From: Candidatus Omnitrophota bacterium
Lineage (GTDB): Bacteria > Omnitrophota > Gorgyraeia > Gorgyraeales > Gorgyraeaceae
Length of the DNA: 64,000 bases
NCBI GenBank assembly: GCA_003485765.1
Contig: DNHS01000051.1
Span: 71,747 to 135,746, forward strand
Reading direction: 5' to 3'
Shown here: positions 1 through 64,000 of the stretch, in pieces
Position numbering within the stretch: the first letter of the stretch is position 1
Layout: the number at the start of each line of letters is the position of its first letter
Translations under genes and position numbers: made by a program
Notes under the pieces: model-generated
Seen by the model: only the letters and a program-made list of their open reading frames with translations
What the model was told of the DNA's origin: nothing
The model's database searches: none

Positions 1-411
1 CCAGAGCTCATCTGGCGATGGAAAGTTATCTATTGATAATTCCTTCTCAACCACCGAAGAGTATCCTGAACGGTCATGCTGAATAAATCCATCTCCATTG
101 GAACTGAAGGCAATGGGGACATCTAAAATCTCAGCATATCTTAGTGCTTGCTGCATGCCGGCACCGACCGAGTGAGTATTATCTTTTGCTTCAATTACAG
201 CAACGGGAATATTGGGTTTGTAATAGAGAATAAAATCAGTCCGCTTACGTTCTCCACGGACGGTCTTTTCACCTTTAACGAAGATGCGTCCATTAGTGAA
301 AGATACTTCTTCACGTATCTGCCGTTCGATATTCCATCCAGCCCTGACAATGGCGGGTAAGATGAATTGGGAACAGATATCTCTCTCGGAAAGTTCTTTC
401 TTTGTGCTCAT
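1..411 (-). CDS. hsdR: Type I restriction enzyme R subunit (HsdR), N-terminal 137 aa; gene continues beyond the window start
   Basis: Minus-strand translation from ATG (complement 409-411) reads MSTKKELSERDICSQFILPAIVRAGWNIERQIREEVSFTNGRIFVKGEKTVRGERKRTDFILYYKPNIPVAVIEAKDN..., the canonical HsdR N-terminus. It is absent from the ORF track because it runs off the window edge. Confidence 0.75.
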   Translation of the reverse strand, partial: MSTKKELSERDICSQFILPAIVRAGWNIERQIREEVSFTNGRIFVKGEKTVRGERKRTDFILYYKPNIPVAVIEAKDNTHSVGAGMQQALRYAEILDVPIAFSSNGDGFIQHDRSGYSSVVEKELSIDNFPSPDELW

Positions 412-499
412 AAAGTTGTCTGCATTTTAAAAATATGCTTCTGGAGTATATCCTTTGGTTTTGATTATAACACTTAGGAGCTTGCTTATAAAGAAAATT

Positions 500-587
500 A
501 AACTAACCCTCTAACAACCTTTAGGTGAGGTTTTTCTCTGGCAAAAAGGTAAAATCCTTTATAAGCATTAAAAGTCCTCACTAATAC
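500..587. promoter_or_regulatory. Copy 1 of a ~60-90 bp conserved upstream element (core CCTCTAAcAA...GGcAAAAAGGTAAAATCCT), upstream of hsdR. A TGTTATAAT extended -10-like box lies between it and the hsdR start.
   Basis: Sequence similarity to 3411-3510 and 4290-4390, same orientation. It lies in the 5' region of a minus-strand gene. Confidence 0.45.
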
Positions 588-788
588 AACGGTATGCGAT
601 TTATTCCTTATTGAGGCTGAGTCTTACATTGCTTTTTGCTCATTTGACAATAACTGACAATCTTGGTATACTTGGGATTGGCTCTTTAAAACTTAGTAGT
701 TTTTGTTTCACCATAGAATAGAGTTCGGCTCTATTAACGTTCAAGTGTGGTGAGGTTGCACTATGTCCCGAAAGGGACAAGGGGGGAA

Positions 789-1556
789 ATGCAGCCTTAT
801 CGGATTAACTTGAACGTTGCCGGTATGGATATGCGCTCCCTTTTTATTTGGTGCAACTACATGGAAACTGTTAAGCTAAACGAAACTTTATCGTCAGATA
901 TCAATAGATGTATTAGAATACTGAGTGAGAAATTTAGGAAATGGCCCTATAACTTCTTCACTGAATCTGATGCGCATAGTTACCTCTATCTCTCCTTCTT
1001 CAGATATGGAACCCCTGCCTTAAAAAGTCTGTATCAGTCTAAGGACCACAGGAGAAGCGTCCTAATACACAGGGAATATCCAACATTCTTCCGATATTCG
1101 CAAAAAGAGTTAAAACTATGTAGATTAGACGAATCAAAGGGAACATGTGGCCACTATGATATGGTAGTATTAAATCCCGACTTCATAAACAATCACGAAA
1201 TCCAGCAGGTAATCTCTAAAGACAACACGATACGCCAGACAGTAAATTTTAACGACAACCATCTCTTGGCGGCGATAGAATTCAAGCTATTGCATAAGCC
1301 GTTAACAGGAGACCTCAGAGATGAGATTAAGAAAGATTTTATTAAATTGGGATGGGCATTAGAAACCAAGCAAGCCAGAGAAGCCTATATGTTAATCTTT
1401 AACAGATACGGCGAGGAGAGGAATTACTGGCAGACACTTGAGGAGTTGCAAAGAGAACATCAGGGTATTAAACTAGTCTATCAGGAGTCTTACTACAACG
1501 GGGATAAACATAAAACATTCATTAAATCGTATCTTAAGCAAAAGCCTACCTCTTAA
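789..1556 (+). CDS. Hypothetical protein, possible PD-(D/E)xK-type nuclease (D in GHYDMVVL, E-x-K in AAIEFKLL)
   Basis: ORF track 747-1556 begins at GTG. ATG at 789 is preceded by AAGGGGGG. The motif assignment is by eye only. Confidence 0.4.
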   Translation: MQPYRINLNVAGMDMRSLFIWCNYMETVKLNETLSSDINRCIRILSEKFRKWPYNFFTESDAHSYLYLSFFRYGTPALKSLYQSKDHRRSVLIHREYPTFFRYSQKELKLCRLDESKGTCGHYDMVVLNPDFINNHEIQQVISKDNTIRQTVNFNDNHLLAAIEFKLLHKPLTGDLRDEIKKDFIKLGWALETKQAREAYMLIFNRYGEERNYWQTLEELQREHQGIKLVYQESYYNGDKHKTFIKSYLKQKPTS

Positions 1557-1890
1557 ACTTCCTGGCGTCACCACTGACTTTCTTTATAAGCTCAGGTAAC
1601 TTCTTATGATACCTACCATAACATCTGAATAGAATAACATCGGGACAGGATTTAGATTCTTTAATCAATTCAAAGCATAGAATAAGCAAATCGCCTGTTT
1701 CAATAAGATAATGCTTATCCCCTTTGCTATGTCTCTGTCTAATCTCATCAACATGCTCTGCCATTAACTCTAACAAAGCGAGAGAGTGATTCTTATTCAG
1801 CAACTTGTTATAGCATGTCGAATAACCGTGAATAGTATTTATTTCCATTTTTGCAAAATTAGTCAGAGTCTTTTTTGTCTTTATCATCAC
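1546..1890 (-). CDS. MazG-like nucleotide pyrophosphohydrolase (putative)
   Basis: 114 aa. The motif LAEHVDEI...HYLIETGDLLILCFEL resembles the EExGDLLF helix pair of MazG/dCTPase NTP-PPases. It is the last gene of the HD-membrane-MazG operon. Confidence 0.4.
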   Translation of the reverse strand: MMIKTKKTLTNFAKMEINTIHGYSTCYNKLLNKNHSLALLELMAEHVDEIRQRHSKGDKHYLIETGDLLILCFELIKESKSCPDVILFRCYGRYHKKLPELIKKVSGDARKFKR

Positions 1891-1907
1891 TCTTTAATTA
1901 TTGTCGG

Positions 1908-2738
1908 TTATTTATTTTTATCCTTAGGAATCACTCCTTTTTCAATTTTTCCTTCTTCGGGCTTTACTGGGACTACTACTTCTTTGATTTCAACTTCGGG
2001 CTTTATTATAATTATCGCTTCTCTGATTTCAACTTTGCCGGATTTCTTAGGGTCAAAACCCTCAGTAATCCACTCATTCTTAGGCGCTTGAACATTCGGA
2101 TTAGGTGTCTGTTGTTTTAGAGGCTCTACCTTTTGAGTCTCTTTGGGTGTAGTATCTTTTTCTTTTGCCATAATACTTACCTCCTTTTTAACTTGCTGAT
2201 TCCTATCTGGGCTAAAAAATATATAATCTCCGTAAAGAAAAGTCAGAAATAGAAACGACATCATGGCAGCTTTTATTAAATCATAAGCAGAATCTAGTTT
2301 TCTAATCTTGCGGTCTATTACTAAACGATTCTTCTGAATAGAATCCTTATTTTCCTTTGCCACGGCGTAGTAAATATCAATCAGATTATTGTCATCATAG
2401 AACTTTATTACATTGTCGTTAAACGATACCTTTAGAACCGAGTGCTGCTGTAATACATAGAAGACAGAAAACCAGGCAAAAACAATTAGAACAAATGAAA
2501 TGATTCCGTTTGTAAGGAGTAGCCACTCAATTAAATTCGTGGGTTGACATATGCCAGTGAATATTTTATTGAATAAAAATCCATATATACCAGCTAAAAA
2601 GGTGAGAATGGCAATGTATTTTGAAGCCTTCTCATCAATTCTATTAAACCTATTTAGGTCTTCGAGCAGAACTTCCTTTGACCTTAAATATAAGTCTTTG
2701 TATTTCTCTATCCCCTCATTCTTAATATTTTTTTCCAT
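1908..2738 (-). CDS. Membrane protein with several TM helices and a lysine/proline-rich C-terminal tail
   Basis: 276 aa with hydrophobic segments (FLAGIYGFLF, IISFVLIVFAWFSVFYVL, MMSFLFLTFLYG). The start overlaps the HD gene stop by 17 nt. Confidence 0.5.
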   Translation of the reverse strand: MEKNIKNEGIEKYKDLYLRSKEVLLEDLNRFNRIDEKASKYIAILTFLAGIYGFLFNKIFTGICQPTNLIEWLLLTNGIISFVLIVFAWFSVFYVLQQHSVLKVSFNDNVIKFYDDNNLIDIYYAVAKENKDSIQKNRLVIDRKIRKLDSAYDLIKAAMMSFLFLTFLYGDYIFFSPDRNQQVKKEVSIMAKEKDTTPKETQKVEPLKQQTPNPNVQAPKNEWITEGFDPKKSGKVEIREAIIIIKPEVEIKEVVVPVKPEEGKIEKGVIPKDKNK

Positions 2739-3348
2739 AATAATCTGCGTTTTCTTCTATCTTTCGGCCTTCTTCATAAACATGCGCAGTCCACGTATCC
2801 GCAAACTGTATCAATAATGTTAGTGGCATCTCGTGATGGGCATATTCTTTATTAGCCTCTATATATTGCCCATCGTGTGCGAGGATAGCTTGAGCCTCTG
2901 AATCAGATAAGGAAATATATTTAGTAACAAGATATAAACTGCGTGCTGCAAGATTCATATCTACTTCTGCAGGATTGATTTTATAAGTCATATTCCTATT
3001 TTTTACTTCCCACTCATTGGTATTCTTGAGATATCGTGGCTTGCCGGGCATACCTATCTTTCCGATGTCATGCAGAAGCCCTACAATAACACAGGATTCC
3101 TCTGATATTTGAGGAGCAATAAGCTCTCTGAACTTCAGGAGAGTCTCAGCAACCCCTACAGAATGCTCCAGTAAACCACCCTCTTTATTCAGATGAAACC
3201 TTGTGCTCGCCGGACTTGTAAGCCAGCTTGACTCAGTTTCAAGCATTTTAATAAAGGCTTCGAATTCCTTCTCTCTTTTAACCACTTTGCATTTTAATGC
3301 TTCGTAACGTTCTCGTATTGTCATAGGAAGTTCCTTTCTTTTTACCAT
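2722..3348 (-). CDS. HD-domain phosphohydrolase
   Basis: 208 aa with an H...HD signature (LLEHSVGVAE ... GLLHDIGKIG ... ILAHDGQY). Confidence 0.7.
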   Translation of the reverse strand: MVKRKELPMTIRERYEALKCKVVKREKEFEAFIKMLETESSWLTSPASTRFHLNKEGGLLEHSVGVAETLLKFRELIAPQISEESCVIVGLLHDIGKIGMPGKPRYLKNTNEWEVKNRNMTYKINPAEVDMNLAARSLYLVTKYISLSDSEAQAILAHDGQYIEANKEYAHHEMPLTLLIQFADTWTAHVYEEGRKIEENADYYGKKY

Positions 3349-3410
3349 TATAACACGCTTACAATTTTAATAAAGAACAGAAATTTCTTACAATCTACCT
3401 CTAATACTTT

Positions 3411-3510
3411 AAACTAAGCCTCTAATAAACGCAAGGCTAAGATACAGGCTGGAAAAAAGGTAAAATCCTCTACTAACAAAAATAATGCCTACATTAAAGT
3501 GCAGTGAGCA
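3411..3510. promoter_or_regulatory. Copy 2 of the conserved upstream element, ~75 nt upstream of the HD-gene start
   Basis: CCTCTAATAAACGCAAGGCTAAGATACAGGCTGGAAAAAAGGTAAAATCCTC plus ACATTAAAGTGCAGTGAGCA; about 85 percent identical to copy 3. Confidence 0.5.
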
Positions 3511-3515
3511 TTGGC

Positions 3516-4010
3516 TCAAATCTTTGCATCGTAAAATATATCGTTTAAGCATTTGTCTCGCTGACTAACAGCCTTTCGAGCTTCTTGTTGAGTCAGTCCA
3601 CCCTTTATAAAATACTCGACTAATTCATTATCAGTTGAGAATTCGTCGTTGTGAAGCGTTGCATTTACCCATTTTAACAATTCTGCTCTACTCATCTTTG
3701 AACCTTTGGGATTTAGTTCTGCCTGTATCTTCCGTAAGGGCGTTGGCTTAAAATATAAATCCCGCTCAATGCCTATGCCAAGTGGGCCGCGGCAATCTTG
3801 CAGTTCCTTGAGGCTAAAATAACCGATCTCTATCTCGTGTCCTCTAACTAATCCAAAGAGAGTATCTACACCGTCAAATTCAAGCACAAACCAAGTCCAG
3901 TAACTGCAAGGGTCGAAGAATTTAAGATAGACAACTGCATCATCACCTTTGTTGTCTTGCTCATACAGTTTCGGAAGTGTCTGGGCTAATTCTTTGGGTA
4001 ACAATTCCAC
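3516..4010 (-). CDS. DUF2958-like protein
   Basis: N-terminal LPKLYEQDN...DAVVYLKFFDP.SYWTWFVLEFDGVDTLFGLV...GYFSLKEL matches the DUF2958 signature as I recall it. Confidence 0.45.
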   Translation of the reverse strand: MELLPKELAQTLPKLYEQDNKGDDAVVYLKFFDPCSYWTWFVLEFDGVDTLFGLVRGHEIEIGYFSLKELQDCRGPLGIGIERDLYFKPTPLRKIQAELNPKGSKMSRAELLKWVNATLHNDEFSTDNELVEYFIKGGLTQQEARKAVSQRDKCLNDIFYDAKI

Positions 4011-4123
4011 TATTCTGGCTCCTTCCTGTGATTCACAATTCGAACATGCCTAATAGACATCTTTATGTGTCTGCTGGGCATGTCTAATAAAAGACTTCTC
4101 CTGATAACTGGTTTCTTTATTAA

Positions 4124-4285
4124 CTACTTTGCCAGCGGTTCTTGGTTTACCTCTCTGCCATAGGCTATGTGGACAGCTTTCCTTAGCAATTCACAGATGC
4201 TTTTACTGGTCTTGCATCTCATCTGGAACAGAATTGCCATTTCTTTTTCAGATAATTTAGAAGCTGGCCACTGATATTTGTTCAT
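4124..4285 (-). CDS. Possible small ORF (53 aa, MNKYQWPASKLSEKEMAILFQMRCKTSKSICELLRKAVHIAYGREVNQEPLAK), directly downstream of repeat copy 3
   Basis: ATG at complement 4283-4285 lies ~15 nt after the conserved TTGCGTTTATTAGAGGG box. Below the ORF-track length cut-off; hand translated. Confidence 0.2.
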   Translation of the reverse strand: MNKYQWPASKLSEKEMAILFQMRCKTSKSICELLRKAVHIAYGREVNQEPLAK

Positions 4286-4289
4286 TTTT

Positions 4290-4390
4290 AAACTTGCCCT
4301 CTAATAAACGCAAGGTTGATATACAATCTCGGAAAAAGGTAAAATCCTTTAAACATATACGAAGTCTCATTAAGGGGCATGCTGTGCAGC
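4290..4390. promoter_or_regulatory. Copy 3 of the conserved upstream element
   Basis: CCCTCTAATAAACGCAAGGTTGATATACAATCTCGGAAAAAGGTAAAATCCTTT plus CATTAAGGGGCATGCTGTGCAGC. Confidence 0.5.
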
Positions 4391-4396
4391 TTAATG

Positions 4397-5659
4397 TCAT
4401 TTAGGCGAACTTTCACGCCCCGGTTTCGCATAACAGTCTGACCACCATTTCCCGGTCTTACAAGAGACAATTAACTTCAACCCTTCCAGCTCTGTTTCCA
4501 TAATTACTTTGATTCGCTCAATGCTATCTTCGACTTCACCCTCTGGAACTGTAACAAGTATTCCGTCATGCAACATTGTGTCTATTTTAAACCCTGCTTT
4601 ATGCAGAGCGACAAGGCTGAATTTCACGATGTCAGCAGCTGTTCCCTGAATCCGAGTATTCACGGCTTGGCGCTCTGATTTCTTTCTTGCTACAATATTA
4701 GGAGAAATTATATCAGGAAGAAATCTTCGCCTGCCGAAATATGTCTCCGCAAATCCTGTTGAGCGAGCCTTCTCAATCGTCTCTTGCTTAAACGCCTCTA
4801 TCTCAGGAATATTTGATTTATAGGCTTTTATAAGCTTCTCTGCTTGATGAATAGATGTCCTGAGATTACGGGCAAGCCCTGCTGCTTCCTGTCCATAGCT
4901 CAAACCAAACCCGAGCATTTTTCCGAGCTTTCGCTCCTTGTCTGTTACGAGTTCGTATGGGATACCTTTCATATCGCTAACAGCTTTCTTATGCATATCC
5001 AAACCTTTAGCCCAGCAATCCTTGAAATATTTATCGTGGGAAAGAGCAGAGATAATGCGGAGTTCAAAACTATCATAGTCCGCTAAGATAAAAGTGCAGC
5101 CTTCGTCTGCGTAGATAACAGTTCTGCCAAGTTCTGGAATTCCTTGTAGGTTGTAGTCTCGGGTGTAAAGCCGGCCACTGGGACAGTCATCGGTGTAAAT
5201 GCAGGAGACTTTTCCCTGCTTCTTATCAGTTGCAGTATATAAGCCTTTAAGAGTAGAAAGAAGTCTCTCCAGATTCCTATATTGGGATATTTCTTGAGTG
5301 ACTGGATTATTGAAATCGGTGAGGGCTCTACGGTTAGCGATGTATCTACCGGTGCGGGACTTTCGTAATTTAACCCCTAACTGTGAAGAAAGAATCAAGG
5401 CTATGTCACGAGCACTATTAAGGTTGACCTTGCCTTTAAGATGCAGATTCTCATATAAGCTATCGCGAATTTTATCTTTATCAAGCCTGACTCCATCAAT
5501 TAGTGCTGAGAGTTTATTAACATCCACATTCAAGCCTCGATTCTGCATTGAGATTTTAACTCCCTGCATATCTTTTTCGAGGGCTTGAATGGTCTCTGAA
5601 TGAACTACTCTGTCGCAGGTATATATAGGCTCCCGCTCGTCTCGATATTTTAAAGACAT
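4397..5659 (-). CDS. Family A DNA polymerase, polymerase domain only (no 3'-5' or 5'-3' exonuclease domains)
   Basis: Motif A LADYDSFELRI (DYSQIELR), motif B KLGKMLGFGLSYG (K..NFG..YG), motif C MLHDGILV (HDE), RRFLPDI, QGTAADI. Collinear with the Taq/Klenow palm-fingers region. 420 aa. Confidence 0.8.
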   Translation of the reverse strand: MSLKYRDEREPIYTCDRVVHSETIQALEKDMQGVKISMQNRGLNVDVNKLSALIDGVRLDKDKIRDSLYENLHLKGKVNLNSARDIALILSSQLGVKLRKSRTGRYIANRRALTDFNNPVTQEISQYRNLERLLSTLKGLYTATDKKQGKVSCIYTDDCPSGRLYTRDYNLQGIPELGRTVIYADEGCTFILADYDSFELRIISALSHDKYFKDCWAKGLDMHKKAVSDMKGIPYELVTDKERKLGKMLGFGLSYGQEAAGLARNLRTSIHQAEKLIKAYKSNIPEIEAFKQETIEKARSTGFAETYFGRRRFLPDIISPNIVARKKSERQAVNTRIQGTAADIVKFSLVALHKAGFKIDTMLHDGILVTVPEGEVEDSIERIKVIMETELEGLKLIVSCKTGKWWSDCYAKPGRESSPK

Positions 5660-5835
5660 CCTCTTATACCTCAGGTTGGAAAAAATTTTAAAAGATACTT
5701 TTCGTGTTCCTCATTTCTACATAACTCATTGCTAATAAATAAGTTATGCCACCCAATAAATACATATAAACAACGGCGTTCTGGATTTGTCAAGCAAAAA
5801 AGTAAAGATTTTTTAACTCTCCGACGAGATTTTTA

Positions 5836-6519
5836 TTATTGTGTAAGAAATTCTTTTGCAATCTGCAAATCAATGACACCTTCGTAGTTCGAAAGAATTT
5901 CCAGATTGCCAAGGCAGTCTCGTGGACAAAAATTAGAGCGTTCTATTAAAAATTCAAATACGTTTTTTTCAATCTTAATTCTTTCAAGCTCAGAAATTCT
6001 GCTTAGTTTACTAATTAATACATCATTTGGTGGCGGCTTAAGAAAATATTTATCACTTCTTGAAAGCAGTCCTCCATCAATTCTGTTCAGGTCAGATGTT
6101 GCAAAAATGAAAGTCAAAAAATTGATGTCTTCTATAGGCTTTAAGAAGCCATCCTGCGCTTTATCAGGCATTCTATGAGCCTCGTCAAAAAATAGAACTC
6201 GCGGCATAAGTACAGAACAACTGAATCCTCTAAATTTACCCAACATTTTATTGATAGTTGCGTAATCGCACTCTGGGGAATTAAATTCCATATATTCAAT
6301 GCACTGCGAAAGCTCACCTTCGCATTCAATGATATCTTTGGCAAATATTCTCGCCAGCGTTGTCTTACCCAAGCCGAAATTTGAAGACAGGATTATCGAA
6401 TGAGGGAAAAATCCTTTCTTGCGATAACCATTCCAAATAATTTTGATATGCTCATTACCCCAAACCTCATCCAGTGTCTTAGGCCTGTATTTCTCTCTGA
6501 AATCTCTTAAGTCTTCCAT
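5836..6519 (-). CDS. Clamp-loader-like AAA+ ATPase (DnaX/RFC small-subunit-like)
   Basis: KYRPKTLDEVWGNEHIKII...SSNFGLGKTTLARIFAKDI matches the KYRP...GxxGxGKTT clamp-loader N-terminus. Walker B is FFDEAHRM. Confidence 0.6.
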   Translation of the reverse strand: MEDLRDFREKYRPKTLDEVWGNEHIKIIWNGYRKKGFFPHSIILSSNFGLGKTTLARIFAKDIIECEGELSQCIEYMEFNSPECDYATINKMLGKFRGFSCSVLMPRVLFFDEAHRMPDKAQDGFLKPIEDINFLTFIFATSDLNRIDGGLLSRSDKYFLKPPPNDVLISKLSRISELERIKIEKNVFEFLIERSNFCPRDCLGNLEILSNYEGVIDLQIAKEFLTQ

Positions 6520-6616
6520 TGAAAAGCTCCTTTCTGGTTAAACTGAAAAACTAAACAATTTATGCACTAACTTCTTGATAAATTTAAGGTTGCTGTTTAT
6601 CATGCTGCCATAAAAA

Positions 6617-7741
6617 CTAAGATAAACTAAGGGTCGAATAGCAGTTAGCTAAGAGATTATCGGCCGAACCAATAGGAAAATCATCAGTGAAAGAGTAGTC
6701 AATTCTATTCTTTAGTCCTCTTACAGGCAGCTCGTTGAGAAAACCTAAGGCAGATAACTTTTTGAAGTATTTAGCCGTAACATTATAATTCTTAAAACGA
6801 CTTCCTTCTGTGGCGACTGCCGTTACTTGGTTACGGGTAAATGTTCTGTTCTGAAATAGCTCCCTCTTATGCTCCCGGAGAAAAACAATGAATTCAACAA
6901 GATCCCTTGTTAACGAAGCATCATCTTCGTCAATATGAACGCTTGTTAGAATCTGCTTTGCCTCGTAAAAATCATCGTGGACTGCCCCTATATACCTTGT
7001 CTCGCCATCTGTTTCTACAGTCCGCTGATTCTGATTAAGGAAAGTAATTGAAGAGATAAGGTTTAGGGTTCTTTCCATTATTCGCGGAGCGTGGTATGGA
7101 CTTGCACCAAGCTTTATTTGCTCTGCAAAGGGAATACCCACCGCTAAATTATGATTTAAATTCTTCTGAAATGTGCGGTGCTTATCTTGCAGACATTTAG
7201 TTGCCCGTTCAGAAATAAATCCTTTAACTGTCCTGAGTAACTTCTGCCTGCAAAGAATACCCTCCCTTGCTTCTTGAGATGTATTAATTCCTGCGACAAA
7301 ACAGCGAGACCTATTCTCAATACCAAATATTTCTGAATTAACCGTGGTTTCAATAAGAGTAGTCGGCCCCTTAAGAACATGTTCCTCATTAGCAGTAGAA
7401 TAGGTAACTTCGCCCTCGCTAATCAACTCTCTTATATACTGAGCGAATTGAGGGTCTTCATATTTCTCGTAGATAAACAAAATCTTATCGCTTAAATCGC
7501 CTTGCCTAACAAGACTGGCAGGCGTGATACGTGAACGGAAAAGAATATCTTCTGAAGGGAACAAATCTAAAACTGTTTTGGCAAGATGTGACTTACCCAG
7601 CCCTGCCGGCCCGGAAACAAGAACAGAGATTTTGTATCGAGTCTTTCTGACCGTAGCAGCCAGATACAGCAGCAAAGCTAAGTTTAAATTATCTCCTACT
7701 CCTAAAATTTTCAAATCTTCCTTTAATTCCTGAATTTTCAC
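6617..7741 (-). CDS. P-loop NTPase with DnaC/IstB-like Walker A (SGPAGLGKSHLAK); putative replication initiation or helicase-loader protein
   Basis: Walker A near residue 43, Walker B ILFIYEK. Neighbours are the polymerase and clamp-loader genes. Confidence 0.4.
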   Translation of the reverse strand: MKIQELKEDLKILGVGDNLNLALLLYLAATVRKTRYKISVLVSGPAGLGKSHLAKTVLDLFPSEDILFRSRITPASLVRQGDLSDKILFIYEKYEDPQFAQYIRELISEGEVTYSTANEEHVLKGPTTLIETTVNSEIFGIENRSRCFVAGINTSQEAREGILCRQKLLRTVKGFISERATKCLQDKHRTFQKNLNHNLAVGIPFAEQIKLGASPYHAPRIMERTLNLISSITFLNQNQRTVETDGETRYIGAVHDDFYEAKQILTSVHIDEDDASLTRDLVEFIVFLREHKRELFQNRTFTRNQVTAVATEGSRFKNYNVTAKYFKKLSALGFLNELPVRGLKNRIDYSFTDDFPIGSADNLLANCYSTLSLS

Positions 7742-7752
7742 AACTACCTCCT

Positions 7753-7775
7753 TGTGACGTTAAGGTGACGTTAAG
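7753..7775. repeat. Paired TGACGTTA motif (TGTGACGTTAAGGTGACGTTAAG), copy 1 of 3; putative integrase arm-type site
   Basis: Near-identical pairs at 7996-8018 and 18331-18354, all within att-flanking DNA. Confidence 0.5.
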
Positions 7776-7915
7776 AACTATAATTCTACAAAAGCATCCA
7801 AACATACGCAAAGACATCTAACACAATAAAAAAGGCGTAACTACCTTAAAAATCAGGTGATTACGCCTAATTACTAATAAAAATAGAGGGTTATACAAAC
7901 CCTCTATAAACAAAT

Positions 7916-7935
7916 GGTGCCGAGGAGAAGAATCA
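7916..7935. repeat. 20-bp direct repeat of the tRNA-Phe 3' end (TGGTGCCGAGGAGAAGAATC): att core copy between elements B and A
   Basis: Identical to 18492-18511 inside the intact tRNA-Phe. The ~160 bp to its left (7753-7915) is ~80 percent identical to 18331-18491. Confidence 0.7.
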
Positions 7936-7995
7936 TTTCTTTCCCTCGTATAAGTCCTTATTATATAATATGTTCTCAATATTACAAGTATTTTT

Positions 7996-8018
7996 TGTGA
8001 CGTTAGCGAGACGTTAAT
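7996..8018. repeat. Paired TGACGTTA motif (TGTGACGTTAGCGAGACGTTAAT), copy 2 of 3
   Basis: See 7753-7775. Confidence 0.5.
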
Positions 8019-8068
8019 ATAAAAAATATAGTTTTATGGATATTAGTACATATGATATAATTTAAGCT

Positions 8069-8404
8069 ATGGATAAAGATAATCAAAAAAACAACCGCCT
8101 ATCCTATACCATATTTACTGCTATATTAGGGGGGATTATTTTTCTTGTTTTTAATAACTACTGGTACCAAGATCACTCTTCTTATATTATTAAAGGAAAT
8201 AGAATAACAGGTAGTACTTATGTCTTTTCATTTAGTAATCCTGAGATAGGCTGGGTGCCTTTGAAAAAAGGATTAGACCAAAATCAAATGGGGATTTTTT
8301 ACGGTTTATCTAATAGATCTAAAGAAGAACGCAAACTTTTTGAAGACCTATTACAGAAATTAAATGATCTAGATAAAAAACTCGAAGAAAAACAAGAAAA
8401 ATAA
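8069..8404 (+). CDS. Small hypothetical membrane protein
   Basis: 111 aa with one TM segment (IFTAILGGIIFLVFNNYW). Confidence 0.35.
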   Translation: MDKDNQKNNRLSYTIFTAILGGIIFLVFNNYWYQDHSSYIIKGNRITGSTYVFSFSNPEIGWVPLKKGLDQNQMGIFYGLSNRSKEERKLFEDLLQKLNDLDKKLEEKQEK

Positions 8405-8420
8405 ACTGCTCAAATTTTCT

Positions 8421-9488
8421 TTAGCTTTTTAGTTTAGGTATAAAACTTGCCTTAAAATATTCGTCTCTGATAACATCTTCCGGTGGGTTATTGTAGGTCT
8501 TCTCCATAACTTGTTTACTGCTCCATCCGCCTATTTCTTGTTTTGTCTTGCTTGAAAGCCCAGGACGGCTTGCAAAAGTATGTCTTAGATCGTGGATTGT
8601 AGCCTTGGCAATGCCTACTTTCTCGCATATCTCTATCATCTTATTCCTCATTTTATTCTTATTGAGAATATTACCCTTAGGATCAGAAAAAACATACCTG
8701 CCTCTGGCCTGCGCTATTGCCTGCTGTAATACTGATTTTAGCTCTGGGTGTATTGGTATAATTTTTGGCCTGTCAGTTTTGGTATTTTCTATGGTTATTA
8801 TGCCTTTAGATAGATCCACAAAACTTTTTTCCATCTTCCTGACTTCATCGCGCCTAAAACCACATATATATAAAGTCAAATATATAGCATACCAATTAAT
8901 ATCTCTGCTTTCTGCTTTGGCGCCTTCAAGAAATTTCGCAAGCTCTTCATCAGAAAGACAACGCCTCTTTTGAACCTTTATTATTTTAAGAGATCTAATT
9001 TTTGATACTGGATTAATACCTGAGATCTTATTGTGTTCTATCAAGATGGAAAACAGATTATATAAAGCCATCCTTTCAGAGTTTACGGTCTTAGTTGCCC
9101 TTTTCTTTTCGTTAATACGATAATCCATAAATTCTTTAATGTGTTCTGACTGTATTTCATCAAAGTATTTCAAGTTGGAGCGCTTTACACTAAGAAACTC
9201 CTTAAAATTCTTCATATATCCGTTGTACCTAATATATGAGGTATCATCAATGCTTCCCTTCTTGGTCCTTAACCAAAAATCTATGCCTTGTTCAAAAGTA
9301 ACTCTATAAGTAGGTTTATCTGTCATTGAACTAAATATCTGTTCCGGCATTTTTAAAAGCTTTAATCTGGCTTCTTTTTCAGTAAGAGACTTAATCTCTA
9401 TTCTCTTGCCAGAAAAATTAGTTATTTTAAAACAATACCAGGATCCACGCCGGTATATTTTTTTAGGAACTCTAAAGCGTTTTCTCAT
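8421..9488 (-). CDS. int: Tyrosine-type site-specific integrase
   Basis: C-terminal catalytic motifs: RRDEV...(R box), HDLRHTFAS (H-x-x-R), GGWSSKQVMEKTY (catalytic Y). N-terminal SAM-like domain. 355 aa. Confidence 0.85.
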   Translation of the reverse strand: MRKRFRVPKKIYRRGSWYCFKITNFSGKRIEIKSLTEKEARLKLLKMPEQIFSSMTDKPTYRVTFEQGIDFWLRTKKGSIDDTSYIRYNGYMKNFKEFLSVKRSNLKYFDEIQSEHIKEFMDYRINEKKRATKTVNSERMALYNLFSILIEHNKISGINPVSKIRSLKIIKVQKRRCLSDEELAKFLEGAKAESRDINWYAIYLTLYICGFRRDEVRKMEKSFVDLSKGIITIENTKTDRPKIIPIHPELKSVLQQAIAQARGRYVFSDPKGNILNKNKMRNKMIEICEKVGIAKATIHDLRHTFASRPGLSSKTKQEIGGWSSKQVMEKTYNNPPEDVIRDEYFKASFIPKLKS

Positions 9489-9664
9489 ACTAATGCAACT
9501 TTTACTGTATTAATCTCCCATCTTTCCAGGTCTTCTTCTCTAAAACGATTTAAACCGCCTATTTTAATATAAGGAATAAAATCCTTAGATGTCCATTGAT
9601 AAAGAGTACTCCTTTTGATGTTATATCTTTCACAAACTTCCTCAGGCGTTAATAACTTTCCCAT
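9485..9664 (-). CDS. xis: Excisionase / AlpA-like HTH DNA-binding protein
   Basis: MGKLLTPEEVCERYNIKRSTLYQWTSKDFIPYIKIGGLNRFREEDLERW is a typical Xis/MerR-type winged-helix fold. The ORF track starts at GTG 9673; ATG at 9664 is preferred. It sits immediately upstream of int. Confidence 0.6.
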   Translation of the reverse strand: MGKLLTPEEVCERYNIKRSTLYQWTSKDFIPYIKIGGLNRFREEDLERWEINTVKVALV

Positions 9665-9717
9665 GGCTATCACCCCCTCTCTGTTACAAAAACAAGTCCT
9701 TATTTAACAGTTAAATA

Positions 9718-10365
9718 TTACCGCTTTTCCCCTTGCAAATTACAAGAGTGTTTTTGTAACACTCTTTTTACCTGGATATAGCTGATCCTGTCTTTCTTAG
9801 AGATATCCTTATTGTATTCGCGCGCTATCTTCCTCAGACCAAGGTCTTTATGCTTAGCAATGGACTTTAACCTTTTTATATCAATCTCTTTTTTAGGCCG
9901 ACCACCTTTGTATTCGCCTTTTTCTTTTTTTTGTTTAATACCTTCCCGAACCCTAATCCCAAGCATCTTGCTAAAGTTATTAGCCATATAAGCGAAGATC
10001 ATCATAATGATCTGCCACATGTCATTATTGCTATCTATACCTTCCTTTATACTAACGAATCTACATTTATGCTCTTCTACGACTTTATGAAGATCTGAAA
10101 CTATCTTGGTAGGCGTTTCTCTTGAAAATCTATCAAGCATGTAAACTACAAGTATATTAAATTCTCTCAGTCTGATTCTTTCCAATGCTTCTTCAAAGAC
10201 CTTTCTCCTCGTACCTTTATAAGCGCTCTCGTATTCCTGGAATATTTCATAAGGCCAGCTTTGGGATTCGCAATACTTCTTACAGGTATTAATTTGATTC
10301 TCTACATCCTGTTTTGATTCATCAGTACTGCACCGCGCATAAATTATAGCCCTTATTTTTTCCAT
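9718..10365 (-). CDS. Serine recombinase (resolvase/invertase family) with C-terminal HTH
   Basis: From internal Met: MEKIRAIIYARCSTDESKQDVENQ (YARVST..Q catalytic-serine motif), ...VVYMLDRFSR. The ORF track extends to an upstream alternative start at 10443. Confidence 0.8.
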   Translation of the reverse strand: MEKIRAIIYARCSTDESKQDVENQINTCKKYCESQSWPYEIFQEYESAYKGTRRKVFEEALERIRLREFNILVVYMLDRFSRETPTKIVSDLHKVVEEHKCRFVSIKEGIDSNNDMWQIIMMIFAYMANNFSKMLGIRVREGIKQKKEKGEYKGGRPKKEIDIKRLKSIAKHKDLGLRKIAREYNKDISKKDRISYIQVKRVLQKHSCNLQGEKR

Positions 10366-10439
10366 AAATACCTCTTTATTTTTCCACACATGCTTATAAA
10401 ATTTACCACAACTATAAATAATGTTTTCCATACACATCC

Positions 10440-10860
10440 ACATGGAAATTTGTGGTAATTTCCAGGTAACCTCAGGTAAATATCGTTTCCTAGGAAAATA
10501 CCCCAGGACCAGCGTCGGGAAGAATTAGGCTTTTTCCTATAGGACTTTGTGGAGACTTTCCAGGTAAAAGACAGGAGTTTAGCCGGCCACCAGGAAATTA
10601 CCTCAGGACCAGCGTCGGATATAAAAGGTCTGATTTTACCTGGAAAACAAGGTCCTAGTCTTATAGGACCGAGGGAGCGGAAAAAGTCCGCTAAAGTCCG
10701 CAAAAGTCCGAGCGTACAAGTCCGTAAAAATAACCGTGTTTTTAACGTATTGAATTCCATGGCAACCTATCAGTTTGACCTGGATCACCTGGATTATTTC
10801 CAGGACCGCTTCCATGGCCTTTTAAGGACTTTCTCAGGAAAATAAAGGTCACTATTGTTA
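10440..10860. repeat. Repeat-dense non-coding block: inverted repeat GGAAATTtgtggtAATTTCC; 2x CAGGACCAGCGTCGG; 2x TATAGGAC; 4x AAGTCCG; several TTCCAGGTAA / TTACCTGGAA. Candidate res site or origin.
   Basis: Repeats are visible directly in the sequence. Overlapping ORFs 10353-10760(-) and 10549-10845(+) are judged spurious. Confidence 0.55.
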
Positions 10861-11104
10861 AAATCCCAAGGTATATAGTACCTAATACTTTCCGGCCAGA
10901 GGATCCTTCTTTCTTTTCCTCAGGTACTTTCTGGATTCCCAATAGCTTCCTAGTTCTTATTGTGCCATCTCTTAGATTTACTGCCTTGCAATATGGACAA
11001 TGGAAAAGAGACTGCTTGCCTTCCCTGGCATTTTGTGGTGCCGGCTTAGGTAAACGTGTTGTTTCCTCGCCACATGCTTTACAAATTAATTTTATTTCTT
11101 CCAT
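10742..11104 (-). CDS. Small zinc-ribbon protein with a C-terminal TM segment (C-terminal portion uncertain)
   Basis: CKACGEE...CPYCKAV (two CxxC pairs) then VLGTIYLGILTIVTFIFL. The 3' part runs into the repeat block. Confidence 0.3.
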   Translation of the reverse strand: MEEIKLICKACGEETTRLPKPAPQNAREGKQSLFHCPYCKAVNLRDGTIRTRKLLGIQKVPEEKKEGSSGRKVLGTIYLGILTIVTFIFLRKSLKGHGSGPGNNPGDPGQTDRLPWNSIR

Positions 11105-12003
11105 CGGACTGTCTCCTCTTTATTATTACCAGAATTTATCCAGGACTTTCTAAGCCAATCCGGCGGATTAGCCTTTAATTCATTAAGATGATTCTTTGAA
11201 ACGTAGTATTCCTTATGAGGATCCTTCTTATACTTGATAAATCCTAACTTAATGTATTTTTTGATAGTCGTATCCGATAAATTTAAAACAGTTTCCACCC
11301 TTTTTATATGGATGTATTCCTCGTTATCATAAACAAGGTTTCTCTGAGAGTTTTCTCTATTTTTAATACTGCATGGATTGTTCCATATCTTAGTTAAAAA
11401 CTCCGGCTTTTCTTCCAGGACTTTCTCTATGTCAGATCTTATAAACGACCACCCTAATAAAGTACTAAACTCAGCTTTAATCTTTTTTTGCCTGATAAAC
11501 TTATATAAAACAGCTCGCGAAATATTAAGCATTTCTAAAACCTGAGGCGCGCTTAAACATTCCTTTGGTTTTTCCTGGATCTCTTCCAGAGAGATAGGGA
11601 TATCTTCCTGTTCTGCTTTCTCAATATTTATTATATCTCCTGGATTTATCTGAGAATGGCCTGGAATTTGAAGAGGTACGTCAAAGGCTCCCAATTCCTC
11701 CATTGCTACCTGAAATAATTTCTTCTTCATCCTGTTTATATAATCAACGAGATAACCTTTATCCACCATGCCGTTCTTGAAAACTTCACCTGGATCCGCT
11801 TTGTACTTATCAAAATCCAGGTCTTTGCCTATCATGGCCACCATGCACTTACGCTTATACCATGGTAAGTCTTCATTATTATCCATAAAGAAAGCTACTC
11901 TTATAGGAGAGCCGTTATTTAAATAAGAAAGGCTTTGATCGTCAAGTCTGATTAGAAGTAAATCATGGCTACTATTAGGGCTTTTTAATAACTTGGCTTC
12001 CAT
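11092..12003 (-). CDS. DNA-binding protein with two excisionase/MerR-like HTH segments
   Basis: LSAPQVLEMLNISRAVLYKFIRQKKIKA and IKRVETVLNLSDTTIKKYIKLGFIKY are both HTH_17-like. Confidence 0.45.
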   Translation of the reverse strand: MEAKLLKSPNSSHDLLLIRLDDQSLSYLNNGSPIRVAFFMDNNEDLPWYKRKCMVAMIGKDLDFDKYKADPGEVFKNGMVDKGYLVDYINRMKKKLFQVAMEELGAFDVPLQIPGHSQINPGDIINIEKAEQEDIPISLEEIQEKPKECLSAPQVLEMLNISRAVLYKFIRQKKIKAEFSTLLGWSFIRSDIEKVLEEKPEFLTKIWNNPCSIKNRENSQRNLVYDNEEYIHIKRVETVLNLSDTTIKKYIKLGFIKYKKDPHKEYYVSKNHLNELKANPPDWLRKSWINSGNNKEETVRWKK

Positions 12004-12214
12004 TTTGCCTTTTTTTCTGTAATTTCATTAAGAATCTGCCGACTTCAAAAAGCATACACTCTGCAAGCACACCGAAATGATAGAAACGGTTCGCCTCTTG
12101 ATTTCTTTTGATTGTCCATATCTTCCACTGTCTTGCCTTCCATCCTTTAAAAACTCCTAAGCCTACTAACCAGTTTTGAGATTTCCATATTGAAATTAAG
12201 CGCATATCCCACCT

Positions 12215-12430
12215 TTATTTAGTATTTCCCTCTTTCGGCCTACATCCGAGGCGGTAAACATACAAAGGACATTCTAAGCTATCGCAATTTCTAACCAAGG
12301 AATAATGATTACCTGCACACTCCAGGCACTTATGCCTGATTGCTCTAATAGGCGGTAATCTTTTAGTGCCTTTTTGACTATCCTTTTCCTTTAACATTAT
12401 ATTTTTCATAGAGTTATATTTTTTGAGCAT
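12215..12430 (-). CDS. Small zinc-finger protein (CLECAG...CDSLECP)
   Basis: 71 aa with two CxxC-like pairs. Confidence 0.3.
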   Translation of the reverse strand: MLKKYNSMKNIMLKEKDSQKGTKRLPPIRAIRHKCLECAGNHYSLVRNCDSLECPLYVYRLGCRPKEGNTK

Positions 12431-12439
12431 GCTTCATTC

Positions 12440-12790
12440 CTTATCATTACATATCATTGCTTGTCATTCGTTGTCATTCGTTACTATTCCTTGACATTCC
12501 TTAACGAATACAAACTTGGCTCTAAGTAAATTTTTATCAACGCGTCTGCCATACCCCCTAAAAAGTGGGTTACTCGGTTACCTATCTATGCAATGCCTTG
12601 AAAAACATAAGCTTACATGGTAACCCAAGCTTAATTTCTCGGTTACTTCTCGGTTACCTATTTGCTTTTTCGGTTACCAGTAACCGAAAGGTAACCCAGT
12701 TTTTATAACTCGGTTACCTATTTATCCTATTGTAAATAATATGGTTATAGTTTTTGGTAACCCAGTAACCGAGGTAACCGAGACAGAGGG
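12440..12790. repeat. Iteron array (putative replication origin): at least 10 copies of CGGTTACC / GGTAACC(G) in both orientations (e.g. CTCGGTTACCTAT x3). An AT-rich TCATT(n5) tract lies at 12440-12500.
   Basis: Seen directly. Copies near 12573, 12620, 12639, 12649, 12671-12697, 12709, 12756-12784. It lies between the small Zn-finger gene and the 3' end of the replication-protein gene. Confidence 0.6.
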
Positions 12791-12795
12791 AGAAA

Positions 12796-14469
12796 TCAAT
12801 CACAGTTTTCCAGCCTTTTTTCGATTTCTTCCAAATGTATCCGGAACCCTTTTATATTCTTACCATCAATCTTTCTTTGCTCTGCACGGCCTTTGACAAG
12901 ACCGGCATATCTTAAAGCTTTTCCAAGCCATCTGCCTTTATTTTGCTTCTTCTCATCATTTAACCAAGCAAAGTCTTCTTCGCCGGATCCCTTAAAAATC
13001 TCTAATAATTCATTAATGGTCCAAAAATCATCCATCTTAGGATATTCCCTTTCTGAGAAAACTTCCTTAAGCACCATAAGAACCTTTGGAGTAATTGTGT
13101 CTTCTCTGCGCGCTTCTTTTTTAAGCTTTTGGATCTCAAGAGCGTGATTTCTTATTTCGTCATATAGGTTAAATTTTGAATCGCTATCATTATCTATAAC
13201 CTTGGCAATCGTAAGAATAGGTTTGCTTAATTCCCATTCCCTGCCTAATATTTCTTCATCTTTTATTGTTTGATAAAATACCTTTACCTGGAGAGAATAA
13301 GTAAGCATTATATGGTAGAGCTTATCGCGGATATCTTGAAAACTTTTATCATTATTGTTTAACTCACGGTTTTTAATCTCCTTGTTGCCGGTTTTTAACA
13401 TTATAATAGGGATACACCTTGAACTTAATGAAGACTCAAATCCCTTTATTGAAGCAAACATCTTAGGAGAATATGCCTCAAATTGTTTAGGTAGCCATTG
13501 ACTATATTCATTAACTTGTTCGCATTTACCGCAAAATGATCCTTTTTTATATCCAGCGTTATACATGGCTATTAAAGCTTGACTATCTTGATCATCAGAA
13601 CGCCTTAATCTTTCTATTTCATCAACACAGCAAGTGGAATGATTATTATGAACCGCTCTGATTATATAAGCAGGAGATGAATTGAATGTCAACTCACCAT
13701 TGAAAGATAACCAGGCTGTAAACATTAAGGTTTTAGTCTTGCCGGATTCCATATCTCCATTAAGGTGAACATAGGGGAAGGTATCAAAAATTCTCTGGAA
13801 GTACGTAGCAATAATCCAAAGGGTTTTATATTTAGTCCAAGTGTCATTACCTAAATCAATATAACTTTTACTAAGCTTATAAATATCGGTAAAAACATCT
13901 GATATTTTTATGTTTTCCTTACCATTAGTAAATAACTCAATACTCTTATCTGACCATCTTTTATTTAAACAAGGGCTCCTTTCTGAATAAAGATTCATCT
14001 TTAATAATTCCTCATCTGAAAGACGAATTTTTTGTTTTTCAGAAGTTATTATATAATTAATAGATTTTACTTTATTATCTACACAGATATTAACTGGAAT
14101 AGTGACGTAAGCTGTGTCATCGATAAAATCTTGCGCCGGAGTAATAATTGATAGGTGTGGAGCGTAATTAATAACTGGGGTTTCGTCTTTATCGATACCC
14201 ATTTCCATGGCATATCTTTTTACTGTCTTTAAGGCATCTTTTTGATTAACTATGCCGACTTCGCTTAAACGTTTTATACACAATACTCTGTCTTGCTCTG
14301 CTAATAAAGGAATAGAGCGTATAATTAAATCTCTTTTTTCTGCCTGGACCGGCAATTCCAGAGTCTCCCATTCCTTTATTAGATTATGTACTTCTTCTAT
14401 TATTTTTTTCTTCTTTTCATCTTCCTTAAGTCTTGTAGTTAAATCTTTTTCTTCATCTACTCTATTCAT
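12796..14469 (-). CDS. Putative replication initiator / primase-helicase-like P-loop NTPase
   Basis: 557 aa. Walker A HLNGDMESGKTKTLMF (~res 238), Walker B CCVDEIERL. Adjacent to the iteron array. Family not resolved. Confidence 0.45.
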   Translation of the reverse strand: MNRVDEEKDLTTRLKEDEKKKKIIEEVHNLIKEWETLELPVQAEKRDLIIRSIPLLAEQDRVLCIKRLSEVGIVNQKDALKTVKRYAMEMGIDKDETPVINYAPHLSIITPAQDFIDDTAYVTIPVNICVDNKVKSINYIITSEKQKIRLSDEELLKMNLYSERSPCLNKRWSDKSIELFTNGKENIKISDVFTDIYKLSKSYIDLGNDTWTKYKTLWIIATYFQRIFDTFPYVHLNGDMESGKTKTLMFTAWLSFNGELTFNSSPAYIIRAVHNNHSTCCVDEIERLRRSDDQDSQALIAMYNAGYKKGSFCGKCEQVNEYSQWLPKQFEAYSPKMFASIKGFESSLSSRCIPIIMLKTGNKEIKNRELNNNDKSFQDIRDKLYHIMLTYSLQVKVFYQTIKDEEILGREWELSKPILTIAKVIDNDSDSKFNLYDEIRNHALEIQKLKKEARREDTITPKVLMVLKEVFSEREYPKMDDFWTINELLEIFKGSGEEDFAWLNDEKKQNKGRWLGKALRYAGLVKGRAEQRKIDGKNIKGFRIHLEEIEKRLENCD

Positions 14470-14483
14470 CTTTTCATCTCCTT

Positions 14484-14714
14484 TTAAACCATATTAAATA
14501 TGGCAGATTTTACATCAGTCATTGCGTTTTTCAAGATGGTTATACCAACCAGGCCGTTATTATAAAATTCTTTCACTAGTTCTTCTCTTTCTCTGATGTC
14601 CTCAAAAACAAAAATGGCTCTTCTGCTTTCTCCTTGTATGCGCGTAATTTTCATTCCTTTCGCTTTTAAGAAAGCTGAGAGCCAGAGATCCTGAGTAATA
14701 AATTCTTTATTCAT
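14484..14714 (-). CDS. Small hypothetical protein (possibly DUF5659-like)
   Basis: MNKEFITQDLWLSAFLKAKGMKITRIQGESRRAIFVFEDIREREELVKEFYN. The start region AAAGGAGATGAAAAGATGAAT is duplicated at the start of the 12796-14469 gene. Confidence 0.4.
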   Translation of the reverse strand: MNKEFITQDLWLSAFLKAKGMKITRIQGESRRAIFVFEDIREREELVKEFYNNGLVGITILKNAMTDVKSAIFNMV

Positions 14715-14747
14715 CTTTTCATCTCCTTTTTTATTCAATCCTATCTT

Positions 14748-14951
14748 CTACTTTATTCCAATTGCTAAATCCGACTTCTTAATTTTTAATGCCTTGCAAA
14801 TTTTATCTACTAGTTTTTCGCTTGGCTCCAAACGACCGATCATAATTTTACTAAGATTTGTTTCGTGTATCCCAACCATTTTAGCCAGTTGCCATTGTTT
14901 AATGCTTTTTCTGAACAAAATAGTTTTTAATGCCAAATTATTTATTTGCAT
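14748..14951 (-). CDS. XRE-family (Cro/CI-type) HTH transcriptional regulator
   Basis: SIKQWQLAKMVGIHETNLSKIMIGRLEPS is a classic XRE helix-turn-helix. Confidence 0.6.
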   Translation of the reverse strand: MQINNLALKTILFRKSIKQWQLAKMVGIHETNLSKIMIGRLEPSEKLVDKICKALKIKKSDLAIGIK

Positions 14952-15026
14952 ATGTTCTCCTTAACTTTATTATTGATGTTAATATATTATCATTATTATT
15001 AATCATAATCTTTAGAGTAAAAAAAA

Positions 15027-15599
15027 TTACTGTTTTTGTCTCAATTCTAACGCTATCTTTTTAAGATCTAACGAATTAGCTCTTTCTGTAACGTTCTTTG
15101 ACAAGGCCGTATTGCGTTCTTCTAATTCTCTAATATTTAAAAATAACTTCTCTGTAACTTCTTTATAAGCGTTGTCCTTCTTCTCTACTTGTTGTTTTAT
15201 TTGTTTAACATTCTCTGGTTCAGGTTTATAAATATATTTATCCGGATTTTCTGCCCAGGGAATAAACATTTCTTTCTCTCTCTGTGTAAGCGCCACATTT
15301 TTGCCTAGTTTCTCTAACGTTTGTATTATTAAATTGTATGCCAGCATGTAGTTTATCTGTTCATTTTGCCAAATAAGTAAAATAGAAATTTCTTTGATTG
15401 AAAATCCTAAATATAACAAGTGACAAATTAATAATATTCTATGAACATCTCTTTCTGAATAAAGCCTATAACCTCCCACAGTGTAGTGTGGTTCTATTAA
15501 TTTCTTTTGTTCGTAATTTATTAATTTATTACGCGTTAGACTGTATCCGAAAGACTTTAAATGTTTAATTAGGTCTTTTACGCTATATTCTTCTGCCAT
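15027..15599 (-). CDS. MerR-family transcriptional regulator
   Basis: YSVKDLIKHLKSFGYSLTRNKLINYEQKKLIEPHYTVGGYRLYSERDVHRILLICHLLYLGFSIKEI, a MerR N-terminal HTH plus coiled-coil tail. Confidence 0.65.
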   Translation of the reverse strand: MAEEYSVKDLIKHLKSFGYSLTRNKLINYEQKKLIEPHYTVGGYRLYSERDVHRILLICHLLYLGFSIKEISILLIWQNEQINYMLAYNLIIQTLEKLGKNVALTQREKEMFIPWAENPDKYIYKPEPENVKQIKQQVEKKDNAYKEVTEKLFLNIRELEERNTALSKNVTERANSLDLKKIALELRQKQ

Positions 15600-15755
15600 A
15601 TGCCTCTGTAAGGTTATTATTGATAATCATATATTATTACCTATAATAATGTACACCACAATTATTTGTTTGTCAAGTATTTTGAAAAATTTCTTTTACC
15701 TTATTATAAATAGAGGCAGGAAATTGCTTATTGCTTCTGGTCTGCTGTTTTAATT

Positions 15756-16898
15756 TCATCTTTCTTCAATATCTTCATCACATACAAAACCATAAACAAA
15801 ATTGTTTTTTTGTGATTTATCTGTAAGACGTATTATACGACAATAAAAATTTTTGTCTTTTAAGCCTCGTATTCTTGCGCCAAGATAAACTTCTTCATCT
15901 TTATCTAATTCATTAACTATTTTACTGTCTATAGAAGCTTTTTCATAAACCTTTGTAGCCGTATTTTTAATTTTTACTGTTTTTATATTTCCCTTAGCAA
16001 GCCTTTGCTGAGATATATTCTCTTGTTTAAGTAACAAGATTTCTATAGTTTTTCTAAGAGAATATTCAGCATTTTCTTCATTATATATATCATCTTCGAA
16101 TTCGTCTTTTATAACCCATTCTTTGTCTTCTTTATAATAATATACTTCTGGAGTAATGCGTCTTATATTCCAATAATCTATAAGAGAAATGCCTATGGCT
16201 AACAAATCTTTATCTAATCCATTATAATCTAGTACAATATAGTCTGTTGGTTCTTTAACATGTTCTTCTATGTATTCTTTAGTTGTTGCATAAGAAGGTG
16301 CCATTGACGCAAAGGATCCTAAGACATTAGCTGTTCCTTTTTCAAAATCCCTAATATCATATTGTTTTTCAAAAGCTAAATATATAACTTTTCTACAATT
16401 TATTTGACACTCTTTATAATTTTGGGATTTCAAGAAGTCTTCGGCTTCTTTCAATAAACATTTATTTTCACTATCTTTTAACAAATCAATTAGTGTTATA
16501 TTATTAAAGTTAATTTTAAGATATCTCGCACTTGACTCTTCAAAAAAATTATTTACAACAACAGGAAAATCTCTGCAGTCTTCGATGCGAGGCAATATCC
16601 CATGATGTTTTAAATTAACGCGTTGCCGATTAAGTTCTAACATTTTTGTACTCAAAGGGACATCTTCCCCTTTTTCTTTCTTGATTATCGAGAAATATCC
16701 TGGAAAACTTACATTATCATTTATAGTCACTTTTAATTGTTCACATAGGGCTATTAAAAATAATTCAACAGCATCTTGTAACAAAATAATGCCGGCACCT
16801 ATTCTTTCTGCATTCTCAGCAATTTTAAAACAGTCTTTGCCCAAAAAATATAAAAACTTGGCCATCTGAATTTTTCTTATAACAGATTGTTCTAACAT
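15756..16898 (-). CDS. Hypothetical protein (cargo gene 3). An N-terminal helical region carries an R-x6-H motif (NRQRVNLKHHG) that could be a HEPN-like RNase motif.
   Basis: 380 aa with no confidently recognised domain. The HEPN suggestion is pattern-level only. Confidence 0.45.
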   Translation of the reverse strand: MLEQSVIRKIQMAKFLYFLGKDCFKIAENAERIGAGIILLQDAVELFLIALCEQLKVTINDNVSFPGYFSIIKKEKGEDVPLSTKMLELNRQRVNLKHHGILPRIEDCRDFPVVVNNFFEESSARYLKINFNNITLIDLLKDSENKCLLKEAEDFLKSQNYKECQINCRKVIYLAFEKQYDIRDFEKGTANVLGSFASMAPSYATTKEYIEEHVKEPTDYIVLDYNGLDKDLLAIGISLIDYWNIRRITPEVYYYKEDKEWVIKDEFEDDIYNEENAEYSLRKTIEILLLKQENISQQRLAKGNIKTVKIKNTATKVYEKASIDSKIVNELDKDEEVYLGARIRGLKDKNFYCRIIRLTDKSQKNNFVYGFVCDEDIEER

Positions 16899-17024
16899 TT
16901 GATCCTCTGTGGGTTATTAAGCATATGATAGTCTTGTAGGGTAATATAGACAAGGAAAAAATAAGGTAGAAAATGACAACTGGTAAGCAAAAACTGATTC
17001 TCAGGCTAGCTATAAAAATACATC

Positions 17025-17843
17025 TTAAAAATAAAGCCTAACAAAAATACTATGGGTATCTTCCTTTGTTTCTTTTGTCGCAAATTTACTCTGTTTTTCA
17101 AGTTCATCTACTACTTCTATTATTTTTTTTATATTGGACGTACCTATCCCATGCATATTGATATACTTAAGACCATATTTTTTCTTTAATTCTATCTCAC
17201 CTTTTATATCATTTTTATTCATTATATGATTAACAAATACACAAAGAGGCAATTCATCAACAACCATTTTATACATACTTTTAAATTTATCTAAAACTAT
17301 TTTGTCTTCGTATTTCCCTTCTAAAGAACCATGATAAGGAATTAAAACTTCTTCTAAATAACGCGCCGAACACAAATTAGCTATATTCTTCCCTTTATCT
17401 CCATATCTTTGCATAATATCGCACTTCAATTGTCTTGTCTTGGGTTTATCATGCGCCTCAAAAAAACTCCTCATATACAAAGATGCTCTCCATATATTAA
17501 AGTCTTCAGGAGGGATTTTAGGTTTTAAAAAATCTAAAACTTCCTTATTGCCTGCTGAACTGTCTTTCGCCTTAAAATCTTCTATTGATTTTTTAGTTTC
17601 ATCTTCCAATATAGAATAGCCATCTTCTATAGCTTTGGGTAATATATCTTTAAGGGCTTTTCTTTCGGAGGAGTCTAGTTTAGCAAGATTTATCGTGAGA
17701 TTCTTAGAATCATCATGGTATTCTGTTTTTTGACTATGATCATCCTTTTTAATATTTATATTATTAGATAGGTCTATATTGAAATTAATATCGGGAAGTT
17801 TAAGATTGGAAAGTAACTTACCTAAAGCTTCTAGGAAGCTCAT
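17025..17843 (-). CDS. Hypothetical protein (cargo gene 2)
   Basis: 272 aa. Start overlaps the stop of the 81-aa upstream gene by 4 nt (ATGA), suggesting translational coupling. Confidence 0.5.
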   Translation of the reverse strand: MSFLEALGKLLSNLKLPDINFNIDLSNNINIKKDDHSQKTEYHDDSKNLTINLAKLDSSERKALKDILPKAIEDGYSILEDETKKSIEDFKAKDSSAGNKEVLDFLKPKIPPEDFNIWRASLYMRSFFEAHDKPKTRQLKCDIMQRYGDKGKNIANLCSARYLEEVLIPYHGSLEGKYEDKIVLDKFKSMYKMVVDELPLCVFVNHIMNKNDIKGEIELKKKYGLKYINMHGIGTSNIKKIIEVVDELEKQSKFATKETKEDTHSIFVRLYF

Positions 17844-18085
17844 TGATTATTATCTTGAATAGTATCTGCCAATTCTATGACAGAATTTATACCTGTCCTA
17901 ATAAATACTAAAGATCCTTTCTTTAGGCCCACGAAGTCTTTTAATTCCAAAGGTTCCCCATCAGAAGACGGAACTTTCTGCCCTGACTGCTTTTCTATGA
18001 TATATCCGTCTGCATCTACGGCGCAATCAAACAAATCTAGAATATCCTCTTTGGTATTTTTTTCAAAAGTTATTATTTTACTCAT
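17840..18085 (-). CDS. Hypothetical small protein (cargo gene 1)
   Basis: 81 aa. First gene of the cargo transcription unit next to the att site. Confidence 0.45.
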   Translation of the reverse strand: MSKIITFEKNTKEDILDLFDCAVDADGYIIEKQSGQKVPSSDGEPLELKDFVGLKKGSLVFIRTGINSVIELADTIQDNNQ

Positions 18086-18104
18086 CGCTTTGTCTCCCCT
18101 ACAG

Positions 18105-18136
18105 AGATAAAAAAGGAAACACTTGATAGTTGTTTC
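18105..18136. terminator. Symmetric hairpin AAAAGGAAACA-cttgatagt-TGTTTCCTTTT; a bidirectional rho-independent terminator candidate between the att region and the cargo genes
   Basis: 11-bp perfect arms flanked by A-run and T-run, so a hairpin followed by U-run is formed on either strand. Confidence 0.45.
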
Positions 18137-18330
18137 CTTTTAAGGTTATCTCCGAAATACATTTTTTGTCCCCACCGTATAACTATAGTATAATTATACT
18201 CTAAATTATACTCCTGTCAAGCCTTACGCGTCAATATATTTTTTTGCATCATCTTCTCTGCTTGATTCTATCTTTCAGTATAAACAATACATAAAAAACT
18301 CTAAACGCATTTGTATTAATATAATAATTC

Positions 18331-18354
18331 TGTGACGTTAGTGTGACGTTAAGG
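18331..18354. repeat. Paired TGACGTTA motif (TGTGACGTTAGTGTGACGTTAAGG), copy 3 of 3, in the att-proximal arm
   Basis: See 7753-7775. Confidence 0.5.
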
Positions 18355-18491
18355 ATAAGGAATATACAAAACTATACAAACATATACAAAAGGATACAAC
18401 TAAATAAAAAACGTGTAACTTCTCTAAAAATCAGGTAATTACGCCTAATTGCTATAAAAACTATGGGTTACGAAGAACCCTTGAAAACAAG

Positions 18492-18566
18492 TGGTGCCGA
18501 GGAGAAGAATCGAACTTCCCACGCCGGCCTTTTCAGGGCCGCGCTCTACCACTGAGCTACCTCGGC
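18492..18566 (-). tRNA. tRNA-Phe (anticodon GAA); integration target
   Basis: Reverse complement GCCGAGGTAGCTCAGTGGTAGAGCGCGGCCCTGAAAAGGCCGGCGTGGGAAGTTCGATTCTTCTCCTCGGCACCA folds as a cloverleaf. Anticodon loop CTGAAAA, CCA encoded. Confidence 0.85.
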
Positions 18567-18624
18567 GATACAAGATTTACACTATTTTAACAAACCATCT
18601 TATTATGTCAATACAAAATTACCT

Positions 18625-18664
18625 TAACTTTACAATCCGTGCCTGGCACGATTTGTAAAGTTAG
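18625..18664. repeat. Palindromic element, subfamily b: TAACTTTACAAtccGTGCCtGGCACgatTTGTAAAGTTA
   Basis: Perfect 11-bp outer arms plus an inner GTGCCnGGCAC palindrome. Same architecture at 48194-48232. Confidence 0.6.
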
Positions 18665-18694
18665 CGTGGATACACTATTAATCTGCCATCTTCT

Positions 18695-19660
18695 TTAAGT
18701 ATCAGAATCTTTATGTCTTTGATAGATTTTGCCAAAGTAAGGCCTTTTTTTCTCTCCCATTACAAATATAGCTGTAGAAAGCGCATCTGCTCCTTCTGCT
18801 GAATCCAGCGCTACTGTAACGCTTATAATACCCTGACAAGGTTCTCCTGTAAGAGGGTTTATTATATGAGAATATCTTTTGCCTCCTATTTCAAAAAACC
18901 TTTCATAATTTCCAGAAGTGCTTATAGCCCTGTCAGTTAATTCAAAACTATAGAGCAATTTGCCTTTCTTTCTAGGATCCTGAACCCCTATTTTCCAGTT
19001 TTTCTTCCCAGGCGCATTGCCTAATGCAAAGATATTCCCTCCAAGATTTACAAGGCCGTTTTTAATCCCATTCGACACCAGGACATCTTTTGCCCTGTCA
19101 ACTGCATAGCCCTTAGCAATCCCGCCAAAATCTATTTTTGTGTCTTTATTCAAAAATCTTATGGATAACTTTTTAGAATCCAGCTCTATATTTTTATATC
19201 CAACGGATTTCAGCGCATTCTCTATATCATCTTTATCTGGCATTGATTTATGTTTACGAACAAAACCCCATATCTCCATAAGAGGAGCCACTGTTACATC
19301 AAAAGCTCCATCTGAAATCCTGCTATAATATATAGATCTTTCTGTCAACCTAAATGCTTCCCCGCTCACTTTTATATTTTCAAGCCCTGCTATTTTATTT
19401 ATCTTTGATACCTCGCTATTTTCATCAAATTTACTAAAAACTTTTTCTATACGCTGCATCTCCTTAAACGCCTCGCCTACAGCCCGAACAGCCTTATCTC
19501 TGTCCGGGCTGTAACAGGAAATCTCGCAGAAAGTATCCATCAGGATCCTTGTTTCTTTCACTGACAAACCTTGGCTGCATCCTGCTAAAAAGAATATCAG
19601 AAAATAAAAAATTCCGCATCCTTTCAATATAAAAAGATGCGGTTGTTTTTTAAAAATCAT
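18695..19660 (-). CDS. apbE: FAD:protein FMN transferase (ApbE family) lipoprotein
   Basis: Lipobox LAGCSQ and the signature GGIAKGYAVD (FGGIAKGYAVDRA). 321 aa. Confidence 0.8.
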   Translation of the reverse strand: MIFKKQPHLFILKGCGIFYFLIFFLAGCSQGLSVKETRILMDTFCEISCYSPDRDKAVRAVGEAFKEMQRIEKVFSKFDENSEVSKINKIAGLENIKVSGEAFRLTERSIYYSRISDGAFDVTVAPLMEIWGFVRKHKSMPDKDDIENALKSVGYKNIELDSKKLSIRFLNKDTKIDFGGIAKGYAVDRAKDVLVSNGIKNGLVNLGGNIFALGNAPGKKNWKIGVQDPRKKGKLLYSFELTDRAISTSGNYERFFEIGGKRYSHIINPLTGEPCQGIISVTVALDSAEGADALSTAIFVMGEKKRPYFGKIYQRHKDSDT

Positions 19661-19665
19661 ATGCT

Positions 19666-20244
19666 TTAAAATAAAAATACAGCTGCTGATACTACTGTGG
19701 ACCAGTTGCCGTTAGAATCAATTATAGTAGACTGGGTCATGTTCATAGTTTTGACAATCTTATCCTTAACCTGATATACCTTTTTTATTTCATCCCAGTC
19801 TTTGGAATCATCGAAATCAGGAAAACCCATTGTAGAGGCAAGCATCTTTGCCGCCAGGTCTTCTGCATAATCGCCTGCAAACTCATCTGTCTGCCCATAC
19901 GCATGGTGCTCGCTCATATAGCCGTACATGTTTTCGTCCGCAGGTATCGCGGTGCCTACAGAAGACGCTATGAGCCGCCTTGGCTCATTGGAGCTGCACC
20001 TGGCAATGACACAATAAGTTATCATGCCAGGTATGAGTTCTCTTATACCTTCATTTTTCGGAAGAATTTTACAACCTGGCGGGAAAATACTGGAGACATG
20101 CACTAGATTGCATTTTTCAATGCCTGCGTCTCTTAGGGCAAGCTCATACGAACGCAGTTCTTCTTTGTGCGTGCCAACACCTTTAGTAAAAAATACTTTT
20201 GTAGGAACTAACTTGCCTAACTGCGATGCCTGTTGCCCGTTCAT
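19666..20244 (-). CDS. pdaD: Pyruvoyl-dependent arginine decarboxylase (PdaD/AaxB family)
   Basis: [45 protein letters not shown] carries the conserved FFT.G.G and VSSI (Ser to pyruvoyl) motifs. Family-typical length. Confidence 0.75.
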
Positions 20245-20251
20245 GCTTTAT

Positions 20252-20725
20252 TTATTCTTCCTCAGGCACTGCAGGCTCTGCTGGCTGCGACGATACTGGA
20301 GCAGTCTGGCCGCCTGTAGCAGCTGGCTGTTCTGGGACAATAACGTCCACCCAGCTTGCGACAAGCTTTCCTGCATCATCAGTATAATAACCAACTTCTG
20401 CCTTATCGCCTTTTTTAATATCTGCTAGTTTTATATCCTCTATACCTTTCCAGAGTATAGTTTCTCCATCTACCACGCTAAAAGCCTTTTCCGCGCCATC
20501 AACCCCTTTTACAGTTATGGAGCCTGTGGTCGTGTCCAAAGCCGTAACATCCCCTGTAATTACTCCCTCTCCTACGCCTTCTTCTGCAGGAAGCATCTCT
20601 TCATCTTGGGGTACAGTCATAGCTTCATCAGCTGGACTTGCAGCATTATCCTCTGAATACACAGGGACTGACATACATATTACAGCCCCAAGAAAAAAAA
20701 CTACCACTGCTAATTTCTTAATCAT
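20252..20725 (-). CDS. Secreted hypothetical protein (signal peptide, acidic Pro/Ala/Glu-rich C-terminus)
   Basis: MIKKLAVVVFFLGAVICMSVPVYS signal-peptide-like N-terminus. Start moved to an internal Met. Confidence 0.5.
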   Translation of the reverse strand: MIKKLAVVVFFLGAVICMSVPVYSEDNAASPADEAMTVPQDEEMLPAEEGVGEGVITGDVTALDTTTGSITVKGVDGAEKAFSVVDGETILWKGIEDIKLADIKKGDKAEVGYYTDDAGKLVASWVDVIVPEQPAATGGQTAPVSSQPAEPAVPEEE

Positions 20726-20800
20726 ACTCTCTCCCCCTCCTTTCAATTTTCAAACAAAATTAATTATATCACAAAAAGGTTTTTTTGCAATATAATAATT

Positions 20801-21169
20801 TTACTTAGCGATATACTTTTTAATATGCTTTACGAGATCCTCTGCGCTTACCGGCTTAGCTATAAAAGGATGGCCTCCTATAGAGCCGTCTATCTCGCCT
20901 TCCTTTACAATTGCGGTTAAAAATACGACTGGAATATCTTTAAGGGCATTATCAGATTTCAATTCAGAGGCCACGTCACCCCCATCCATACCCGGCATCA
21001 TAATATCCAATAGAATTAAATCCGGCTTAAATTCTTTTGCAGCCATAAAGGCATTATTGCTATTATTCTCTATCTTTACCGTATATTCTCCTGTTTCCTC
21101 AAGATTTAATTTTACCATTTTTGTAAAACCCTCTTCATCGTCAATGATCAGTATCTTTTTCTTGTCCAT
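20801..21169 (-). CDS. Response regulator, receiver domain only (CheY-like)
   Basis: KILIIDDEEG...PDLILLDIMMPGMDG...KPV. ATG at 21169 has an AAAGAAAGGA RBS; the ORF track starts at TTG 21193. Confidence 0.8.
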   Translation of the reverse strand: MDKKKILIIDDEEGFTKMVKLNLEETGEYTVKIENNSNNAFMAAKEFKPDLILLDIMMPGMDGGDVASELKSDNALKDIPVVFLTAIVKEGEIDGSIGGHPFIAKPVSAEDLVKHIKKYIAK

Positions 21170-21189
21170 TTTAGCGTCCTTTCTTTTAT

Positions 21190-22401
21190 TCAACCTTCCC
21201 TTTTTAGAACATCCTCTGCCGCATGTAAAATAACGGTCAATTTGGTCCCTTTGCCTATCTGGCTTTCTACGCTTATAAACCCTTTGTGTTCATTAATTAT
21301 ATTTTGAGTCACGCTCAATCCTAAACCAGCGCCTCCTGCAGGGCCTTTTGTGGTAAAAAACGGGTCAAAGATTTTTTTCAGATTTTCCTCAGAAATTCCA
21401 GAGCCTGTGTCTTCGATTTCAATTATTATAGCTTTTTCTCCAACCCGAAAGCAATCATCCTCCCGCCTGCCTATGCCTTTTTTTATCTCTTCTAATATCT
21501 TATCATAGGTGCGGATAATAATCTTCCCCCCCGCAGGCATAGCCTGAATCGCATTTAATAAAAGGTTAATAAACACCTGCTCCAATTTGTTTTTATCTGC
21601 CAGGGCGCTTGGCATGTCTTGTTTTGTTTCCATTATAACATCTATGTTTTCGAATTTAAACCTTGTTCTCACTAAACTTATAGAAACCTCTAGAATAGAA
21701 TTCACATCCTCCGGTTTCAAATCTAGGCTTGCCGCTCTGGAAAAATCAAGAAGGGCATTTACAATCTTATCTGCTCTTTTTACATTATCTTTGAGCATAA
21801 TCAAGATTTCATAGATATCTGTCTCTTTGGCGGATATTTTCTTTTCCAGATAATTAACCCCTTGCAGTATTATCCCTAAGGGGTTTCTTACCTCATGCGC
21901 TACGCCGCTGGCAAGCTGGCCTACGGCGCTTAATTTCTCTGCCTGGATAAGCTGGCCTTGTGTCTCCTTCAGTTCCCTGTATGCCTTTATTACCTCTTTC
22001 TCCAGCCGCTCCTTTTCTTTATTAACCCTATACCTATCAATGGCTTTTTTAATAACCATATCTAACGCATCGCTATACAAAACATCTTTGACTATATAAT
22101 CATATGCCCCTTCCTTCATCATATCTACCGCAACCTTTTCGTTTCCTAAAGCGGTAACTACAATAAAAGGCACTTTCTTATTTTTATTATTTATCTCTTT
22201 TAAGACATCGAGCGCGGTTGAATCCGGAAGGCGGTAGTCGCAAAGCACCGCATCGTAAGACCCTTCGAATATCATTTTCAGGCCTTCGCGCGAATCCATG
22301 GCAGAATCCAATTGATAATCTTCGCTTGTTTTCCGCAAGATTCTCTTCGTAATCTCAATATGGTCCGGGTTATCTTCGATCAGTAATATTTTTAATGCCA
22401 T
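21190..22401 (-). CDS. Hybrid response regulator-histidine kinase (REC + HisKA + HATPase_c)
   Basis: N-terminal KILLIEDNPDH...DAVLCDYRLPD receiver. H-box GVAHEVRNPLGII. G-boxes DTGSGISEENL...GGAGLGLSV. Confidence 0.8.
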   Translation of the reverse strand: MALKILLIEDNPDHIEITKRILRKTSEDYQLDSAMDSREGLKMIFEGSYDAVLCDYRLPDSTALDVLKEINNKNKKVPFIVVTALGNEKVAVDMMKEGAYDYIVKDVLYSDALDMVIKKAIDRYRVNKEKERLEKEVIKAYRELKETQGQLIQAEKLSAVGQLASGVAHEVRNPLGIILQGVNYLEKKISAKETDIYEILIMLKDNVKRADKIVNALLDFSRAASLDLKPEDVNSILEVSISLVRTRFKFENIDVIMETKQDMPSALADKNKLEQVFINLLLNAIQAMPAGGKIIIRTYDKILEEIKKGIGRREDDCFRVGEKAIIIEIEDTGSGISEENLKKIFDPFFTTKGPAGGAGLGLSVTQNIINEHKGFISVESQIGKGTKLTVILHAAEDVLKREG

Positions 22402-22437
22402 AGATAAGTTACACGCTGCCGTTAATTTACGAACCCG

Positions 22438-22899
22438 TTATTCTTCCTGGCCATTAGGCGAAAAGATATTCAACAGCCCCCAGTACAGGCTTACCTCCTT
22501 GACTACTTCTACAAAATTTTCGAAGTTGACGGGTTTCTGTATAAAACTATTACAGCCGTTATCATAGCTTTTGATTATGTCCTCATCTCTCTTGGAGACG
22601 GTCAGCATAACAACAGGTATCCTTTTTAAATTAGAATCCTTTTTTATAGCTCCCAGGACATCTATGCCATTCAGCTTGGGAAGATTTATATCCAAGAGTA
22701 TCAGGCCTGGTTTCGGGCTGGAGGACAGATCCTTATAGTCTCCTTCATGTTTCAAAAAGTCCAGGGCCTCCTGGCCGTCTCTCACAATCCAAAGCTTATT
22801 GATTACTTTTGCCTCCTTAAGCGCCCTTTTGGTTATATCGATATCATCAGGATTGTCTTCAACCAAAAGTATTTTGATAATATTATGTTCCTCTGCCAT
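22438..22899 (-). CDS. Response regulator, receiver domain only
   Basis: KILLVEDNPDD...ILLDINLPKLNGIDVL...KPVNFENF. Confidence 0.8.
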   Translation of the reverse strand: MAEEHNIIKILLVEDNPDDIDITKRALKEAKVINKLWIVRDGQEALDFLKHEGDYKDLSSSPKPGLILLDINLPKLNGIDVLGAIKKDSNLKRIPVVMLTVSKRDEDIIKSYDNGCNSFIQKPVNFENFVEVVKEVSLYWGLLNIFSPNGQEE

Positions 22900-23944
22900 C
22901 TTGTTCTCCTTTGTTTATCCTGCCCATCCTTTGCTGTTCCTCTAATGCCTTTTTAATATCATCTTCTGTCACAAGCTTCCTTTCCAGCAGGATCTCGCCT
23001 ATTAACTTCTTTCCTAAAATCATGCTCCTATCCTTTGGAATAGTAAAATAGAACACAGAGCCCTCTCCGGGCTTAGACTCAACCCAGATATTCCCCTTAT
23101 GTATCTGAATTATTTTTTTTACTATCGTAAGGCCCGCGCCGGTGCCTTCGACATCCTCCCTCTTGCCAAGCCTTTGGAAGATCTCGAATATCTTTTCGAA
23201 ATATTCTTCTTTTATCCCGATACCATTATCCTTTATATAAAATTTATGAAGATCTCCTTGATCGTCATAACCTATTTCTATCACGGGCTTTTGCTTATCA
23301 TTAAACTTAATGGCGTTGGAAATCAGGTTCAAAAAAACTTCCGTTAACCTGACGCGGTCACAAAATATTTTTGGAAGCTTGTCTTTTATTATAATCTCTA
23401 CGCCCTTTTGCTTTATGGCGTATTCAAGCCTCATCTTCACTTCAGTTATCAGCTCTTCTGTTTCAACTTCTTCAATAGTGCTTCCTCTTTTTTTGAGCCT
23501 GGATATCTCAAGCAGGTCTTCGATAAGCTTTTTCATCCTTTCTGTATTGGCTCTTACGCGTTCAAGATAATGCCTCCCTTCCTCGCTTAATTTGTCCTTG
23601 TAATCATCTATTATGAATTTCGAATAGGCGTCTATGCTCCTCAAAGGCTCTTTTAAATCATGCGAGACAATATAGGTAAAGTCGTCTAATTCTTTATTAA
23701 CATCTTCAAGAATTTTCTTTTGATACTCCAAGATCTCCTTTGACTCCGTAAGATCTTCAGCTATATTCTTCATTGCCCTGCGAGAGCCCTCTAAGTCCTG
23801 CATTCTGTTCTTTAATTCATTCATCTTCTCTTCAAGCAAGGCTGCCTGCTCAAAAACAGCCTGTTCTTGCGCTTCCAGAAGCTGCTTGAGGCTTTCAATT
23901 TCAACCTTGTATGTATCAAGCAGATTTGGATCGCCGCGCTCCAT
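22883..23944 (-). CDS. Histidine kinase (coiled-coil N-terminus + HisKA + HATPase_c)
   Basis: H-box VSHDLKEPLRSI. N/G boxes NLISNAIKF, DNGIGIKEEY, GTGAGLTIVKK. Confidence 0.8.
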   Translation of the reverse strand: MERGDPNLLDTYKVEIESLKQLLEAQEQAVFEQAALLEEKMNELKNRMQDLEGSRRAMKNIAEDLTESKEILEYQKKILEDVNKELDDFTYIVSHDLKEPLRSIDAYSKFIIDDYKDKLSEEGRHYLERVRANTERMKKLIEDLLEISRLKKRGSTIEEVETEELITEVKMRLEYAIKQKGVEIIIKDKLPKIFCDRVRLTEVFLNLISNAIKFNDKQKPVIEIGYDDQGDLHKFYIKDNGIGIKEEYFEKIFEIFQRLGKREDVEGTGAGLTIVKKIIQIHKGNIWVESKPGEGSVFYFTIPKDRSMILGKKLIGEILLERKLVTEDDIKKALEEQQRMGRINKGEQDGRGT

Positions 23945-23963
23945 ATTTATCTCCTAACTAGTT

Positions 23964-24716
23964 TTAGTTAAATACCCTGTCTGCATAAGGCAATAACGCC
24001 AGCTTAACATTCAAAGCCAGTGGTTTAAAAAGGTTTGCGGCCTCCGGCGATATTGAAATCTTCGAAAATATGATAATTACATATATATCGCCGCCAGGCA
24101 AAACCCCGCCGAACCCAAGCACTGATTTAATACCGCAGGGGATGACAAAATCCTGCTGCGCAGGAACATATGGGCTGCCCAATGCTTCCGGGACATAAAA
24201 GACATTGAAGGTTTTTTGAGCGAGGTCAATTATTATTTTAGGATCGGGATTAATAACGGTATTTATCTCTAAGCCGAGCTGTTTGATTATATTACGCACC
24301 ATCGGTATCTTGTTTGCTACTTCTTCGCTTGGCAATGGTATGGCTTTATGCCCTGATGAAAGCTTCCTGGAATTCCATTCTTCCTTATCCCCCCTTGTCC
24401 CCAAAAGCACAAGGCTCTTCATTTGCGGCGTAATGGCACCAGCCCCAAACTTTTCTGCGACAAGGCGCTGGAATTCAGAGGGTAATGTTTCATAAGAGTG
24501 AGTCTTAAACAGGCGTACAAGCGCGCAGGCTCTTTCTTTAGTTTTATTGTCAATAAGATTTAGATACAGGTAATCCGTGAGCCGGCCGGCAACCTCTTCC
24601 ATGCTCTGCGCCTCTTCGCCTAATTGCCGTAATACCCTTCCGCAAATCGTCATATCAGTCAGCGTAAAATTGGACAGATCTAATTTCTCACCCAATATCT
24701 CATGCCAATTCCCCAT
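23964..24716 (-). CDS. Hypothetical protein inside the two-component cluster
   Basis: 250 aa; no recognised motif. Confidence 0.5.
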   Translation of the reverse strand: MGNWHEILGEKLDLSNFTLTDMTICGRVLRQLGEEAQSMEEVAGRLTDYLYLNLIDNKTKERACALVRLFKTHSYETLPSEFQRLVAEKFGAGAITPQMKSLVLLGTRGDKEEWNSRKLSSGHKAIPLPSEEVANKIPMVRNIIKQLGLEINTVINPDPKIIIDLAQKTFNVFYVPEALGSPYVPAQQDFVIPCGIKSVLGFGGVLPGGDIYVIIIFSKISISPEAANLFKPLALNVKLALLPYADRVFN

Positions 24717-24728
24717 TTCCCCTCCTTA

Positions 24729-26144
24729 TTAATCGTTCCCTTTATAAGGTTTTTCTCTCCCAAGCTCTTGGTTTAATCTGTTAACTTCTTTTTTTAACTC
24801 GACCATCCTGAGTTCGCGGCCTACCATAATTTTATTCGTATCCTCTAAATCCTTTAGCGTGAGTTTTTGATGTTCCTCTATTTTCTTGCGTTCGATTATA
24901 CCTGCTAATATATTTGCTACTGCATATAAAAACTCCTTCTCTTTATCATTAGCCTGATGGCCTTCATCTAAGTATAAATTAATCATCCCCAGTATTTCTT
25001 TGTCCATGGATATAATAGGGACACAGTAGTGGCCATGCGGCATTATACCTTTATATTGATTTTCATGACGTTCGTCAATATGGCCTGAAAAAATAATTTC
25101 TCCGGATAAGGCTGCCTTGCCGCAAAGACATCTGCCAAAAGGCACAGATGCGCATATTGTTTGTATTTCTGCTGACAACCCTTGTTGAGCTTTTAAAACA
25201 AGCGCGCCCGGCTTGTCTTCTACTAGAAAGATACCGCCTTTAGGCATTACTTTAGACCAAGGAGTTAAGTAAGAGAGGGCTTTTTTTAACACTTCTTCAA
25301 GAGGGATGTTTTCTAATGAAATTTTAAGCAATTTGTTCAAAATTCCCTGTATCTGGGAATCTTGCCGGATATTTTCCTCAGATGCCCTCAAGGCATCAAC
25401 CATATAATTAAAAACAGTGCCCAGTTCTCCAATTTCATCTTTTAACTTTATATCTACCCTTTTCTTCATATCTCCATGCGCGATTTCTAATGCTGTATCT
25501 CTTAGATGGATTATCGGAGATGAAATGGTGCTCTTAAAGAAAAACCAGAGCCCTAAAATAAAAATTATATTCACCATAATACCTATCAGCATAACCAAAC
25601 TAAACAAAGTTTTGGTCATATCTGACTTTGCTTCTATCTGTAAGTTTTCGCTGTGAATAAACTTGGAAAAATTTTCAGCATCTCTTATAACATCATCGGC
25701 AATAGCATCCATCTTTTCCATGAGCTTGCCTGCCTCTATATTCCCGATTGCATCAGATATAGAAAATATCTGTAACGCTATATTTTTAAGCTCCATGTAT
25801 TCTTTTTCTATATGCTTCATTAACCGGCCTTCTTCAACATTGTCAAATTTTCTATCATTTATTTTTTTGATCAAGCCCTCAACCTTGCCGCTTAAAATTT
25901 TAAAGTTTTCTGGCTCATCAGGGCTTCCGCCCGGTATCAAAAAATCATTCGCAGGCATAACTACCTGAGCTATGCCGGTCTGGAGGCTTCTGACTAACTG
26001 CATTTTTTCTGCGCTTTTATGCAGCTTAAGATGATCTTGATTATGCCTCTTATCAATCACATACACAGAGTACGTAAATAGAATTAATTCTATAAAAAAT
26101 ACAAAAAGCGTCAATCCTATCTTCATTTCTATCTTGATCCGCAT
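24729..26144 (-). CDS. Membrane sensor protein with HAMP and GAF domains and a C-terminal coiled coil (no kinase domain)
   Basis: Two TM segments flank a periplasmic region. HAMP is IIHLRDTALEIAHGDMKKRVDIKLKDEIGELGTVFNYMVDAL. GAF-like: GGIFLVEDKPGALVLKA...VPFGRCLCGKAALSGE...INLYLDEG. Confidence 0.6.
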   Translation of the reverse strand: MRIKIEMKIGLTLFVFFIELILFTYSVYVIDKRHNQDHLKLHKSAEKMQLVRSLQTGIAQVVMPANDFLIPGGSPDEPENFKILSGKVEGLIKKINDRKFDNVEEGRLMKHIEKEYMELKNIALQIFSISDAIGNIEAGKLMEKMDAIADDVIRDAENFSKFIHSENLQIEAKSDMTKTLFSLVMLIGIMVNIIFILGLWFFFKSTISSPIIHLRDTALEIAHGDMKKRVDIKLKDEIGELGTVFNYMVDALRASEENIRQDSQIQGILNKLLKISLENIPLEEVLKKALSYLTPWSKVMPKGGIFLVEDKPGALVLKAQQGLSAEIQTICASVPFGRCLCGKAALSGEIIFSGHIDERHENQYKGIMPHGHYCVPIISMDKEILGMINLYLDEGHQANDKEKEFLYAVANILAGIIERKKIEEHQKLTLKDLEDTNKIMVGRELRMVELKKEVNRLNQELGREKPYKGND

Positions 26145-26161
26145 AATTATCTTTCTTTATC

Positions 26162-27034
26162 CTAAAAAATATAGTTCAAGAATTTATATATTAATTTTGC
26201 TGTTAAAAAATCCGGGCTGATATTTCCAGGTATAGGGCACAATTCCACTATATCGAATCCTATAATCTCTTTTTCCTGACTAAGCTTTTTTAACAACGTG
26301 AGTGTCTCATACCAGCCCATGCCTCCGGGTTCAGGCGTGCCTACGCTCGGCATAATGGATGGATCAAGCGCATCCATATCTATAGTAACATAAACTCTAT
26401 TGCTATCCAAAGAATATATGACATCCTCTATCCAGTCTTCATTTTTGATCATGTCCTTCATAAAAAATGTCTTGAGATTATTGTTGGATTTGCCGGATTC
26501 TTCTTTGGACATACTTCTTACTCCTGCCTGGGAAAGGCCTGTAAGTTCTACAATACGCTTCGCAATACATGCGTGGCTATATTTTGAGCCCTGAAAACTA
26601 TCGCGCATGTCTCTGTGCGCGTCCAACTGCAGCACTGAAAAATTCTTAAAAATCTTCTTACATGCTCTTACAGGGCCAAGCGTAATGGAGTGCTCTCCGC
26701 CCAAAACCACGGGAAACTTGCCTGCTTTTAAAATAGATATGACTTCTTTTTCAATTTTATTAATTATATCTTCCGGCTTGGCGCCTATTTGCTTAATTTC
26801 TTTGGCTGTATATATGCCAAATTTATAAATCTCTTTCCCTGTCTCATCATCATATGTCTCCATGTGCTTTGAAGCATCTATTATTGCCTTTGGCCCGGCA
26901 GAAGCTCCGGATTTATAAGAAGTTGTCAAATCATAAGCAACTGGCAATATCGCTATCCTGGACTTATCCCAGGAAAAATATTCATCTTCCAGATCGCAAA
27001 ATTTAAACCGCGCTTTATAATTTTTATTTGGCAT
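26162..27034 (-). CDS. speB: Agmatinase (arginase/ureohydrolase family)
   Basis: Metal-binding motifs GGEHSIT, LDAHRDMR, TIDMDALDPS, GTPEPGG. Confidence 0.8.
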   Translation of the reverse strand: MPNKNYKARFKFCDLEDEYFSWDKSRIAILPVAYDLTTSYKSGASAGPKAIIDASKHMETYDDETGKEIYKFGIYTAKEIKQIGAKPEDIINKIEKEVISILKAGKFPVVLGGEHSITLGPVRACKKIFKNFSVLQLDAHRDMRDSFQGSKYSHACIAKRIVELTGLSQAGVRSMSKEESGKSNNNLKTFFMKDMIKNEDWIEDVIYSLDSNRVYVTIDMDALDPSIMPSVGTPEPGGMGWYETLTLLKKLSQEKEIIGFDIVELCPIPGNISPDFLTAKLIYKFLNYIF

Positions 27035-27353
27035 TTGAGGTTATGAATATATATTCCAATATTCCATTGCCTGTATTTTTTACATTGTGAACTGTACCTG
27101 GCGGTATATATAACACGGAATTATCTTCAAAATCAAATTCTTCTTCACTGTTTATTAGAAGCAGCCCCTTGCCTTTTAATATCACCAGCGCCTCTTCCAG
27201 ATCATTGGTTGAGTGTTCGCCTATCTCTTCTCCTTTTTTCAATATAACATGGCCTGACTTAAGGCCCCGAGTCCCGGAATCTTTATTAAAAAGCCTCTGA
27301 TATTTTGAATTGGATTCTAACTTTACAATTTTTGGTTTTGGAAAATCAGCCAT
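27024..27353 (-). CDS. Cupin-domain protein
   Basis: Small beta-barrel pattern GHVILKKGEEIGEHSTND...VLYIPPGTVHNVKNTG. Confidence 0.55.
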   Translation of the reverse strand: MADFPKPKIVKLESNSKYQRLFNKDSGTRGLKSGHVILKKGEEIGEHSTNDLEEALVILKGKGLLLINSEEEFDFEDNSVLYIPPGTVHNVKNTGNGILEYIFITSNAK

Positions 27354-28440
27354 TTTTAAGGCTTGTCAGAATATCTTTATTCCAGACAAATTTTTTTCTT
27401 TTGCGGGCCCTGTGTAACTTTTCCTGAAAGGCATATGAGTAAACAAGAGGCAGGCTCACGCTCGGCTCAACAAATGCCATTGCGCAGCTTGCGTCATTAT
27501 TGATCTTTCCCCATGAGGTAGCCTCTTTTAATGTGCTGCCGCTTAACCCTCCCCAGTGAGGTACATCTGTTGTAAGCTGAAATGCGTATGAATGCCCGCC
27601 TGTATCTTTATTGAAAATATACCCCATTACAACAGCGTCGTTGATATAATTTTTAGGAACACCCCCTGCGACATAGATAGCGGCTGTCTTTTTGGATTTC
27701 ACTATGGTCTGTGTTATCTCGTAATTATCTTGTATAGAATCAATGTGCACGCCGGACAATTTATTTTCTTTGCATCTATGATAATGGCCGGTAAGGCCTA
27801 TGCCTATTGAGCTGTCATTTAAAGCAGGCGCAAAAATAGGAACCTTGTATTTATAAGCAGTCTTTACAATAGAATCTTCATCGCTCAAGCGAGAGCCAAG
27901 TGTTTCTATAAACTCCCTGGAAGAATAATTTCCCGGCTTCATTGTATCCGCAACGCGGCCTATCCAATTATCAGTATCCCAGAATTTTTCATCATCCACA
28001 TATGTATCATAAATTCTATCAATGTATAATTTATCCAGCACCCTGTCATCTGCGTCAGGGTTTCCTATATAATGCCTGAAACCTCTTGCCTGATATATAT
28101 CCTGATATATTATAGCGCCAGTGGAAACCACTACATCCACCATCTTAAACTTTATCATATTCCTTATAATATCCCTTAGCCCTGCTGCTATTAATGGCCC
28201 TGCAAGGCCTAAATATATAGTAGGCTGCGCCTTATCCTGAAGCATCTTTTTAAAAACATTGGCGCATTTATAGATATTCCGCGCCTGTATGGAACTATTC
28301 TTAAAACTACCTACCAAATCAGATATCTTGGAACCACTCTCTATCTTAACGTGCTCTATAGGCAAAGATAGGATTTTTTTCTTCAATAATGCATCATTTT
28401 TATTAAGTTTTTTTCTGGAAAATTCCTCAACCCGCGCCAT
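27346..28440 (-). CDS. Deoxyhypusine synthase-like protein (DHS/homospermidine-synthase family)
   Basis: GLAGPLIAAGLRDIIRNMIKFKMVDVVVSTGAII resembles the DHS NAD-binding TSNLISSGLRE...VDVLVTTAG. YVAGGVPKNY resembles GGGxPKH. Confidence 0.65.
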   Translation of the reverse strand: MARVEEFSRKKLNKNDALLKKKILSLPIEHVKIESGSKISDLVGSFKNSSIQARNIYKCANVFKKMLQDKAQPTIYLGLAGPLIAAGLRDIIRNMIKFKMVDVVVSTGAIIYQDIYQARGFRHYIGNPDADDRVLDKLYIDRIYDTYVDDEKFWDTDNWIGRVADTMKPGNYSSREFIETLGSRLSDEDSIVKTAYKYKVPIFAPALNDSSIGIGLTGHYHRCKENKLSGVHIDSIQDNYEITQTIVKSKKTAAIYVAGGVPKNYINDAVVMGYIFNKDTGGHSYAFQLTTDVPHWGGLSGSTLKEATSWGKINNDASCAMAFVEPSVSLPLVYSYAFQEKLHRARKRKKFVWNKDILTSLKNG

Positions 28441-28567
28441 ACAAATTCCCTTTTATTTTTTATATTATAACATGCCCATGGGCGCTTTCCAAGCTCTTTA
28501 AACCACCTAAGGTTACATTTTTGACAATGACAGTTTTGTCGCCTCTATATTTCATTTAATCCCCTTT

Positions 28568-29062
28568 TTATCTATAATTACAGAATTGTAAAAATACAGG
28601 GAAATCTATATTTTTTAAATGCGCTATAACTGTTTGAAGGTCATCTTTTTTAGAAGCTACGACTCTTATTTTATCTTCCTCTATTCTGGCCTGAACCTTC
28701 AGCCGCAAATCCTTGATTATCTGGACCAGCTCCCTGGCCCTTTCTTTCGGAATGCCGTCTGTTATCTCTGCGACCTGCCGCAGATTCCCCTCAAACGCCT
28801 TTTCAGGCTCATTATACTTAATTGATTTTAAAGAAATTCCTCTTTTTGTCAATCTCAGGCCCAGGCTGTCATGGATACCCCGCAATTTAAAATCATCTCC
28901 GGCAACCAGGGTTATCTTTTTCTCTTCCCTGTTATAATCAATCGAAAACTTGGCGCCTTTAAAATCGTACCTGTTAGCCAATTCCTTTTTCGCCTGATTA
29001 ATTGCATTGTCAATCTCCTGTAAATCCACCTTGGAAGTAATATCAAAAGAAAAATCAGTCAT
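28568..29062 (-). CDS. yajQ: YajQ-family nucleotide-binding protein (UPF0234)
   Basis: MTDFSFDITSKVDLQEIDNAINQAKKELANRYDFKG matches the YajQ N-terminus (MPSFDIVSEVD.QEV.NAV.QA..E...R.DFKG). 164 aa. Confidence 0.75.
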   Translation of the reverse strand: MTDFSFDITSKVDLQEIDNAINQAKKELANRYDFKGAKFSIDYNREEKKITLVAGDDFKLRGIHDSLGLRLTKRGISLKSIKYNEPEKAFEGNLRQVAEITDGIPKERARELVQIIKDLRLKVQARIEEDKIRVVASKKDDLQTVIAHLKNIDFPVFLQFCNYR

Positions 29063-29115
29063 ATCTCACCTCTTTCTTATAAAATATATTATACCATTTT
29101 TTAATATAGTTTCTA

Positions 29116-29153
29116 CAACTTTACAAACTGACATTGTTAAAATGTAAAGTTGT
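29116..29153. repeat. Palindromic element, subfamily a: ACAACTTTACAaactgacattgttaaaaTGTAAAGTTGTT, in the yajQ / tRNA-Val divergent region
   Basis: 10-11 bp inverted arms CAACTTTACA / TGTAAAGTTG. Related copies at 48993-49033 and 49966-50007. Confidence 0.6.
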
Positions 29154-29219
29154 TTGGAATTTTTTTCAAAATTTAGTGCTTGAAATAGGCGGGTGGGTGA
29201 TGTATATTAGTAAAGCACT

Positions 29220-29301
<82 letters not shown>

Positions 29302-29357
29302 AATTTTTCACAGTTGACAGTTGGCTCTGAAGACTATATACTTATTAATCATCAATG

Positions 29358-29434
29358 GGGGACGTAGTTCAGTTGGATAGAATAATTGATTGTCGATCAA
29401 TAGGTCGCGGGTTCGAATCCCGTCGTCCCCGCCA
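29358..29434 (+). tRNA. tRNA-Asp (anticodon GTC), CCA encoded
   Basis: GGGGACG/CGTCCCC acceptor, anticodon loop TTGTCGA, T loop TTCGAAT. Confidence 0.85.
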
Positions 29435-29471
29435 GTTGAAACACCTTTACATGCGTAGGACTTTGGCTAGA

Positions 29472-29633
29472 TCAGCATATCTGCGCTGGTCCAGTAGCAC
29501 AGCGATTACATGAACCATAAGCTGCAGCTTTTGTAAATTGCTCTTTATCGAATAATGATTCGCTTTGGATAGCAGGGCTTATATAATGTTTTTTAGGCGG
29601 CTTATTATTTTTAACACGCGAACGTTTTTCCAT
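29472..29633 (-). CDS. Candidate RiPP precursor peptide, 53 aa: MEKRSRVKNNKPPKKHYISPAIQSESLFDKEQFTKAAAYGSCNRCATGPAQIC
   Basis: Hand-translated minus-strand ORF. GGAGG lies 4-5 nt upstream of ATG (complement 29631-29633). Overlaps the last 23 nt of the radical SAM gene in another frame. Lys-rich leader-like N-terminus; Cys-rich C-terminus (3 Cys in the last 12 residues). Not in the ORF track (below cut-off). Confidence 0.25.
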   Translation of the reverse strand: MEKRSRVKNNKPPKKHYISPAIQSESLFDKEQFTKAAAYGSCNRCATGPAQIC

Positions 29634-30702
29634 CACATACCTCCCTTTTTATTAAATGTTTCTTTCGCTTACTTTCCTCATGCAGAAAATATGTCAGATC
29701 ACACGCCTCTTTTTCTGGTTCTAAACTTTTGTTTTCAAGAAAACGATTAACAGGACATACCGCGCACTTCGAAATTAACTTACACCTATTGCATATTGGT
29801 ATATCTTTAAATTTTATATTCCGCCATTGTTTTAATACGCTGGAATCTCTCCATATTTTTTCAAAAGACTCTTCGCATATATTGCCTGCGCTATATGGAG
29901 CTAAGAGACAGGGGTATAACCGGCCATATGGGTCTATTGAAAATGTACTATGTCCTCCCTTGCATACATTGCGTTCAAGCAAATCTTCAAGCGGTTCAGT
30001 ATCGTTCTGAGCGAAATAAGATAAGTCCTCTTCATAAATTTTTGCAAGATGCCTAGAGAGAGCTTTTGTGGATATATCATTATATCTATTTTGCTCGCTC
30101 CCATTGCGCATCGGGGCTGTTATATGATTAAATTGGCAGCGCACCCCAAGATCGCCAGCAAGTTTTTTTATATCAGCATATAAATTAAAATTATCCTTTG
30201 AAAGAGATGTTTTTAACCTAACTCTAACTTTATACTTAGTAAGAAAACGCACTGCATTTATTGTGCGCTCAAAAGAACCTTTTCTCCTGGTAATTTTCTC
30301 ATGCGTTGGACTATTGGGCCCATATATGCTAATACAAACTTCTGCTATATTGTAGCTGCTTATTTGCTTGGCTTTTTTATCATCTATAAGAGTACCGTTT
30401 GTAAATATTGTTATAGCAAATTTCTTATGATTAGCGTGCTCGAGTATATCAAATATATCTTCTCGCATAAAGACCTCGCCACCGGTAAAAATTATAAAAA
30501 ACGTTCCGTGAAAGGCAAGGACATCTAAAATATCTTTTATCTGCTTCGTAGACAGAGGCTGTGTAGTAAAATCATTATTATAGCAATGATAACACCTAAG
30601 ATTGCATTTAAATGTCAGCTCAAAAATGCACCTAAAAGGGATATCCTCTTTATTGCATCTTTTCAGAAAACGTTCATATAAAGAATTGGTATCCATTATC
30701 AT
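29611..30702 (-). CDS. Radical SAM protein with C-terminal SPASM-type auxiliary cluster domain (peptide-modifying maturase type)
   Basis: CxxxCxxC at FKCNLRCYHCYN. C-terminal Cys-rich region CKGG...CLLAPY...CNRCKLISKCAVCPV is typical of SPASM/twitch domains. 363 aa. Confidence 0.8.
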   Translation of the reverse strand: MIMDTNSLYERFLKRCNKEDIPFRCIFELTFKCNLRCYHCYNNDFTTQPLSTKQIKDILDVLAFHGTFFIIFTGGEVFMREDIFDILEHANHKKFAITIFTNGTLIDDKKAKQISSYNIAEVCISIYGPNSPTHEKITRRKGSFERTINAVRFLTKYKVRVRLKTSLSKDNFNLYADIKKLAGDLGVRCQFNHITAPMRNGSEQNRYNDISTKALSRHLAKIYEEDLSYFAQNDTEPLEDLLERNVCKGGHSTFSIDPYGRLYPCLLAPYSAGNICEESFEKIWRDSSVLKQWRNIKFKDIPICNRCKLISKCAVCPVNRFLENKSLEPEKEACDLTYFLHEESKRKKHLIKREVCDGKTFAC

Positions 30703-30703
30703 T

Positions 30704-31045
30704 CTATTTCGTAAGCAAAAGTTTCGCCCTTTTCATTTTCTTTATCAAGTTTAAAATATCGGCTTTGGCTTTTCCCCGCTTTATATCATATTCTTTGCAT
30801 ATATATGTTAAAATTTTCTCCAGTGAAACCCAACCTACAGATAACTCCCAGACTTTAGTACCTATTTCATTCAGGCAATGGATTTTATTTTCAAGAGAAG
30901 AGTAAATAATAGTCTCTTTTCCAAAAATACGGAAGGCAATATGTGGATTACGCTTTATAAAAGACATATCTTGCTTCTTTCTAATAAAGGCGCCTTTTTT
31001 GAGAACTCCAGGATATGCGTTGGTACTATGTTGATCATCTTGCAA
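30704..31045 (-). CDS. PqqD-family peptide chaperone (RiPP recognition element); true start may be Met at ~30967
   Basis: FRIFGKETIIYSSLENKIHCLNEIGTKVWELSV matches the PqqD pattern (..vlld..sg.yy.LN.tg..iW.ll). It overlaps the upstream gene by 91 nt if the longest ORF is used. Confidence 0.55.
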   Translation of the reverse strand: MQDDQHSTNAYPGVLKKGAFIRKKQDMSFIKRNPHIAFRIFGKETIIYSSLENKIHCLNEIGTKVWELSVGWVSLEKILTYICKEYDIKRGKAKADILNLIKKMKRAKLLLTK

Positions 31046-31788
31046 CAGATATCAAATATTTTGTTGGTATCCGGATATACGCCAACCCCATATACGTTCC
31101 GCATTAATATCTTAAGCGCATTACATATAGATAGCGGAACTACTTTATTATAAAGGCCTTTTCTGAGGAAGAAAATTCTTCTGAGAGGGGTTCTTTTTCT
31201 CTTATTTAAACCATCCCAGTGAACCGAACTAACAGGAGGATTATGGATGTAGAAACGCTCACCTTCATATTTTATAAATGTTAATTCATCATGTAAAACA
31301 GTGTAATCATTTGGAATGAGTTTCACAATCGTTGATTTCCCGGATCCTGACGGACCTGCAAATATAACTCCTCTATTTTTATAACAAACGCTCGAACAAT
31401 GTATTGCAATGCTATTATATGATGGGGAAATAAATCTGTAAATCTCCATTAAGGAAAATAGAATAAAATTCGTCATTCTTCTCCCGTTACAAGTTGCAAG
31501 AATATATCCTTTCTTAGTCCTTGCGTCAAAAACACACTTGCCATTTAAATTTGATATCTTAACCAAAAACTTGGAATAAGAAGACGTTTTTATATTGCGC
31601 TGGATATAAACGTTCTTTTTTTTGGAAGGCTTGCTCTGCTTAATAAAAATAGATATATGTTTTTCCTTATTAAAATTATCAAATTTAAACCCTGCTAAAC
31701 GTTCTTCTAAACATTGGAATAACTTATGGCTTTTACATGTCAGTGTGCAAGGAATCTGAGCTATTTTTAAACTTAGATTAAATTCCAC
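30955..31788 (-). CDS. HPr-kinase-related protein (C-terminal HprK-like P-loop kinase domain)
   Basis: GVIFAGPSGSGKST Walker A followed by an HprK C-domain-like region. Starts at GTG 31788. The pairing with a PqqD-like gene recalls the NCBI/TIGRFAMs 'HPr-rel-A system' gene pair. Confidence 0.55.
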   Translation of the reverse strand: MEFNLSLKIAQIPCTLTCKSHKLFQCLEERLAGFKFDNFNKEKHISIFIKQSKPSKKKNVYIQRNIKTSSYSKFLVKISNLNGKCVFDARTKKGYILATCNGRRMTNFILFSLMEIYRFISPSYNSIAIHCSSVCYKNRGVIFAGPSGSGKSTIVKLIPNDYTVLHDELTFIKYEGERFYIHNPPVSSVHWDGLNKRKRTPLRRIFFLRKGLYNKVVPLSICNALKILMRNVYGVGVYPDTNKIFDICCKMINIVPTHILEFSKKAPLLERSKICLL

Positions 31789-31818
31789 AAAATCATTAAG
31801 CCTTATATTTTAATTTAT

Positions 31819-32280
31819 CTACATGCCGGATAATTTGCCTATCGCCATCAAGGTGAATACCATTGTAAATATTGCGACTGTCTCTATGATACCTAGGACC
31901 ATCAGATAGTTTCCAAAGCCTTTTCCTGTCTCACCCATTGCATCGCTGGCTGAAGCAGCTGCTAATCCCTGATACCACGCTGAAAAACCTATTGCAGCTC
32001 CTGATAAGGCTCCCAGTATCCCAAGCGCCGCTGTATTTTGTACAGTTTTACTGGCTTCCAATAAAGCGTTCATAACTATCATCCCATAAATTGTCTGGGT
32101 AAGAGGCGCTCCTACAAACGCCAGGAATATAAACGGCGCGGTTTTATTCTGGGCGAAACATTTCTTCCATGCTCCTATCGCAGCCATACCTGCTACTCCT
32201 GCGCCAGCGCCTGAGCCGATAGCTGAAAAGGCAAGCGCCGCGCCTGCTATCCCGATATCTTTAAAATTTGACATATCCAT
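31819..32280 (-). CDS. ntpK: V-type ATP synthase subunit K (c-ring proteolipid, 4-TM duplicated form)
   Basis: 153 aa, four hydrophobic helices, conserved Glu in helix 4 (GIIETVAIF). Helix 2 has PLTQTIY; helix 3 has AWYQG. Confidence 0.8.
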   Translation of the reverse strand: MDMSNFKDIGIAGAALAFSAIGSGAGAGVAGMAAIGAWKKCFAQNKTAPFIFLAFVGAPLTQTIYGMIVMNALLEASKTVQNTAALGILGALSGAAIGFSAWYQGLAAASASDAMGETGKGFGNYLMVLGIIETVAIFTMVFTLMAIGKLSGM

Positions 32281-32293
32281 AAATTCTCCTCCC

Positions 32294-34030
32294 CTATTTT
32301 AACCTAAAAGGATTATACTCTGTACCTGACCATTCCATATCCAAATGCCCTGAAAATTCAAGCACATTCAGTCTCACCCCATGAACCAGTATAGACAATA
32401 TACCCATCGCGAGATTCAGGGTATGTCCCGCAAAAAGCACAAAAGCGCTAAACAAAATGCTTAAAAAACTGGCTGTTCCTATGCTACCTGCTATCTGGTT
32501 AAATGCGTTTGCTATTGCCACCCCTGCGAGCCCTACCGCGAATAATCTTATATAGGAGACTATATCCGCAAAACTATTCACGAGTTTCAATAAAAAATCT
32601 CCAAGTCCAGCTCCGATACCGGCAAATATGTTTTTCCCGGGACTTGTAAATAAAATAATAAGGGTTGAGCCTCCTATAAAAATCCATTTCCCAATACTTG
32701 GAAATTCAAAATTCAATATGAGGGCTTTTGCCAGAAAATACGCGCACCATAAAACCGCTATCCACCCTATATCGCTCAACGCCTTTAAAGACGGCCATTT
32801 TCTTAAAATTTTCCAGATATGAGCGAGGCTCAGCTGTACTGCGCCTATTAAAAAACATAAGGCCTGGACATTTGTGTTGTTGGAGAGATATGGGACAAGA
32901 GGTTTTATCCATATGTGCGGCCCGAAAAATACGCCTGTCATCAGGCCCCATGCAATAGCGCAGCTACTCAGGACATATGTTAAGAAAAAAATTGATTTAT
33001 CTTTTATAGCCTTAAACTTTTTCTGCGCTATTAAAGCTATTAGGAAATACGTAAGCCCATAGCCCGCATCGCCTATAAGCATGCCGAAAAATATAGAAAA
33101 GAATATTAAAAAATACGGGCTTATATCCAGCTCTCTGTATCCCGGAATAGTGTTTATAATGCTGAATATGGGTTTTATTACTTCCACCCATTTAGGATTT
33201 TTTATAAGGGTCGGGGGAAAGTCATTTTCGTCCGGTTCACTTATTAATACGCCCCATTTTTCTTTTGAGGCTGAGCTTTCTATAATGCCTAATTTATTCT
33301 CCGGACAATACCCTTTTAAATAAGAAAGTTTTTCAAAATTCCCTGCGCCCTCCCGTATTTCATTAAATTCTATTATAACGCCGAGTTTTTTCTCATATTT
33401 TATCAATTCGTTTTTATGCGCGCTGATTTCTAGAAATCTTTTGTTTATCCTGACCAGGTTTTCTTCGCAGTCTTTCTTTTTTAAAAACATCTCTTCCAGG
33501 CTTACTTCAGGCAGAGCCAAGGTCTCAAAAGGCAGTTTAATATCCTCTCTGAATATTGCTGCGCAGTAAATAATTTTGCCTTTTTCAAAAATCTTTTCTA
33601 TTATCACGCCTTTAGGAGCATCTTTGATTTCCCTGGTACTAAGTTTGCAGAGCCTTACCCGTATATTTTTAGTTTCCAGGCCCTCAATTGCCTCAGGGTC
33701 AAAATCCCCCCATTCATTCCATATTTCTATATCGCGTTTCAGGATTTGCAATTCTTCTACCAGTGTTTCTTTTTCATCCAGAAGCCCGGCTATCTCATCT
33801 ATAAGGACATCTTCTTTGTTATCCGAAATAGCCTGATTTTTTATATCATGTAAAACCGCGATAGCTTTTAAAATGTGGTTTAATTTTTCCTTAAGCGCCA
33901 CGATGTTTTCCCCTAAAGGCGCGTTCTCATGCTCCACATGCAAAAGCCCCAGCCTTCTCACAGATTCAAGCGTGGAATCAATATCCTTTGACTGGGTTAT
34001 TAAAATTATCTTTTTCATTTTGACTATCAT
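32294..34030 (-). CDS. ntpI: V-type ATP synthase subunit I (membrane a-subunit)
   Basis: 578 aa. Soluble coiled-coil N-terminal half, then a C-terminal polytopic membrane half with a conserved Arg-containing helix (LNVLEFSGHLDM). Operon position. Confidence 0.8.
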   Translation of the reverse strand: MIVKMKKIILITQSKDIDSTLESVRRLGLLHVEHENAPLGENIVALKEKLNHILKAIAVLHDIKNQAISDNKEDVLIDEIAGLLDEKETLVEELQILKRDIEIWNEWGDFDPEAIEGLETKNIRVRLCKLSTREIKDAPKGVIIEKIFEKGKIIYCAAIFREDIKLPFETLALPEVSLEEMFLKKKDCEENLVRINKRFLEISAHKNELIKYEKKLGVIIEFNEIREGAGNFEKLSYLKGYCPENKLGIIESSASKEKWGVLISEPDENDFPPTLIKNPKWVEVIKPIFSIINTIPGYRELDISPYFLIFFSIFFGMLIGDAGYGLTYFLIALIAQKKFKAIKDKSIFFLTYVLSSCAIAWGLMTGVFFGPHIWIKPLVPYLSNNTNVQALCFLIGAVQLSLAHIWKILRKWPSLKALSDIGWIAVLWCAYFLAKALILNFEFPSIGKWIFIGGSTLIILFTSPGKNIFAGIGAGLGDFLLKLVNSFADIVSYIRLFAVGLAGVAIANAFNQIAGSIGTASFLSILFSAFVLFAGHTLNLAMGILSILVHGVRLNVLEFSGHLDMEWSGTEYNPFRLK

Positions 34031-34644
34031 ATTAAAACAGCCTCTAAGCTCATTCTTTTTATCTTATTCTTCGCCATCTTGGAACGTCCTACCGCGCCGG
34101 CCTGCTGGTCGCCTAGATAAATTCTTATCCGTCTTATATTATCAGCGCACTCCGGGATCTTTACTTTTTCAAAAAGATTTACCCGCTGGTTTGTAACCCT
34201 GAGCTCCTCGCTCAGTATACTCAATTGTCCATTCAGTATCTTTTTCTCTTCCAGAAAAGTTACAAACTTCCTTAACTCGATAATCGCGGTATCAACCCAT
34301 AGCGGCGTTAAAAATAAATCGTATTCAGCCTCTTCGAATTCCATTTTTTCAAATACCTGTATATCCACGCCCGCTATATTAAAACTCGAGGTAGCAATAT
34401 TTTTAGGCTTTATCCAACCGGCTACATAATCTCCGGGTTCCTCCAGAAGATTTGCCCACTCGCTTATCTCGTTCTCCAGATTATCCAGTTCCTGATTTTT
34501 CAGGTTTAATTTTTCGCGAACCCGCTGTATCTCAAGCTGCATCTGCTGTTTCTTTAGCTGCAATATAGGTAGATAGCGCTCGAATCTTTTCAGGCCGTCG
34601 CGTTGTCTTTTCAGCTCGCCCTTTGTAAATTTGATTTTCCCCAT
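34027..34644 (-). CDS. ntpD: V-type ATP synthase subunit D
   Basis: MGKIKFTKGELKRQRDGLKRFERYLPILQLKKQQ is a typical subunit D N-terminus. 205 aa. Confidence 0.8.
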   Translation of the reverse strand: MGKIKFTKGELKRQRDGLKRFERYLPILQLKKQQMQLEIQRVREKLNLKNQELDNLENEISEWANLLEEPGDYVAGWIKPKNIATSSFNIAGVDIQVFEKMEFEEAEYDLFLTPLWVDTAIIELRKFVTFLEEKKILNGQLSILSEELRVTNQRVNLFEKVKIPECADNIRRIRIYLGDQQAGAVGRSKMAKNKIKRMSLEAVLI

Positions 34645-34647
34645 GTA

Positions 34648-35943
34648 TTATTTCTTCGGCCAGAATTCGCTTGTGAGTTCAGTCTTTATGCTTATTTCTG
34701 TCAGTTCGAAATTCTCCGCCAGGATCTGCCATCCAAGGTCCAGGGCTTTTTCCAATGGTATATCCACGGAAATATTCATCATTCTTTCTTCAAACGCCCT
34801 GCCATATTTAAGGAGCTTCTTGTCCCATTCGCTCATATGAAAACCCATCGACTGCTTTTCAAGGGCTTCTCTGTAATCGCTAAATAGCTGAATCATCCTG
34901 TCCATTATGGCGCGATGGTCTTTCCTGGTTTTGCCGTTAACCAGCTGCTTCAAGCGGCTTAATGAACCGAACGGCTCGATTGATTTATTTCTCAGATAAA
35001 ACTGGCCTTCTGTAATATATCCAGTATTATCGGGAACAGGGTGGGTCACGTCATCTCCAGGCATCGTGGTGACAGCCAGTATTGTTATGGATCCTGCTGT
35101 ATCAAAATCAACTGCCTTTTCATAGCGCTTTGCCAGCTGGCTGTATAAATCTCCGGGATATCCTCTATTGGAAGGGATCTGCTCCATGGTAATCGATATT
35201 TCTTTCAGGGCGTCACAGAAATTCGTCATGTCGCTCAAAAGTACCAGGACGCGCTTACCTTGCAGCGCAAACTGCTCAGCTACAGCCAAGCTCAGATCAG
35301 GCACGAGCAGGCACTCTACGGTAGGGTCCTGGGCTGTGTGCACGAAAAATATCGCCCTGGATAGAGACCCGTTTTTCTCAAGAGTATCTCTAAAGAAAAG
35401 ATAATCGTCGTACTTAAGCCCCATGCCTCCCAATATTATAATATCCACTTCCGCCTGCATCGCTATGCGTGCTAATAGCTCATTGTATGGCTCTCCTGGC
35501 ACTGAGAATATCGGAAGTTTCTGAGACTCAACAAGAGAATTAAATATATCTATCATAGGAATGCCGGTGCGTATCATTTTCCTGGGAATAATCCTTTTCG
35601 CCGGGTTCACTGAAGGCCCGCCTATCTCAACCATATTTTCCTCTAAGATTGGCCCATTATCTCTGGGAAGGCCTGCGCCGTTAAACAAACGGCCTAGAAG
35701 ATTTTCCGTAAAAGAAACTCTCATAGGATGCCCCAGGAACCTTATCTTGTCTTCTGTTGAGATGCCGCGGCTTCCTGCGTATATCTGCAGATATACCCTT
35801 TCTCCGTCTATCCTTATTACCTGCGCCAGGGATTTTCCTGCTTTTGAAGATATCTCAGCTAGGTCACTGTAACCCACGTCTCTCGCCTCAACAGTAATTA
35901 CGTTGCCTGCTATCTGAATTATACGATTATAGATTTTTTGCAT
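34648..35943 (-). CDS. ntpB: V-type ATP synthase subunit B (regulatory)
   Basis: 431 aa. Beta-barrel N-terminus, nucleotide-binding core without a canonical P-loop Lys/Thr, [15 protein letters not shown]. Confidence 0.85.
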
Positions 35944-37652
35944 TTTTCTTTTACCTGGTTTTCTTTTTTATTGAAATCTTCCGTCCGCCATTCGGACGAA
36001 TTCCATTCAATAAATACCTGCCTAAGGCTTTGAAAGAACTTCCTGGCAGTATTTTTATCTTCAAAACTAAACTCGGATTTTATAATCTCATATAAGACAT
36101 GAAATACATATTTCTGCCTTTCTTCAATCGTAGCTGCGTCCACTTCGTCAAACGCATTCTGCTGGAGATACACGTCGTCTATAAACTCGCCTTTAAGATA
36201 AACTATGAAATCCTGTAAAGACGTGCCTTCTTCTCCTACTACTTTCATCATCTGTTTTACTTCATAGCTTCTCTTCAAAACAGCCTGGGCCGCCTTTATC
36301 TCTTTATCTTCTATAAAACTGCTATATTTACTCCAGCTTTCAAGAGGATCTATGGCAGGGTATCTTCTTGCGTCAGACCTTTCTCGCGAAAGCCCGTGGA
36401 ACGCACCTACTACTTTTAATGTGGCCTGCGTAACAGGCTCCTCAAAATTTCCACCTGCGGGGCTTACTGTGCCGCCTATTGTAACAGAACCTAAACTCCC
36501 GCCATGCAATCTCACCAGGCCTGCTCGTTCATAAAATGAGGCTATTCTGTTTTCAAGATATGCGGGAAACGCCTCTTCTCCGGGAATTTCTTCCAATCTT
36601 CCGGACATCTCTCTCATTGCCTGCGCCCATCTGGAAGTAGAATCAGCCAAAAGTAATACATTTAACCCCATCTGGCGGTAATACTCCGCGATAGTGACAG
36701 CAGTGTAAACGCTTGATTCCCTTGCGCTCACCGGCATCGAGCTGGTATTACATATAATAACAGTCCTCTCTATAAGGCTTTTCTTTGTCCGGGGATCTAC
36801 AAGATGCGGGAATTCCCTTAATGTCTCCACGACTTCTCCAGCTCTTTCTCCGCACGCCGCTATAATAACTATGTCAATCTCCGCGTGCTTACTGATAAGC
36901 TGCTGCAAAACTGTTTTTCCTGAGCCAAAAGGGCCTGGTATGCAATAAGTGCCGCCAAGCGCAACAGGCATAAGTGTATCTATAATCCTTATTTTTGTTG
37001 TCAATGGCCTGGATGGTTTTAACTTTTCAGCAAAACACGTAATAGGCACTTTTACAGGCCAGACTTGAGACATGCTGCAGGGGTGAATATTCCCATGTTC
37101 ATCCTTTAACTCTGCTATTACATGTTGAATATTATACTTACCTTTAATCGCTATCTTTTCTACTTCTACCGCGCCTTTTAAAACAAACGGCGCCATGATC
37201 CAGTGTTCAAAAATACCTTCATGCGTAAAGCCTAATTTTTCGCCTGGTTTTAATTTTTGACCAATTTTGGCAACCGGCGTAAATTCCCATTCCTTTTTAT
37301 TATCCAGGGCTTCTAAGTACAAACCTCTTTTTAAGAAAAATCCTGACTTTTCCGCCAATTGCGGCAAAGGATTTTGAAGACCATCGAATATCTGGCCTAA
37401 TAGCCCAGGCCCAAGCTCTACCGAGAGGAGCTCTCCTGTAAATTCTACCTTTTCCCCCAGCTTCAAGCCCTTTGTGTCTTCATAAACCTGTAGTTCAGCC
37501 TTGTTACCTGTAACGCGTATTACCTCTGATTTAAGCCTCTCATCGTTATGCAATATGAAAGCAACTTCATTCTGCATAACATGGTCATGAAACTCAACCG
37601 TTGCCATGTTCCCGTTTAGTCCCGTAAGAACACCTATTCTGGATGCGCTCAT
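35919..37652 (-). CDS. ntpA: V-type ATP synthase subunit A (catalytic)
   Basis: P-loop [12 protein letters not shown]; 577 aa with the non-homologous insert typical of A subunits. Confidence 0.9.
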
Positions 37653-38179
37653 ATTTTCCCCGCCATTTTTTCTAAAGCCTTCATGCCATCGCCTGAATTA
37701 ATTATATCCCAACGCTCTAATATCTGAAGCTGGAGGCAATATACCACAAGATATTCTATATCAAAATAATGGCCTGTTTTAATTTCTTCCATCTTCTCCC
37801 ATCTTATCTTATCCAGATGCAATTCGCCATCCATAGGAGAATCCTGGTTCATTGCCCAATGAGCCAATGGCGCAATAAAAGGGTCGAACCCTGTGCTGCC
37901 ACGCAGGTATTTGGCCTGGTCTTTTCCCTTTTTATCTGCCCTTATTCTCGCAAGTTCGTTCCTCAGATTTCTATCAAAGGTCTTCCATTCTTTCAATAGA
38001 GGCAGTTTATCTTCTACATCTTCCGAAGGCCCTGTAGACGCCCTTTCTAAAATATTTCTGTCTTCTTTGCCCAGCTCAAACCTGCATTTTTCAAGAAAAT
38101 CCGAATAAGTAAAAGGCGGCTTCATCCCAAACTGAAGCATTGGTAAACTCGCAATTAAATAATAGTAGCTATTTTTCAT
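37649..38179 (-). CDS. DUF2764-like protein, associated with Chlamydia/spirochaete-type V-ATPase operons
   Basis: 176 aa of unknown function in the E / x / A / B / D / I / K slot, the same position as the hypothetical gene in Chlamydia and Borrelia V-ATPase operons (from memory). Confidence 0.5.
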   Translation of the reverse strand: MKNSYYYLIASLPMLQFGMKPPFTYSDFLEKCRFELGKEDRNILERASTGPSEDVEDKLPLLKEWKTFDRNLRNELARIRADKKGKDQAKYLRGSTGFDPFIAPLAHWAMNQDSPMDGELHLDKIRWEKMEEIKTGHYFDIEYLVVYCLQLQILERWDIINSGDGMKALEKMAGKI

Positions 38180-38778
38180 TTTATTAATTTTGCCAGTTCA
38201 GGATTAAGATAAACACATAGTGTTTCCAATAATCCTTCGTCGCTAAAATCAAAATAAGACTTACCCTTGTCAAAACTTATTGAAAACCCTGTGTTTATAT
38301 TAGCCGAAGGCTTAAATTCCACGCCTGATTTCACTTTGTCTTTTAATTGAGACATAAAGGCGTTTTTTATTTTTTCCAGGTCAACTTTATTTACCAGCGC
38401 CCTTACATCGCCTGCTTGGCCGTTTTTCTCAACATATTTATCTATTAAACCTGCCAGTATGCCTGCTATCTCTTCATTGGACAGGGCCTTATTTATTTCG
38501 CCTGCTATAATCTTATTCAGCATCTTTCTTATATCTTCTTTTAGACTAAGTATGAGATCTCTAGCTGCCTGCTTTATGCTAAGATTGGCGCTTGTTTTGG
38601 TTTTATCAGCCTCTCTATTAGCCTTCTGAATAATTTCATCAGCAAGTTTTCTTGCATCATCCAGAATCTTTCTAGCATCTTGCCTGGCTTTATCCTCTAT
38701 TACCTTTGCCTTTTCCTCTGCTGACTTTATCCCTTCCTGATTTATTTTTTCAAGAAGCTCTTTTAAATTTTCTGACAT
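38176..38778 (-). CDS. ntpE: V-type ATP synthase subunit E
   Basis: 200 aa; long charged N-terminal helix, conserved C-terminal globular region; operon position. Confidence 0.7.
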   Translation of the reverse strand: MSENLKELLEKINQEGIKSAEEKAKVIEDKARQDARKILDDARKLADEIIQKANREADKTKTSANLSIKQAARDLILSLKEDIRKMLNKIIAGEINKALSNEEIAGILAGLIDKYVEKNGQAGDVRALVNKVDLEKIKNAFMSQLKDKVKSGVEFKPSANINTGFSISFDKGKSYFDFSDEGLLETLCVYLNPELAKLIK

Positions 38779-38838
38779 CTCTCACCTCTATATATTGTTT
38801 TTATTTTGATTTCCGCGTAGTTCCGCCTGACTAAAAAC

Positions 38839-39315
38839 CTATTGCAACTCTTTATACAGCCTCTCTACTTCCTGCGGATTTTTGACCACCACCACAGGGC
38901 ATGGAGATTCTCTGAATATTCTCTCGCCTTCGCTATAGGATGCCTCTTTCCAGGATAAGACCTCTTTCAGATCTCCTATCACAAGTAAATCAGCCTTTAA
39001 TTCCTTTGCCTTGTTAGTTACTTCGGTATGAACCTCTCCTCTTAAAATCAAAGATTCAAATTCTACTTTTTTATTTTCCGCAAGGGTTTTAACTCTCTGC
39101 ATAAAAAACTTGGATTGCTGTTCCATATCTATCTCGTATTCCCTTGCCTCAATCTCTACGAATATCCTGCTTTTTAATAACTCCTGTATGGCTTTTTCGT
39201 CTATAACATAAATGGCAGTCAATTTTGCCTGAAGAAGCTTTGCGAGGTAGATTGCATACTTCATAGTAATTATAGAAGCTGGTCCGCCTGCAAGCGGCGT
39301 AACGATATTCTTCAA
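38839..39315 (-). CDS. Universal stress protein (UspA family)
   Basis: [13 protein letters not shown]...KADLLVIGDLKE...PCPVVVVK. Starts at TTG, abutting the stop of ntpD of operon 2. Confidence 0.7.
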   Translation of the reverse strand: MKNIVTPLAGGPASIITMKYAIYLAKLLQAKLTAIYVIDEKAIQELLKSRIFVEIEAREYEIDMEQQSKFFMQRVKTLAENKKVEFESLILRGEVHTEVTNKAKELKADLLVIGDLKEVLSWKEASYSEGERIFRESPCPVVVVKNPQEVERLYKELQ

Positions 39316-39929
39316 TTTCTAATCCTTTCCTTTATGAGCTTCAGCATAGAAAACGCTTCTCTGTCGTATTCGTCAAGCCTGTCGTTTATATACTTTACGC
39401 TATCCTCATAAAAAGGCAGGTATATCTTTTCAAGGGCATTTACCTTTCTTATTGTCTTCTGAACCTCTTTAGCAATCCTTATAAGAGCAATCTTTTTTTC
39501 CGCAAGCTGAGTTATTAACTTCAGGGCTTCTTTGAATTTGACCATAACTTCATCCACATAAAAACTCACTTCATGAGAGCTATAGTATGGAGGATTTTCT
39601 TTTACATTCATAGTTATTATAGGTAAACTCACCCCCATGACCCTTCTTTCAGAAATAGAAAGGCTTGTTTTTATATCTATTGAAAAACTAAGTTCTTCCA
39701 GCCTTTTTCTGCCCATTATAACCACTGCCCTATCCACAAGGCCATACGCCTCCTGTAAGGCGGTGTCTACCTTGCGCTGAATCCTATCCACAATATGCAC
39801 GATAGAGGTCAATTCATTTACGAGAATCCTTCTTTTCTCGTCTAACAGACTATGGCCTTCTCTTGTAAGAGACAATAATTTCTTGGACTTTAAAAGATTT
39901 GTCTTTGTGGCGGCTATGTTAATTTTCAT
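39312..39929 (-). CDS. ntpD: V-type ATP synthase subunit D (operon 2)
   Basis: [36 protein letters not shown]. Confidence 0.8.
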
Positions 39930-41308
39930 GATTTTTTCTTGTAATGTTTTTTAAGATCTTCTTCGCGTATCCTGACAAGTTCTTCTGCCGGGAGAATTGA
40001 TACTACATCCCACCCCAGATCCAGCCCGTCTTCCAGGGTCCTGCGCTCCATGGGCCCCTGACTCAAGAATTTTTTCTCAAAATCTTCTCCGAATTTTAGG
40101 TATAACTTGTCGAGGTTTGAAAGCTCTTCTTCTCCTATGATTGACGCGAGCGCCCTGACATCTTTCACGTGAGCGTAACACGCGAATAACTGTGAAGCCA
40201 AAGACGGGTGATCGTCTCTAGTCAGGCCTTTTCCTATATTATCTTTCATGAGCCTTGATAGAGACGGAAGCCCTGCTATAGGAGGATATATCCCTCTATT
40301 GTACATCTCTCTCTCGAGAACGATCTGGCCTTCAGTAATGTAACCCGTAAGGTCAGGTATAGGATGCGTGATATCATCGTTAGGCATTGTCAAAATAGGG
40401 ATCTGCGTTATAGAGCCTTTGATTCCTTTTATCATGCCTGCTCTCTCGTATATGCTCGCTAAATCGCTATAAAGATATCCTGGGTAGCCTTTTCTCGCTG
40501 GTATCTCGCCTCTTATCGTGGAAACCTCTCTCAATGCCTCGCAATAATTCGACATGTCTGTCATGATCACAAGGACGTGCATGTTTTTCTTAAACGCCAG
40601 GTATTCAGCGCAGGTCAATGCCAATCTGGGGGTTAAAAGCCTTTCTGTTGACGGACTGTCAGCCAGGCTCAGAAATATCGCGACCCTTTCAAGGACTCCT
40701 GATTCTTCGAAACTCTTTTGGAAAAATCTTGCCGTATCGTATTTAACGCCCATGGCCACGAAGATGACGCAAAAACTTTCTCCCTTGACCTGCGACTGGC
40801 GCGCAATCTGCGTGCCAAGAAGATCGTGCGGCAGGCCGCTTCCTGAGAATATCGGAAGTTTCTGTCCTCTCACGAGCGTATTCATGACGTCTATTGAAGA
40901 AATGCCTGTCTCTATAATATTTTCCGGATAATTTCTTGAAACAGGGTTTATCGCCAGACCGTTCACGTTTACCATTTCATCATACACAGGCTTTGGCATG
41001 CCGTCCAGAGGATTGCCAAGCCCGTCAAAAACCCTGCCCAGAACTTCTTCAGATACTCCTATTAAAAGAGGTTTTTCTTTAAAATTCACCCTGCAATTTT
41101 TTATAGCCAGGCCGCTTGTGCCTCCCAGGACTTCCACGACCGCGAAACCTTTGCCGACCTCAAGCGTAATCCCGAGTCTGGACTTTCCTTCGTCATCGAC
41201 TATCTCCACAATCTCGTTATATCCTACGTTATGGATATTGCGTATGATAAAAATAGGCCCTGTTATTTCTTCTAATCCGACATATTCTCTTAAATTGTAC
41301 TCTTTCAT
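39926..41308 (-). CDS. ntpB: V-type ATP synthase subunit B (operon 2)
   Basis: 460 aa; B-subunit pattern [12 protein letters not shown]...[18 protein letters not shown]. Confidence 0.85.
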
Positions 41309-43072
41309 TTAGAACTCCAATTCTCCGAGCAAGCGCTCTACTTCAGAAGGAAGCTCTGTCATTTTAGCGAGATCCTCTTCTGATTCTGAATATTTAAACC
41401 TCATCCTTATAAGCTCCTGATAAATCTGGTGTTCCTTTATCTCGGCTATGTTTATGCCTTTTTTAATAAGCTCATCGCTTTTTTCGTAAAACTTAACTAT
41501 GGATTTCAACATCAGAAATTGTTTGCGGCTCGAGGAATACGCGTCGATATTATCAAAAGCGCTCTGCTGCAAAAATGTATTCTTGAACATGGCGCACGTC
41601 TCAAGTATCAGCCTCTGCCTGTGGGGCAATATGTCAGGTCCTACAAGTTTGACAACTTGAAGAAGCCTTTGCTCTTTCTGTAAAAGCTCCATTATGGCGT
41701 ATCTCATAGAAAGCCAGTCTTTATCTATATTCTTATGCCACCAGTTTTTCACGTCGTCCAGATACTCTGAATAGCTGTCTATCCAGCTTATAGAAGGGTA
41801 ATGCCTTGCATTCGCGAGGTCCCTGTCGAGCGCCCAGAAACAGCGTATAAATCTCTTTGTGTGAGATGTAACAGGCTCTGAAAAATCTCCGCCTGGAGGA
41901 GAAACAGAAGCGATAATCGTGATAGAGCTGTTTTCATTATTAAGGGTCTTGAATTTGCCTGCCCTTTCATAGAATTCAGCGAGCCTTGAAGGAAGATACG
42001 CTGGAAATCCTTCCTCTAAAGGCATCTCTTCCAGCCTGCCTGAAAGTTCTCTCAAGGCCTCTGCCCATCTTGAAGTAGAGTCTGCCATCAATGCAACATT
42101 ATAACCCATATCGCGGTAATATTCTGCGAGCGTAATACCCGTATAGATGCTGGCTTCTCTTGCCGCAACAGGCATGTTGGACGTATTTGCTATGAATATG
42201 GTCCTTTCCATGATAGGCCTTTTGGTTAGAGGGTCTATAAGTTTAGGGAAATTAAGAAGGATGTCTGTCATTTCATTCCCTCTTTCCCCGCAGCCTACGT
42301 ATATGACTATATCCGCATTGCTCCATTTGGCAATCTGATGCTGGACAACTGTTTTGCCTGTGCCGAATCCTCCCGGCACGACAACGCATCCGCCCTTCGC
42401 AACAGGAAACAGCGTATCAATAACTCTCTGGCCGGTAATAAGAGGCTCATCTACAGGAACCCTTTCTTTGTAAGGCCTGGGGCGTCTAACAGGCCACTTT
42501 TGATACATGAAAATCTCTTTTTCAGAATCCTTTTCTATTAATACCGCGATTTTTTCTTCTAAAGAATATTCGCCTCCACTGGCAATCCATTTAATCTTTC
42601 CATGGGCATCCGGCGGAACTAAAATCTTGTGTTTTATCAAATGGGTTTCCTGAACTGCTCCTATAACTTCTCCTCGCTTTATATAATCGCCTTCTTTTTT
42701 CAAAGGCGCGAAATGCCATTTCTTTTTCCTATCCAGGGCGGTGACGTGAACGCCTCTATTGATATAAAAGCCTTCTTTTTCTTTTAATATTTCAAGCGGG
42801 CGTTGTATTCCGTCGTAGATATTTCCCAATAGCCCGGGCCCTAATTCAACGTACAAAGGAAATCCCTGCGTATAAATAAGGTCCCCTGCTTTAAGTGATG
42901 TAGTGTCTTCGTAAACCTGGATATACGCCTTGTCGTTTTTTAATCTTACAACCTCTCCGACAAGATGTTCCTGGCCTACCTCCACCATGTCCAGCATCCT
43001 TAAGAAAATAACCTCTTCCGCTTCAACAACAGGCCCCGTCACTCTATATACTTTGCCCGCAGTCTTTAACAT
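41309..43072 (-). CDS. ntpA: V-type ATP synthase subunit A (operon 2, catalytic)
   Basis: P-loop [13 protein letters not shown]; 587 aa. Confidence 0.9.
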
Positions 43073-43075
43073 CTT

Positions 43076-43693
43076 CTAGAACGCTCCCTTCAATAAATCC
43101 ATGTATATATCATCATACAGCCTTTTAAACCTGGCAGAAAACGTATTATCGTAAATAAGCCTGGAATCCTTTGATTGCATGATTACGCCTATATCCTTAA
43201 AATCGCATCTTTTAAATTGAAGCGCAATGCCTTTTATATTTTTTATAAAATCATCTTTTATGATCTCTTCATCCAGGCCTGAATATAAAACTTCAACTTC
43301 TCCCTCGCCTATAACCTTAATGCCTTCCGATATGGCTTTTTCCAGAAACGCTTTATAGCCCTGGTCTTTTCTGAATTCCGCGGCTATCTCTCTTACCTTT
43401 TCAAGCGCTGTTTCTATGAATCTGCTTTTTTCTTCCAGAAAAAGTTTTTTCTTTTCAAGATTCAAGGTAGAAAATATTTTCTGTTTCATCTTCTCTATTT
43501 CAATATCATTTTTTTTAAGAACTTCTTTCTTTTTATTTTCCGCCTCATGGTTCGCTTCTTCCAGGATTTTGGATTTTTCTTTTCTGGCGCTTGTAAGTAT
43601 ATAATCAGCTTGAGCAGTAGCGTCTTCTATTATCTTTCTGCAGATTTCTCCCGCATCTTCTATCTTTGCCTTTGAATAAAGAGATTTGTCCAT
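43076..43693 (-). CDS. ntpE: V-type ATP synthase subunit E (operon 2)
   Basis: 205 aa; charged helical N-terminus; operon position. Confidence 0.65.
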   Translation of the reverse strand: MDKSLYSKAKIEDAGEICRKIIEDATAQADYILTSARKEKSKILEEANHEAENKKKEVLKKNDIEIEKMKQKIFSTLNLEKKKLFLEEKSRFIETALEKVREIAAEFRKDQGYKAFLEKAISEGIKVIGEGEVEVLYSGLDEEIIKDDFIKNIKGIALQFKRCDFKDIGVIMQSKDSRLIYDNTFSARFKRLYDDIYMDLLKGAF

Positions 43694-43995
43694 CAGACGC
43701 TCACTCCTATTATATCCTTCAGATAATCGCCAACGCTTCTCCTATTAGCAGATCCTCCCCTTGAGGGAAGTTCGAGTATGAGAGGCAACTGATTCTTATA
43801 CATAAGATTATCCAGTTCCTGCCTTAAAAATGACACTGCCTTTTCAGTCACCAGAATCACCCCTGCTTCTTCTGTTGCCAGCGCTACTTTTAAGGCCTCT
43901 AGAGCGTCGGAGCGGCTGGAAACTTCTCTAGTCTCTACCCCCGCCAGTCTGAAACCAAGGCCTGATTCCTTATCAGCTATGCAGAAAAACGTCAT
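43693..43995 (-). CDS. ntpF: V-type ATP synthase subunit F
   Basis: 100 aa; MTFFCIADKESGLGFRLAGVETREV...GVILVTEKA is a typical F-subunit pattern. Confidence 0.75.
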   Translation of the reverse strand: MTFFCIADKESGLGFRLAGVETREVSSRSDALEALKVALATEEAGVILVTEKAVSFLRQELDNLMYKNQLPLILELPSRGGSANRRSVGDYLKDIIGVSV

Positions 43996-44324
43996 TAAAT
44001 TTTCCCCAATATCATTATAGCAATAATCAAGCCGTATATCGCAATACCTTCCGCAAGCCCTACGTATATCAGCGCTTTTCCTGCCATCTCCGGTTTCTCG
44101 CTTATCGCGCCTACTGCCGCTGCTCCTACGTGCGCCACCGCAATACCTGCCGCAATCGCGCTAAGGCCGGTTGCGAGCGATGCTGATAAAAATGCCCATC
44201 CGACTATTGCCGGATCAGTTGCAGCCTGCTGCGCCTGCGCCCAAGCAGAGCCGCAAAAAGAGATAAATAGAAAAAATATACAAAGCTTTACAACGCGCCA
44301 CGACCATTTTACAATACGCTCCAT
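43995..44324 (-). CDS. ntpK: V/A-type ATP synthase proteolipid subunit K (single-hairpin c subunit with an N-terminal hydrophobic extension)
   Basis: AIAAGIAVAHVGAAAVGAISEKPE...GLAEGIAIYGLIIAIMIL is a 2-TM hairpin with the conserved carboxylate (E). GTG start at 44330 or ATG at 44324. Confidence 0.7.
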   Translation of the reverse strand: MERIVKWSWRVVKLCIFFLFISFCGSAWAQAQQAATDPAIVGWAFLSASLATGLSAIAAGIAVAHVGAAAVGAISEKPEMAGKALIYVGLAEGIAIYGLIIAIMILGKI

Positions 44325-44339
44325 ACCCACCTCTCTTTC

Positions 44340-46241
44340 TTATATCTTTACTGGTTTATAGGTTTCCTTGCCCGCCATGAAAAACTTTGAGAAAAACTCG
44401 TAATAATTCAGCCTCAAAGACTGTATGGTCACCACAAGGCCTTCTAGAAAAATTATAAGTATATTTCCTAAAATAACAACTAAAAAAGATAGAAACGCGC
44501 CGCCCGAGTGGTTCACTATCTTGGAAAGTTCGAATATAGAGATAAACAGGCCTGCGTGAGCCAGCGCGAAAGCCGCTATGCGTATAAAAGATACTGTGTT
44601 GGCCAGATAGCTCATTCCCACTTCAAGAATATCTACGGAGCTCTCCATAAGCGATACGAAAATTCCATGTTTTTCTTTCTTTAAAAAAGCCTCTATGAAG
44701 GGCTTTAAAAAAAGCAGGGTAAAACCTGCTGATATTACAATAAAATACGCGTTCAAGCCCTGGGTTTTAGCCATAGATATTTTAGTAAAAAGCCCTATGG
44801 CTGCCCAGTAAATTACGCCGCCTATAAGCCCTGCCTTATCAAATATGGCCTTCATATAATCCTTGTCCCGCATGGCGTTTATTATATTTATCAATATGCC
44901 TATTGTCATAAATACGATCCCGAATACCACGCTTATTTTAAATACCTGCATAATATTCTCTATGGGCTTAATCCATAAAGAATGAACCTCTATGCCAAAA
45001 AAACTCCCGTATAAAAATCCGAATATAGCGGAGCTTGCGCCGCAATAAAGCATAAGGCTTGAGGCCTGTTTCGCCTTTTCGTTTTTGCTAATATTTAAAA
45101 ATATGCCTGCCAGCGCCAGCGCTATTCCATGCCCTATGTCTCCGAACATGGCGCCAAACATCACAAGAAAGCTTATTGCAACGAATATTGTAGGGTCAAT
45201 TGTTCCATACCGCGGTATGCCGTAAGAATATGTCAATAATGCAAACGGCTTGAAAAATGCGTTATGCTTAAGTTTCACTGGTATCTCTTCCTTTGGTATG
45301 TTTACTTCTTCCGCATCTTTTGATTCAATGTAGCATCTTTTGTCTATCTTTTTTATCTCTCTTATGACGCTTTCTTTTTCCTCCTTTGGAACCCAGCCTG
45401 AAAAAAGCACTGTTTTATCTGTCATGCACGAATATTTTTTTGCCTCTAATAAAGATTTTTTAAGCCTGACGAGCGAATGTATATTCGATAAATCACTCTG
45501 ATAAGCCTCTCCTATTTTTTTTACCCCGAGTTTTGCATCCAGCGCCTTCTTTTTTATAGCCTCTATCTCCTGGGACAATTTCTCTTCCACATCCTTTGAA
45601 ATATTTTCTGTGTGTTTTGGCAACTCCATCTTTTCCCAGGATATATCTTTTAAAACCCTGTCTATAAAAACCCTGTCGCGCCTGATGCCTATAAATAAAG
45701 CGGTAACCTTATCGCCTTCTTTCTTAAAAGGATAAAATATATAAGGGATATCCTTTAAGCTTCTTTCCATGACTGAAATATTTTTCTCAACCACCTTCCC
45801 TATCGTTACCTCTAAAAAGCTGTACACTGATTCTCTTTTTAAAGAAAAGAGCGGATAGGATTTCAACTGCGAGAATATAGAATTTTTGGTCTCGAGCTCT
45901 GAATCCAATTCCTCTTTCTGGGTAAGGAAAGGGCTTATGTTTTCCTCTACATTTGTAAGGATGTTTTTGATATCGTCGTAAGAAAATGCCTTTATGTCCT
46001 TGGAAACTATAGGAGAAATGCCAAGTTTCCTTAAATTATCCCTCAATCTTGTGTCCAGCTCATCCCATTGGGCGCATTCTTTGTCTATCTCATAAGGGGA
46101 CAGTTCTTTTAATTCATCCTCTATGTGGCGTATGTCAACAGGATGAAATATCCCCAGTTTTAAAAGATGATAGGTTATATCCTCTATCTTTTCTTTTAAA
46201 ACAACTATGCTCAATAATTCCATACTCGATGTTGTCAGCAT
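44340..46241 (-). CDS. ntpI: V-type ATP synthase subunit I (operon 2); alternative start at 46223 (MELLSIV)
   Basis: 633 aa; soluble N-terminal half plus a C-terminal membrane domain with a conserved Arg (LRLNYYEF). Confidence 0.8.
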   Translation of the reverse strand: MLTTSSMELLSIVVLKEKIEDITYHLLKLGIFHPVDIRHIEDELKELSPYEIDKECAQWDELDTRLRDNLRKLGISPIVSKDIKAFSYDDIKNILTNVEENISPFLTQKEELDSELETKNSIFSQLKSYPLFSLKRESVYSFLEVTIGKVVEKNISVMERSLKDIPYIFYPFKKEGDKVTALFIGIRRDRVFIDRVLKDISWEKMELPKHTENISKDVEEKLSQEIEAIKKKALDAKLGVKKIGEAYQSDLSNIHSLVRLKKSLLEAKKYSCMTDKTVLFSGWVPKEEKESVIREIKKIDKRCYIESKDAEEVNIPKEEIPVKLKHNAFFKPFALLTYSYGIPRYGTIDPTIFVAISFLVMFGAMFGDIGHGIALALAGIFLNISKNEKAKQASSLMLYCGASSAIFGFLYGSFFGIEVHSLWIKPIENIMQVFKISVVFGIVFMTIGILINIINAMRDKDYMKAIFDKAGLIGGVIYWAAIGLFTKISMAKTQGLNAYFIVISAGFTLLFLKPFIEAFLKKEKHGIFVSLMESSVDILEVGMSYLANTVSFIRIAAFALAHAGLFISIFELSKIVNHSGGAFLSFLVVILGNILIIFLEGLVVTIQSLRLNYYEFFSKFFMAGKETYKPVKI

Positions 46242-47281
46242 ATATTCAATAGCGAACTTAACTCTTCTTTTTTAAAACCCAGATTCTTGGCGTATAATAC
46301 AGATACTATATTCTTTGACTCATTTCTTTTTAGCACAACATATCCAAGTATGACCCCTATTGTAAAAGGGTATCCTGAAAGCGTTCTTTTAACTTCTTTT
46401 AACAAAACCTCATGAAGGAAATTTTCTATAAGGGGCATGTTTTCTTCTATAAGTTCTCTAATTTTGGCGTACGGGCCAAGCGCTACGCTATCCACAATCT
46501 TTGTAAGCCCGTCGGTCGTATAAAGACTCGCGACGTTCTCTCTATTAATCCTCGCTCCGCCAGGAATCACCCATTCCAGAATATCGCCGGCTGCCAGGCT
46601 GTAATATTTCCTCATCCTTATGAGCCAGTTTATGTTTTCGGCATCTATCTCTATGCCTATGACCCTTTTGGCTATCTCCTGATCGCGGGGAGAAAGCGAT
46701 TCCACGCAGGAAAGAATCCTCTGGTAATAATCCATGTCCAGGCTCGCTTCCAGGTAAAATGTAGAACCTCTTTCTTTGAATTTATCCCTGGCATTTAAAA
46801 TAGGCTTTCTATAAGGAGTATCTTCTAAAAGAATGATTATCTCTTCTATGTTAGGGGCATATATAACCTTTTTATAGTCTATGTTAAAACTTATCTTCCC
46901 GTCTAAAAGAAAATCATTGGTGTTAACCGGTGTTTTTTTATTCCATATCCTCAACGCCGTCTTTAACTGTTCAAGTTCGTACTTTTCTATAAAAAGACTC
47001 ATGAGTTCTTTTTCTGTTTTTCCCGAAGCGGCTCTATATATTTTTCTGTATATATCCAAGTCATTTTTTATGAACCTCTTTTCGATAATCCTGAGATCCG
47101 TGATTTCCTTAGGGATGCTTTCTATTGCGTCTTTATGATATGGCGATTCCTTTAATAGCTCCAAGGCATTATAAACATCTTCCGCCTCCAGCATCCTGGA
47201 AAATAAATCCGGGCTTATCAGAAATGACATCATGGCTCTTATCTTGGCGTTAATAAAAGAATATGTGGAAAGCTCTCGCAT
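46235..47281 (-). CDS. ntpC: V-type ATP synthase subunit C (d subunit)
   Basis: 348 aa all-helical; MRELSTYSFINAKIRAMMSFLIS is a typical C/d-subunit N-terminus. Confidence 0.75.
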   Translation of the reverse strand: MRELSTYSFINAKIRAMMSFLISPDLFSRMLEAEDVYNALELLKESPYHKDAIESIPKEITDLRIIEKRFIKNDLDIYRKIYRAASGKTEKELMSLFIEKYELEQLKTALRIWNKKTPVNTNDFLLDGKISFNIDYKKVIYAPNIEEIIILLEDTPYRKPILNARDKFKERGSTFYLEASLDMDYYQRILSCVESLSPRDQEIAKRVIGIEIDAENINWLIRMRKYYSLAAGDILEWVIPGGARINRENVASLYTTDGLTKIVDSVALGPYAKIRELIEENMPLIENFLHEVLLKEVKRTLSGYPFTIGVILGYVVLKRNESKNIVSVLYAKNLGFKKEELSSLLNIC

Positions 47282-47283
47282 AT

Positions 47284-47601
47284 CTAATCTTTAATTGTTA
47301 TTATCTGAGAGAAAACCTTTTTGGAAACCTCAGAGATGTCCTTGTCTTTTCTCTCTTTAATGGCAAGGGTTTCTTTTCTGACTTCTTTAAGGACATTTTC
47401 TTTTTCAGACATAAATCTTTTTTCTGATTCTTGCTTTTCTTTATAGCTGAAAGCTTCTGCTTCTACGGCTGTCCTGTTTATTATATTCTCTTTCTCTTTT
47501 TTAGCGTCTCTTACGATGCGTTCCGCTTCTTCTTTTGCGTCCTGAAGTATCTTACTGGCTCTTTTCTCTTCCTTTAAAATCTTTTCAACCACATCTTTCA
47601 T
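47284..47601 (-). CDS. V-type ATP synthase subunit G/H (small charged coiled-coil stalk subunit)
   Basis: 105 aa, Lys/Glu-rich coiled coil, first gene of operon 2. Confidence 0.6.
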   Translation of the reverse strand: MKDVVEKILKEEKRASKILQDAKEEAERIVRDAKKEKENIINRTAVEAEAFSYKEKQESEKRFMSEKENVLKEVRKETLAIKERKDKDISEVSKKVFSQIITIKD

Positions 47602-47604
47602 GAT

Positions 47605-48171
47605 TTAGCGGCTCCCTGGTTTTTTTATCTTTATGCCCTTCTTGCATAAAGGGCAATCCTCTTGTCTATAGGTGGGAAAGTCCAGCCTAACTAGACTTTT
47701 TAATCTTACACCAAAATCCAGGGTTTTTCCACTTCTATCTACTACGCAACCCACTCCTATTATTTTGGCGCCTTTTGACTTCACAACCTCTAAAACTTCA
47801 TTTGTAGAAAGCCCTGTTGTTATAACGTCTTCAACCACAAGGACTCTGTCTTCTTTTTTCAGATCAAATCCCCGTCTTAAAACCATCTTGCCTTCCACTC
47901 GCTCTGTGAATAAAGATTTCACCTTTAGGTTCCTGGCGATTTCATAAGAAACTATTACGCCTCCAAGAGCAGGCGCTATTACACATGTAGGTTTATCATC
48001 CTTAAAATAACTCGCTAATTCTCCGCATAATTTCTCAGCTATATCTGGATACTGCAATAATAACGCGCACTGAAAATAATTCCCGCTATGAAGGCCGCTC
48101 GAAAGCCTGAAGTGCCCGCTCAAAAGCGCCCCAGTATCTGTAAATAGTTTCAAAATGTCTTTCTCCTGCAT
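47605..48171 (-). CDS. pyrE: Orotate phosphoribosyltransferase
   Basis: PRPP-binding motif VLVVEDVITTGLST; 188 aa. Confidence 0.85.
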   Translation of the reverse strand: MQEKDILKLFTDTGALLSGHFRLSSGLHSGNYFQCALLLQYPDIAEKLCGELASYFKDDKPTCVIAPALGGVIVSYEIARNLKVKSLFTERVEGKMVLRRGFDLKKEDRVLVVEDVITTGLSTNEVLEVVKSKGAKIIGVGCVVDRSGKTLDFGVRLKSLVRLDFPTYRQEDCPLCKKGIKIKKPGSR

Positions 48172-48193
48172 TATCTTATCACCTCTTTATATC

Positions 48194-48232
48194 TAACTTT
48201 ACAAATTGTGCCAGGCACGAATTGTAAAGTTA
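48194..48232. repeat. Palindromic element, subfamily b: TAACTTTACAAattGTGCCaGGCACgaaTTGTAAAGTTA, in the pyrF-pyrE intergenic region
   Basis: Near-identical to 18625-18664. Confidence 0.6.
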
Positions 48233-48277
48233 GGGAGCGGCTAGACAAAGCTACGCGCAAAAAAATCACTACTGTTA

Positions 48278-48976
48278 TCATGCTAACTCTAATTGCTTAA
48301 GTGCCTTAGCTGGATCCTTTGCCTTTGTAACAGGCCTTCCTATTACAATATAATCAGCGCCTCTTTGAAAGGCTTCTTTAGGCGTAGTTACTCTTTTCTG
48401 GTCCCCTGTTTCAGATCCTTCAGGCCTAACCCCGGGAGTAACTATTAAAAAATCTTTTCCTGTATTTTTCCTTATCGCAGTTATTTCTTCAGGCGATGCC
48501 ACCACGCCATCTAAACCAGCCTCTTTAGCCAGCCCTGCCAGATTTAATACCTCTTCTTCTGGAGTTTTAAGTATTCCTATTTTGTTCAAAGCCGTCTTAT
48601 TAAGACTGGTGAGAACTGTTACTCCTAAAATTTTAGGCCTTGCCATGCCTAGCTTTTCGCTTTCTTCTTCTGCGCCCTCTACTGCCTTCTTCATCATGTC
48701 AATCCCGCCTGATGCGTGCACATTGAACATAAATACGCCAAACCTAACAGCTACTTTACTGGCTGCATAAACTGTGTTTGGAATATCATGGAATTTCAGG
48801 TCCAGGAAAATATCTTTGTCGTATTTTTTGACAAGTTCGATTGCCTTTACGCCGCAAGAGTAAAATAACTCCATGCCTATCTTAAAAACCTGCGCTTCAC
48901 TGCTCAGAGCATCCAGAAGCCTCTCTTCTTCCTTCAGCGTATTCACATCCAGCGCTATTATTATCCTATCTTTCAT
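48278..48976 (-). CDS. pyrF: Orotidine 5'-phosphate decarboxylase
   Basis: IIALDV...KIGMELF...DLKFHDIPNTV. Start at MKDRIIIALD. The longer ORF to 49012 (MLKCKVV...) translates the palindromic repeat and is rejected. Confidence 0.85.
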   Translation of the reverse strand: MKDRIIIALDVNTLKEEERLLDALSSEAQVFKIGMELFYSCGVKAIELVKKYDKDIFLDLKFHDIPNTVYAASKVAVRFGVFMFNVHASGGIDMMKKAVEGAEEESEKLGMARPKILGVTVLTSLNKTALNKIGILKTPEEEVLNLAGLAKEAGLDGVVASPEEITAIRKNTGKDFLIVTPGVRPEGSETGDQKRVTTPKEAFQRGADYIVIGRPVTKAKDPAKALKQLELA

Positions 48977-48992
48977 CTTTTTCCCGCTCTCA

Positions 48993-49033
48993 ACAACTTT
49001 ACACTTTAACAATGTTAGAATGTAAAGTTGTTT
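48993..49033. repeat. Palindromic element, subfamily a: ACAACTTTACActttaacaatgttagaaTGTAAAGTTGT, overlapping the pyrD stop and upstream of pyrF
   Basis: See 29116-29153. Confidence 0.6.
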
Positions 49034-49946
49034 AATTTTTTATATTTAGATTGCCTATTATATCTTCTATTTTCTCTATCTTATGCTTCTTTAAATAGCC
49101 TTCTATGCCTTTTACTATTTTAATGCAGACGCCTGGCTCTATAAAATTAGCAGTGCCTACCTGGATAGCTACAGCTCCTGCTATCATAAATTCAATAGCG
49201 TCATTAGCGTTCATTATACCACCTATACCTATCACAGGGATATTGATATTCTTCGAGACTTCATAAACCATTCTTAAGGCTATTGGTTTTATGCAAGGCC
49301 CGCTCAAACCGCCTGTAATATTGCCGAGTTTTGGCTTTCTCGTATCTATGTCTATAGCCATCCCAAAAAACGTATTCACAAGGCTCACTGCATCAGAGCC
49401 GGCATTCTCAGCTGCCTTAGCAATCCCAACTATATCCGTCACATTTGGAGAAAGTTTTGTAATAATAGTTTTATCTGTTATCTTTCTCACAGCTTTTACA
49501 ACTTCATACGTTTCTTTTGTATCCTGCGCTACCAAACCTTCGCACTTAATATTCGGGCACGATATATTTAACTCTATCCCGCTTATGCTTTTTATTTTAT
49601 CCAGCCTTCTCGCAAGAATAAAAAACTCATCTATATTGTTTCCTGATATGCTAACGATAATGGGCGCGCCTATCTTAGAAAGATACGGCATTTTTTCTTT
49701 TAAAAAATTATCTATACCTTCGTTCTGAAGCCCTATTGCATTTAGCATTCCCGCTGAAGTCTCGCATATCCTGGGCATTGGATTGCCCTGTCTCGGGTTT
49801 AAAGTAATTGTCTTTGTAATAATCGCGCCTATATGTTTTAAGTTAACTAATTTTTCAAATTCCTTGGCATACCCAAATGTGCCTGAAGCAGCCATGACAG
49901 GATTCTTAAGTTTTATCTTGCCTATCTTCACTCCCAACTCCGCCAT
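49032..49946 (-). CDS. pyrD: Dihydroorotate dehydrogenase catalytic subunit (class 1B)
   Basis: NPVMAASGTFGYAKEF...ETSAGMLNAIGLQNEG...; 304 aa; adjacent to pyrK. Confidence 0.85.
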   Translation of the reverse strand: MAELGVKIGKIKLKNPVMAASGTFGYAKEFEKLVNLKHIGAIITKTITLNPRQGNPMPRICETSAGMLNAIGLQNEGIDNFLKEKMPYLSKIGAPIIVSISGNNIDEFFILARRLDKIKSISGIELNISCPNIKCEGLVAQDTKETYEVVKAVRKITDKTIITKLSPNVTDIVGIAKAAENAGSDAVSLVNTFFGMAIDIDTRKPKLGNITGGLSGPCIKPIALRMVYEVSKNINIPVIGIGGIMNANDAIEFMIAGAVAIQVGTANFIEPGVCIKIVKGIEGYLKKHKIEKIEDIIGNLNIKN

Positions 49947-49965
49947 CTTTCAGTCCTTTCCTATC

Positions 49966-50007
49966 AAACAACTTTACAAATTAACAATGTCAAAATGTAA
50001 AGTTGTT
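49966..50007. repeat. Palindromic element, subfamily a: ACAACTTTACAaattaacaatgtcaaaaTGTAAAGTTGTT, between pyrK and pyrD
   Basis: See 29116-29153. Confidence 0.6.
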
Positions 50008-50785
50008 ACCATAAAAGTTCATTGGCGTTAAAGATTGGGCCGTCTTTACAGGCAAGTTTATTGCCTGATTTTGTTTTGACAGCACAGCCTAAGCACGCGC
50101 CAATGCCGCAGGCCATCTTTTCTTCTAATGACACCTGGCATTCAAATTTTCGCTCCTGGCATATATCCGCAATACATTTAAGCATTTCATGCGGCCCGCA
50201 AACATATACAATGGTTTCAAATTTACTTTCTGTAGTTTTTAAAATCTTATGGAATAACTTTGACACAAAACCCTGCGAGCCATAAGTGCCGTCATCAGTA
50301 GAAACATAAACCTCAGGCGTGGCCTTTTTGAAATCTTTCTCGCATAAAATCAGATTTTTTGTTTTCGCTCCTATTAATACAATTGTCTTTATCTTCTTTT
50401 TCGTTAATTCTTCTGCAAGATATACGAGTGGCGCAGCGCCTATGCCGCCGGCGATTATAATCGCTCTAGGCTCGCCATTCATCGCTCGTGGCAATGTAAA
50501 ACCATTACCTAAGGGGCCCAAAACATCTATCTTGTCTCCTTCTTTTTTATTTGAAAGAATCTCTGTTCCTCTGCCTACCGTTTCATATAAAATTTCTATA
50601 TTTCTATTCACCCTGTGTATACTGAACGGCCTTCTTAAAAGCGGCTCAAAAGAATCGCTGCACTTGATTTGCGCAAACTGCCCAGGTTTTGCTGTCCTTG
50701 CAATATAAGGCGCATCAAGGGACATCTTATAATATCCAAGCCCTATTCTTCTATTCAATAAAATTCTAGCTTTTATATCTTTCAC
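50006..50785 (-). CDS. pyrK: Dihydroorotate dehydrogenase electron-transfer subunit (FAD/NAD-binding plus 2Fe-2S)
   Basis: PGQFAQIK, RRPFSI, GGIGAAP, C-terminal CGIGACLGCAV cluster. GTG start. Confidence 0.8.
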   Translation of the reverse strand: MKDIKARILLNRRIGLGYYKMSLDAPYIARTAKPGQFAQIKCSDSFEPLLRRPFSIHRVNRNIEILYETVGRGTEILSNKKEGDKIDVLGPLGNGFTLPRAMNGEPRAIIIAGGIGAAPLVYLAEELTKKKIKTIVLIGAKTKNLILCEKDFKKATPEVYVSTDDGTYGSQGFVSKLFHKILKTTESKFETIVYVCGPHEMLKCIADICQERKFECQVSLEEKMACGIGACLGCAVKTKSGNKLACKDGPIFNANELLW

Positions 50786-50812
50786 TTTTAACCTTAACCC
50801 TTTAACTTTAAA

Positions 50813-52045
50813 CTAAAATAGGTCTAACTGTTTCTCGCCAACATTATCTTTTTCTTTTAATATCTCTATTGTGCCATACTCTCCATCAAAACCTGGCAAT
50901 ATATTCACATTTCCGTTTCTCACATTTATAATTGCCTTTGCAATTTTTATTGGCAGCTCCCTTAAAAGTTTATCCTCATTAACCTCTGTAAGAACTTCGA
51001 GTTCTGTCCCAAGCCGCGGGATTATTGCGCGATATTCTGCATTAACCGCTTTAGAAGCAACTCCAACTCCTACTGTGTCTGCAATTATTTCTGCAAGCGG
51101 TATCATTCTTTTAAAAGGAATGCTATTCTCAGGGACAAAACCAGCAGATCTGTCTGCAAGCTCACTAACCCTATTCATAACGCCTATTGTAAGAGATTTT
51201 CCGCACGCAGGGCATATATTTTTATTTTTCCTGGTTTCTTCCGGGCTAAATCTTACATTGCAGGCCCTGTGGCCATCGTAATGATATTTCCCTTCTTCAG
51301 GGAAAAATTCAATTGTATAAAGAAATTTATTTTTGTCTTTTTTCTTCAATGTATCTATAACCGCTTTATAGCTCATTTCAATATCAAATACATTCGCCTC
51401 TCTACCTATCTTCTGCGGGCTGTGAGAATCGGAATTTGATATAAGATTAAACCTGTCCAGCTTGCTCCATTGCCAATTCATGCCCGGGTCTGAAGAAAGC
51501 CCTGTTTCCAGGGCATATATATCTTTAGTGTATTCTCCGAAACATTCCTCTATTGAATCAAAACCTGACTTGGAGCCGAAAAGCGAAAACCACGGTGTCC
51601 AGATATGGCCTGGCACTAGAAATATATCTTTACTGATGCCGAATAAAAGTTCTGCCAAATCCTTGGCGTCTATACCTATAATAGGCCTTCCGTCGTACGC
51701 AATATTCCCATAACCTGAAAGAACAGAGTTTACTTTATCAGCAATATCGAAACTCGGCGCAAAAATAACATTATGGATCTTTCTGACCCTGCCATTTTTA
51801 GAATATATGCTGGATATCTCTCCTGTGAGCATAAAATTCACGCTGTTATATTCAAACAAACCATTGCCTGAATCCTTTAATGTGGTTTTTAATTCTTCCA
51901 GCCATAGATAGTGCGTAAAATCTCCTGTGCCCAATAAAGATACACCCTTAAGCTTTGCGTATTCCGAAAGCGTTTTTATATTCATGTCAGGGCTTGTGGC
52001 GCGGCTATATTTAGAATGTATATGGAAATCAGCTGCAAACTTCAT
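50813..52045 (-). CDS. PHP-domain protein resembling endonuclease Q (EndoQ; TIGR00375-type)
   Basis: MKFAADFHIHSKYSRATSPDM N-terminal PHP His cluster; HIWTPWFS; zinc finger CNVRFSPEETRKNKNICPACGKSL. 410 aa. Assignment from memory of the EndoQ family pattern. Confidence 0.5.
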   Translation of the reverse strand: MKFAADFHIHSKYSRATSPDMNIKTLSEYAKLKGVSLLGTGDFTHYLWLEELKTTLKDSGNGLFEYNSVNFMLTGEISSIYSKNGRVRKIHNVIFAPSFDIADKVNSVLSGYGNIAYDGRPIIGIDAKDLAELLFGISKDIFLVPGHIWTPWFSLFGSKSGFDSIEECFGEYTKDIYALETGLSSDPGMNWQWSKLDRFNLISNSDSHSPQKIGREANVFDIEMSYKAVIDTLKKKDKNKFLYTIEFFPEEGKYHYDGHRACNVRFSPEETRKNKNICPACGKSLTIGVMNRVSELADRSAGFVPENSIPFKRMIPLAEIIADTVGVGVASKAVNAEYRAIIPRLGTELEVLTEVNEDKLLRELPIKIAKAIINVRNGNVNILPGFDGEYGTIEILKEKDNVGEKQLDLF

Positions 52046-53316
52046 GCCTTATATATAACCTTTCCTTTATAAATAGTATATTCAACTACGCCTTTTAACT
52101 TTCTTCCTATAAAAGCTGAATTTTTTGATTTGGACACAAAACCAACTTTATTAACAACCCACTCCTTGTCAGGCGACACGATAGTTATGTCGGCGTCTTT
52201 ACCAGAACCAAGTGTCCCTTTATTTATATCCAGAATTCTCGCAGGATTAAGAGAAATCTTTTTTACGAGCTCGCTCCATGTTAATAACCCCTTACCTGTC
52301 AGTTCAGTAACACTTACTGCAAGCTCTGTTTCTAAGCCTATGCTTCCAAATTCTGCATGTTCAAATTCTATCTCTTTTTCATTTTCAGTATGAGGGGCGT
52401 GATCAGAGGCAATAACATCTATGGTCCCGTCTCTTAACCCTTCCTTTATTGCCAGAACATCATCTTTTGTCCTTAAGGGCGGATTAACTTTCATACTTGT
52501 ATTATAGTCCAAAAGATCCTCTTCATTTAAAGTAAAATAATGCGGGGCAGTTTCGCTAGTTACCTTCACGCCCCTTAATTTTCCTTTTCTTATTATTTCT
52601 ACCGACTCGCCGGCGCTCACATGAGCAATGTGTACGCTTGCGCCAATTTCTTCTGCAAGCTTTATATCCCTCGCCACCCTTTTATATTCAGATTCTTTTG
52701 AAATCCCTCTTAAGCCCATCCTTGTTGATGTAAAACCCCTGTTAACTAAGCCCTTGCCTGAAAGCGATTTATCTTCTGAATGGCATATTACAAGAACCTT
52801 TTCTTTTCTTGCCTCTTTAAACGCTTTTAACATTAAATCGTCGCTGTCAACTGATCCGCCATCATCTGAAATTGCGATTATCCCTTCTTTTTTTAATGCG
52901 CTAATATCCGCCAATTCTTTACCAGCCCTTCCGATTGTAATTGCCCCGCATATAAATACTCCTACATTTGCCGTCTTTTTAATAATATCGCTCAGCGTCT
53001 TGATAACCCCTGCAGAATCAAGGCTTGGTAATGTATTTGGCATGGCGAGAACGCTTGTAACCCCGCCTTTAGCCGCAGCCTTTGTGCCGCTAAAAACAGT
53101 TTCTTTATCCTCTCTGCCAGGTTCTCTCAAATGAACATGCATGTCGACAATTCCAGGCATCACAATTTTTCCTACAGCGTCAATAACTGTTTCAGCTTTG
53201 GCATCCAAACCAAAGCCTACTTTGGATATTTTCTCGCCTTCTACCAGAATATCCATTACTTCGTCTATTTTATTGCCAGGATCTACTACATGGCCATTTT
53301 TAATAAGTAACTTCAT
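52042..53316 (-). CDS. pyrC: Dihydroorotase
   Basis: PGIVDMHVHLREPG; 424 aa. Confidence 0.85.
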   Translation of the reverse strand: MKLLIKNGHVVDPGNKIDEVMDILVEGEKISKVGFGLDAKAETVIDAVGKIVMPGIVDMHVHLREPGREDKETVFSGTKAAAKGGVTSVLAMPNTLPSLDSAGVIKTLSDIIKKTANVGVFICGAITIGRAGKELADISALKKEGIIAISDDGGSVDSDDLMLKAFKEARKEKVLVICHSEDKSLSGKGLVNRGFTSTRMGLRGISKESEYKRVARDIKLAEEIGASVHIAHVSAGESVEIIRKGKLRGVKVTSETAPHYFTLNEEDLLDYNTSMKVNPPLRTKDDVLAIKEGLRDGTIDVIASDHAPHTENEKEIEFEHAEFGSIGLETELAVSVTELTGKGLLTWSELVKKISLNPARILDINKGTLGSGKDADITIVSPDKEWVVNKVGFVSKSKNSAFIGRKLKGVVEYTIYKGKVIYKA

Positions 53317-54268
53317 TCTTTATATCCTTATCTTTTGCTTGAGAAACCCAGAATAAAACCGCCATCCTGACTGCAATTCCATTCGTAACCTGCTCCAATA
53401 TTACAGAATTCCCGCCGTCAGCAACCTCGCTCGATATTTCAACCCCTCTATTTATAGGGCCTGGATGCATGACAATAATATCTTTTTTGGCTTTTTTCAA
53501 TCTCTCTTCTGTGATTCCGAAACTTTTAAAATATCCCAGCTGGCTCGGGAATGCCTTCATATCATCCCGCTCAAACTGCATCCTTAATACATTTACAGCG
53601 TCAGCTTCGCTCAGCGCTTCATCTATATTATCCGTAACTTTAACCCCCATCCTCTCTATCCCAGGAGGAATCAGAATCTTTGGCGCGCAAACAGTTACCT
53701 TTGCCCCAAATTTGGTCAAACCCCATATATTCGATCGAGCTACCCTGGAATGCGCGATGTCTCCCACTATACTTACATTCAAACCCTCTAACTTACCAGT
53801 TTTTTTCCTCAATGTGAACATATCTAAAAGCGCCTGCGTAGGATGTTCATGCCAGCCGTCTCCCGCGTTTATTACGCTTATATTCACATTGCGGGCCAGC
53901 ATAGTGGCTGCGCCTGAACAATTATGCCTCACCACAATAATATCCGCTTTTAAAGCCTCTATATTTTTGCCGGTATCGTTCAAAGTCTCGCCTTTTCTCA
54001 CGCTTGAAGACTCTACTGCAATATTTATAACATCAGCTGAGAGCCTTTTGGCAGCCACTTCAAAAGACACTCTGGTCCTTGTAGACGGCTCGTAAAATAG
54101 ATTTACCACTGTTTTGCCGCGCAGCGCAGGAACCTTCTTGATTTTTCTACCAAGGATTTCCCTGAAAGATTCAGCTGTGTCCAAAAGAAGCTCTATATCT
54201 TCTTTTGAAAGATATTCTAACCCCAAAAGATCTTTATGAGCCCACAATGTTCTTTTCTTCTTTGTCAT
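53300..54268 (-). CDS. pyrB: Aspartate carbamoyltransferase catalytic subunit
   Basis: STRTRVSFE (carbamoyl-phosphate-binding STRTR), HCP-like region, 322 aa. Confidence 0.9.
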   Translation of the reverse strand: MTKKKRTLWAHKDLLGLEYLSKEDIELLLDTAESFREILGRKIKKVPALRGKTVVNLFYEPSTRTRVSFEVAAKRLSADVINIAVESSSVRKGETLNDTGKNIEALKADIIVVRHNCSGAATMLARNVNISVINAGDGWHEHPTQALLDMFTLRKKTGKLEGLNVSIVGDIAHSRVARSNIWGLTKFGAKVTVCAPKILIPPGIERMGVKVTDNIDEALSEADAVNVLRMQFERDDMKAFPSQLGYFKSFGITEERLKKAKKDIIVMHPGPINRGVEISSEVADGGNSVILEQVTNGIAVRMAVLFWVSQAKDKDIKNEVTY

Positions 54269-54803
54269 CCTGTATTTCCTCTATAGCAACGTTATCCTCG
54301 TTATCTATTTCCTGCAATTTTACCTGCACAAGCTCTTTCTGCGATGTGGGAATATTCTTTCCCACGTAATCAGCTCTTATAGGAAGTTCCCGATGGCCCC
54401 TATCAATCAAGACTGCCAATTGTATTGTCCTAGGCCTGCCAAAATCTATAAGAGCGTCCAGGCCACATCTGATAGTTCTGCCTGTGTATAAAACATCGTC
54501 CACGAGCACTATATTTTTATTCTCTATATCAAAATCTATCTCTGTATTATGAATCACGGGCTGTTCTGATATAGCGCTTAAATCATCCCTGTAAAAGGTT
54601 ATATCCAATGCCCCTACGTCTAATTTGGCGCCATAGAGGTTATTTATCACTTTTGCGATGCGCTCTGCAAGGATATATCCTCTTGTCCTTATCCCGATTA
54701 TAACAAGGCCTTTAACGCCTTTATTATTTTCTATAATCTCGTGGCTTATTCTTGTAATCGAGCGTTCTATCTCTTCCTTTGTAAAAACCTGTTTCAATGG
54801 CAT
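54234..54803 (-). CDS. pyrR: Bifunctional pyrimidine operon regulator / uracil phosphoribosyltransferase
   Basis: VLVDDVLYTGRTIR PRPP motif; 189 aa; first gene of the operon with an attenuator-like leader. Confidence 0.85.
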   Translation of the reverse strand: MPLKQVFTKEEIERSITRISHEIIENNKGVKGLVIIGIRTRGYILAERIAKVINNLYGAKLDVGALDITFYRDDLSAISEQPVIHNTEIDFDIENKNIVLVDDVLYTGRTIRCGLDALIDFGRPRTIQLAVLIDRGHRELPIRADYVGKNIPTSQKELVQVKLQEIDNEDNVAIEEIQDDKEEKNIVGS

Positions 54804-54863
54804 ATGAACCTCGTTTTAATAATCGCATCGTAGGGGACAGGCATGCCTATCCCCTACAGATTC

Positions 54864-54898
54864 AAAAAAAATGGACGTATCTTTTTCTGATTACGCCC
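54864..54898 (-). terminator. Leader attenuator terminator upstream of pyrR: RNA hairpin GGGCGUA-(12 nt loop)-UACGUCC followed by AUUUUUUUU
   Basis: Plus strand shows A8 (54864-54871), then GGACGTATCTTTTTCTGATTACGCCC. On the minus-strand transcript this is a stem followed by a U-run, ~60 nt before the pyrR RBS. Confidence 0.55.
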
Positions 54899-54934
54899 TT
54901 GTATTAAAATAATACTATATATTATATTCACTTT

Positions 54935-54972
54935 TTTACTCCCTTTTCAGCCTCTCTGTGCTGATTTAAAGG
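54935..54972 (-). promoter_or_regulatory. PyrR-binding loop in the pyrR leader RNA: UUUAAAUCAGCACAGAGAGGCUGAAAAGGGAG
   Basis: Matches the conserved PyrR box (..UCCAGAGAGGCU.G.AAGG..) known from Bacillus pyr leaders. It sits between the promoter and the terminator hairpin. Confidence 0.55.
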
Positions 54973-54987
54973 TATCTACTAAAATTG

Positions 54988-55015
54988 ATTATATCATTTA
55001 TTTACCCCGTGTCAA
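54988..55015 (-). promoter_or_regulatory. Sigma-70-type promoter of the pyr operon: TTGACA-N16-TATAAT
   Basis: Minus strand reads TCTTGACACGGGGTAAATAAATGATATAATCAA. -35 at complement 55010-55015, -10 at complement 54988-54993. Confidence 0.55.
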
Positions 55016-55099
55016 GATTTTTTCGTACTTGAAAAAATCACATACTCTTCCGATAGGCCAAGATAATCATTTATATGGTTTGAATCAAATCTGAAGTTT

Positions 55100-55378
55100 T
55101 TATGCCTTCGATACTAATTTACCGTTCACATACTTATGCACTATACTTGTAATCAGTGTCTGATATAGAATACCCTCATCTACGGCTTTAGTTTGAATAC
55201 CAATAAAATCCTGCTTGGACATACGGATACTAATCCTCTGATCTTTTTTCAAGGCATTTCTGGCATATTCAGCATATTTTTTGATCTCAGCCGCCATATT
55301 TTTAACTGGTTTCCACTCTCCTCTTTCAATAGATGATGATAACTCTTGTTCTTCTTTATCAAGTTGATAATTGCGCAT
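55100..55378 (-). CDS. brnA: BrnA-type antitoxin (ribbon-helix-helix)
   Basis: LDKEEQELSSSIERGEWKPV...KDQRISIRMSKQDFIGIQTKAVDEGILYQTLITSIVHKYVNG matches the BrnA family pattern. Confidence 0.7.
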   Translation of the reverse strand: MRNYQLDKEEQELSSSIERGEWKPVKNMAAEIKKYAEYARNALKKDQRISIRMSKQDFIGIQTKAVDEGILYQTLITSIVHKYVNGKLVSKA

Positions 55379-55379
55379 C

Positions 55380-55658
55380 TTAATCGCCTCCCTGTCTTAA
55401 ATATTCCTTGGCCAGCTTACGGCTAGGAATAATAGTTTTAAGAAATAAATCATTTCCCGCCTTAACAAATGGAACATAATAAACGTAATTGTTTAACCCC
55501 ACAACAAAGGCCCTCTGGCCCTTGTATTTTTTACTGGGATTTTGGATAATAGCCAATACCTGTTGATTTTCAATACAAACCAATATCTCTTCAAATGAAA
55601 TATCCCGTTCAGTTTTTAACTTTTGATTTTTAGCTGGATCCCAGTAAATGTTTCCCAT
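55380..55658 (-). CDS. brnT: BrnT-type toxin (DUF497, RelE-like fold)
   Basis: MGNIYWDPAKNQKLKTERDISFEE...QRAFVVGLNNYVYYVPFVKAGNDLFLKTIIPSRKLAKEY matches the BrnT pattern (FEWD..K...N..KHG..F). ATG at 55658 preferred over the GTG at 55673. Confidence 0.7.
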   Translation of the reverse strand: MGNIYWDPAKNQKLKTERDISFEEILVCIENQQVLAIIQNPSKKYKGQRAFVVGLNNYVYYVPFVKAGNDLFLKTIIPSRKLAKEYLRQGGD

Positions 55659-55693
55659 AAAATAAGTATACACTATTATGTGCTAAATGTCAA

Positions 55694-55719
55694 TACATTT
55701 AGCACGAAAATAGACCACA
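55694..55719. promoter_or_regulatory. Perfect inverted repeat GTGCTAAATG-tcaata-CATTTAGCAC upstream of brnT: candidate TA operator
   Basis: 10-bp arms, 36 nt upstream of the brnT start. Confidence 0.5.
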
Positions 55720-55877
55720 ACTTTCTGACGAGATTAATCTCATAAAGTTTAACTATATGCAAGACTAAATTTATATGGTGGTAATTGGTGAGTCAGCGGA
55801 GGTACCGCCAATATTCTTCAAGATGGCCGCTCGAACAATATTGGCCCCTGTTTTTGTTCCTTCCTTATATATCGTCC

Positions 55878-58800
55878 CTACAAACTGCTTCTAATTGCAG
55901 TACCTATCCCACTATGGCCTGATAATTCTCCAGAAATTAAACCTTTCTCTCTTAATATATAGTCTCTAATAATACCTGATGCCTGGTCATAGACCCTATT
56001 AAAATCTCCTTCTTCTTTTGCAATAGCTCGCGCAACTGCAATTGCATTGACCGCAATAAGAAGGCCTGTTCCATTGTATATTGCGGCGCCATGTTCACTT
56101 GACTTTGTTAAGAAAGCATTTACAGGTTCAGGCCTATAATTTAGATCGACTGCTATAGTGCCTTTTTTCATAGCTGCGTGAAGACTATCTGAGAGAGGCG
56201 ATTCAGATGGATCCTTCTTGCCAACGCCAGTAGTATTAACCACAATATCAGATCTCTCAAGAGTCCTATATAGTAAAGCCTGATCATCAGGTGTAACAGC
56301 ATAGAAATTAATATCAGCATCAGGAAATTTCTGTTTCAAGCGAGCTGCAACTGCTCTTCCTCTTTCTACATCAAGATCTGTAATAGAAATAGAACTAGCT
56401 CCCTGTTCCAACATACTAAAAGCTATTGCGCTTCCAGTTGCGCCAGCCCCTCCTAAAATAGTTACCCTCTTATTTTGTAGTAAACCAACCTCGCTTTCAT
56501 ACCATCTTACCCATGCATTTCCACCTTCATTGCCTCCTAAGATACCACCTTCGCCATCTTTATACACAAAGTCAAAACCAGTTCCTTCTGCTCCACCTGT
56601 TCTTTGAATTTTAGAAAGATGCTCTGCAACTAAATATTTGAATGATTCGCCAGTATCAAAACCTACAAACTTATTACTGGATAAAAACATTGCCATAACC
56701 TCTTTCCAGCCTGCCAAATCATCTCCAGCAACCTCATATGGAAGATACACAATGTTCAATCCAAGCTCCTTAAACACACTGTTGAAAAGCTCATGAGTCG
56801 TAGATCCTCCTGGTTTGCCTATATCTAAGCCTTTTCCAATATGTAACATAAATTTCGTATCTGAGTTAAGGCGATCAGCATAACCAAGCCTACGAGCTGT
56901 GACTACCAAATCCTCTTCAAATGCTCGCACAGTAGTTATTAATGCCTGTTCGCTTTCTTTTTTATTACCAATCGGCACAGTCGCTCCAAGCAAAAGTTCT
57001 CTCTCAGTTACTTTTTCTTTTCCAATCATTGCTTCTTTAGTCATTGCGAGAAGAGCTTCCAAATCGACAATCGAAGCAACCTCTTTTTCAAAATTTACAT
57101 CCTCTAAAACCTTATTAATTGCCTCTGCAACAACGCCTGCCCCCTGAGCAAGGTCTCTAGCTGCAGCCATATTTATATTTATTCCTTGTTCTCCAGCATT
57201 TACCATAAAGGTCATGAGCCCTTTAAGCATATCTCTCAGGAATTCGTTTCCCTCGCTAGCGATCATTTCGTTTAAAACTTCAATAGCGCTAGAAGCATCG
57301 CCATTTCCAAGATTTTTAACTAAATAATCGTATAAAATCTGATACTTCGGAGCTTCGTAAGCGAGCTGTAATTCTGCTAATTTCCTTGCAAACTCTGCAT
57401 CATCTGGATTGGCTTTATATTGCTGCATCAGAAAGGCCAATGGAAGTAGTTTGTTATACTCCCATTCTGTAAAATGCCCATATTCTTTACGCAACAACGC
57501 CTGTAATATTATTTTATATCTTTCATCAGCCGCCATCTTAGGAAGGTTTTCTACTAACAATGGGTGAAGCTCTAATCTTCTCTCCTCAATCTCTCCCTTG
57601 TCATGGTCCAAGCCAAATCTCACTCCTATTACTGGGTCACCAGGTTTGCCTTCTAAGGTCTCACCAGTGTCTATCATTTCCCCCATGCCAGCTAAATCTT
57701 TCTGATCCTTAAGTATCCCCTTAAGATCCTCTTTAAAATCTTGCGCGTTCCTATGTTGTATACCAGGGGATCTCCAGTCCTGATTCGAAGCCTCTTCTCT
57801 TAAAACCCTCTCGTATTCTTTCGCAGTTCGAGAAAGATCTGCTTTGAGATAGTCATTGGCATCTGACTCGCTTATTGTCACATAGCCTGAAAGCTCCGAT
57901 GCGCCGAAACCAATGCCTGTCTCAGTTCCCGGGTAAAAACTAAAAATCTTCCATTTTTCTGTTCTCGGGCAAAGCAATACTCTATGATTGCCATCTGCAT
58001 CAACAACAAAAACACGGTTATAAGGCATGTTTTTACCTACCATGTCTTCTAAATCTATCCTTTCTCGTTCTGAAATCCCGACAATATCCTTGGATGCAAA
58101 TGACCTAGTATTGACAGGCCACCCAGAGAGATAACCTGTTGTCACTGACACAGATGTATCAGATACAGCATCTTCAACAACATTTACACTGCCTCTTTCT
58201 ATATTGCTCCATATAGGAGATCTACCTTTCTTAAATTGCGAGTGGAAATGGTACCTGCTGGCTCCAGACTCTGCGCTATTGTCAAAACCTTCCCATTCTG
58301 GGCCAAGTCTCTCCATGAAAAAATGTGTTGCTTCTAACAAATTAGCATTATTTCCAACCAGGCATTGAGAATAATTCTTTTTACTAACCAGCAAGATATG
58401 ATCTTCTGCATAAGGATTGATATTGGCAATTACATAATATTCCTCTCCGTCCAACTCCACAATAAAAAGTATTTGATGGGAAAGCTTGGTGCATAAAATA
58501 CAATCTTCTGTGCTTTCAGTGCCATGGAGACCTCTTACGTCTTTAGGCGCCTCAGGTAATACTGGTAAATCGCTGCTTACTGCTAAAACTTTTTCTTCTG
58601 CCCTAGCTTTTCTTACATATTCCAATCTAGGAAGTACAGCTATCAATTCTGCGCTGGCGCCATTTGAAAGCTCGAAAGGCGTCCTCTCTATCTTAAGCTC
58701 ATAGTTAATAACTGGCGTGCCATCTATCCATCTGGCATTCTTAACCCTTTCTAAACCTTCTTCGATCTTCTCAGCAAGCGACATGTCATCTCTTAAATTA

Positions 58801-61800
58801 TATCTGTCGATCGGCAGGATAGACTCTATGAGACTGTAAAGAGTGTAATATTCTTCCTCGGGTAGCTTATTATTTACTGCTTGAATATTAGCTGCTTCTC
58901 TTACTGAAAAATAAGACAACTCCTCTGGCAGATTATCTGCCAGGCTAATCAGCGTATCGTGTAAATATGACGATACAGGACCAGAGCCTGCGAAATCAAT
59001 AAATGCCTGCTTAACTACTGTCGGTTTCCCTTTAAAACTTGCTTCCATCTTAATCATTATTTCTTGACGCATTTTTGCTTCTAACTCTATATCCATAAAT
59101 GTATTCCAGTCAATTTCTCTAAGCTCCTGCAAGGTATAGCGCTCTCCAACTGTTTTTGCTACTTTATCTCCTTTGGCCTTACTCTTTGGATCATAACCAA
59201 TAGGCACTTCTATCCGTACATGACCTGAAGGAAAATCCTCATCCTGTAACCCCTCATGGAATACATCTGCTATTATTGCCTCAGTAGCTTTTATTTCTTT
59301 ATCCCAAATAACCTTGTGCACTATGCTTTTTTCTGCCTGTAACTTCATGGCCGTTGTGTCAACAATATAACTGTACTCAGCTTTTATTAATCCTACTGTA
59401 TTATGTACAACACTATTCACAATACTGCTTCCTGGCCAGAGTATTGTGTGGCCACTCACTATAGCATTCTTAATATACACTCCCTCCACTGTAGTGCCTT
59501 CACGGACTTCGTCAGCTGTAAGCACCACCTCGCGCCCTGTTGGCGTCTGGAAACGAACCAATGCGCCTTTTTCTAATCCAAGGCCATGCATCATCCTTAA
59601 TTCTTCTGCTCGCAATTTTTCTGTTAGAACTGCTTTTCTATGGTTAAGCTCTCCTGAACTTTCAACAGTTGCAATCTCTCCACTTAGGTCTGCTAACAGG
59701 TCTAATCGTTCATTCAAAATGTCACGCGCCCCACGGAATGTCACCCATTGCGCGCCCTCTCCTAAGTCAATTGACCCTACCACTGGAGCTCCTTCTTTAG
59801 GAAAGATTCTAGGATTATCCCTATTGAGTAAATAGTACTCTATTACCTCATAGCCAAATTCTCCGAGCTCTCCATCTACAGCCTTTGCCCCAAGTTTCTC
59901 TCTTATATGAAGAGGAAGTTTTGAGCCAAGCTTTATTGCATGCTGTCGTAATATATCTTGTCTATTCTCTTGTGGCAAGTTGCGAAACTCATTCTCTATA
60001 TCTAATCCCTTTAATCCTTCAATTAAAGCTACAAGTGGCTGGACAAAATGTGGGTCAAAGTCGCGTGCTTTGCCTTCCTTTTCAAGATCGCTTCCTTTTT
60101 CTACCTCTTTAAAAACACCTCTCATCTTCCAGTACTCTAATAAACTAAACCACATCTCATTATCTATTGAAAACGACCCAAAGTCATATGCTACTGTGCC
60201 TTCGTGTGATAATAGAGTCTCAAGTTGTGCCAATTTTGCCTTGGCCTCTTCAAGGTTCTTTTCTAATCCTAACTTTACCAAAAGCATTGCAGGGTCTTCT
60301 CCGTCTCTATTCAATACCTTTGGCAATTGGTCAATACGCACATAACGTACATTGTCTCCTATCTTTATAGGTTTGGCAAATCTCTTGTTACCATAAAAGT
60401 CTACAATCGCTCCGTCATTAGTCACTGCTGCTGTTCCAAAGTCGTGTATTTCTTTAGGATTTATATCGCTTCGGTTCATCGCCACAAGGAATTTTGTAAA
60501 TGGCGCATCTGTCCGCTTTAATGCATTGTGTGGAACTGTCCCAGCTATCATTTGGCTTGTCCAGAAAACATCCACCCTTGTGCCTGGATTTGTAGTGGCA
60601 AAATGACTGCTATTAAGCACAACATCATTTATTAATTCTGTATCCATGAGGTCTCCGCTTCGCGTCTTAATGCTCCCAGCCATCTTTTGTCTGCCACGAG
60701 CATTCCCAAGCCCTTGAGTCAGTGGACTGAACCGCGATGCCATCCCAGCATCCGCAAACATACCTATTTTAACTTTACCATCACGCACTTCTGCGCGTAG
60801 TTCTCCAAGACCTCTTCTATCATATAATTGTTCTGCCTGTCGCCACATCTCGCCAACACCAATTACTTGCCCAGCTGTTGTAGCTGTCCCAATCGCAACT
60901 GATAAAACTATGACATCTCTGTCATTTACCGTCTTTACTCCTTTAAAGAGCTGATTAAAGGACCTTTGCTTATATTCTGCTTCATCTTCTGTAGATGAGC
61001 CGATAATATAGACATCATAACCAGCAAATGGTTTGTCAGGATCTAAGAGAGAATGCATTAACTCAATGTTCCTGCGGCGAGTAGCAACTTTCTGGGTAAA
61101 TACGGAGAGTTTTTGTTTGATGGAAAACGCTGTATGGCGGGCAGCTATTTCACGAACAATGAATCCAATGGTATGATACCATAACCAACTAAAGATAGTC
61201 TGTAGTGTCAGTGGAGGCGCATGCGATGGATCTGCTCTCCAATGCGATAGTTCTTCTGCCACAACTGAGATATCTACTGCATACGCTGGGTGAATTATAA
61301 TTTCATTACCACGCCGTACGCCCGCCTGGAATAGGCCTAACTCATCTTTTGATGTTGCTAGCCGAACTTTGTTATTAGAATCATTGCTCCATTCTGTCTT
61401 TAATGCGCTATCTGAATTAAGTACAGCTTGAACTGTCTCTTCTAAAACTTCATCTGCCCCTTCTATCTCTACTACCTTCTTGCGCTTCCATATCTTTGCC
61501 GCCTCTACAATGCCCCACACTATAACTCCAACTCCAAAGCCTAATGTACCAATCCAACCTATATTAAACACTATATCTATTAACATAGGCAACTCTCCTG
61601 CTACTCCCTCTAAATACACCTTCATCCCGACTGCCATGCCTGACAATACTAGCAGTAATGCCCCTAATCGCGCCTGAAATGCTGGTGAATGTGGCTGGAC
61701 AGATGGAGGAGGCGCGGAGGAGGTTGTCCGCATGAACTGGTTGTTTCGTCGCACGCGTAATAGTGTCCATGCGCCAAGCGCCAAGAGTCCTAAACTCACC

Positions 61801-63992
61801 AATAAAATAGCACCCCAGTGAGGCTGAGAGATAAGTTGCGTGGCAGGATAACCAAGTTGTCGATAGCCCTCCATAGCGCTACTCGCGCCGTTATAGAGAT
61901 CATTTGAATACCTTGTTTGTCGATAGGCCTCATATACCAACGTAGAAATGACCAATACTGGAATTAATAAAATCGAATACATAAGAGTAACCTGCTGCCA
62001 AATAAAAAACCACATCTTCTTCAATGCAGGCATACCCGGTTGAACTCCGCGCGAAGTTGTCCTTGCCCAGAATGAATCAAGGCCTCCTAGATGTTGTCGT
62101 AGTGTCAAAATAGCCGAAGGGATCATCGATAGATAGTATAATGGCATAAGAAACGAAAGAAGCAAAAGATGAATACGCATATAGCGCAATGGCCCCACTT
62201 TCGCAATACCAAATAATAACCTGCCTTCACGAACTGTTCTAATTTTATTTTCGATGAATGCCACAAGTGCTTTGTTATCTTTGGCGCGCGCTTTTTTAAG
62301 TTCGTTTTCCAGATTCTTGATTGCCTTCTCAACAAGCGTTTCATCATCAGGATTTGAGCCAATGCGACTGCTGTATATCGCCAGTAATATCACAAAGATA
62401 GACGGAACAAGCAATAGTACAAAACCTGTCATCGTATCTGGGATAAACCAGAATAACTCAGGGATAAGTGTATTTATCAAATCCGTGCCAGGTATTGATA
62501 GCTTTGTGAGAATTGGAGAATAATAAGAAACCCCATACAAAATGGTCGATAAGAAAAAAAAGGTTGTCATGAACGCTGATGGAGTCCCTGAGATGATAGT
62601 GAAAATATGATAGAAATTAAAAACTCCTCCATACTGACTAAGGAGATTTTCTCGATCTTCGAGTTTGAGCTTACCTGTCCTAAAGGCATATTGATAGTAC
62701 ACCCATCCAATGAATCGTCCTACTAATGCTCCGACCACAAATCCAACTACCGCCCCTGCGATACCTAAAGGGATGTATTCACGAGAAGCAAATAAGGCCC
62801 CAAATATTCCCATCCCAATAAATGAACCTATATACATGCCAAAATCAGCAGGATATTTTAGAAGTTTAGCAAACGGTGCCATAGAAATCCATCGCGAACG
62901 CTGATAGACCCACGGGGAGTTCCACGGCGGAGAAATTTCTGGTAATCCGCCCTCATAAGTTTCGCTGGCAAATTCGTCAAACATTTGCACTCTAAGGCCC
63001 CAACGTCGCAGTTTAGAACCTAAATCAGCATCTTCAATTACATCATATTGGTCATGAGAAAACATCGGACGGAGATTATTGAACTGGGACAATACAAGCT
63101 TAGTATTGCGCACGCTATGCTCACTTATGGGTAATTCAGATACTTTTTCTCTAATAGACAAAAGCGCTGTTTGCAATTCTCCTCGTTTAGTGCCTTTTTC
63201 TCGAAAATGTTTTGCAAGAAAGTTGTTAGTGGTTCCATCAATAGGGAATGGAGAATTCTTGTTAATTAAGTGGTTTTCTACAAAATTTGACCTCGGCCTG
63301 AGCATCTGAATTAACCATTGCGCAGTCGCAAATCCAATAGGAGAAGCAATAAAAAATCCAATTATTATCCATACAACGCCCAATGGAGCCATCAACCAAC
63401 CAATAAGCACGCCAAACATTAACCCAAATGGAAAACTTATTTCAGCTCGATGCGAGACTAATCCCCGCTTGATAAGAGACCATGATCTGTAGTCCATAGG
63501 ATAAACAGATGACATTGCATCTGTTCCCTCATAAGGCATCAGAGACAATATACCTTGGAGAATCGCTGGAATACTTTGTGCCTCAAACTCGCTCTGTACG
63601 AAGGTAGCTTCGTCAGGATAGATATCATTAAAACTCTGCCTTATCTGATCTATGCTTGAATTACCACTATAACCTGACAAAAGTTTAGTATAATCGCGAT
63701 ATTGTTCAGCAAGATGGCGCGGAAGATCAAATTGGATCCCTGCGCGAATTGCTTCTTTATACAATTCAGGGTTTTCTTTTCTGATATGGTCTGGCCGTAG
63801 CCGATCATAATCAACAACTCCTGACTCAGTCTGCATATACTGCCATAACATACCTATAAGCTTCATGCGACGCTGAAAAGTAATTGAAACAATCCACGGC
63901 TGTGTAACATTTGGATCGTCCTCTATATCAAAAATTTCATAGATATCAACAACATCATCACCCTTCAAATTATGGTCTGCAAATGCATCCAT
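55878..63992 (-). CDS. Giant multidomain membrane protein (at least 2704 aa; N-terminus may lie beyond the window). ~900-aa polytopic membrane region; nucleotidyltransferase-like plus beta-helix-like region; GalT/HIT-like domain (CILC ... HFHSQ); C-terminal shikimate-dehydrogenase-like domain.
   Basis: C-terminus: STTHELFNSVFKELGLNIVYLPYEV...KRVTILGGAGATGSAIAFSML...IVVNTTGVG...AVDLNYRPEPVNAFL...GAAIYNGTGLLIAVNAIA, collinear with AroE. Mid-protein: IGMFADAGMASRFSPLTQ (NTase-like G-rich loop), hexapeptide-like GALVRFQ...VEGVYIKNAIVSGHTILWPGSSIVNSVV, and EDCILC...RYHFHSQF (CxxC + HxHxQ as in GalT-type HIT enzymes). Many hydrophobic helices in residues ~190-900. No stop upstream in-frame before the window end. 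Confidence 0.7.
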   Translation of the reverse strand: MDAFADHNLKGDDVVDIYEIFDIEDDPNVTQPWIVSITFQRRMKLIGMLWQYMQTESGVVDYDRLRPDHIRKENPELYKEAIRAGIQFDLPRHLAEQYRDYTKLLSGYSGNSSIDQIRQSFNDIYPDEATFVQSEFEAQSIPAILQGILSLMPYEGTDAMSSVYPMDYRSWSLIKRGLVSHRAEISFPFGLMFGVLIGWLMAPLGVVWIIIGFFIASPIGFATAQWLIQMLRPRSNFVENHLINKNSPFPIDGTTNNFLAKHFREKGTKRGELQTALLSIREKVSELPISEHSVRNTKLVLSQFNNLRPMFSHDQYDVIEDADLGSKLRRWGLRVQMFDEFASETYEGGLPEISPPWNSPWVYQRSRWISMAPFAKLLKYPADFGMYIGSFIGMGIFGALFASREYIPLGIAGAVVGFVVGALVGRFIGWVYYQYAFRTGKLKLEDRENLLSQYGGVFNFYHIFTIISGTPSAFMTTFFFLSTILYGVSYYSPILTKLSIPGTDLINTLIPELFWFIPDTMTGFVLLLVPSIFVILLAIYSSRIGSNPDDETLVEKAIKNLENELKKARAKDNKALVAFIENKIRTVREGRLLFGIAKVGPLRYMRIHLLLLSFLMPLYYLSMIPSAILTLRQHLGGLDSFWARTTSRGVQPGMPALKKMWFFIWQQVTLMYSILLIPVLVISTLVYEAYRQTRYSNDLYNGASSAMEGYRQLGYPATQLISQPHWGAILLVSLGLLALGAWTLLRVRRNNQFMRTTSSAPPPSVQPHSPAFQARLGALLLVLSGMAVGMKVYLEGVAGELPMLIDIVFNIGWIGTLGFGVGVIVWGIVEAAKIWKRKKVVEIEGADEVLEETVQAVLNSDSALKTEWSNDSNNKVRLATSKDELGLFQAGVRRGNEIIIHPAYAVDISVVAEELSHWRADPSHAPPLTLQTIFSWLWYHTIGFIVREIAARHTAFSIKQKLSVFTQKVATRRRNIELMHSLLDPDKPFAGYDVYIIGSSTEDEAEYKQRSFNQLFKGVKTVNDRDVIVLSVAIGTATTAGQVIGVGEMWRQAEQLYDRRGLGELRAEVRDGKVKIGMFADAGMASRFSPLTQGLGNARGRQKMAGSIKTRSGDLMDTELINDVVLNSSHFATTNPGTRVDVFWTSQMIAGTVPHNALKRTDAPFTKFLVAMNRSDINPKEIHDFGTAAVTNDGAIVDFYGNKRFAKPIKIGDNVRYVRIDQLPKVLNRDGEDPAMLLVKLGLEKNLEEAKAKLAQLETLLSHEGTVAYDFGSFSIDNEMWFSLLEYWKMRGVFKEVEKGSDLEKEGKARDFDPHFVQPLVALIEGLKGLDIENEFRNLPQENRQDILRQHAIKLGSKLPLHIREKLGAKAVDGELGEFGYEVIEYYLLNRDNPRIFPKEGAPVVGSIDLGEGAQWVTFRGARDILNERLDLLADLSGEIATVESSGELNHRKAVLTEKLRAEELRMMHGLGLEKGALVRFQTPTGREVVLTADEVREGTTVEGVYIKNAIVSGHTILWPGSSIVNSVVHNTVGLIKAEYSYIVDTTAMKLQAEKSIVHKVIWDKEIKATEAIIADVFHEGLQDEDFPSGHVRIEVPIGYDPKSKAKGDKVAKTVGERYTLQELREIDWNTFMDIELEAKMRQEIMIKMEASFKGKPTVVKQAFIDFAGSGPVSSYLHDTLISLADNLPEELSYFSVREAANIQAVNNKLPEEEYYTLYSLIESILPIDRYNLRDDMSLAEKIEEGLERVKNARWIDGTPVINYELKIERTPFELSNGASAELIAVLPRLEYVRKARAEEKVLAVSSDLPVLPEAPKDVRGLHGTESTEDCILCTKLSHQILFIVELDGEEYYVIANINPYAEDHILLVSKKNYSQCLVGNNANLLEATHFFMERLGPEWEGFDNSAESGASRYHFHSQFKKGRSPIWSNIERGSVNVVEDAVSDTSVSVTTGYLSGWPVNTRSFASKDIVGISERERIDLEDMVGKNMPYNRVFVVDADGNHRVLLCPRTEKWKIFSFYPGTETGIGFGASELSGYVTISESDANDYLKADLSRTAKEYERVLREEASNQDWRSPGIQHRNAQDFKEDLKGILKDQKDLAGMGEMIDTGETLEGKPGDPVIGVRFGLDHDKGEIEERRLELHPLLVENLPKMAADERYKIILQALLRKEYGHFTEWEYNKLLPLAFLMQQYKANPDDAEFARKLAELQLAYEAPKYQILYDYLVKNLGNGDASSAIEVLNEMIASEGNEFLRDMLKGLMTFMVNAGEQGININMAAARDLAQGAGVVAEAINKVLEDVNFEKEVASIVDLEALLAMTKEAMIGKEKVTERELLLGATVPIGNKKESEQALITTVRAFEEDLVVTARRLGYADRLNSDTKFMLHIGKGLDIGKPGGSTTHELFNSVFKELGLNIVYLPYEVAGDDLAGWKEVMAMFLSSNKFVGFDTGESFKYLVAEHLSKIQRTGGAEGTGFDFVYKDGEGGILGGNEGGNAWVRWYESEVGLLQNKRVTILGGAGATGSAIAFSMLEQGASSISITDLDVERGRAVAARLKQKFPDADINFYAVTPDDQALLYRTLERSDIVVNTTGVGKKDPSESPLSDSLHAAMKKGTIAVDLNYRPEPVNAFLTKSSEHGAAIYNGTGLLIAVNAIAVARAIAKEEGDFNRVYDQASGIIRDYILREKGLISGELSGHSGIGTAIRSSL

Positions 63993-64000
63993 AGCATTAG

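Follow-up and report, generated by a model that had tools for sequence, protein, structure and literature searches.

Extent and reality of the gene

The stretch of DNA analyzed here (the window, 64,000 nucleotides) comes from a Candidatus Omnitrophota metagenome-assembled genome (MAG) from groundwater, and five of its proteins exactly match NCBI entries labeled "MAG TPA: Candidatus Omnitrophica bacterium" (HAZ108xx, on a 199-kb contig), which places the locus in an Omnitrophota genome. Its last 8.1 kb are occupied by a single open reading frame (ORF) on the minus strand, at 55878..63998. A program-made ORF list gives 2,704 aa at 55878..63992 (-); translation extended to base 63998 met no stop, which leaves the frame open where the window ends. 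From the ORF call, the translation, and public contigs, the window holds the C-terminal 2,706 codons plus the stop of a giant gene, and this number of sense codons in DNA of ~40% GC is far beyond chance. A near-identical ENA contig, k141_1142806 (183.6 kb), carries the same gene with a called length of 7,772 aa. By arithmetic, the call begins at base 2 of the contig and is therefore itself cut by the contig end, and the part seen here is the last third of the gene or less. A previous sequence-only reading of the window had described one ORF of at least 8.1 kb, open at the edge and possibly encoding a larger protein, and the extension beyond the window agrees with it on each point. The same reading regarded giant ORFs as a hallmark of uncultivated lineages, and an Omnitrophota MAG fits that description.

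The gene is known solely from metagenome assemblies. Sequence 99.8-100% identical to the window was found in four public records (ENA ERZ27254745, Logan SRR6482978, ENA ERZ909595, and ENA ERZ28564412), two of which span all junctions within the window and two the HIT-to-AroE part described below, and 3,260 consecutive codons of public sequence contain no stop. The ORF sequence is no assembly artifact, and the chimeric assembly that had been named as a possible refutation is not borne out.

Membrane region and linkers

All features below lie on the minus strand and are given in the order of the protein, numbered from the first codon in the window. By hydropathy, residues 1-184 (63447..63998) are soluble and precede the first hydrophobic helix in the window; this segment extends upstream, where more transmembrane (TM)-like segments are visible in sequence L006. 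Residues 185-835 (61494..63446) form a polytopic membrane region, recognized by hydropathy and by homology to the TM regions of P0003 and P0039. The polytopic region that had been anticipated here is present, with ~10 hydrophobic helices, but it is 650 aa long with large loops and not a solid stretch of ~900 aa. Directly after the last helix comes the motif KIWKRKK, and by the positive-inside rule the C-terminal enzyme train is therefore predicted to lie in the cytoplasm. A linker follows (residues 836-955; 61134..61493), which is kept in a relative (L013, see below) at ~83% amino acid identity.

A nucleotidyltransferase fold with a beta-helix

Module A (residues 956-1655; 59034..61133) has, according to structural matches and relatives, the fold of an FKP/AGPase-like sugar-1-phosphate nucleotidyltransferase (NTase) with a helical insert and a left-handed beta-helix (LbH). 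The succession of an NTase alpha/beta fold and a left-handed beta-helix is that of the FKP-GFPP/AGPase type, which bears out, at fold level, the NTase-like loop and hexapeptide/beta-helix-like repeats noticed in the sequence-only reading. At family level, the window module had no Pfam match at E<=1, NTP_transferase and Fucokinase included, and distant relatives reached PF00483 at only 0.007-0.02. Sequence identity to the GDP-fucose pyrophosphorylase domain of FKP (PDB 9iis/9iit) and to the ADP-glucose pyrophosphorylase GlgC (5l6s) is ~12%. Module A is also longer than these (700 vs ~430-550 aa), carries flanking helices and a helical insert of ~150 aa, and is embedded in a giant membrane protein.

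The NTase loop, FADAGMASRFSPLT, corresponds to residues 1081-1094, the last 12 of which map to 60717-60752. Its general form, h-H-[ND]-[GA]-G-x-[GA]-x-R-x-[SA]-P, recurs in ~70 relatives; most have GGKGER, and DAGxAxR is common to other giants, including the same AGMASR-type variant. With AGMASR in place of the GGxGxR of the FKP/GlgC type, the window loop (A-G-M-A-S-R-F...Q-K) departs from the G-G-x-G-x-R-L consensus, although the Arg and the downstream Lys are kept.

The closest module A match, P0001, is likewise named Omnitrophica, and stand-alone module A proteins of ~750 aa exist. Among the 15 relatives scanned (~2,400-4,000 aa), every one contains PGM/PMM and two contain PMI. In the three in which positions were read (P0005, P0011, and P0030; ~3,000-4,000 aa), PGM/PMM begins ~15-160 residues after module A, and this association is a new detail. 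In one distant relative of the NTase superfamily, an inorganic pyrophosphatase forms part of the same protein. Also among the top structural matches are eIF2B gamma/epsilon, in which the NTase and beta-helix fold is non-catalytic.

A putative HIT-superfamily module

Relatives delimit a linker with the N-terminal extension of module B (residues 1656-1739; 58782..59033), and a family profile delimits module B itself (residues ~1740-2080; 57759..58781). DUF4922, the family name in this branch, is the domain of the GDP-D-glucose phosphorylase GDPGP1 (PMC7041677). Taken alone, the window sequence of module B had no significant Pfam match (E 0.08 against DUF4922), and an AF2 model from a 3-sequence alignment had a pLDDT of 34. 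The family profile, in contrast, matched yeast Apa2 (2.6e-7) and FHIT (1e-4) in the PDB; 6 of the 23 family members matched DUF4922 (best 2e-23), and a bona fide DUF4922 protein (P0240, 7.8e-61) matched the module B profile at 1.8e-15, bridging both families. This evidence, which is at profile level only, supports module B as a putative member of the HIT superfamily, in the GalT/Apa2/GDPGP1 branch.

The nucleophile motif of that branch, H-phi-H-phi-Q, is present as H1917-F-H1919-S-Q1921 (58236-58250), with H1919 invariant in the 23-sequence family alignment; the same motif is found in GDPGP1/VTC2 (DUF4922) and Apa2 (4i5t), and the ~300 aa of module B are compatible with a two-lobed enzyme of their type. 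Unlike these proteins, module B is fused downstream of an NTase, and its single CxxC (C1833-ILC, i.e., C1833-x-x-C1836), which would be part of a GalT-type Zn site (CxxC plus His), occurs only in a subset of the family. The earlier suggestion of a GalT/HIT-like module holds at profile level, and the CxxC and HxHxQ motifs that it named are present. Module B also exists as stand-alone proteins of 250-350 aa, and the order NTase-then-module B is kept in P0003 and in relative L013.

The spacer and the AroE-fold C terminus

Residues 2081-2377 (56868..57758) are a spacer with no family match, helix-rich by eye and kept in the relative up to residue ~2345. The C terminus (residues 2378-2706; 55881..56867) has an AroE fold made of a substrate subdomain and a Rossmann subdomain (NCBIfam 1e-20; PDB 1nvt 1.7e-12), with alignments covering positions 24-268 of a 290-position model. 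The two subdomains, the GxGxxG signature (GGAGATGSA at residue 2516), and the catalytic Lys (aligned in GESFK, residues 2450-2454) are shared with AroE/YdiB and 5-ketofructose reductase (7cok).

The catalytic dyad of AroE is Lys/Asp (K65/D102 in E. coli numbering). In contrast to AroE/YdiB and 7cok, the domain described here lacks the Asp of this dyad: NTD has become NEG (GGNEGG from residue 2488), and of the five PDB alignments, four place a Gly opposite the Asp, while the template of the remaining one (3tnl) has "ITD" there and no NTD motif. Several substrate-binding residues are changed as well, including the equivalents of N59/T61, and the domain is the C-terminal part of a giant protein. 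Against NCBIfam it reached at best 74 bits where 248 are required (~30%), below every cut-off of that collection (221-432 or more), and Pfam Shikimate_DH scored 17.9 against 24.3. The GC3 of this part is 0.25 vs 0.33-0.38 over the remaining gene, and the domain is missing from the closest relative, L013. The "complete" AroE-like dehydrogenase of the previous reading is therefore complete as a fold over both subdomains but not in its active site or its score. A cyclitol role, which had also been proposed, and a shikimate role are both unsupported due to the replaced Asp, the score far under the cut-offs, and the absence of the domain from the closest relative.

Variability in a close relative

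Relative L013 has a homologous ORF at 83-90% nucleotide identity, which runs unbroken for at least 4,402 codons. Between the two ORFs, dN/dS is 0.33-0.63 across blocks and is below 1 in linkers as well as in domains. Together with the (near-)identical public records, this led us to take the gene as real. In L013, module A has been swapped for a distant paralog from another NTase subfamily and the AroE module is absent, which is a further new detail. Modules A and AroE vary in a cassette-like manner, and conservation of the fusion extends to the continuous frame and the NTase-then-module B order but not to the AroE domain or the identity of module A. A GH130 mannoside phosphorylase is encoded two genes downstream of the giant gene of L013.

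Relation to known Omnitrophota giants

Two preprints (West-Roberts 2023, bioRxiv 10.1101/2023.11.21.568195; Nielsen & Lui 2026, bioRxiv 10.64898/2026.06.07.730766) have described giant proteins of Omnitrophota that combine a large number of TM helices with a tiling of enzymes of sugar metabolism (PGM/PMM, starch synthase, ROK, HIT, and F420-oxidoreductase). The protein described here is a new member of their "multi-enzyme metabolic" class. It shares with them the phylum, numerous TM helices (from a hydropathy scan only, in the window and upstream in L006), a very long single ORF, tiled divergent metabolic enzyme domains (NTase with LbH, HIT, and AroE fold in one frame), a sugar-metabolism theme, and long Pfam-dark stretches, and it is sequence-unique, like 80% of the Omnitrophota giants in those papers. 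Its documented length is 7,772 aa or more, being cut by the contig, whereas the floors given are at least 10 kAA (Nielsen & Lui 2026, 10.64898/2026.06.07.730766) and, for "giants," >30 kAA (West-Roberts 2023, 10.1101/2023.11.21.568195).

The architecture is not unprecedented in kind. The exact domain string has not been found elsewhere, and in the sections of the two preprints that were read or searched by term, an FKP-like NTase, a DUF4922-like HIT module, and an AroE fold did not occur in this combination. The class itself, however, is already described, and both the earlier statement that no characterized protein has such an architecture and the view of the ORF as a candidate for something undescribed were overstatements, given reported multi-TM, multi-enzyme Omnitrophota giants with sugar-metabolism, HIT, and oxidoreductase content. 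The Archaeovorin subtype combines a helicase domain of the SecA-DEAD type with HEAT repeats and GT5/GT1 domains (West-Roberts 2023, 10.1101/2023.11.21.568195). Pfam matches to any of these were absent from both the window's 2,706 aa and the relative's 4,402 aa. Of the protein of at least 7,772 aa, the 3,260 aa examined contained neither a SecA-DEAD nor a glycosyltransferase domain, and a dockerin domain was likewise not seen in this C-terminal part.

Proposed function and alternatives

Taken as a whole, the ORF is probably the C-terminal part of one very large Omnitrophota inner-membrane multi-enzyme protein, in which a ~1,870-aa train of enzyme-like modules after the last TM helix would hang in the cytoplasm. 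The modules could act as follows: (i) module A, as a pyrophosphorylase of the FKP/AGPase type, would make an NDP-hexose (NTP + sugar-1-P -> NDP-sugar + PPi); (ii) module B, in the GalT/Apa2/GDPGP1 branch of the HIT family, would work as a nucleotidyl-transferase or a phosphorylase with His1919 as nucleophile, transferring NMP/NDP from an NDP-sugar to phosphate or to a different sugar-1-P and so editing or interconverting the NDP-sugar pool; and (iii) beyond the spacer, which has no family match, the AroE-fold, NAD(P)-binding domain would have a non-canonical active site and a substrate that is probably not shikimate. Catalytic activity, substrates, cytoplasmic location, and a coupling of the modules at the membrane are predictions from sequence, with a GDP-hexose or mannose theme as the best guess for the substrates. 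The membrane-anchored machine building a nucleotide-activated sugar that the previous reading envisaged can still reasonably be inferred. Weighing against this multi-enzyme reading, a pyrophosphorylase and a phosphorylase would run a futile cycle if both acted on one NDP-sugar, the dN/dS of 0.33-0.63 is fairly relaxed, modules A and B have no Pfam match as single sequences, the NTase loop of the window departs from the consensus, the fold of module A is non-catalytic in eIF2B gamma/epsilon, an extracellular location has been predicted for such sugar enzymes in some giants (West-Roberts et al.), and the AroE domain lacks its catalytic Asp and is dispensable in the nearest relative.

Some of these points could instead be attributed to a scaffold or pseudo-enzyme, in which at least the AroE fold and possibly module A are catalytically dead and serve the giant membrane protein as regulatory or structural domains or as domains that bind nucleotides or sugar-nucleotides, like eIF2B gamma/epsilon. 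The Gly where the template has NTD, the changed N59/T61 equivalents, the AroE score at ~30% of the cut-off, the AGMASR loop in place of GGKGER, the rank of the eIF2B subunits among the structural matches, the dN/dS values, and a closest relative without the AroE domain would all agree with this. We nevertheless consider it unlikely, as the NTase Arg and downstream Lys, the invariant His1919 and Gln1921 of the HIT module, the AroE Lys, and GxGxxG are all kept, and the replaced NTase slot of L013 has been refilled with another NTase. Furthermore, the position of module A upstream of PGM/PMM and the pyrophosphatase fusion of a distant relative are sensible only for an active pathway enzyme.

Much less probable than a scaffold is a giant that is exported and/or cleaved into separate enzymes whose extracellular targets would be the glycans of prey or host, a role put forward for Archaeovorin-type giants. 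An extracellular location has been predicted for the sugar-phosphate enzymes of some giants, and C39/S8 peptidase domains could cleave them (West-Roberts et al., 10.1101/2023.11.21.568195); the mannoside phosphorylase gene near the L013 giant would suit such a role. However, the same preprint calls its own topology predictions unreliable (10.1101/2023.11.21.568195), and chemistry with NTP, NDP-sugars, and NAD(P) requires cytoplasmic cofactors. The KRKK cluster after the last TM helix also argues against export, and neither a peptidase nor a signal peptide came up in the C-terminal part examined.

Finally, a chimeric assembly or run-on of adjacent genes (membrane protein, NTase, HIT, and AroE) through sequencing or assembly error or recent pseudogenization would fit the stand-alone occurrence of modules A and B, the low GC3 of an AroE part missing in the relative, and the restriction of the gene to metagenome assemblies, but it has almost no probability against the public records 99.8-100% identical through the junctions, the stop-free 3,260 codons, the long L013 frame with dN/dS below 1 in linkers and domains, and the dozens of other proteins, of 2,000-7,600 aa, that hold the same modules internally.

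Extent and integrity of the giant gene

On the minus strand, a single unbroken frame runs from window position 63998 to a stop codon at 55878-55880, giving 2,706 sense codons and no stop when translated to the window edge (2,704 aa from the first ATG in the ORF listing). Residues are numbered here from the codon at 63998-63996. The sequence-only reading had this frame still open at the edge and the protein possibly larger, and both points were borne out: gene calling on a near-identical ENA contig of 183.6 kb gives the protein 7,772 aa. Since the gene ends at record position 23,320, its start falls by arithmetic on base 2 of that contig, so that even this call is still truncated. The sequence of the gene was read over 3,260 codons of its longest readable copy, and the N-terminal 4,500+ aa lie outside all domain results. 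Through an exact-sequence look-up of the downstream pyrR, pyrB, and BrnT-like genes, we retrieved public contigs 99.8-100% identical to the window, namely ENA ERZ27254745, Logan SRR6482978, ENA ERZ909595 (SRR1658466), and ERZ28564412 (ANAN16), which derive from several groundwater samples. Five window proteins are exact matches of HAZ108xx entries at NCBI ('MAG TPA: Candidatus Omnitrophica bacterium').

An origin of the ORF by chimerism or frameshift was rejected because the other public records are concordant with the window through the ORF junctions, because the locus of a related lineage (L013, JGI Ga0180009_10002032) carries a continuous homologous ORF, at 83-90% nucleotide identity and with no stop over at least 4,402 codons, and because block-wise dN/dS against L013 is 0.33-0.63. 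Linkers and domains alike appear to be under purifying selection, of a fairly relaxed kind. An internal start, as implied by a 968-aa call on ANAN16-1 scaffold_60610, was likewise rejected: beyond its first 95 nt, that scaffold matches the long ORF at 100% identity. Those 95 nt (1-95), whose mismatch to the otherwise identical gene produced this false call, are probably a chimeric scaffold end.

A pyrophosphorylase-like module

Single-sequence Pfam searches of the giant protein returned weak Rossmann/AroE matches and nothing else. A word-indexed homologue search with the whole protein, a method too insensitive for this family, gave 0 matches, and neither residues 985-2184 nor the AroE part retrieved a relative in scans of GTDB species representatives. 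An exhaustive HMMER search of 1.84 billion representatives with residues 985-2184 matched 142 proteins, about 70 of which share a module of ~690 aa (module A, residues 956-1655 here). This module, which had no match in Pfam or NCBIfam, often occupies positions ~870-1600 in proteins of 2,400-4,000 aa, and a profile search also found it as stand-alone, Pfam-unannotated proteins of ~750 aa. Its AlphaFold2 model, built on a 48-sequence alignment, reached a pLDDT of 87.4 and a pTM of 0.89, and Foldseek matched it, at probabilities of ~1.0 throughout, to ADP-glucose pyrophosphorylase, to the GDP-fucose pyrophosphorylase portion of FKP, and to eIF2B epsilon/gamma. At the level of fold, the earlier assignment of a nucleotidyltransferase (NTase) loop followed by a beta-helix therefore stands. 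The family-wide phosphate loop is h-H-[ND]-[GA]-G-x-[GA]-x-R-x-[SA]-P...[QK]; here it reads FADAGMASRFSPLT...RQK, a variant that recurs in the module A copies of other giant proteins and differs from the GGKGER of most module A members.

PGM/PMM domains were present in all 15 scanned module A relatives of ~2,400-4,000 aa, with PMI in two and PGK or transaldolase in single ones. In the three proteins whose positions were read (P0005, P0011, and P0030), PGM/PMM starts ~15-160 residues past module A; P0030 has a phosphofructokinase domain in addition, and a distant NTase-superfamily member, P0138, is fused to an inorganic pyrophosphatase. This domain context supports a reading of module A as an active pathway enzyme. 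The classical GDP-mannose route runs from PMI through PMM to an NTase. Because of this PMI/PMM context, and because the structure nearest to module A is a GDP-sugar pyrophosphorylase, we favour an NDP-hexose, possibly GDP-hexose, pyrophosphorylase, a substrate that we infer.

The relatives P0005-P0029 (alignment A5) form a coherent family of ~2,400-4,000 aa in which a strongly conserved N-terminal domain of ~530 aa and an HEExH motif accompany module A and PGM/PMM (15/15), sometimes with PMI, PGK, or transaldolase; apart from PGM/PMM the family is Pfam-dark. Three stand-alone module A genes, encoding proteins of ~750 aa with no Pfam match, were located at L011 10001-12253, L015 7001-9034, and L014 7001-9256, and no conserved neighbourhood was found at these three loci. 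Two of them lie in large genomes with Legionella_OMP neighbours, one of the two also beside an F-box gene, which suggests that these two hosts are intracellular Legionellales-like bacteria.

A HIT-like module

Module B (residues ~1740-2080) contains the sole CxxC of the protein (1833-1836) and an HFHSQ motif (1917-1921). As a single sequence it matched DUF4922 at an E value of 0.08 and a HIT protein at 0.13, and an AlphaFold2 model from a 3-sequence alignment reached a pLDDT of 34. The module is common to ~50 representatives, stand-alone proteins of 250-350 aa among them. In a 23-sequence alignment the one invariant residue is His1919, the second His of H-phi-H-phi-Q, and Gln1878 is nearly so. 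The family profile matched yeast Ap4A phosphorylase Apa2 (4i5t, 2.6e-7) and FHIT (1e-4) in the PDB; Pfam found DUF4922 in 6/23 members (down to 2e-23) and Ap4A_phos_N in 2/23; and P0240, a clear DUF4922 protein (7.8e-61), matched the profile at 1.8e-15. By this transitive homology, the earlier GalT/HIT-like assignment with its HxHxQ motif is supported. The CxxC, present here, is not a family-wide feature. DUF4922 is the domain of the animal GDP-D-glucose phosphorylase GDPGP1/mcp-1, whose counterpart in plants is VTC2 (PMC7041677); as summarized there, Adler et al. 2011 proposed that this enzyme polices the NDP-sugar pool.

An AroE-fold domain with a changed site

Residues 2378-2706 align with positions 24-268 of the 290-position NCBIfam shikimate-dehydrogenase models (1e-20), with a score of 74 bits where the cut-off is 248; in the PDB they matched entries including M. 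jannaschii AroE (1.7e-12) and 5-ketofructose reductase (1.6e-11). We take the roles of N59, T61, and the catalytic Lys and Asp from E. coli AroE. On that basis, the catalytic Lys aligns with K2454 (GESFK) in the four printed alignments that span the substrate subdomain, the counterparts of N59 and T61 differ, and the Asp of the N-T-D motif stands opposite a Gly of GGNEGG in four of five PDB alignments; in the fifth template, 3tnl, this position reads 'ITD', so that an NTD motif is absent. Of the complete AroE-like dehydrogenase domain first proposed, the fold is confirmed. A true shikimate dehydrogenase was rejected for want of the Asp and for scores under the cut-off; the C-terminal NAD(P) domain has the AroE fold and a non-canonical site.

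Proposed arrangement at the membrane

A hydropathy scan placed ~10 hydrophobic helices at residues 185-835, and KRKK follows the last of them, which is why we place the C-terminal train in the cytoplasm. Activities, substrates, topology, and coupling of the modules are what we infer here. We consider it likely that a single giant protein would sit in the inner membrane with its C-terminal modules in the cytoplasm, where module A would act as an NDP-hexose pyrophosphorylase and module B as a HIT-type NDP-sugar phosphorylase or transferase, with the AroE-fold NAD(P) domain in an accessory role. The main rival, in which some modules are non-catalytic, the AroE domain above all, seems to us improbable.

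Cassette replacement in a related lineage

Nucleotide homology to L013 breaks at residue ~969, resumes at ~1658, and ends at ~2345. The 517 aa of L013 between the breaks did not match module A (BLASTP E value of 0.54; no match to the module A HMM) and instead match another, shorter NTase-like subfamily (P0134, 5.5e-13) whose members have weak NTP_transferase matches; a remote paralogue has thus come to occupy the NTase slot. The L013 protein stops 25 residues past the end of homology, and the AroE domain is therefore absent from it; the AroE segment of the window has a GC3 of 0.25, versus 0.33-0.38 in the rest of the gene. L013 retains the long ORF and the order from NTase to module B, an order also kept in P0003, and lacks module A itself and the AroE domain. 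The module B segment (57759-58781) is 94% identical to L013 in protein with a dS of 0.07, against 0.27-0.36 in its flanks, which suggests recent exchange or recombination between the two lineages.

A broader reading is that such giants are recombination-driven 'enzyme arrays' in which whole cassettes are swapped at conserved linker helices among close strains, which fits the swap of a 690-aa NTase cassette and the gain or loss of the AroE cassette at 83-90% nucleotide identity. On this reading, NTase, HIT, and AroE-fold modules could form an undescribed membrane-tethered NDP-sugar pathway, the last with a Lys/Glu site acting on a sugar or NDP-sugar and not on shikimate. As a whole, we consider the reading very doubtful.

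Relation to known Omnitrophota giants

West-Roberts 2023 (bioRxiv 10.1101/2023.11.21.568195) describes giant Omnitrophota genes that encode many TM regions and domains such as PGM/PMM and glycolytic enzymes, with numerous stretches lacking annotation for which structure prediction was needed. Nielsen & Lui 2026 (bioRxiv 10.64898/2026.06.07.730766) report 916 long Omnitrophota proteins, 94% with TM helices or signal peptides; sequence clusters that are singletons in 80% of cases; a 'sugar metabolism' co-occurrence module of starch synthase, GT1, PGM/PMM, and ROK; and a class of 'multi-enzyme metabolic clusters' with HIT and F420-oxidoreductase content. The giant protein fits this class, and its kind is therefore already known; of the sequence-only suggestion of something undescribed, what stands is this domain string, absent from the searched sections of both papers and new in detail together with the annotation of module A.

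No new kind of system is revealed by the protein. Giant genes of Omnitrophota account for a large share of the protein universe, mostly without annotation and Pfam-dark over most of their length. Here one recurrent dark module of ~700 aa receives a fold and a likely role, predicted NDP-hexose pyrophosphorylase, that would supply a step so far missing from the sugar-metabolism modules described in such giants. The comparison with L013 adds a concrete case in which close relatives differ by the replacement of one cassette and the gain or loss of another, and this is relevant to the evolution of giant genes.

Neighbouring genes

Directly downstream of the giant gene, at 55100-55673, lies a toxin pair made up of a BrnT-like ribonuclease toxin (Pfam E value of 1.8e-7, under the gathering score) and its partner of 92 aa; the other flanking genes are those of a pyrimidine operon and of two V/A-type ATPase operons. 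In the pyrimidine operon, pyrC and pyrK are separated by an inserted 410-aa gene (50813-52045), which is assigned PF27218 MJ0043_C in a public index and had no match in our Pfam search. The ATPase operons (31800-47300, minus strand) are complete-looking and back to back, both encode A, B, D, E, and I subunits, and a universal stress protein gene lies between them. In L013, other genes replace the BrnT-like pair and pyr operon: its giant gene is followed, at 13330-15522, by genes for a 376-aa protein of unknown function and for a GH130 beta-1,4-mannooligosaccharide phosphorylase, which fits the sugar-1-phosphate theme because the GH130 product is mannose-1-phosphate.

Elsewhere in the window, a low-GC stretch at 12796-18000 (0.30 vs ~0.39), in which two ORFs (557 and 380 aa) gave no Pfam match, may be foreign DNA, and a deoxyhypusine synthase homologue (27346-28440; Pfam DS, 1e-88) is present in this bacterial genome.
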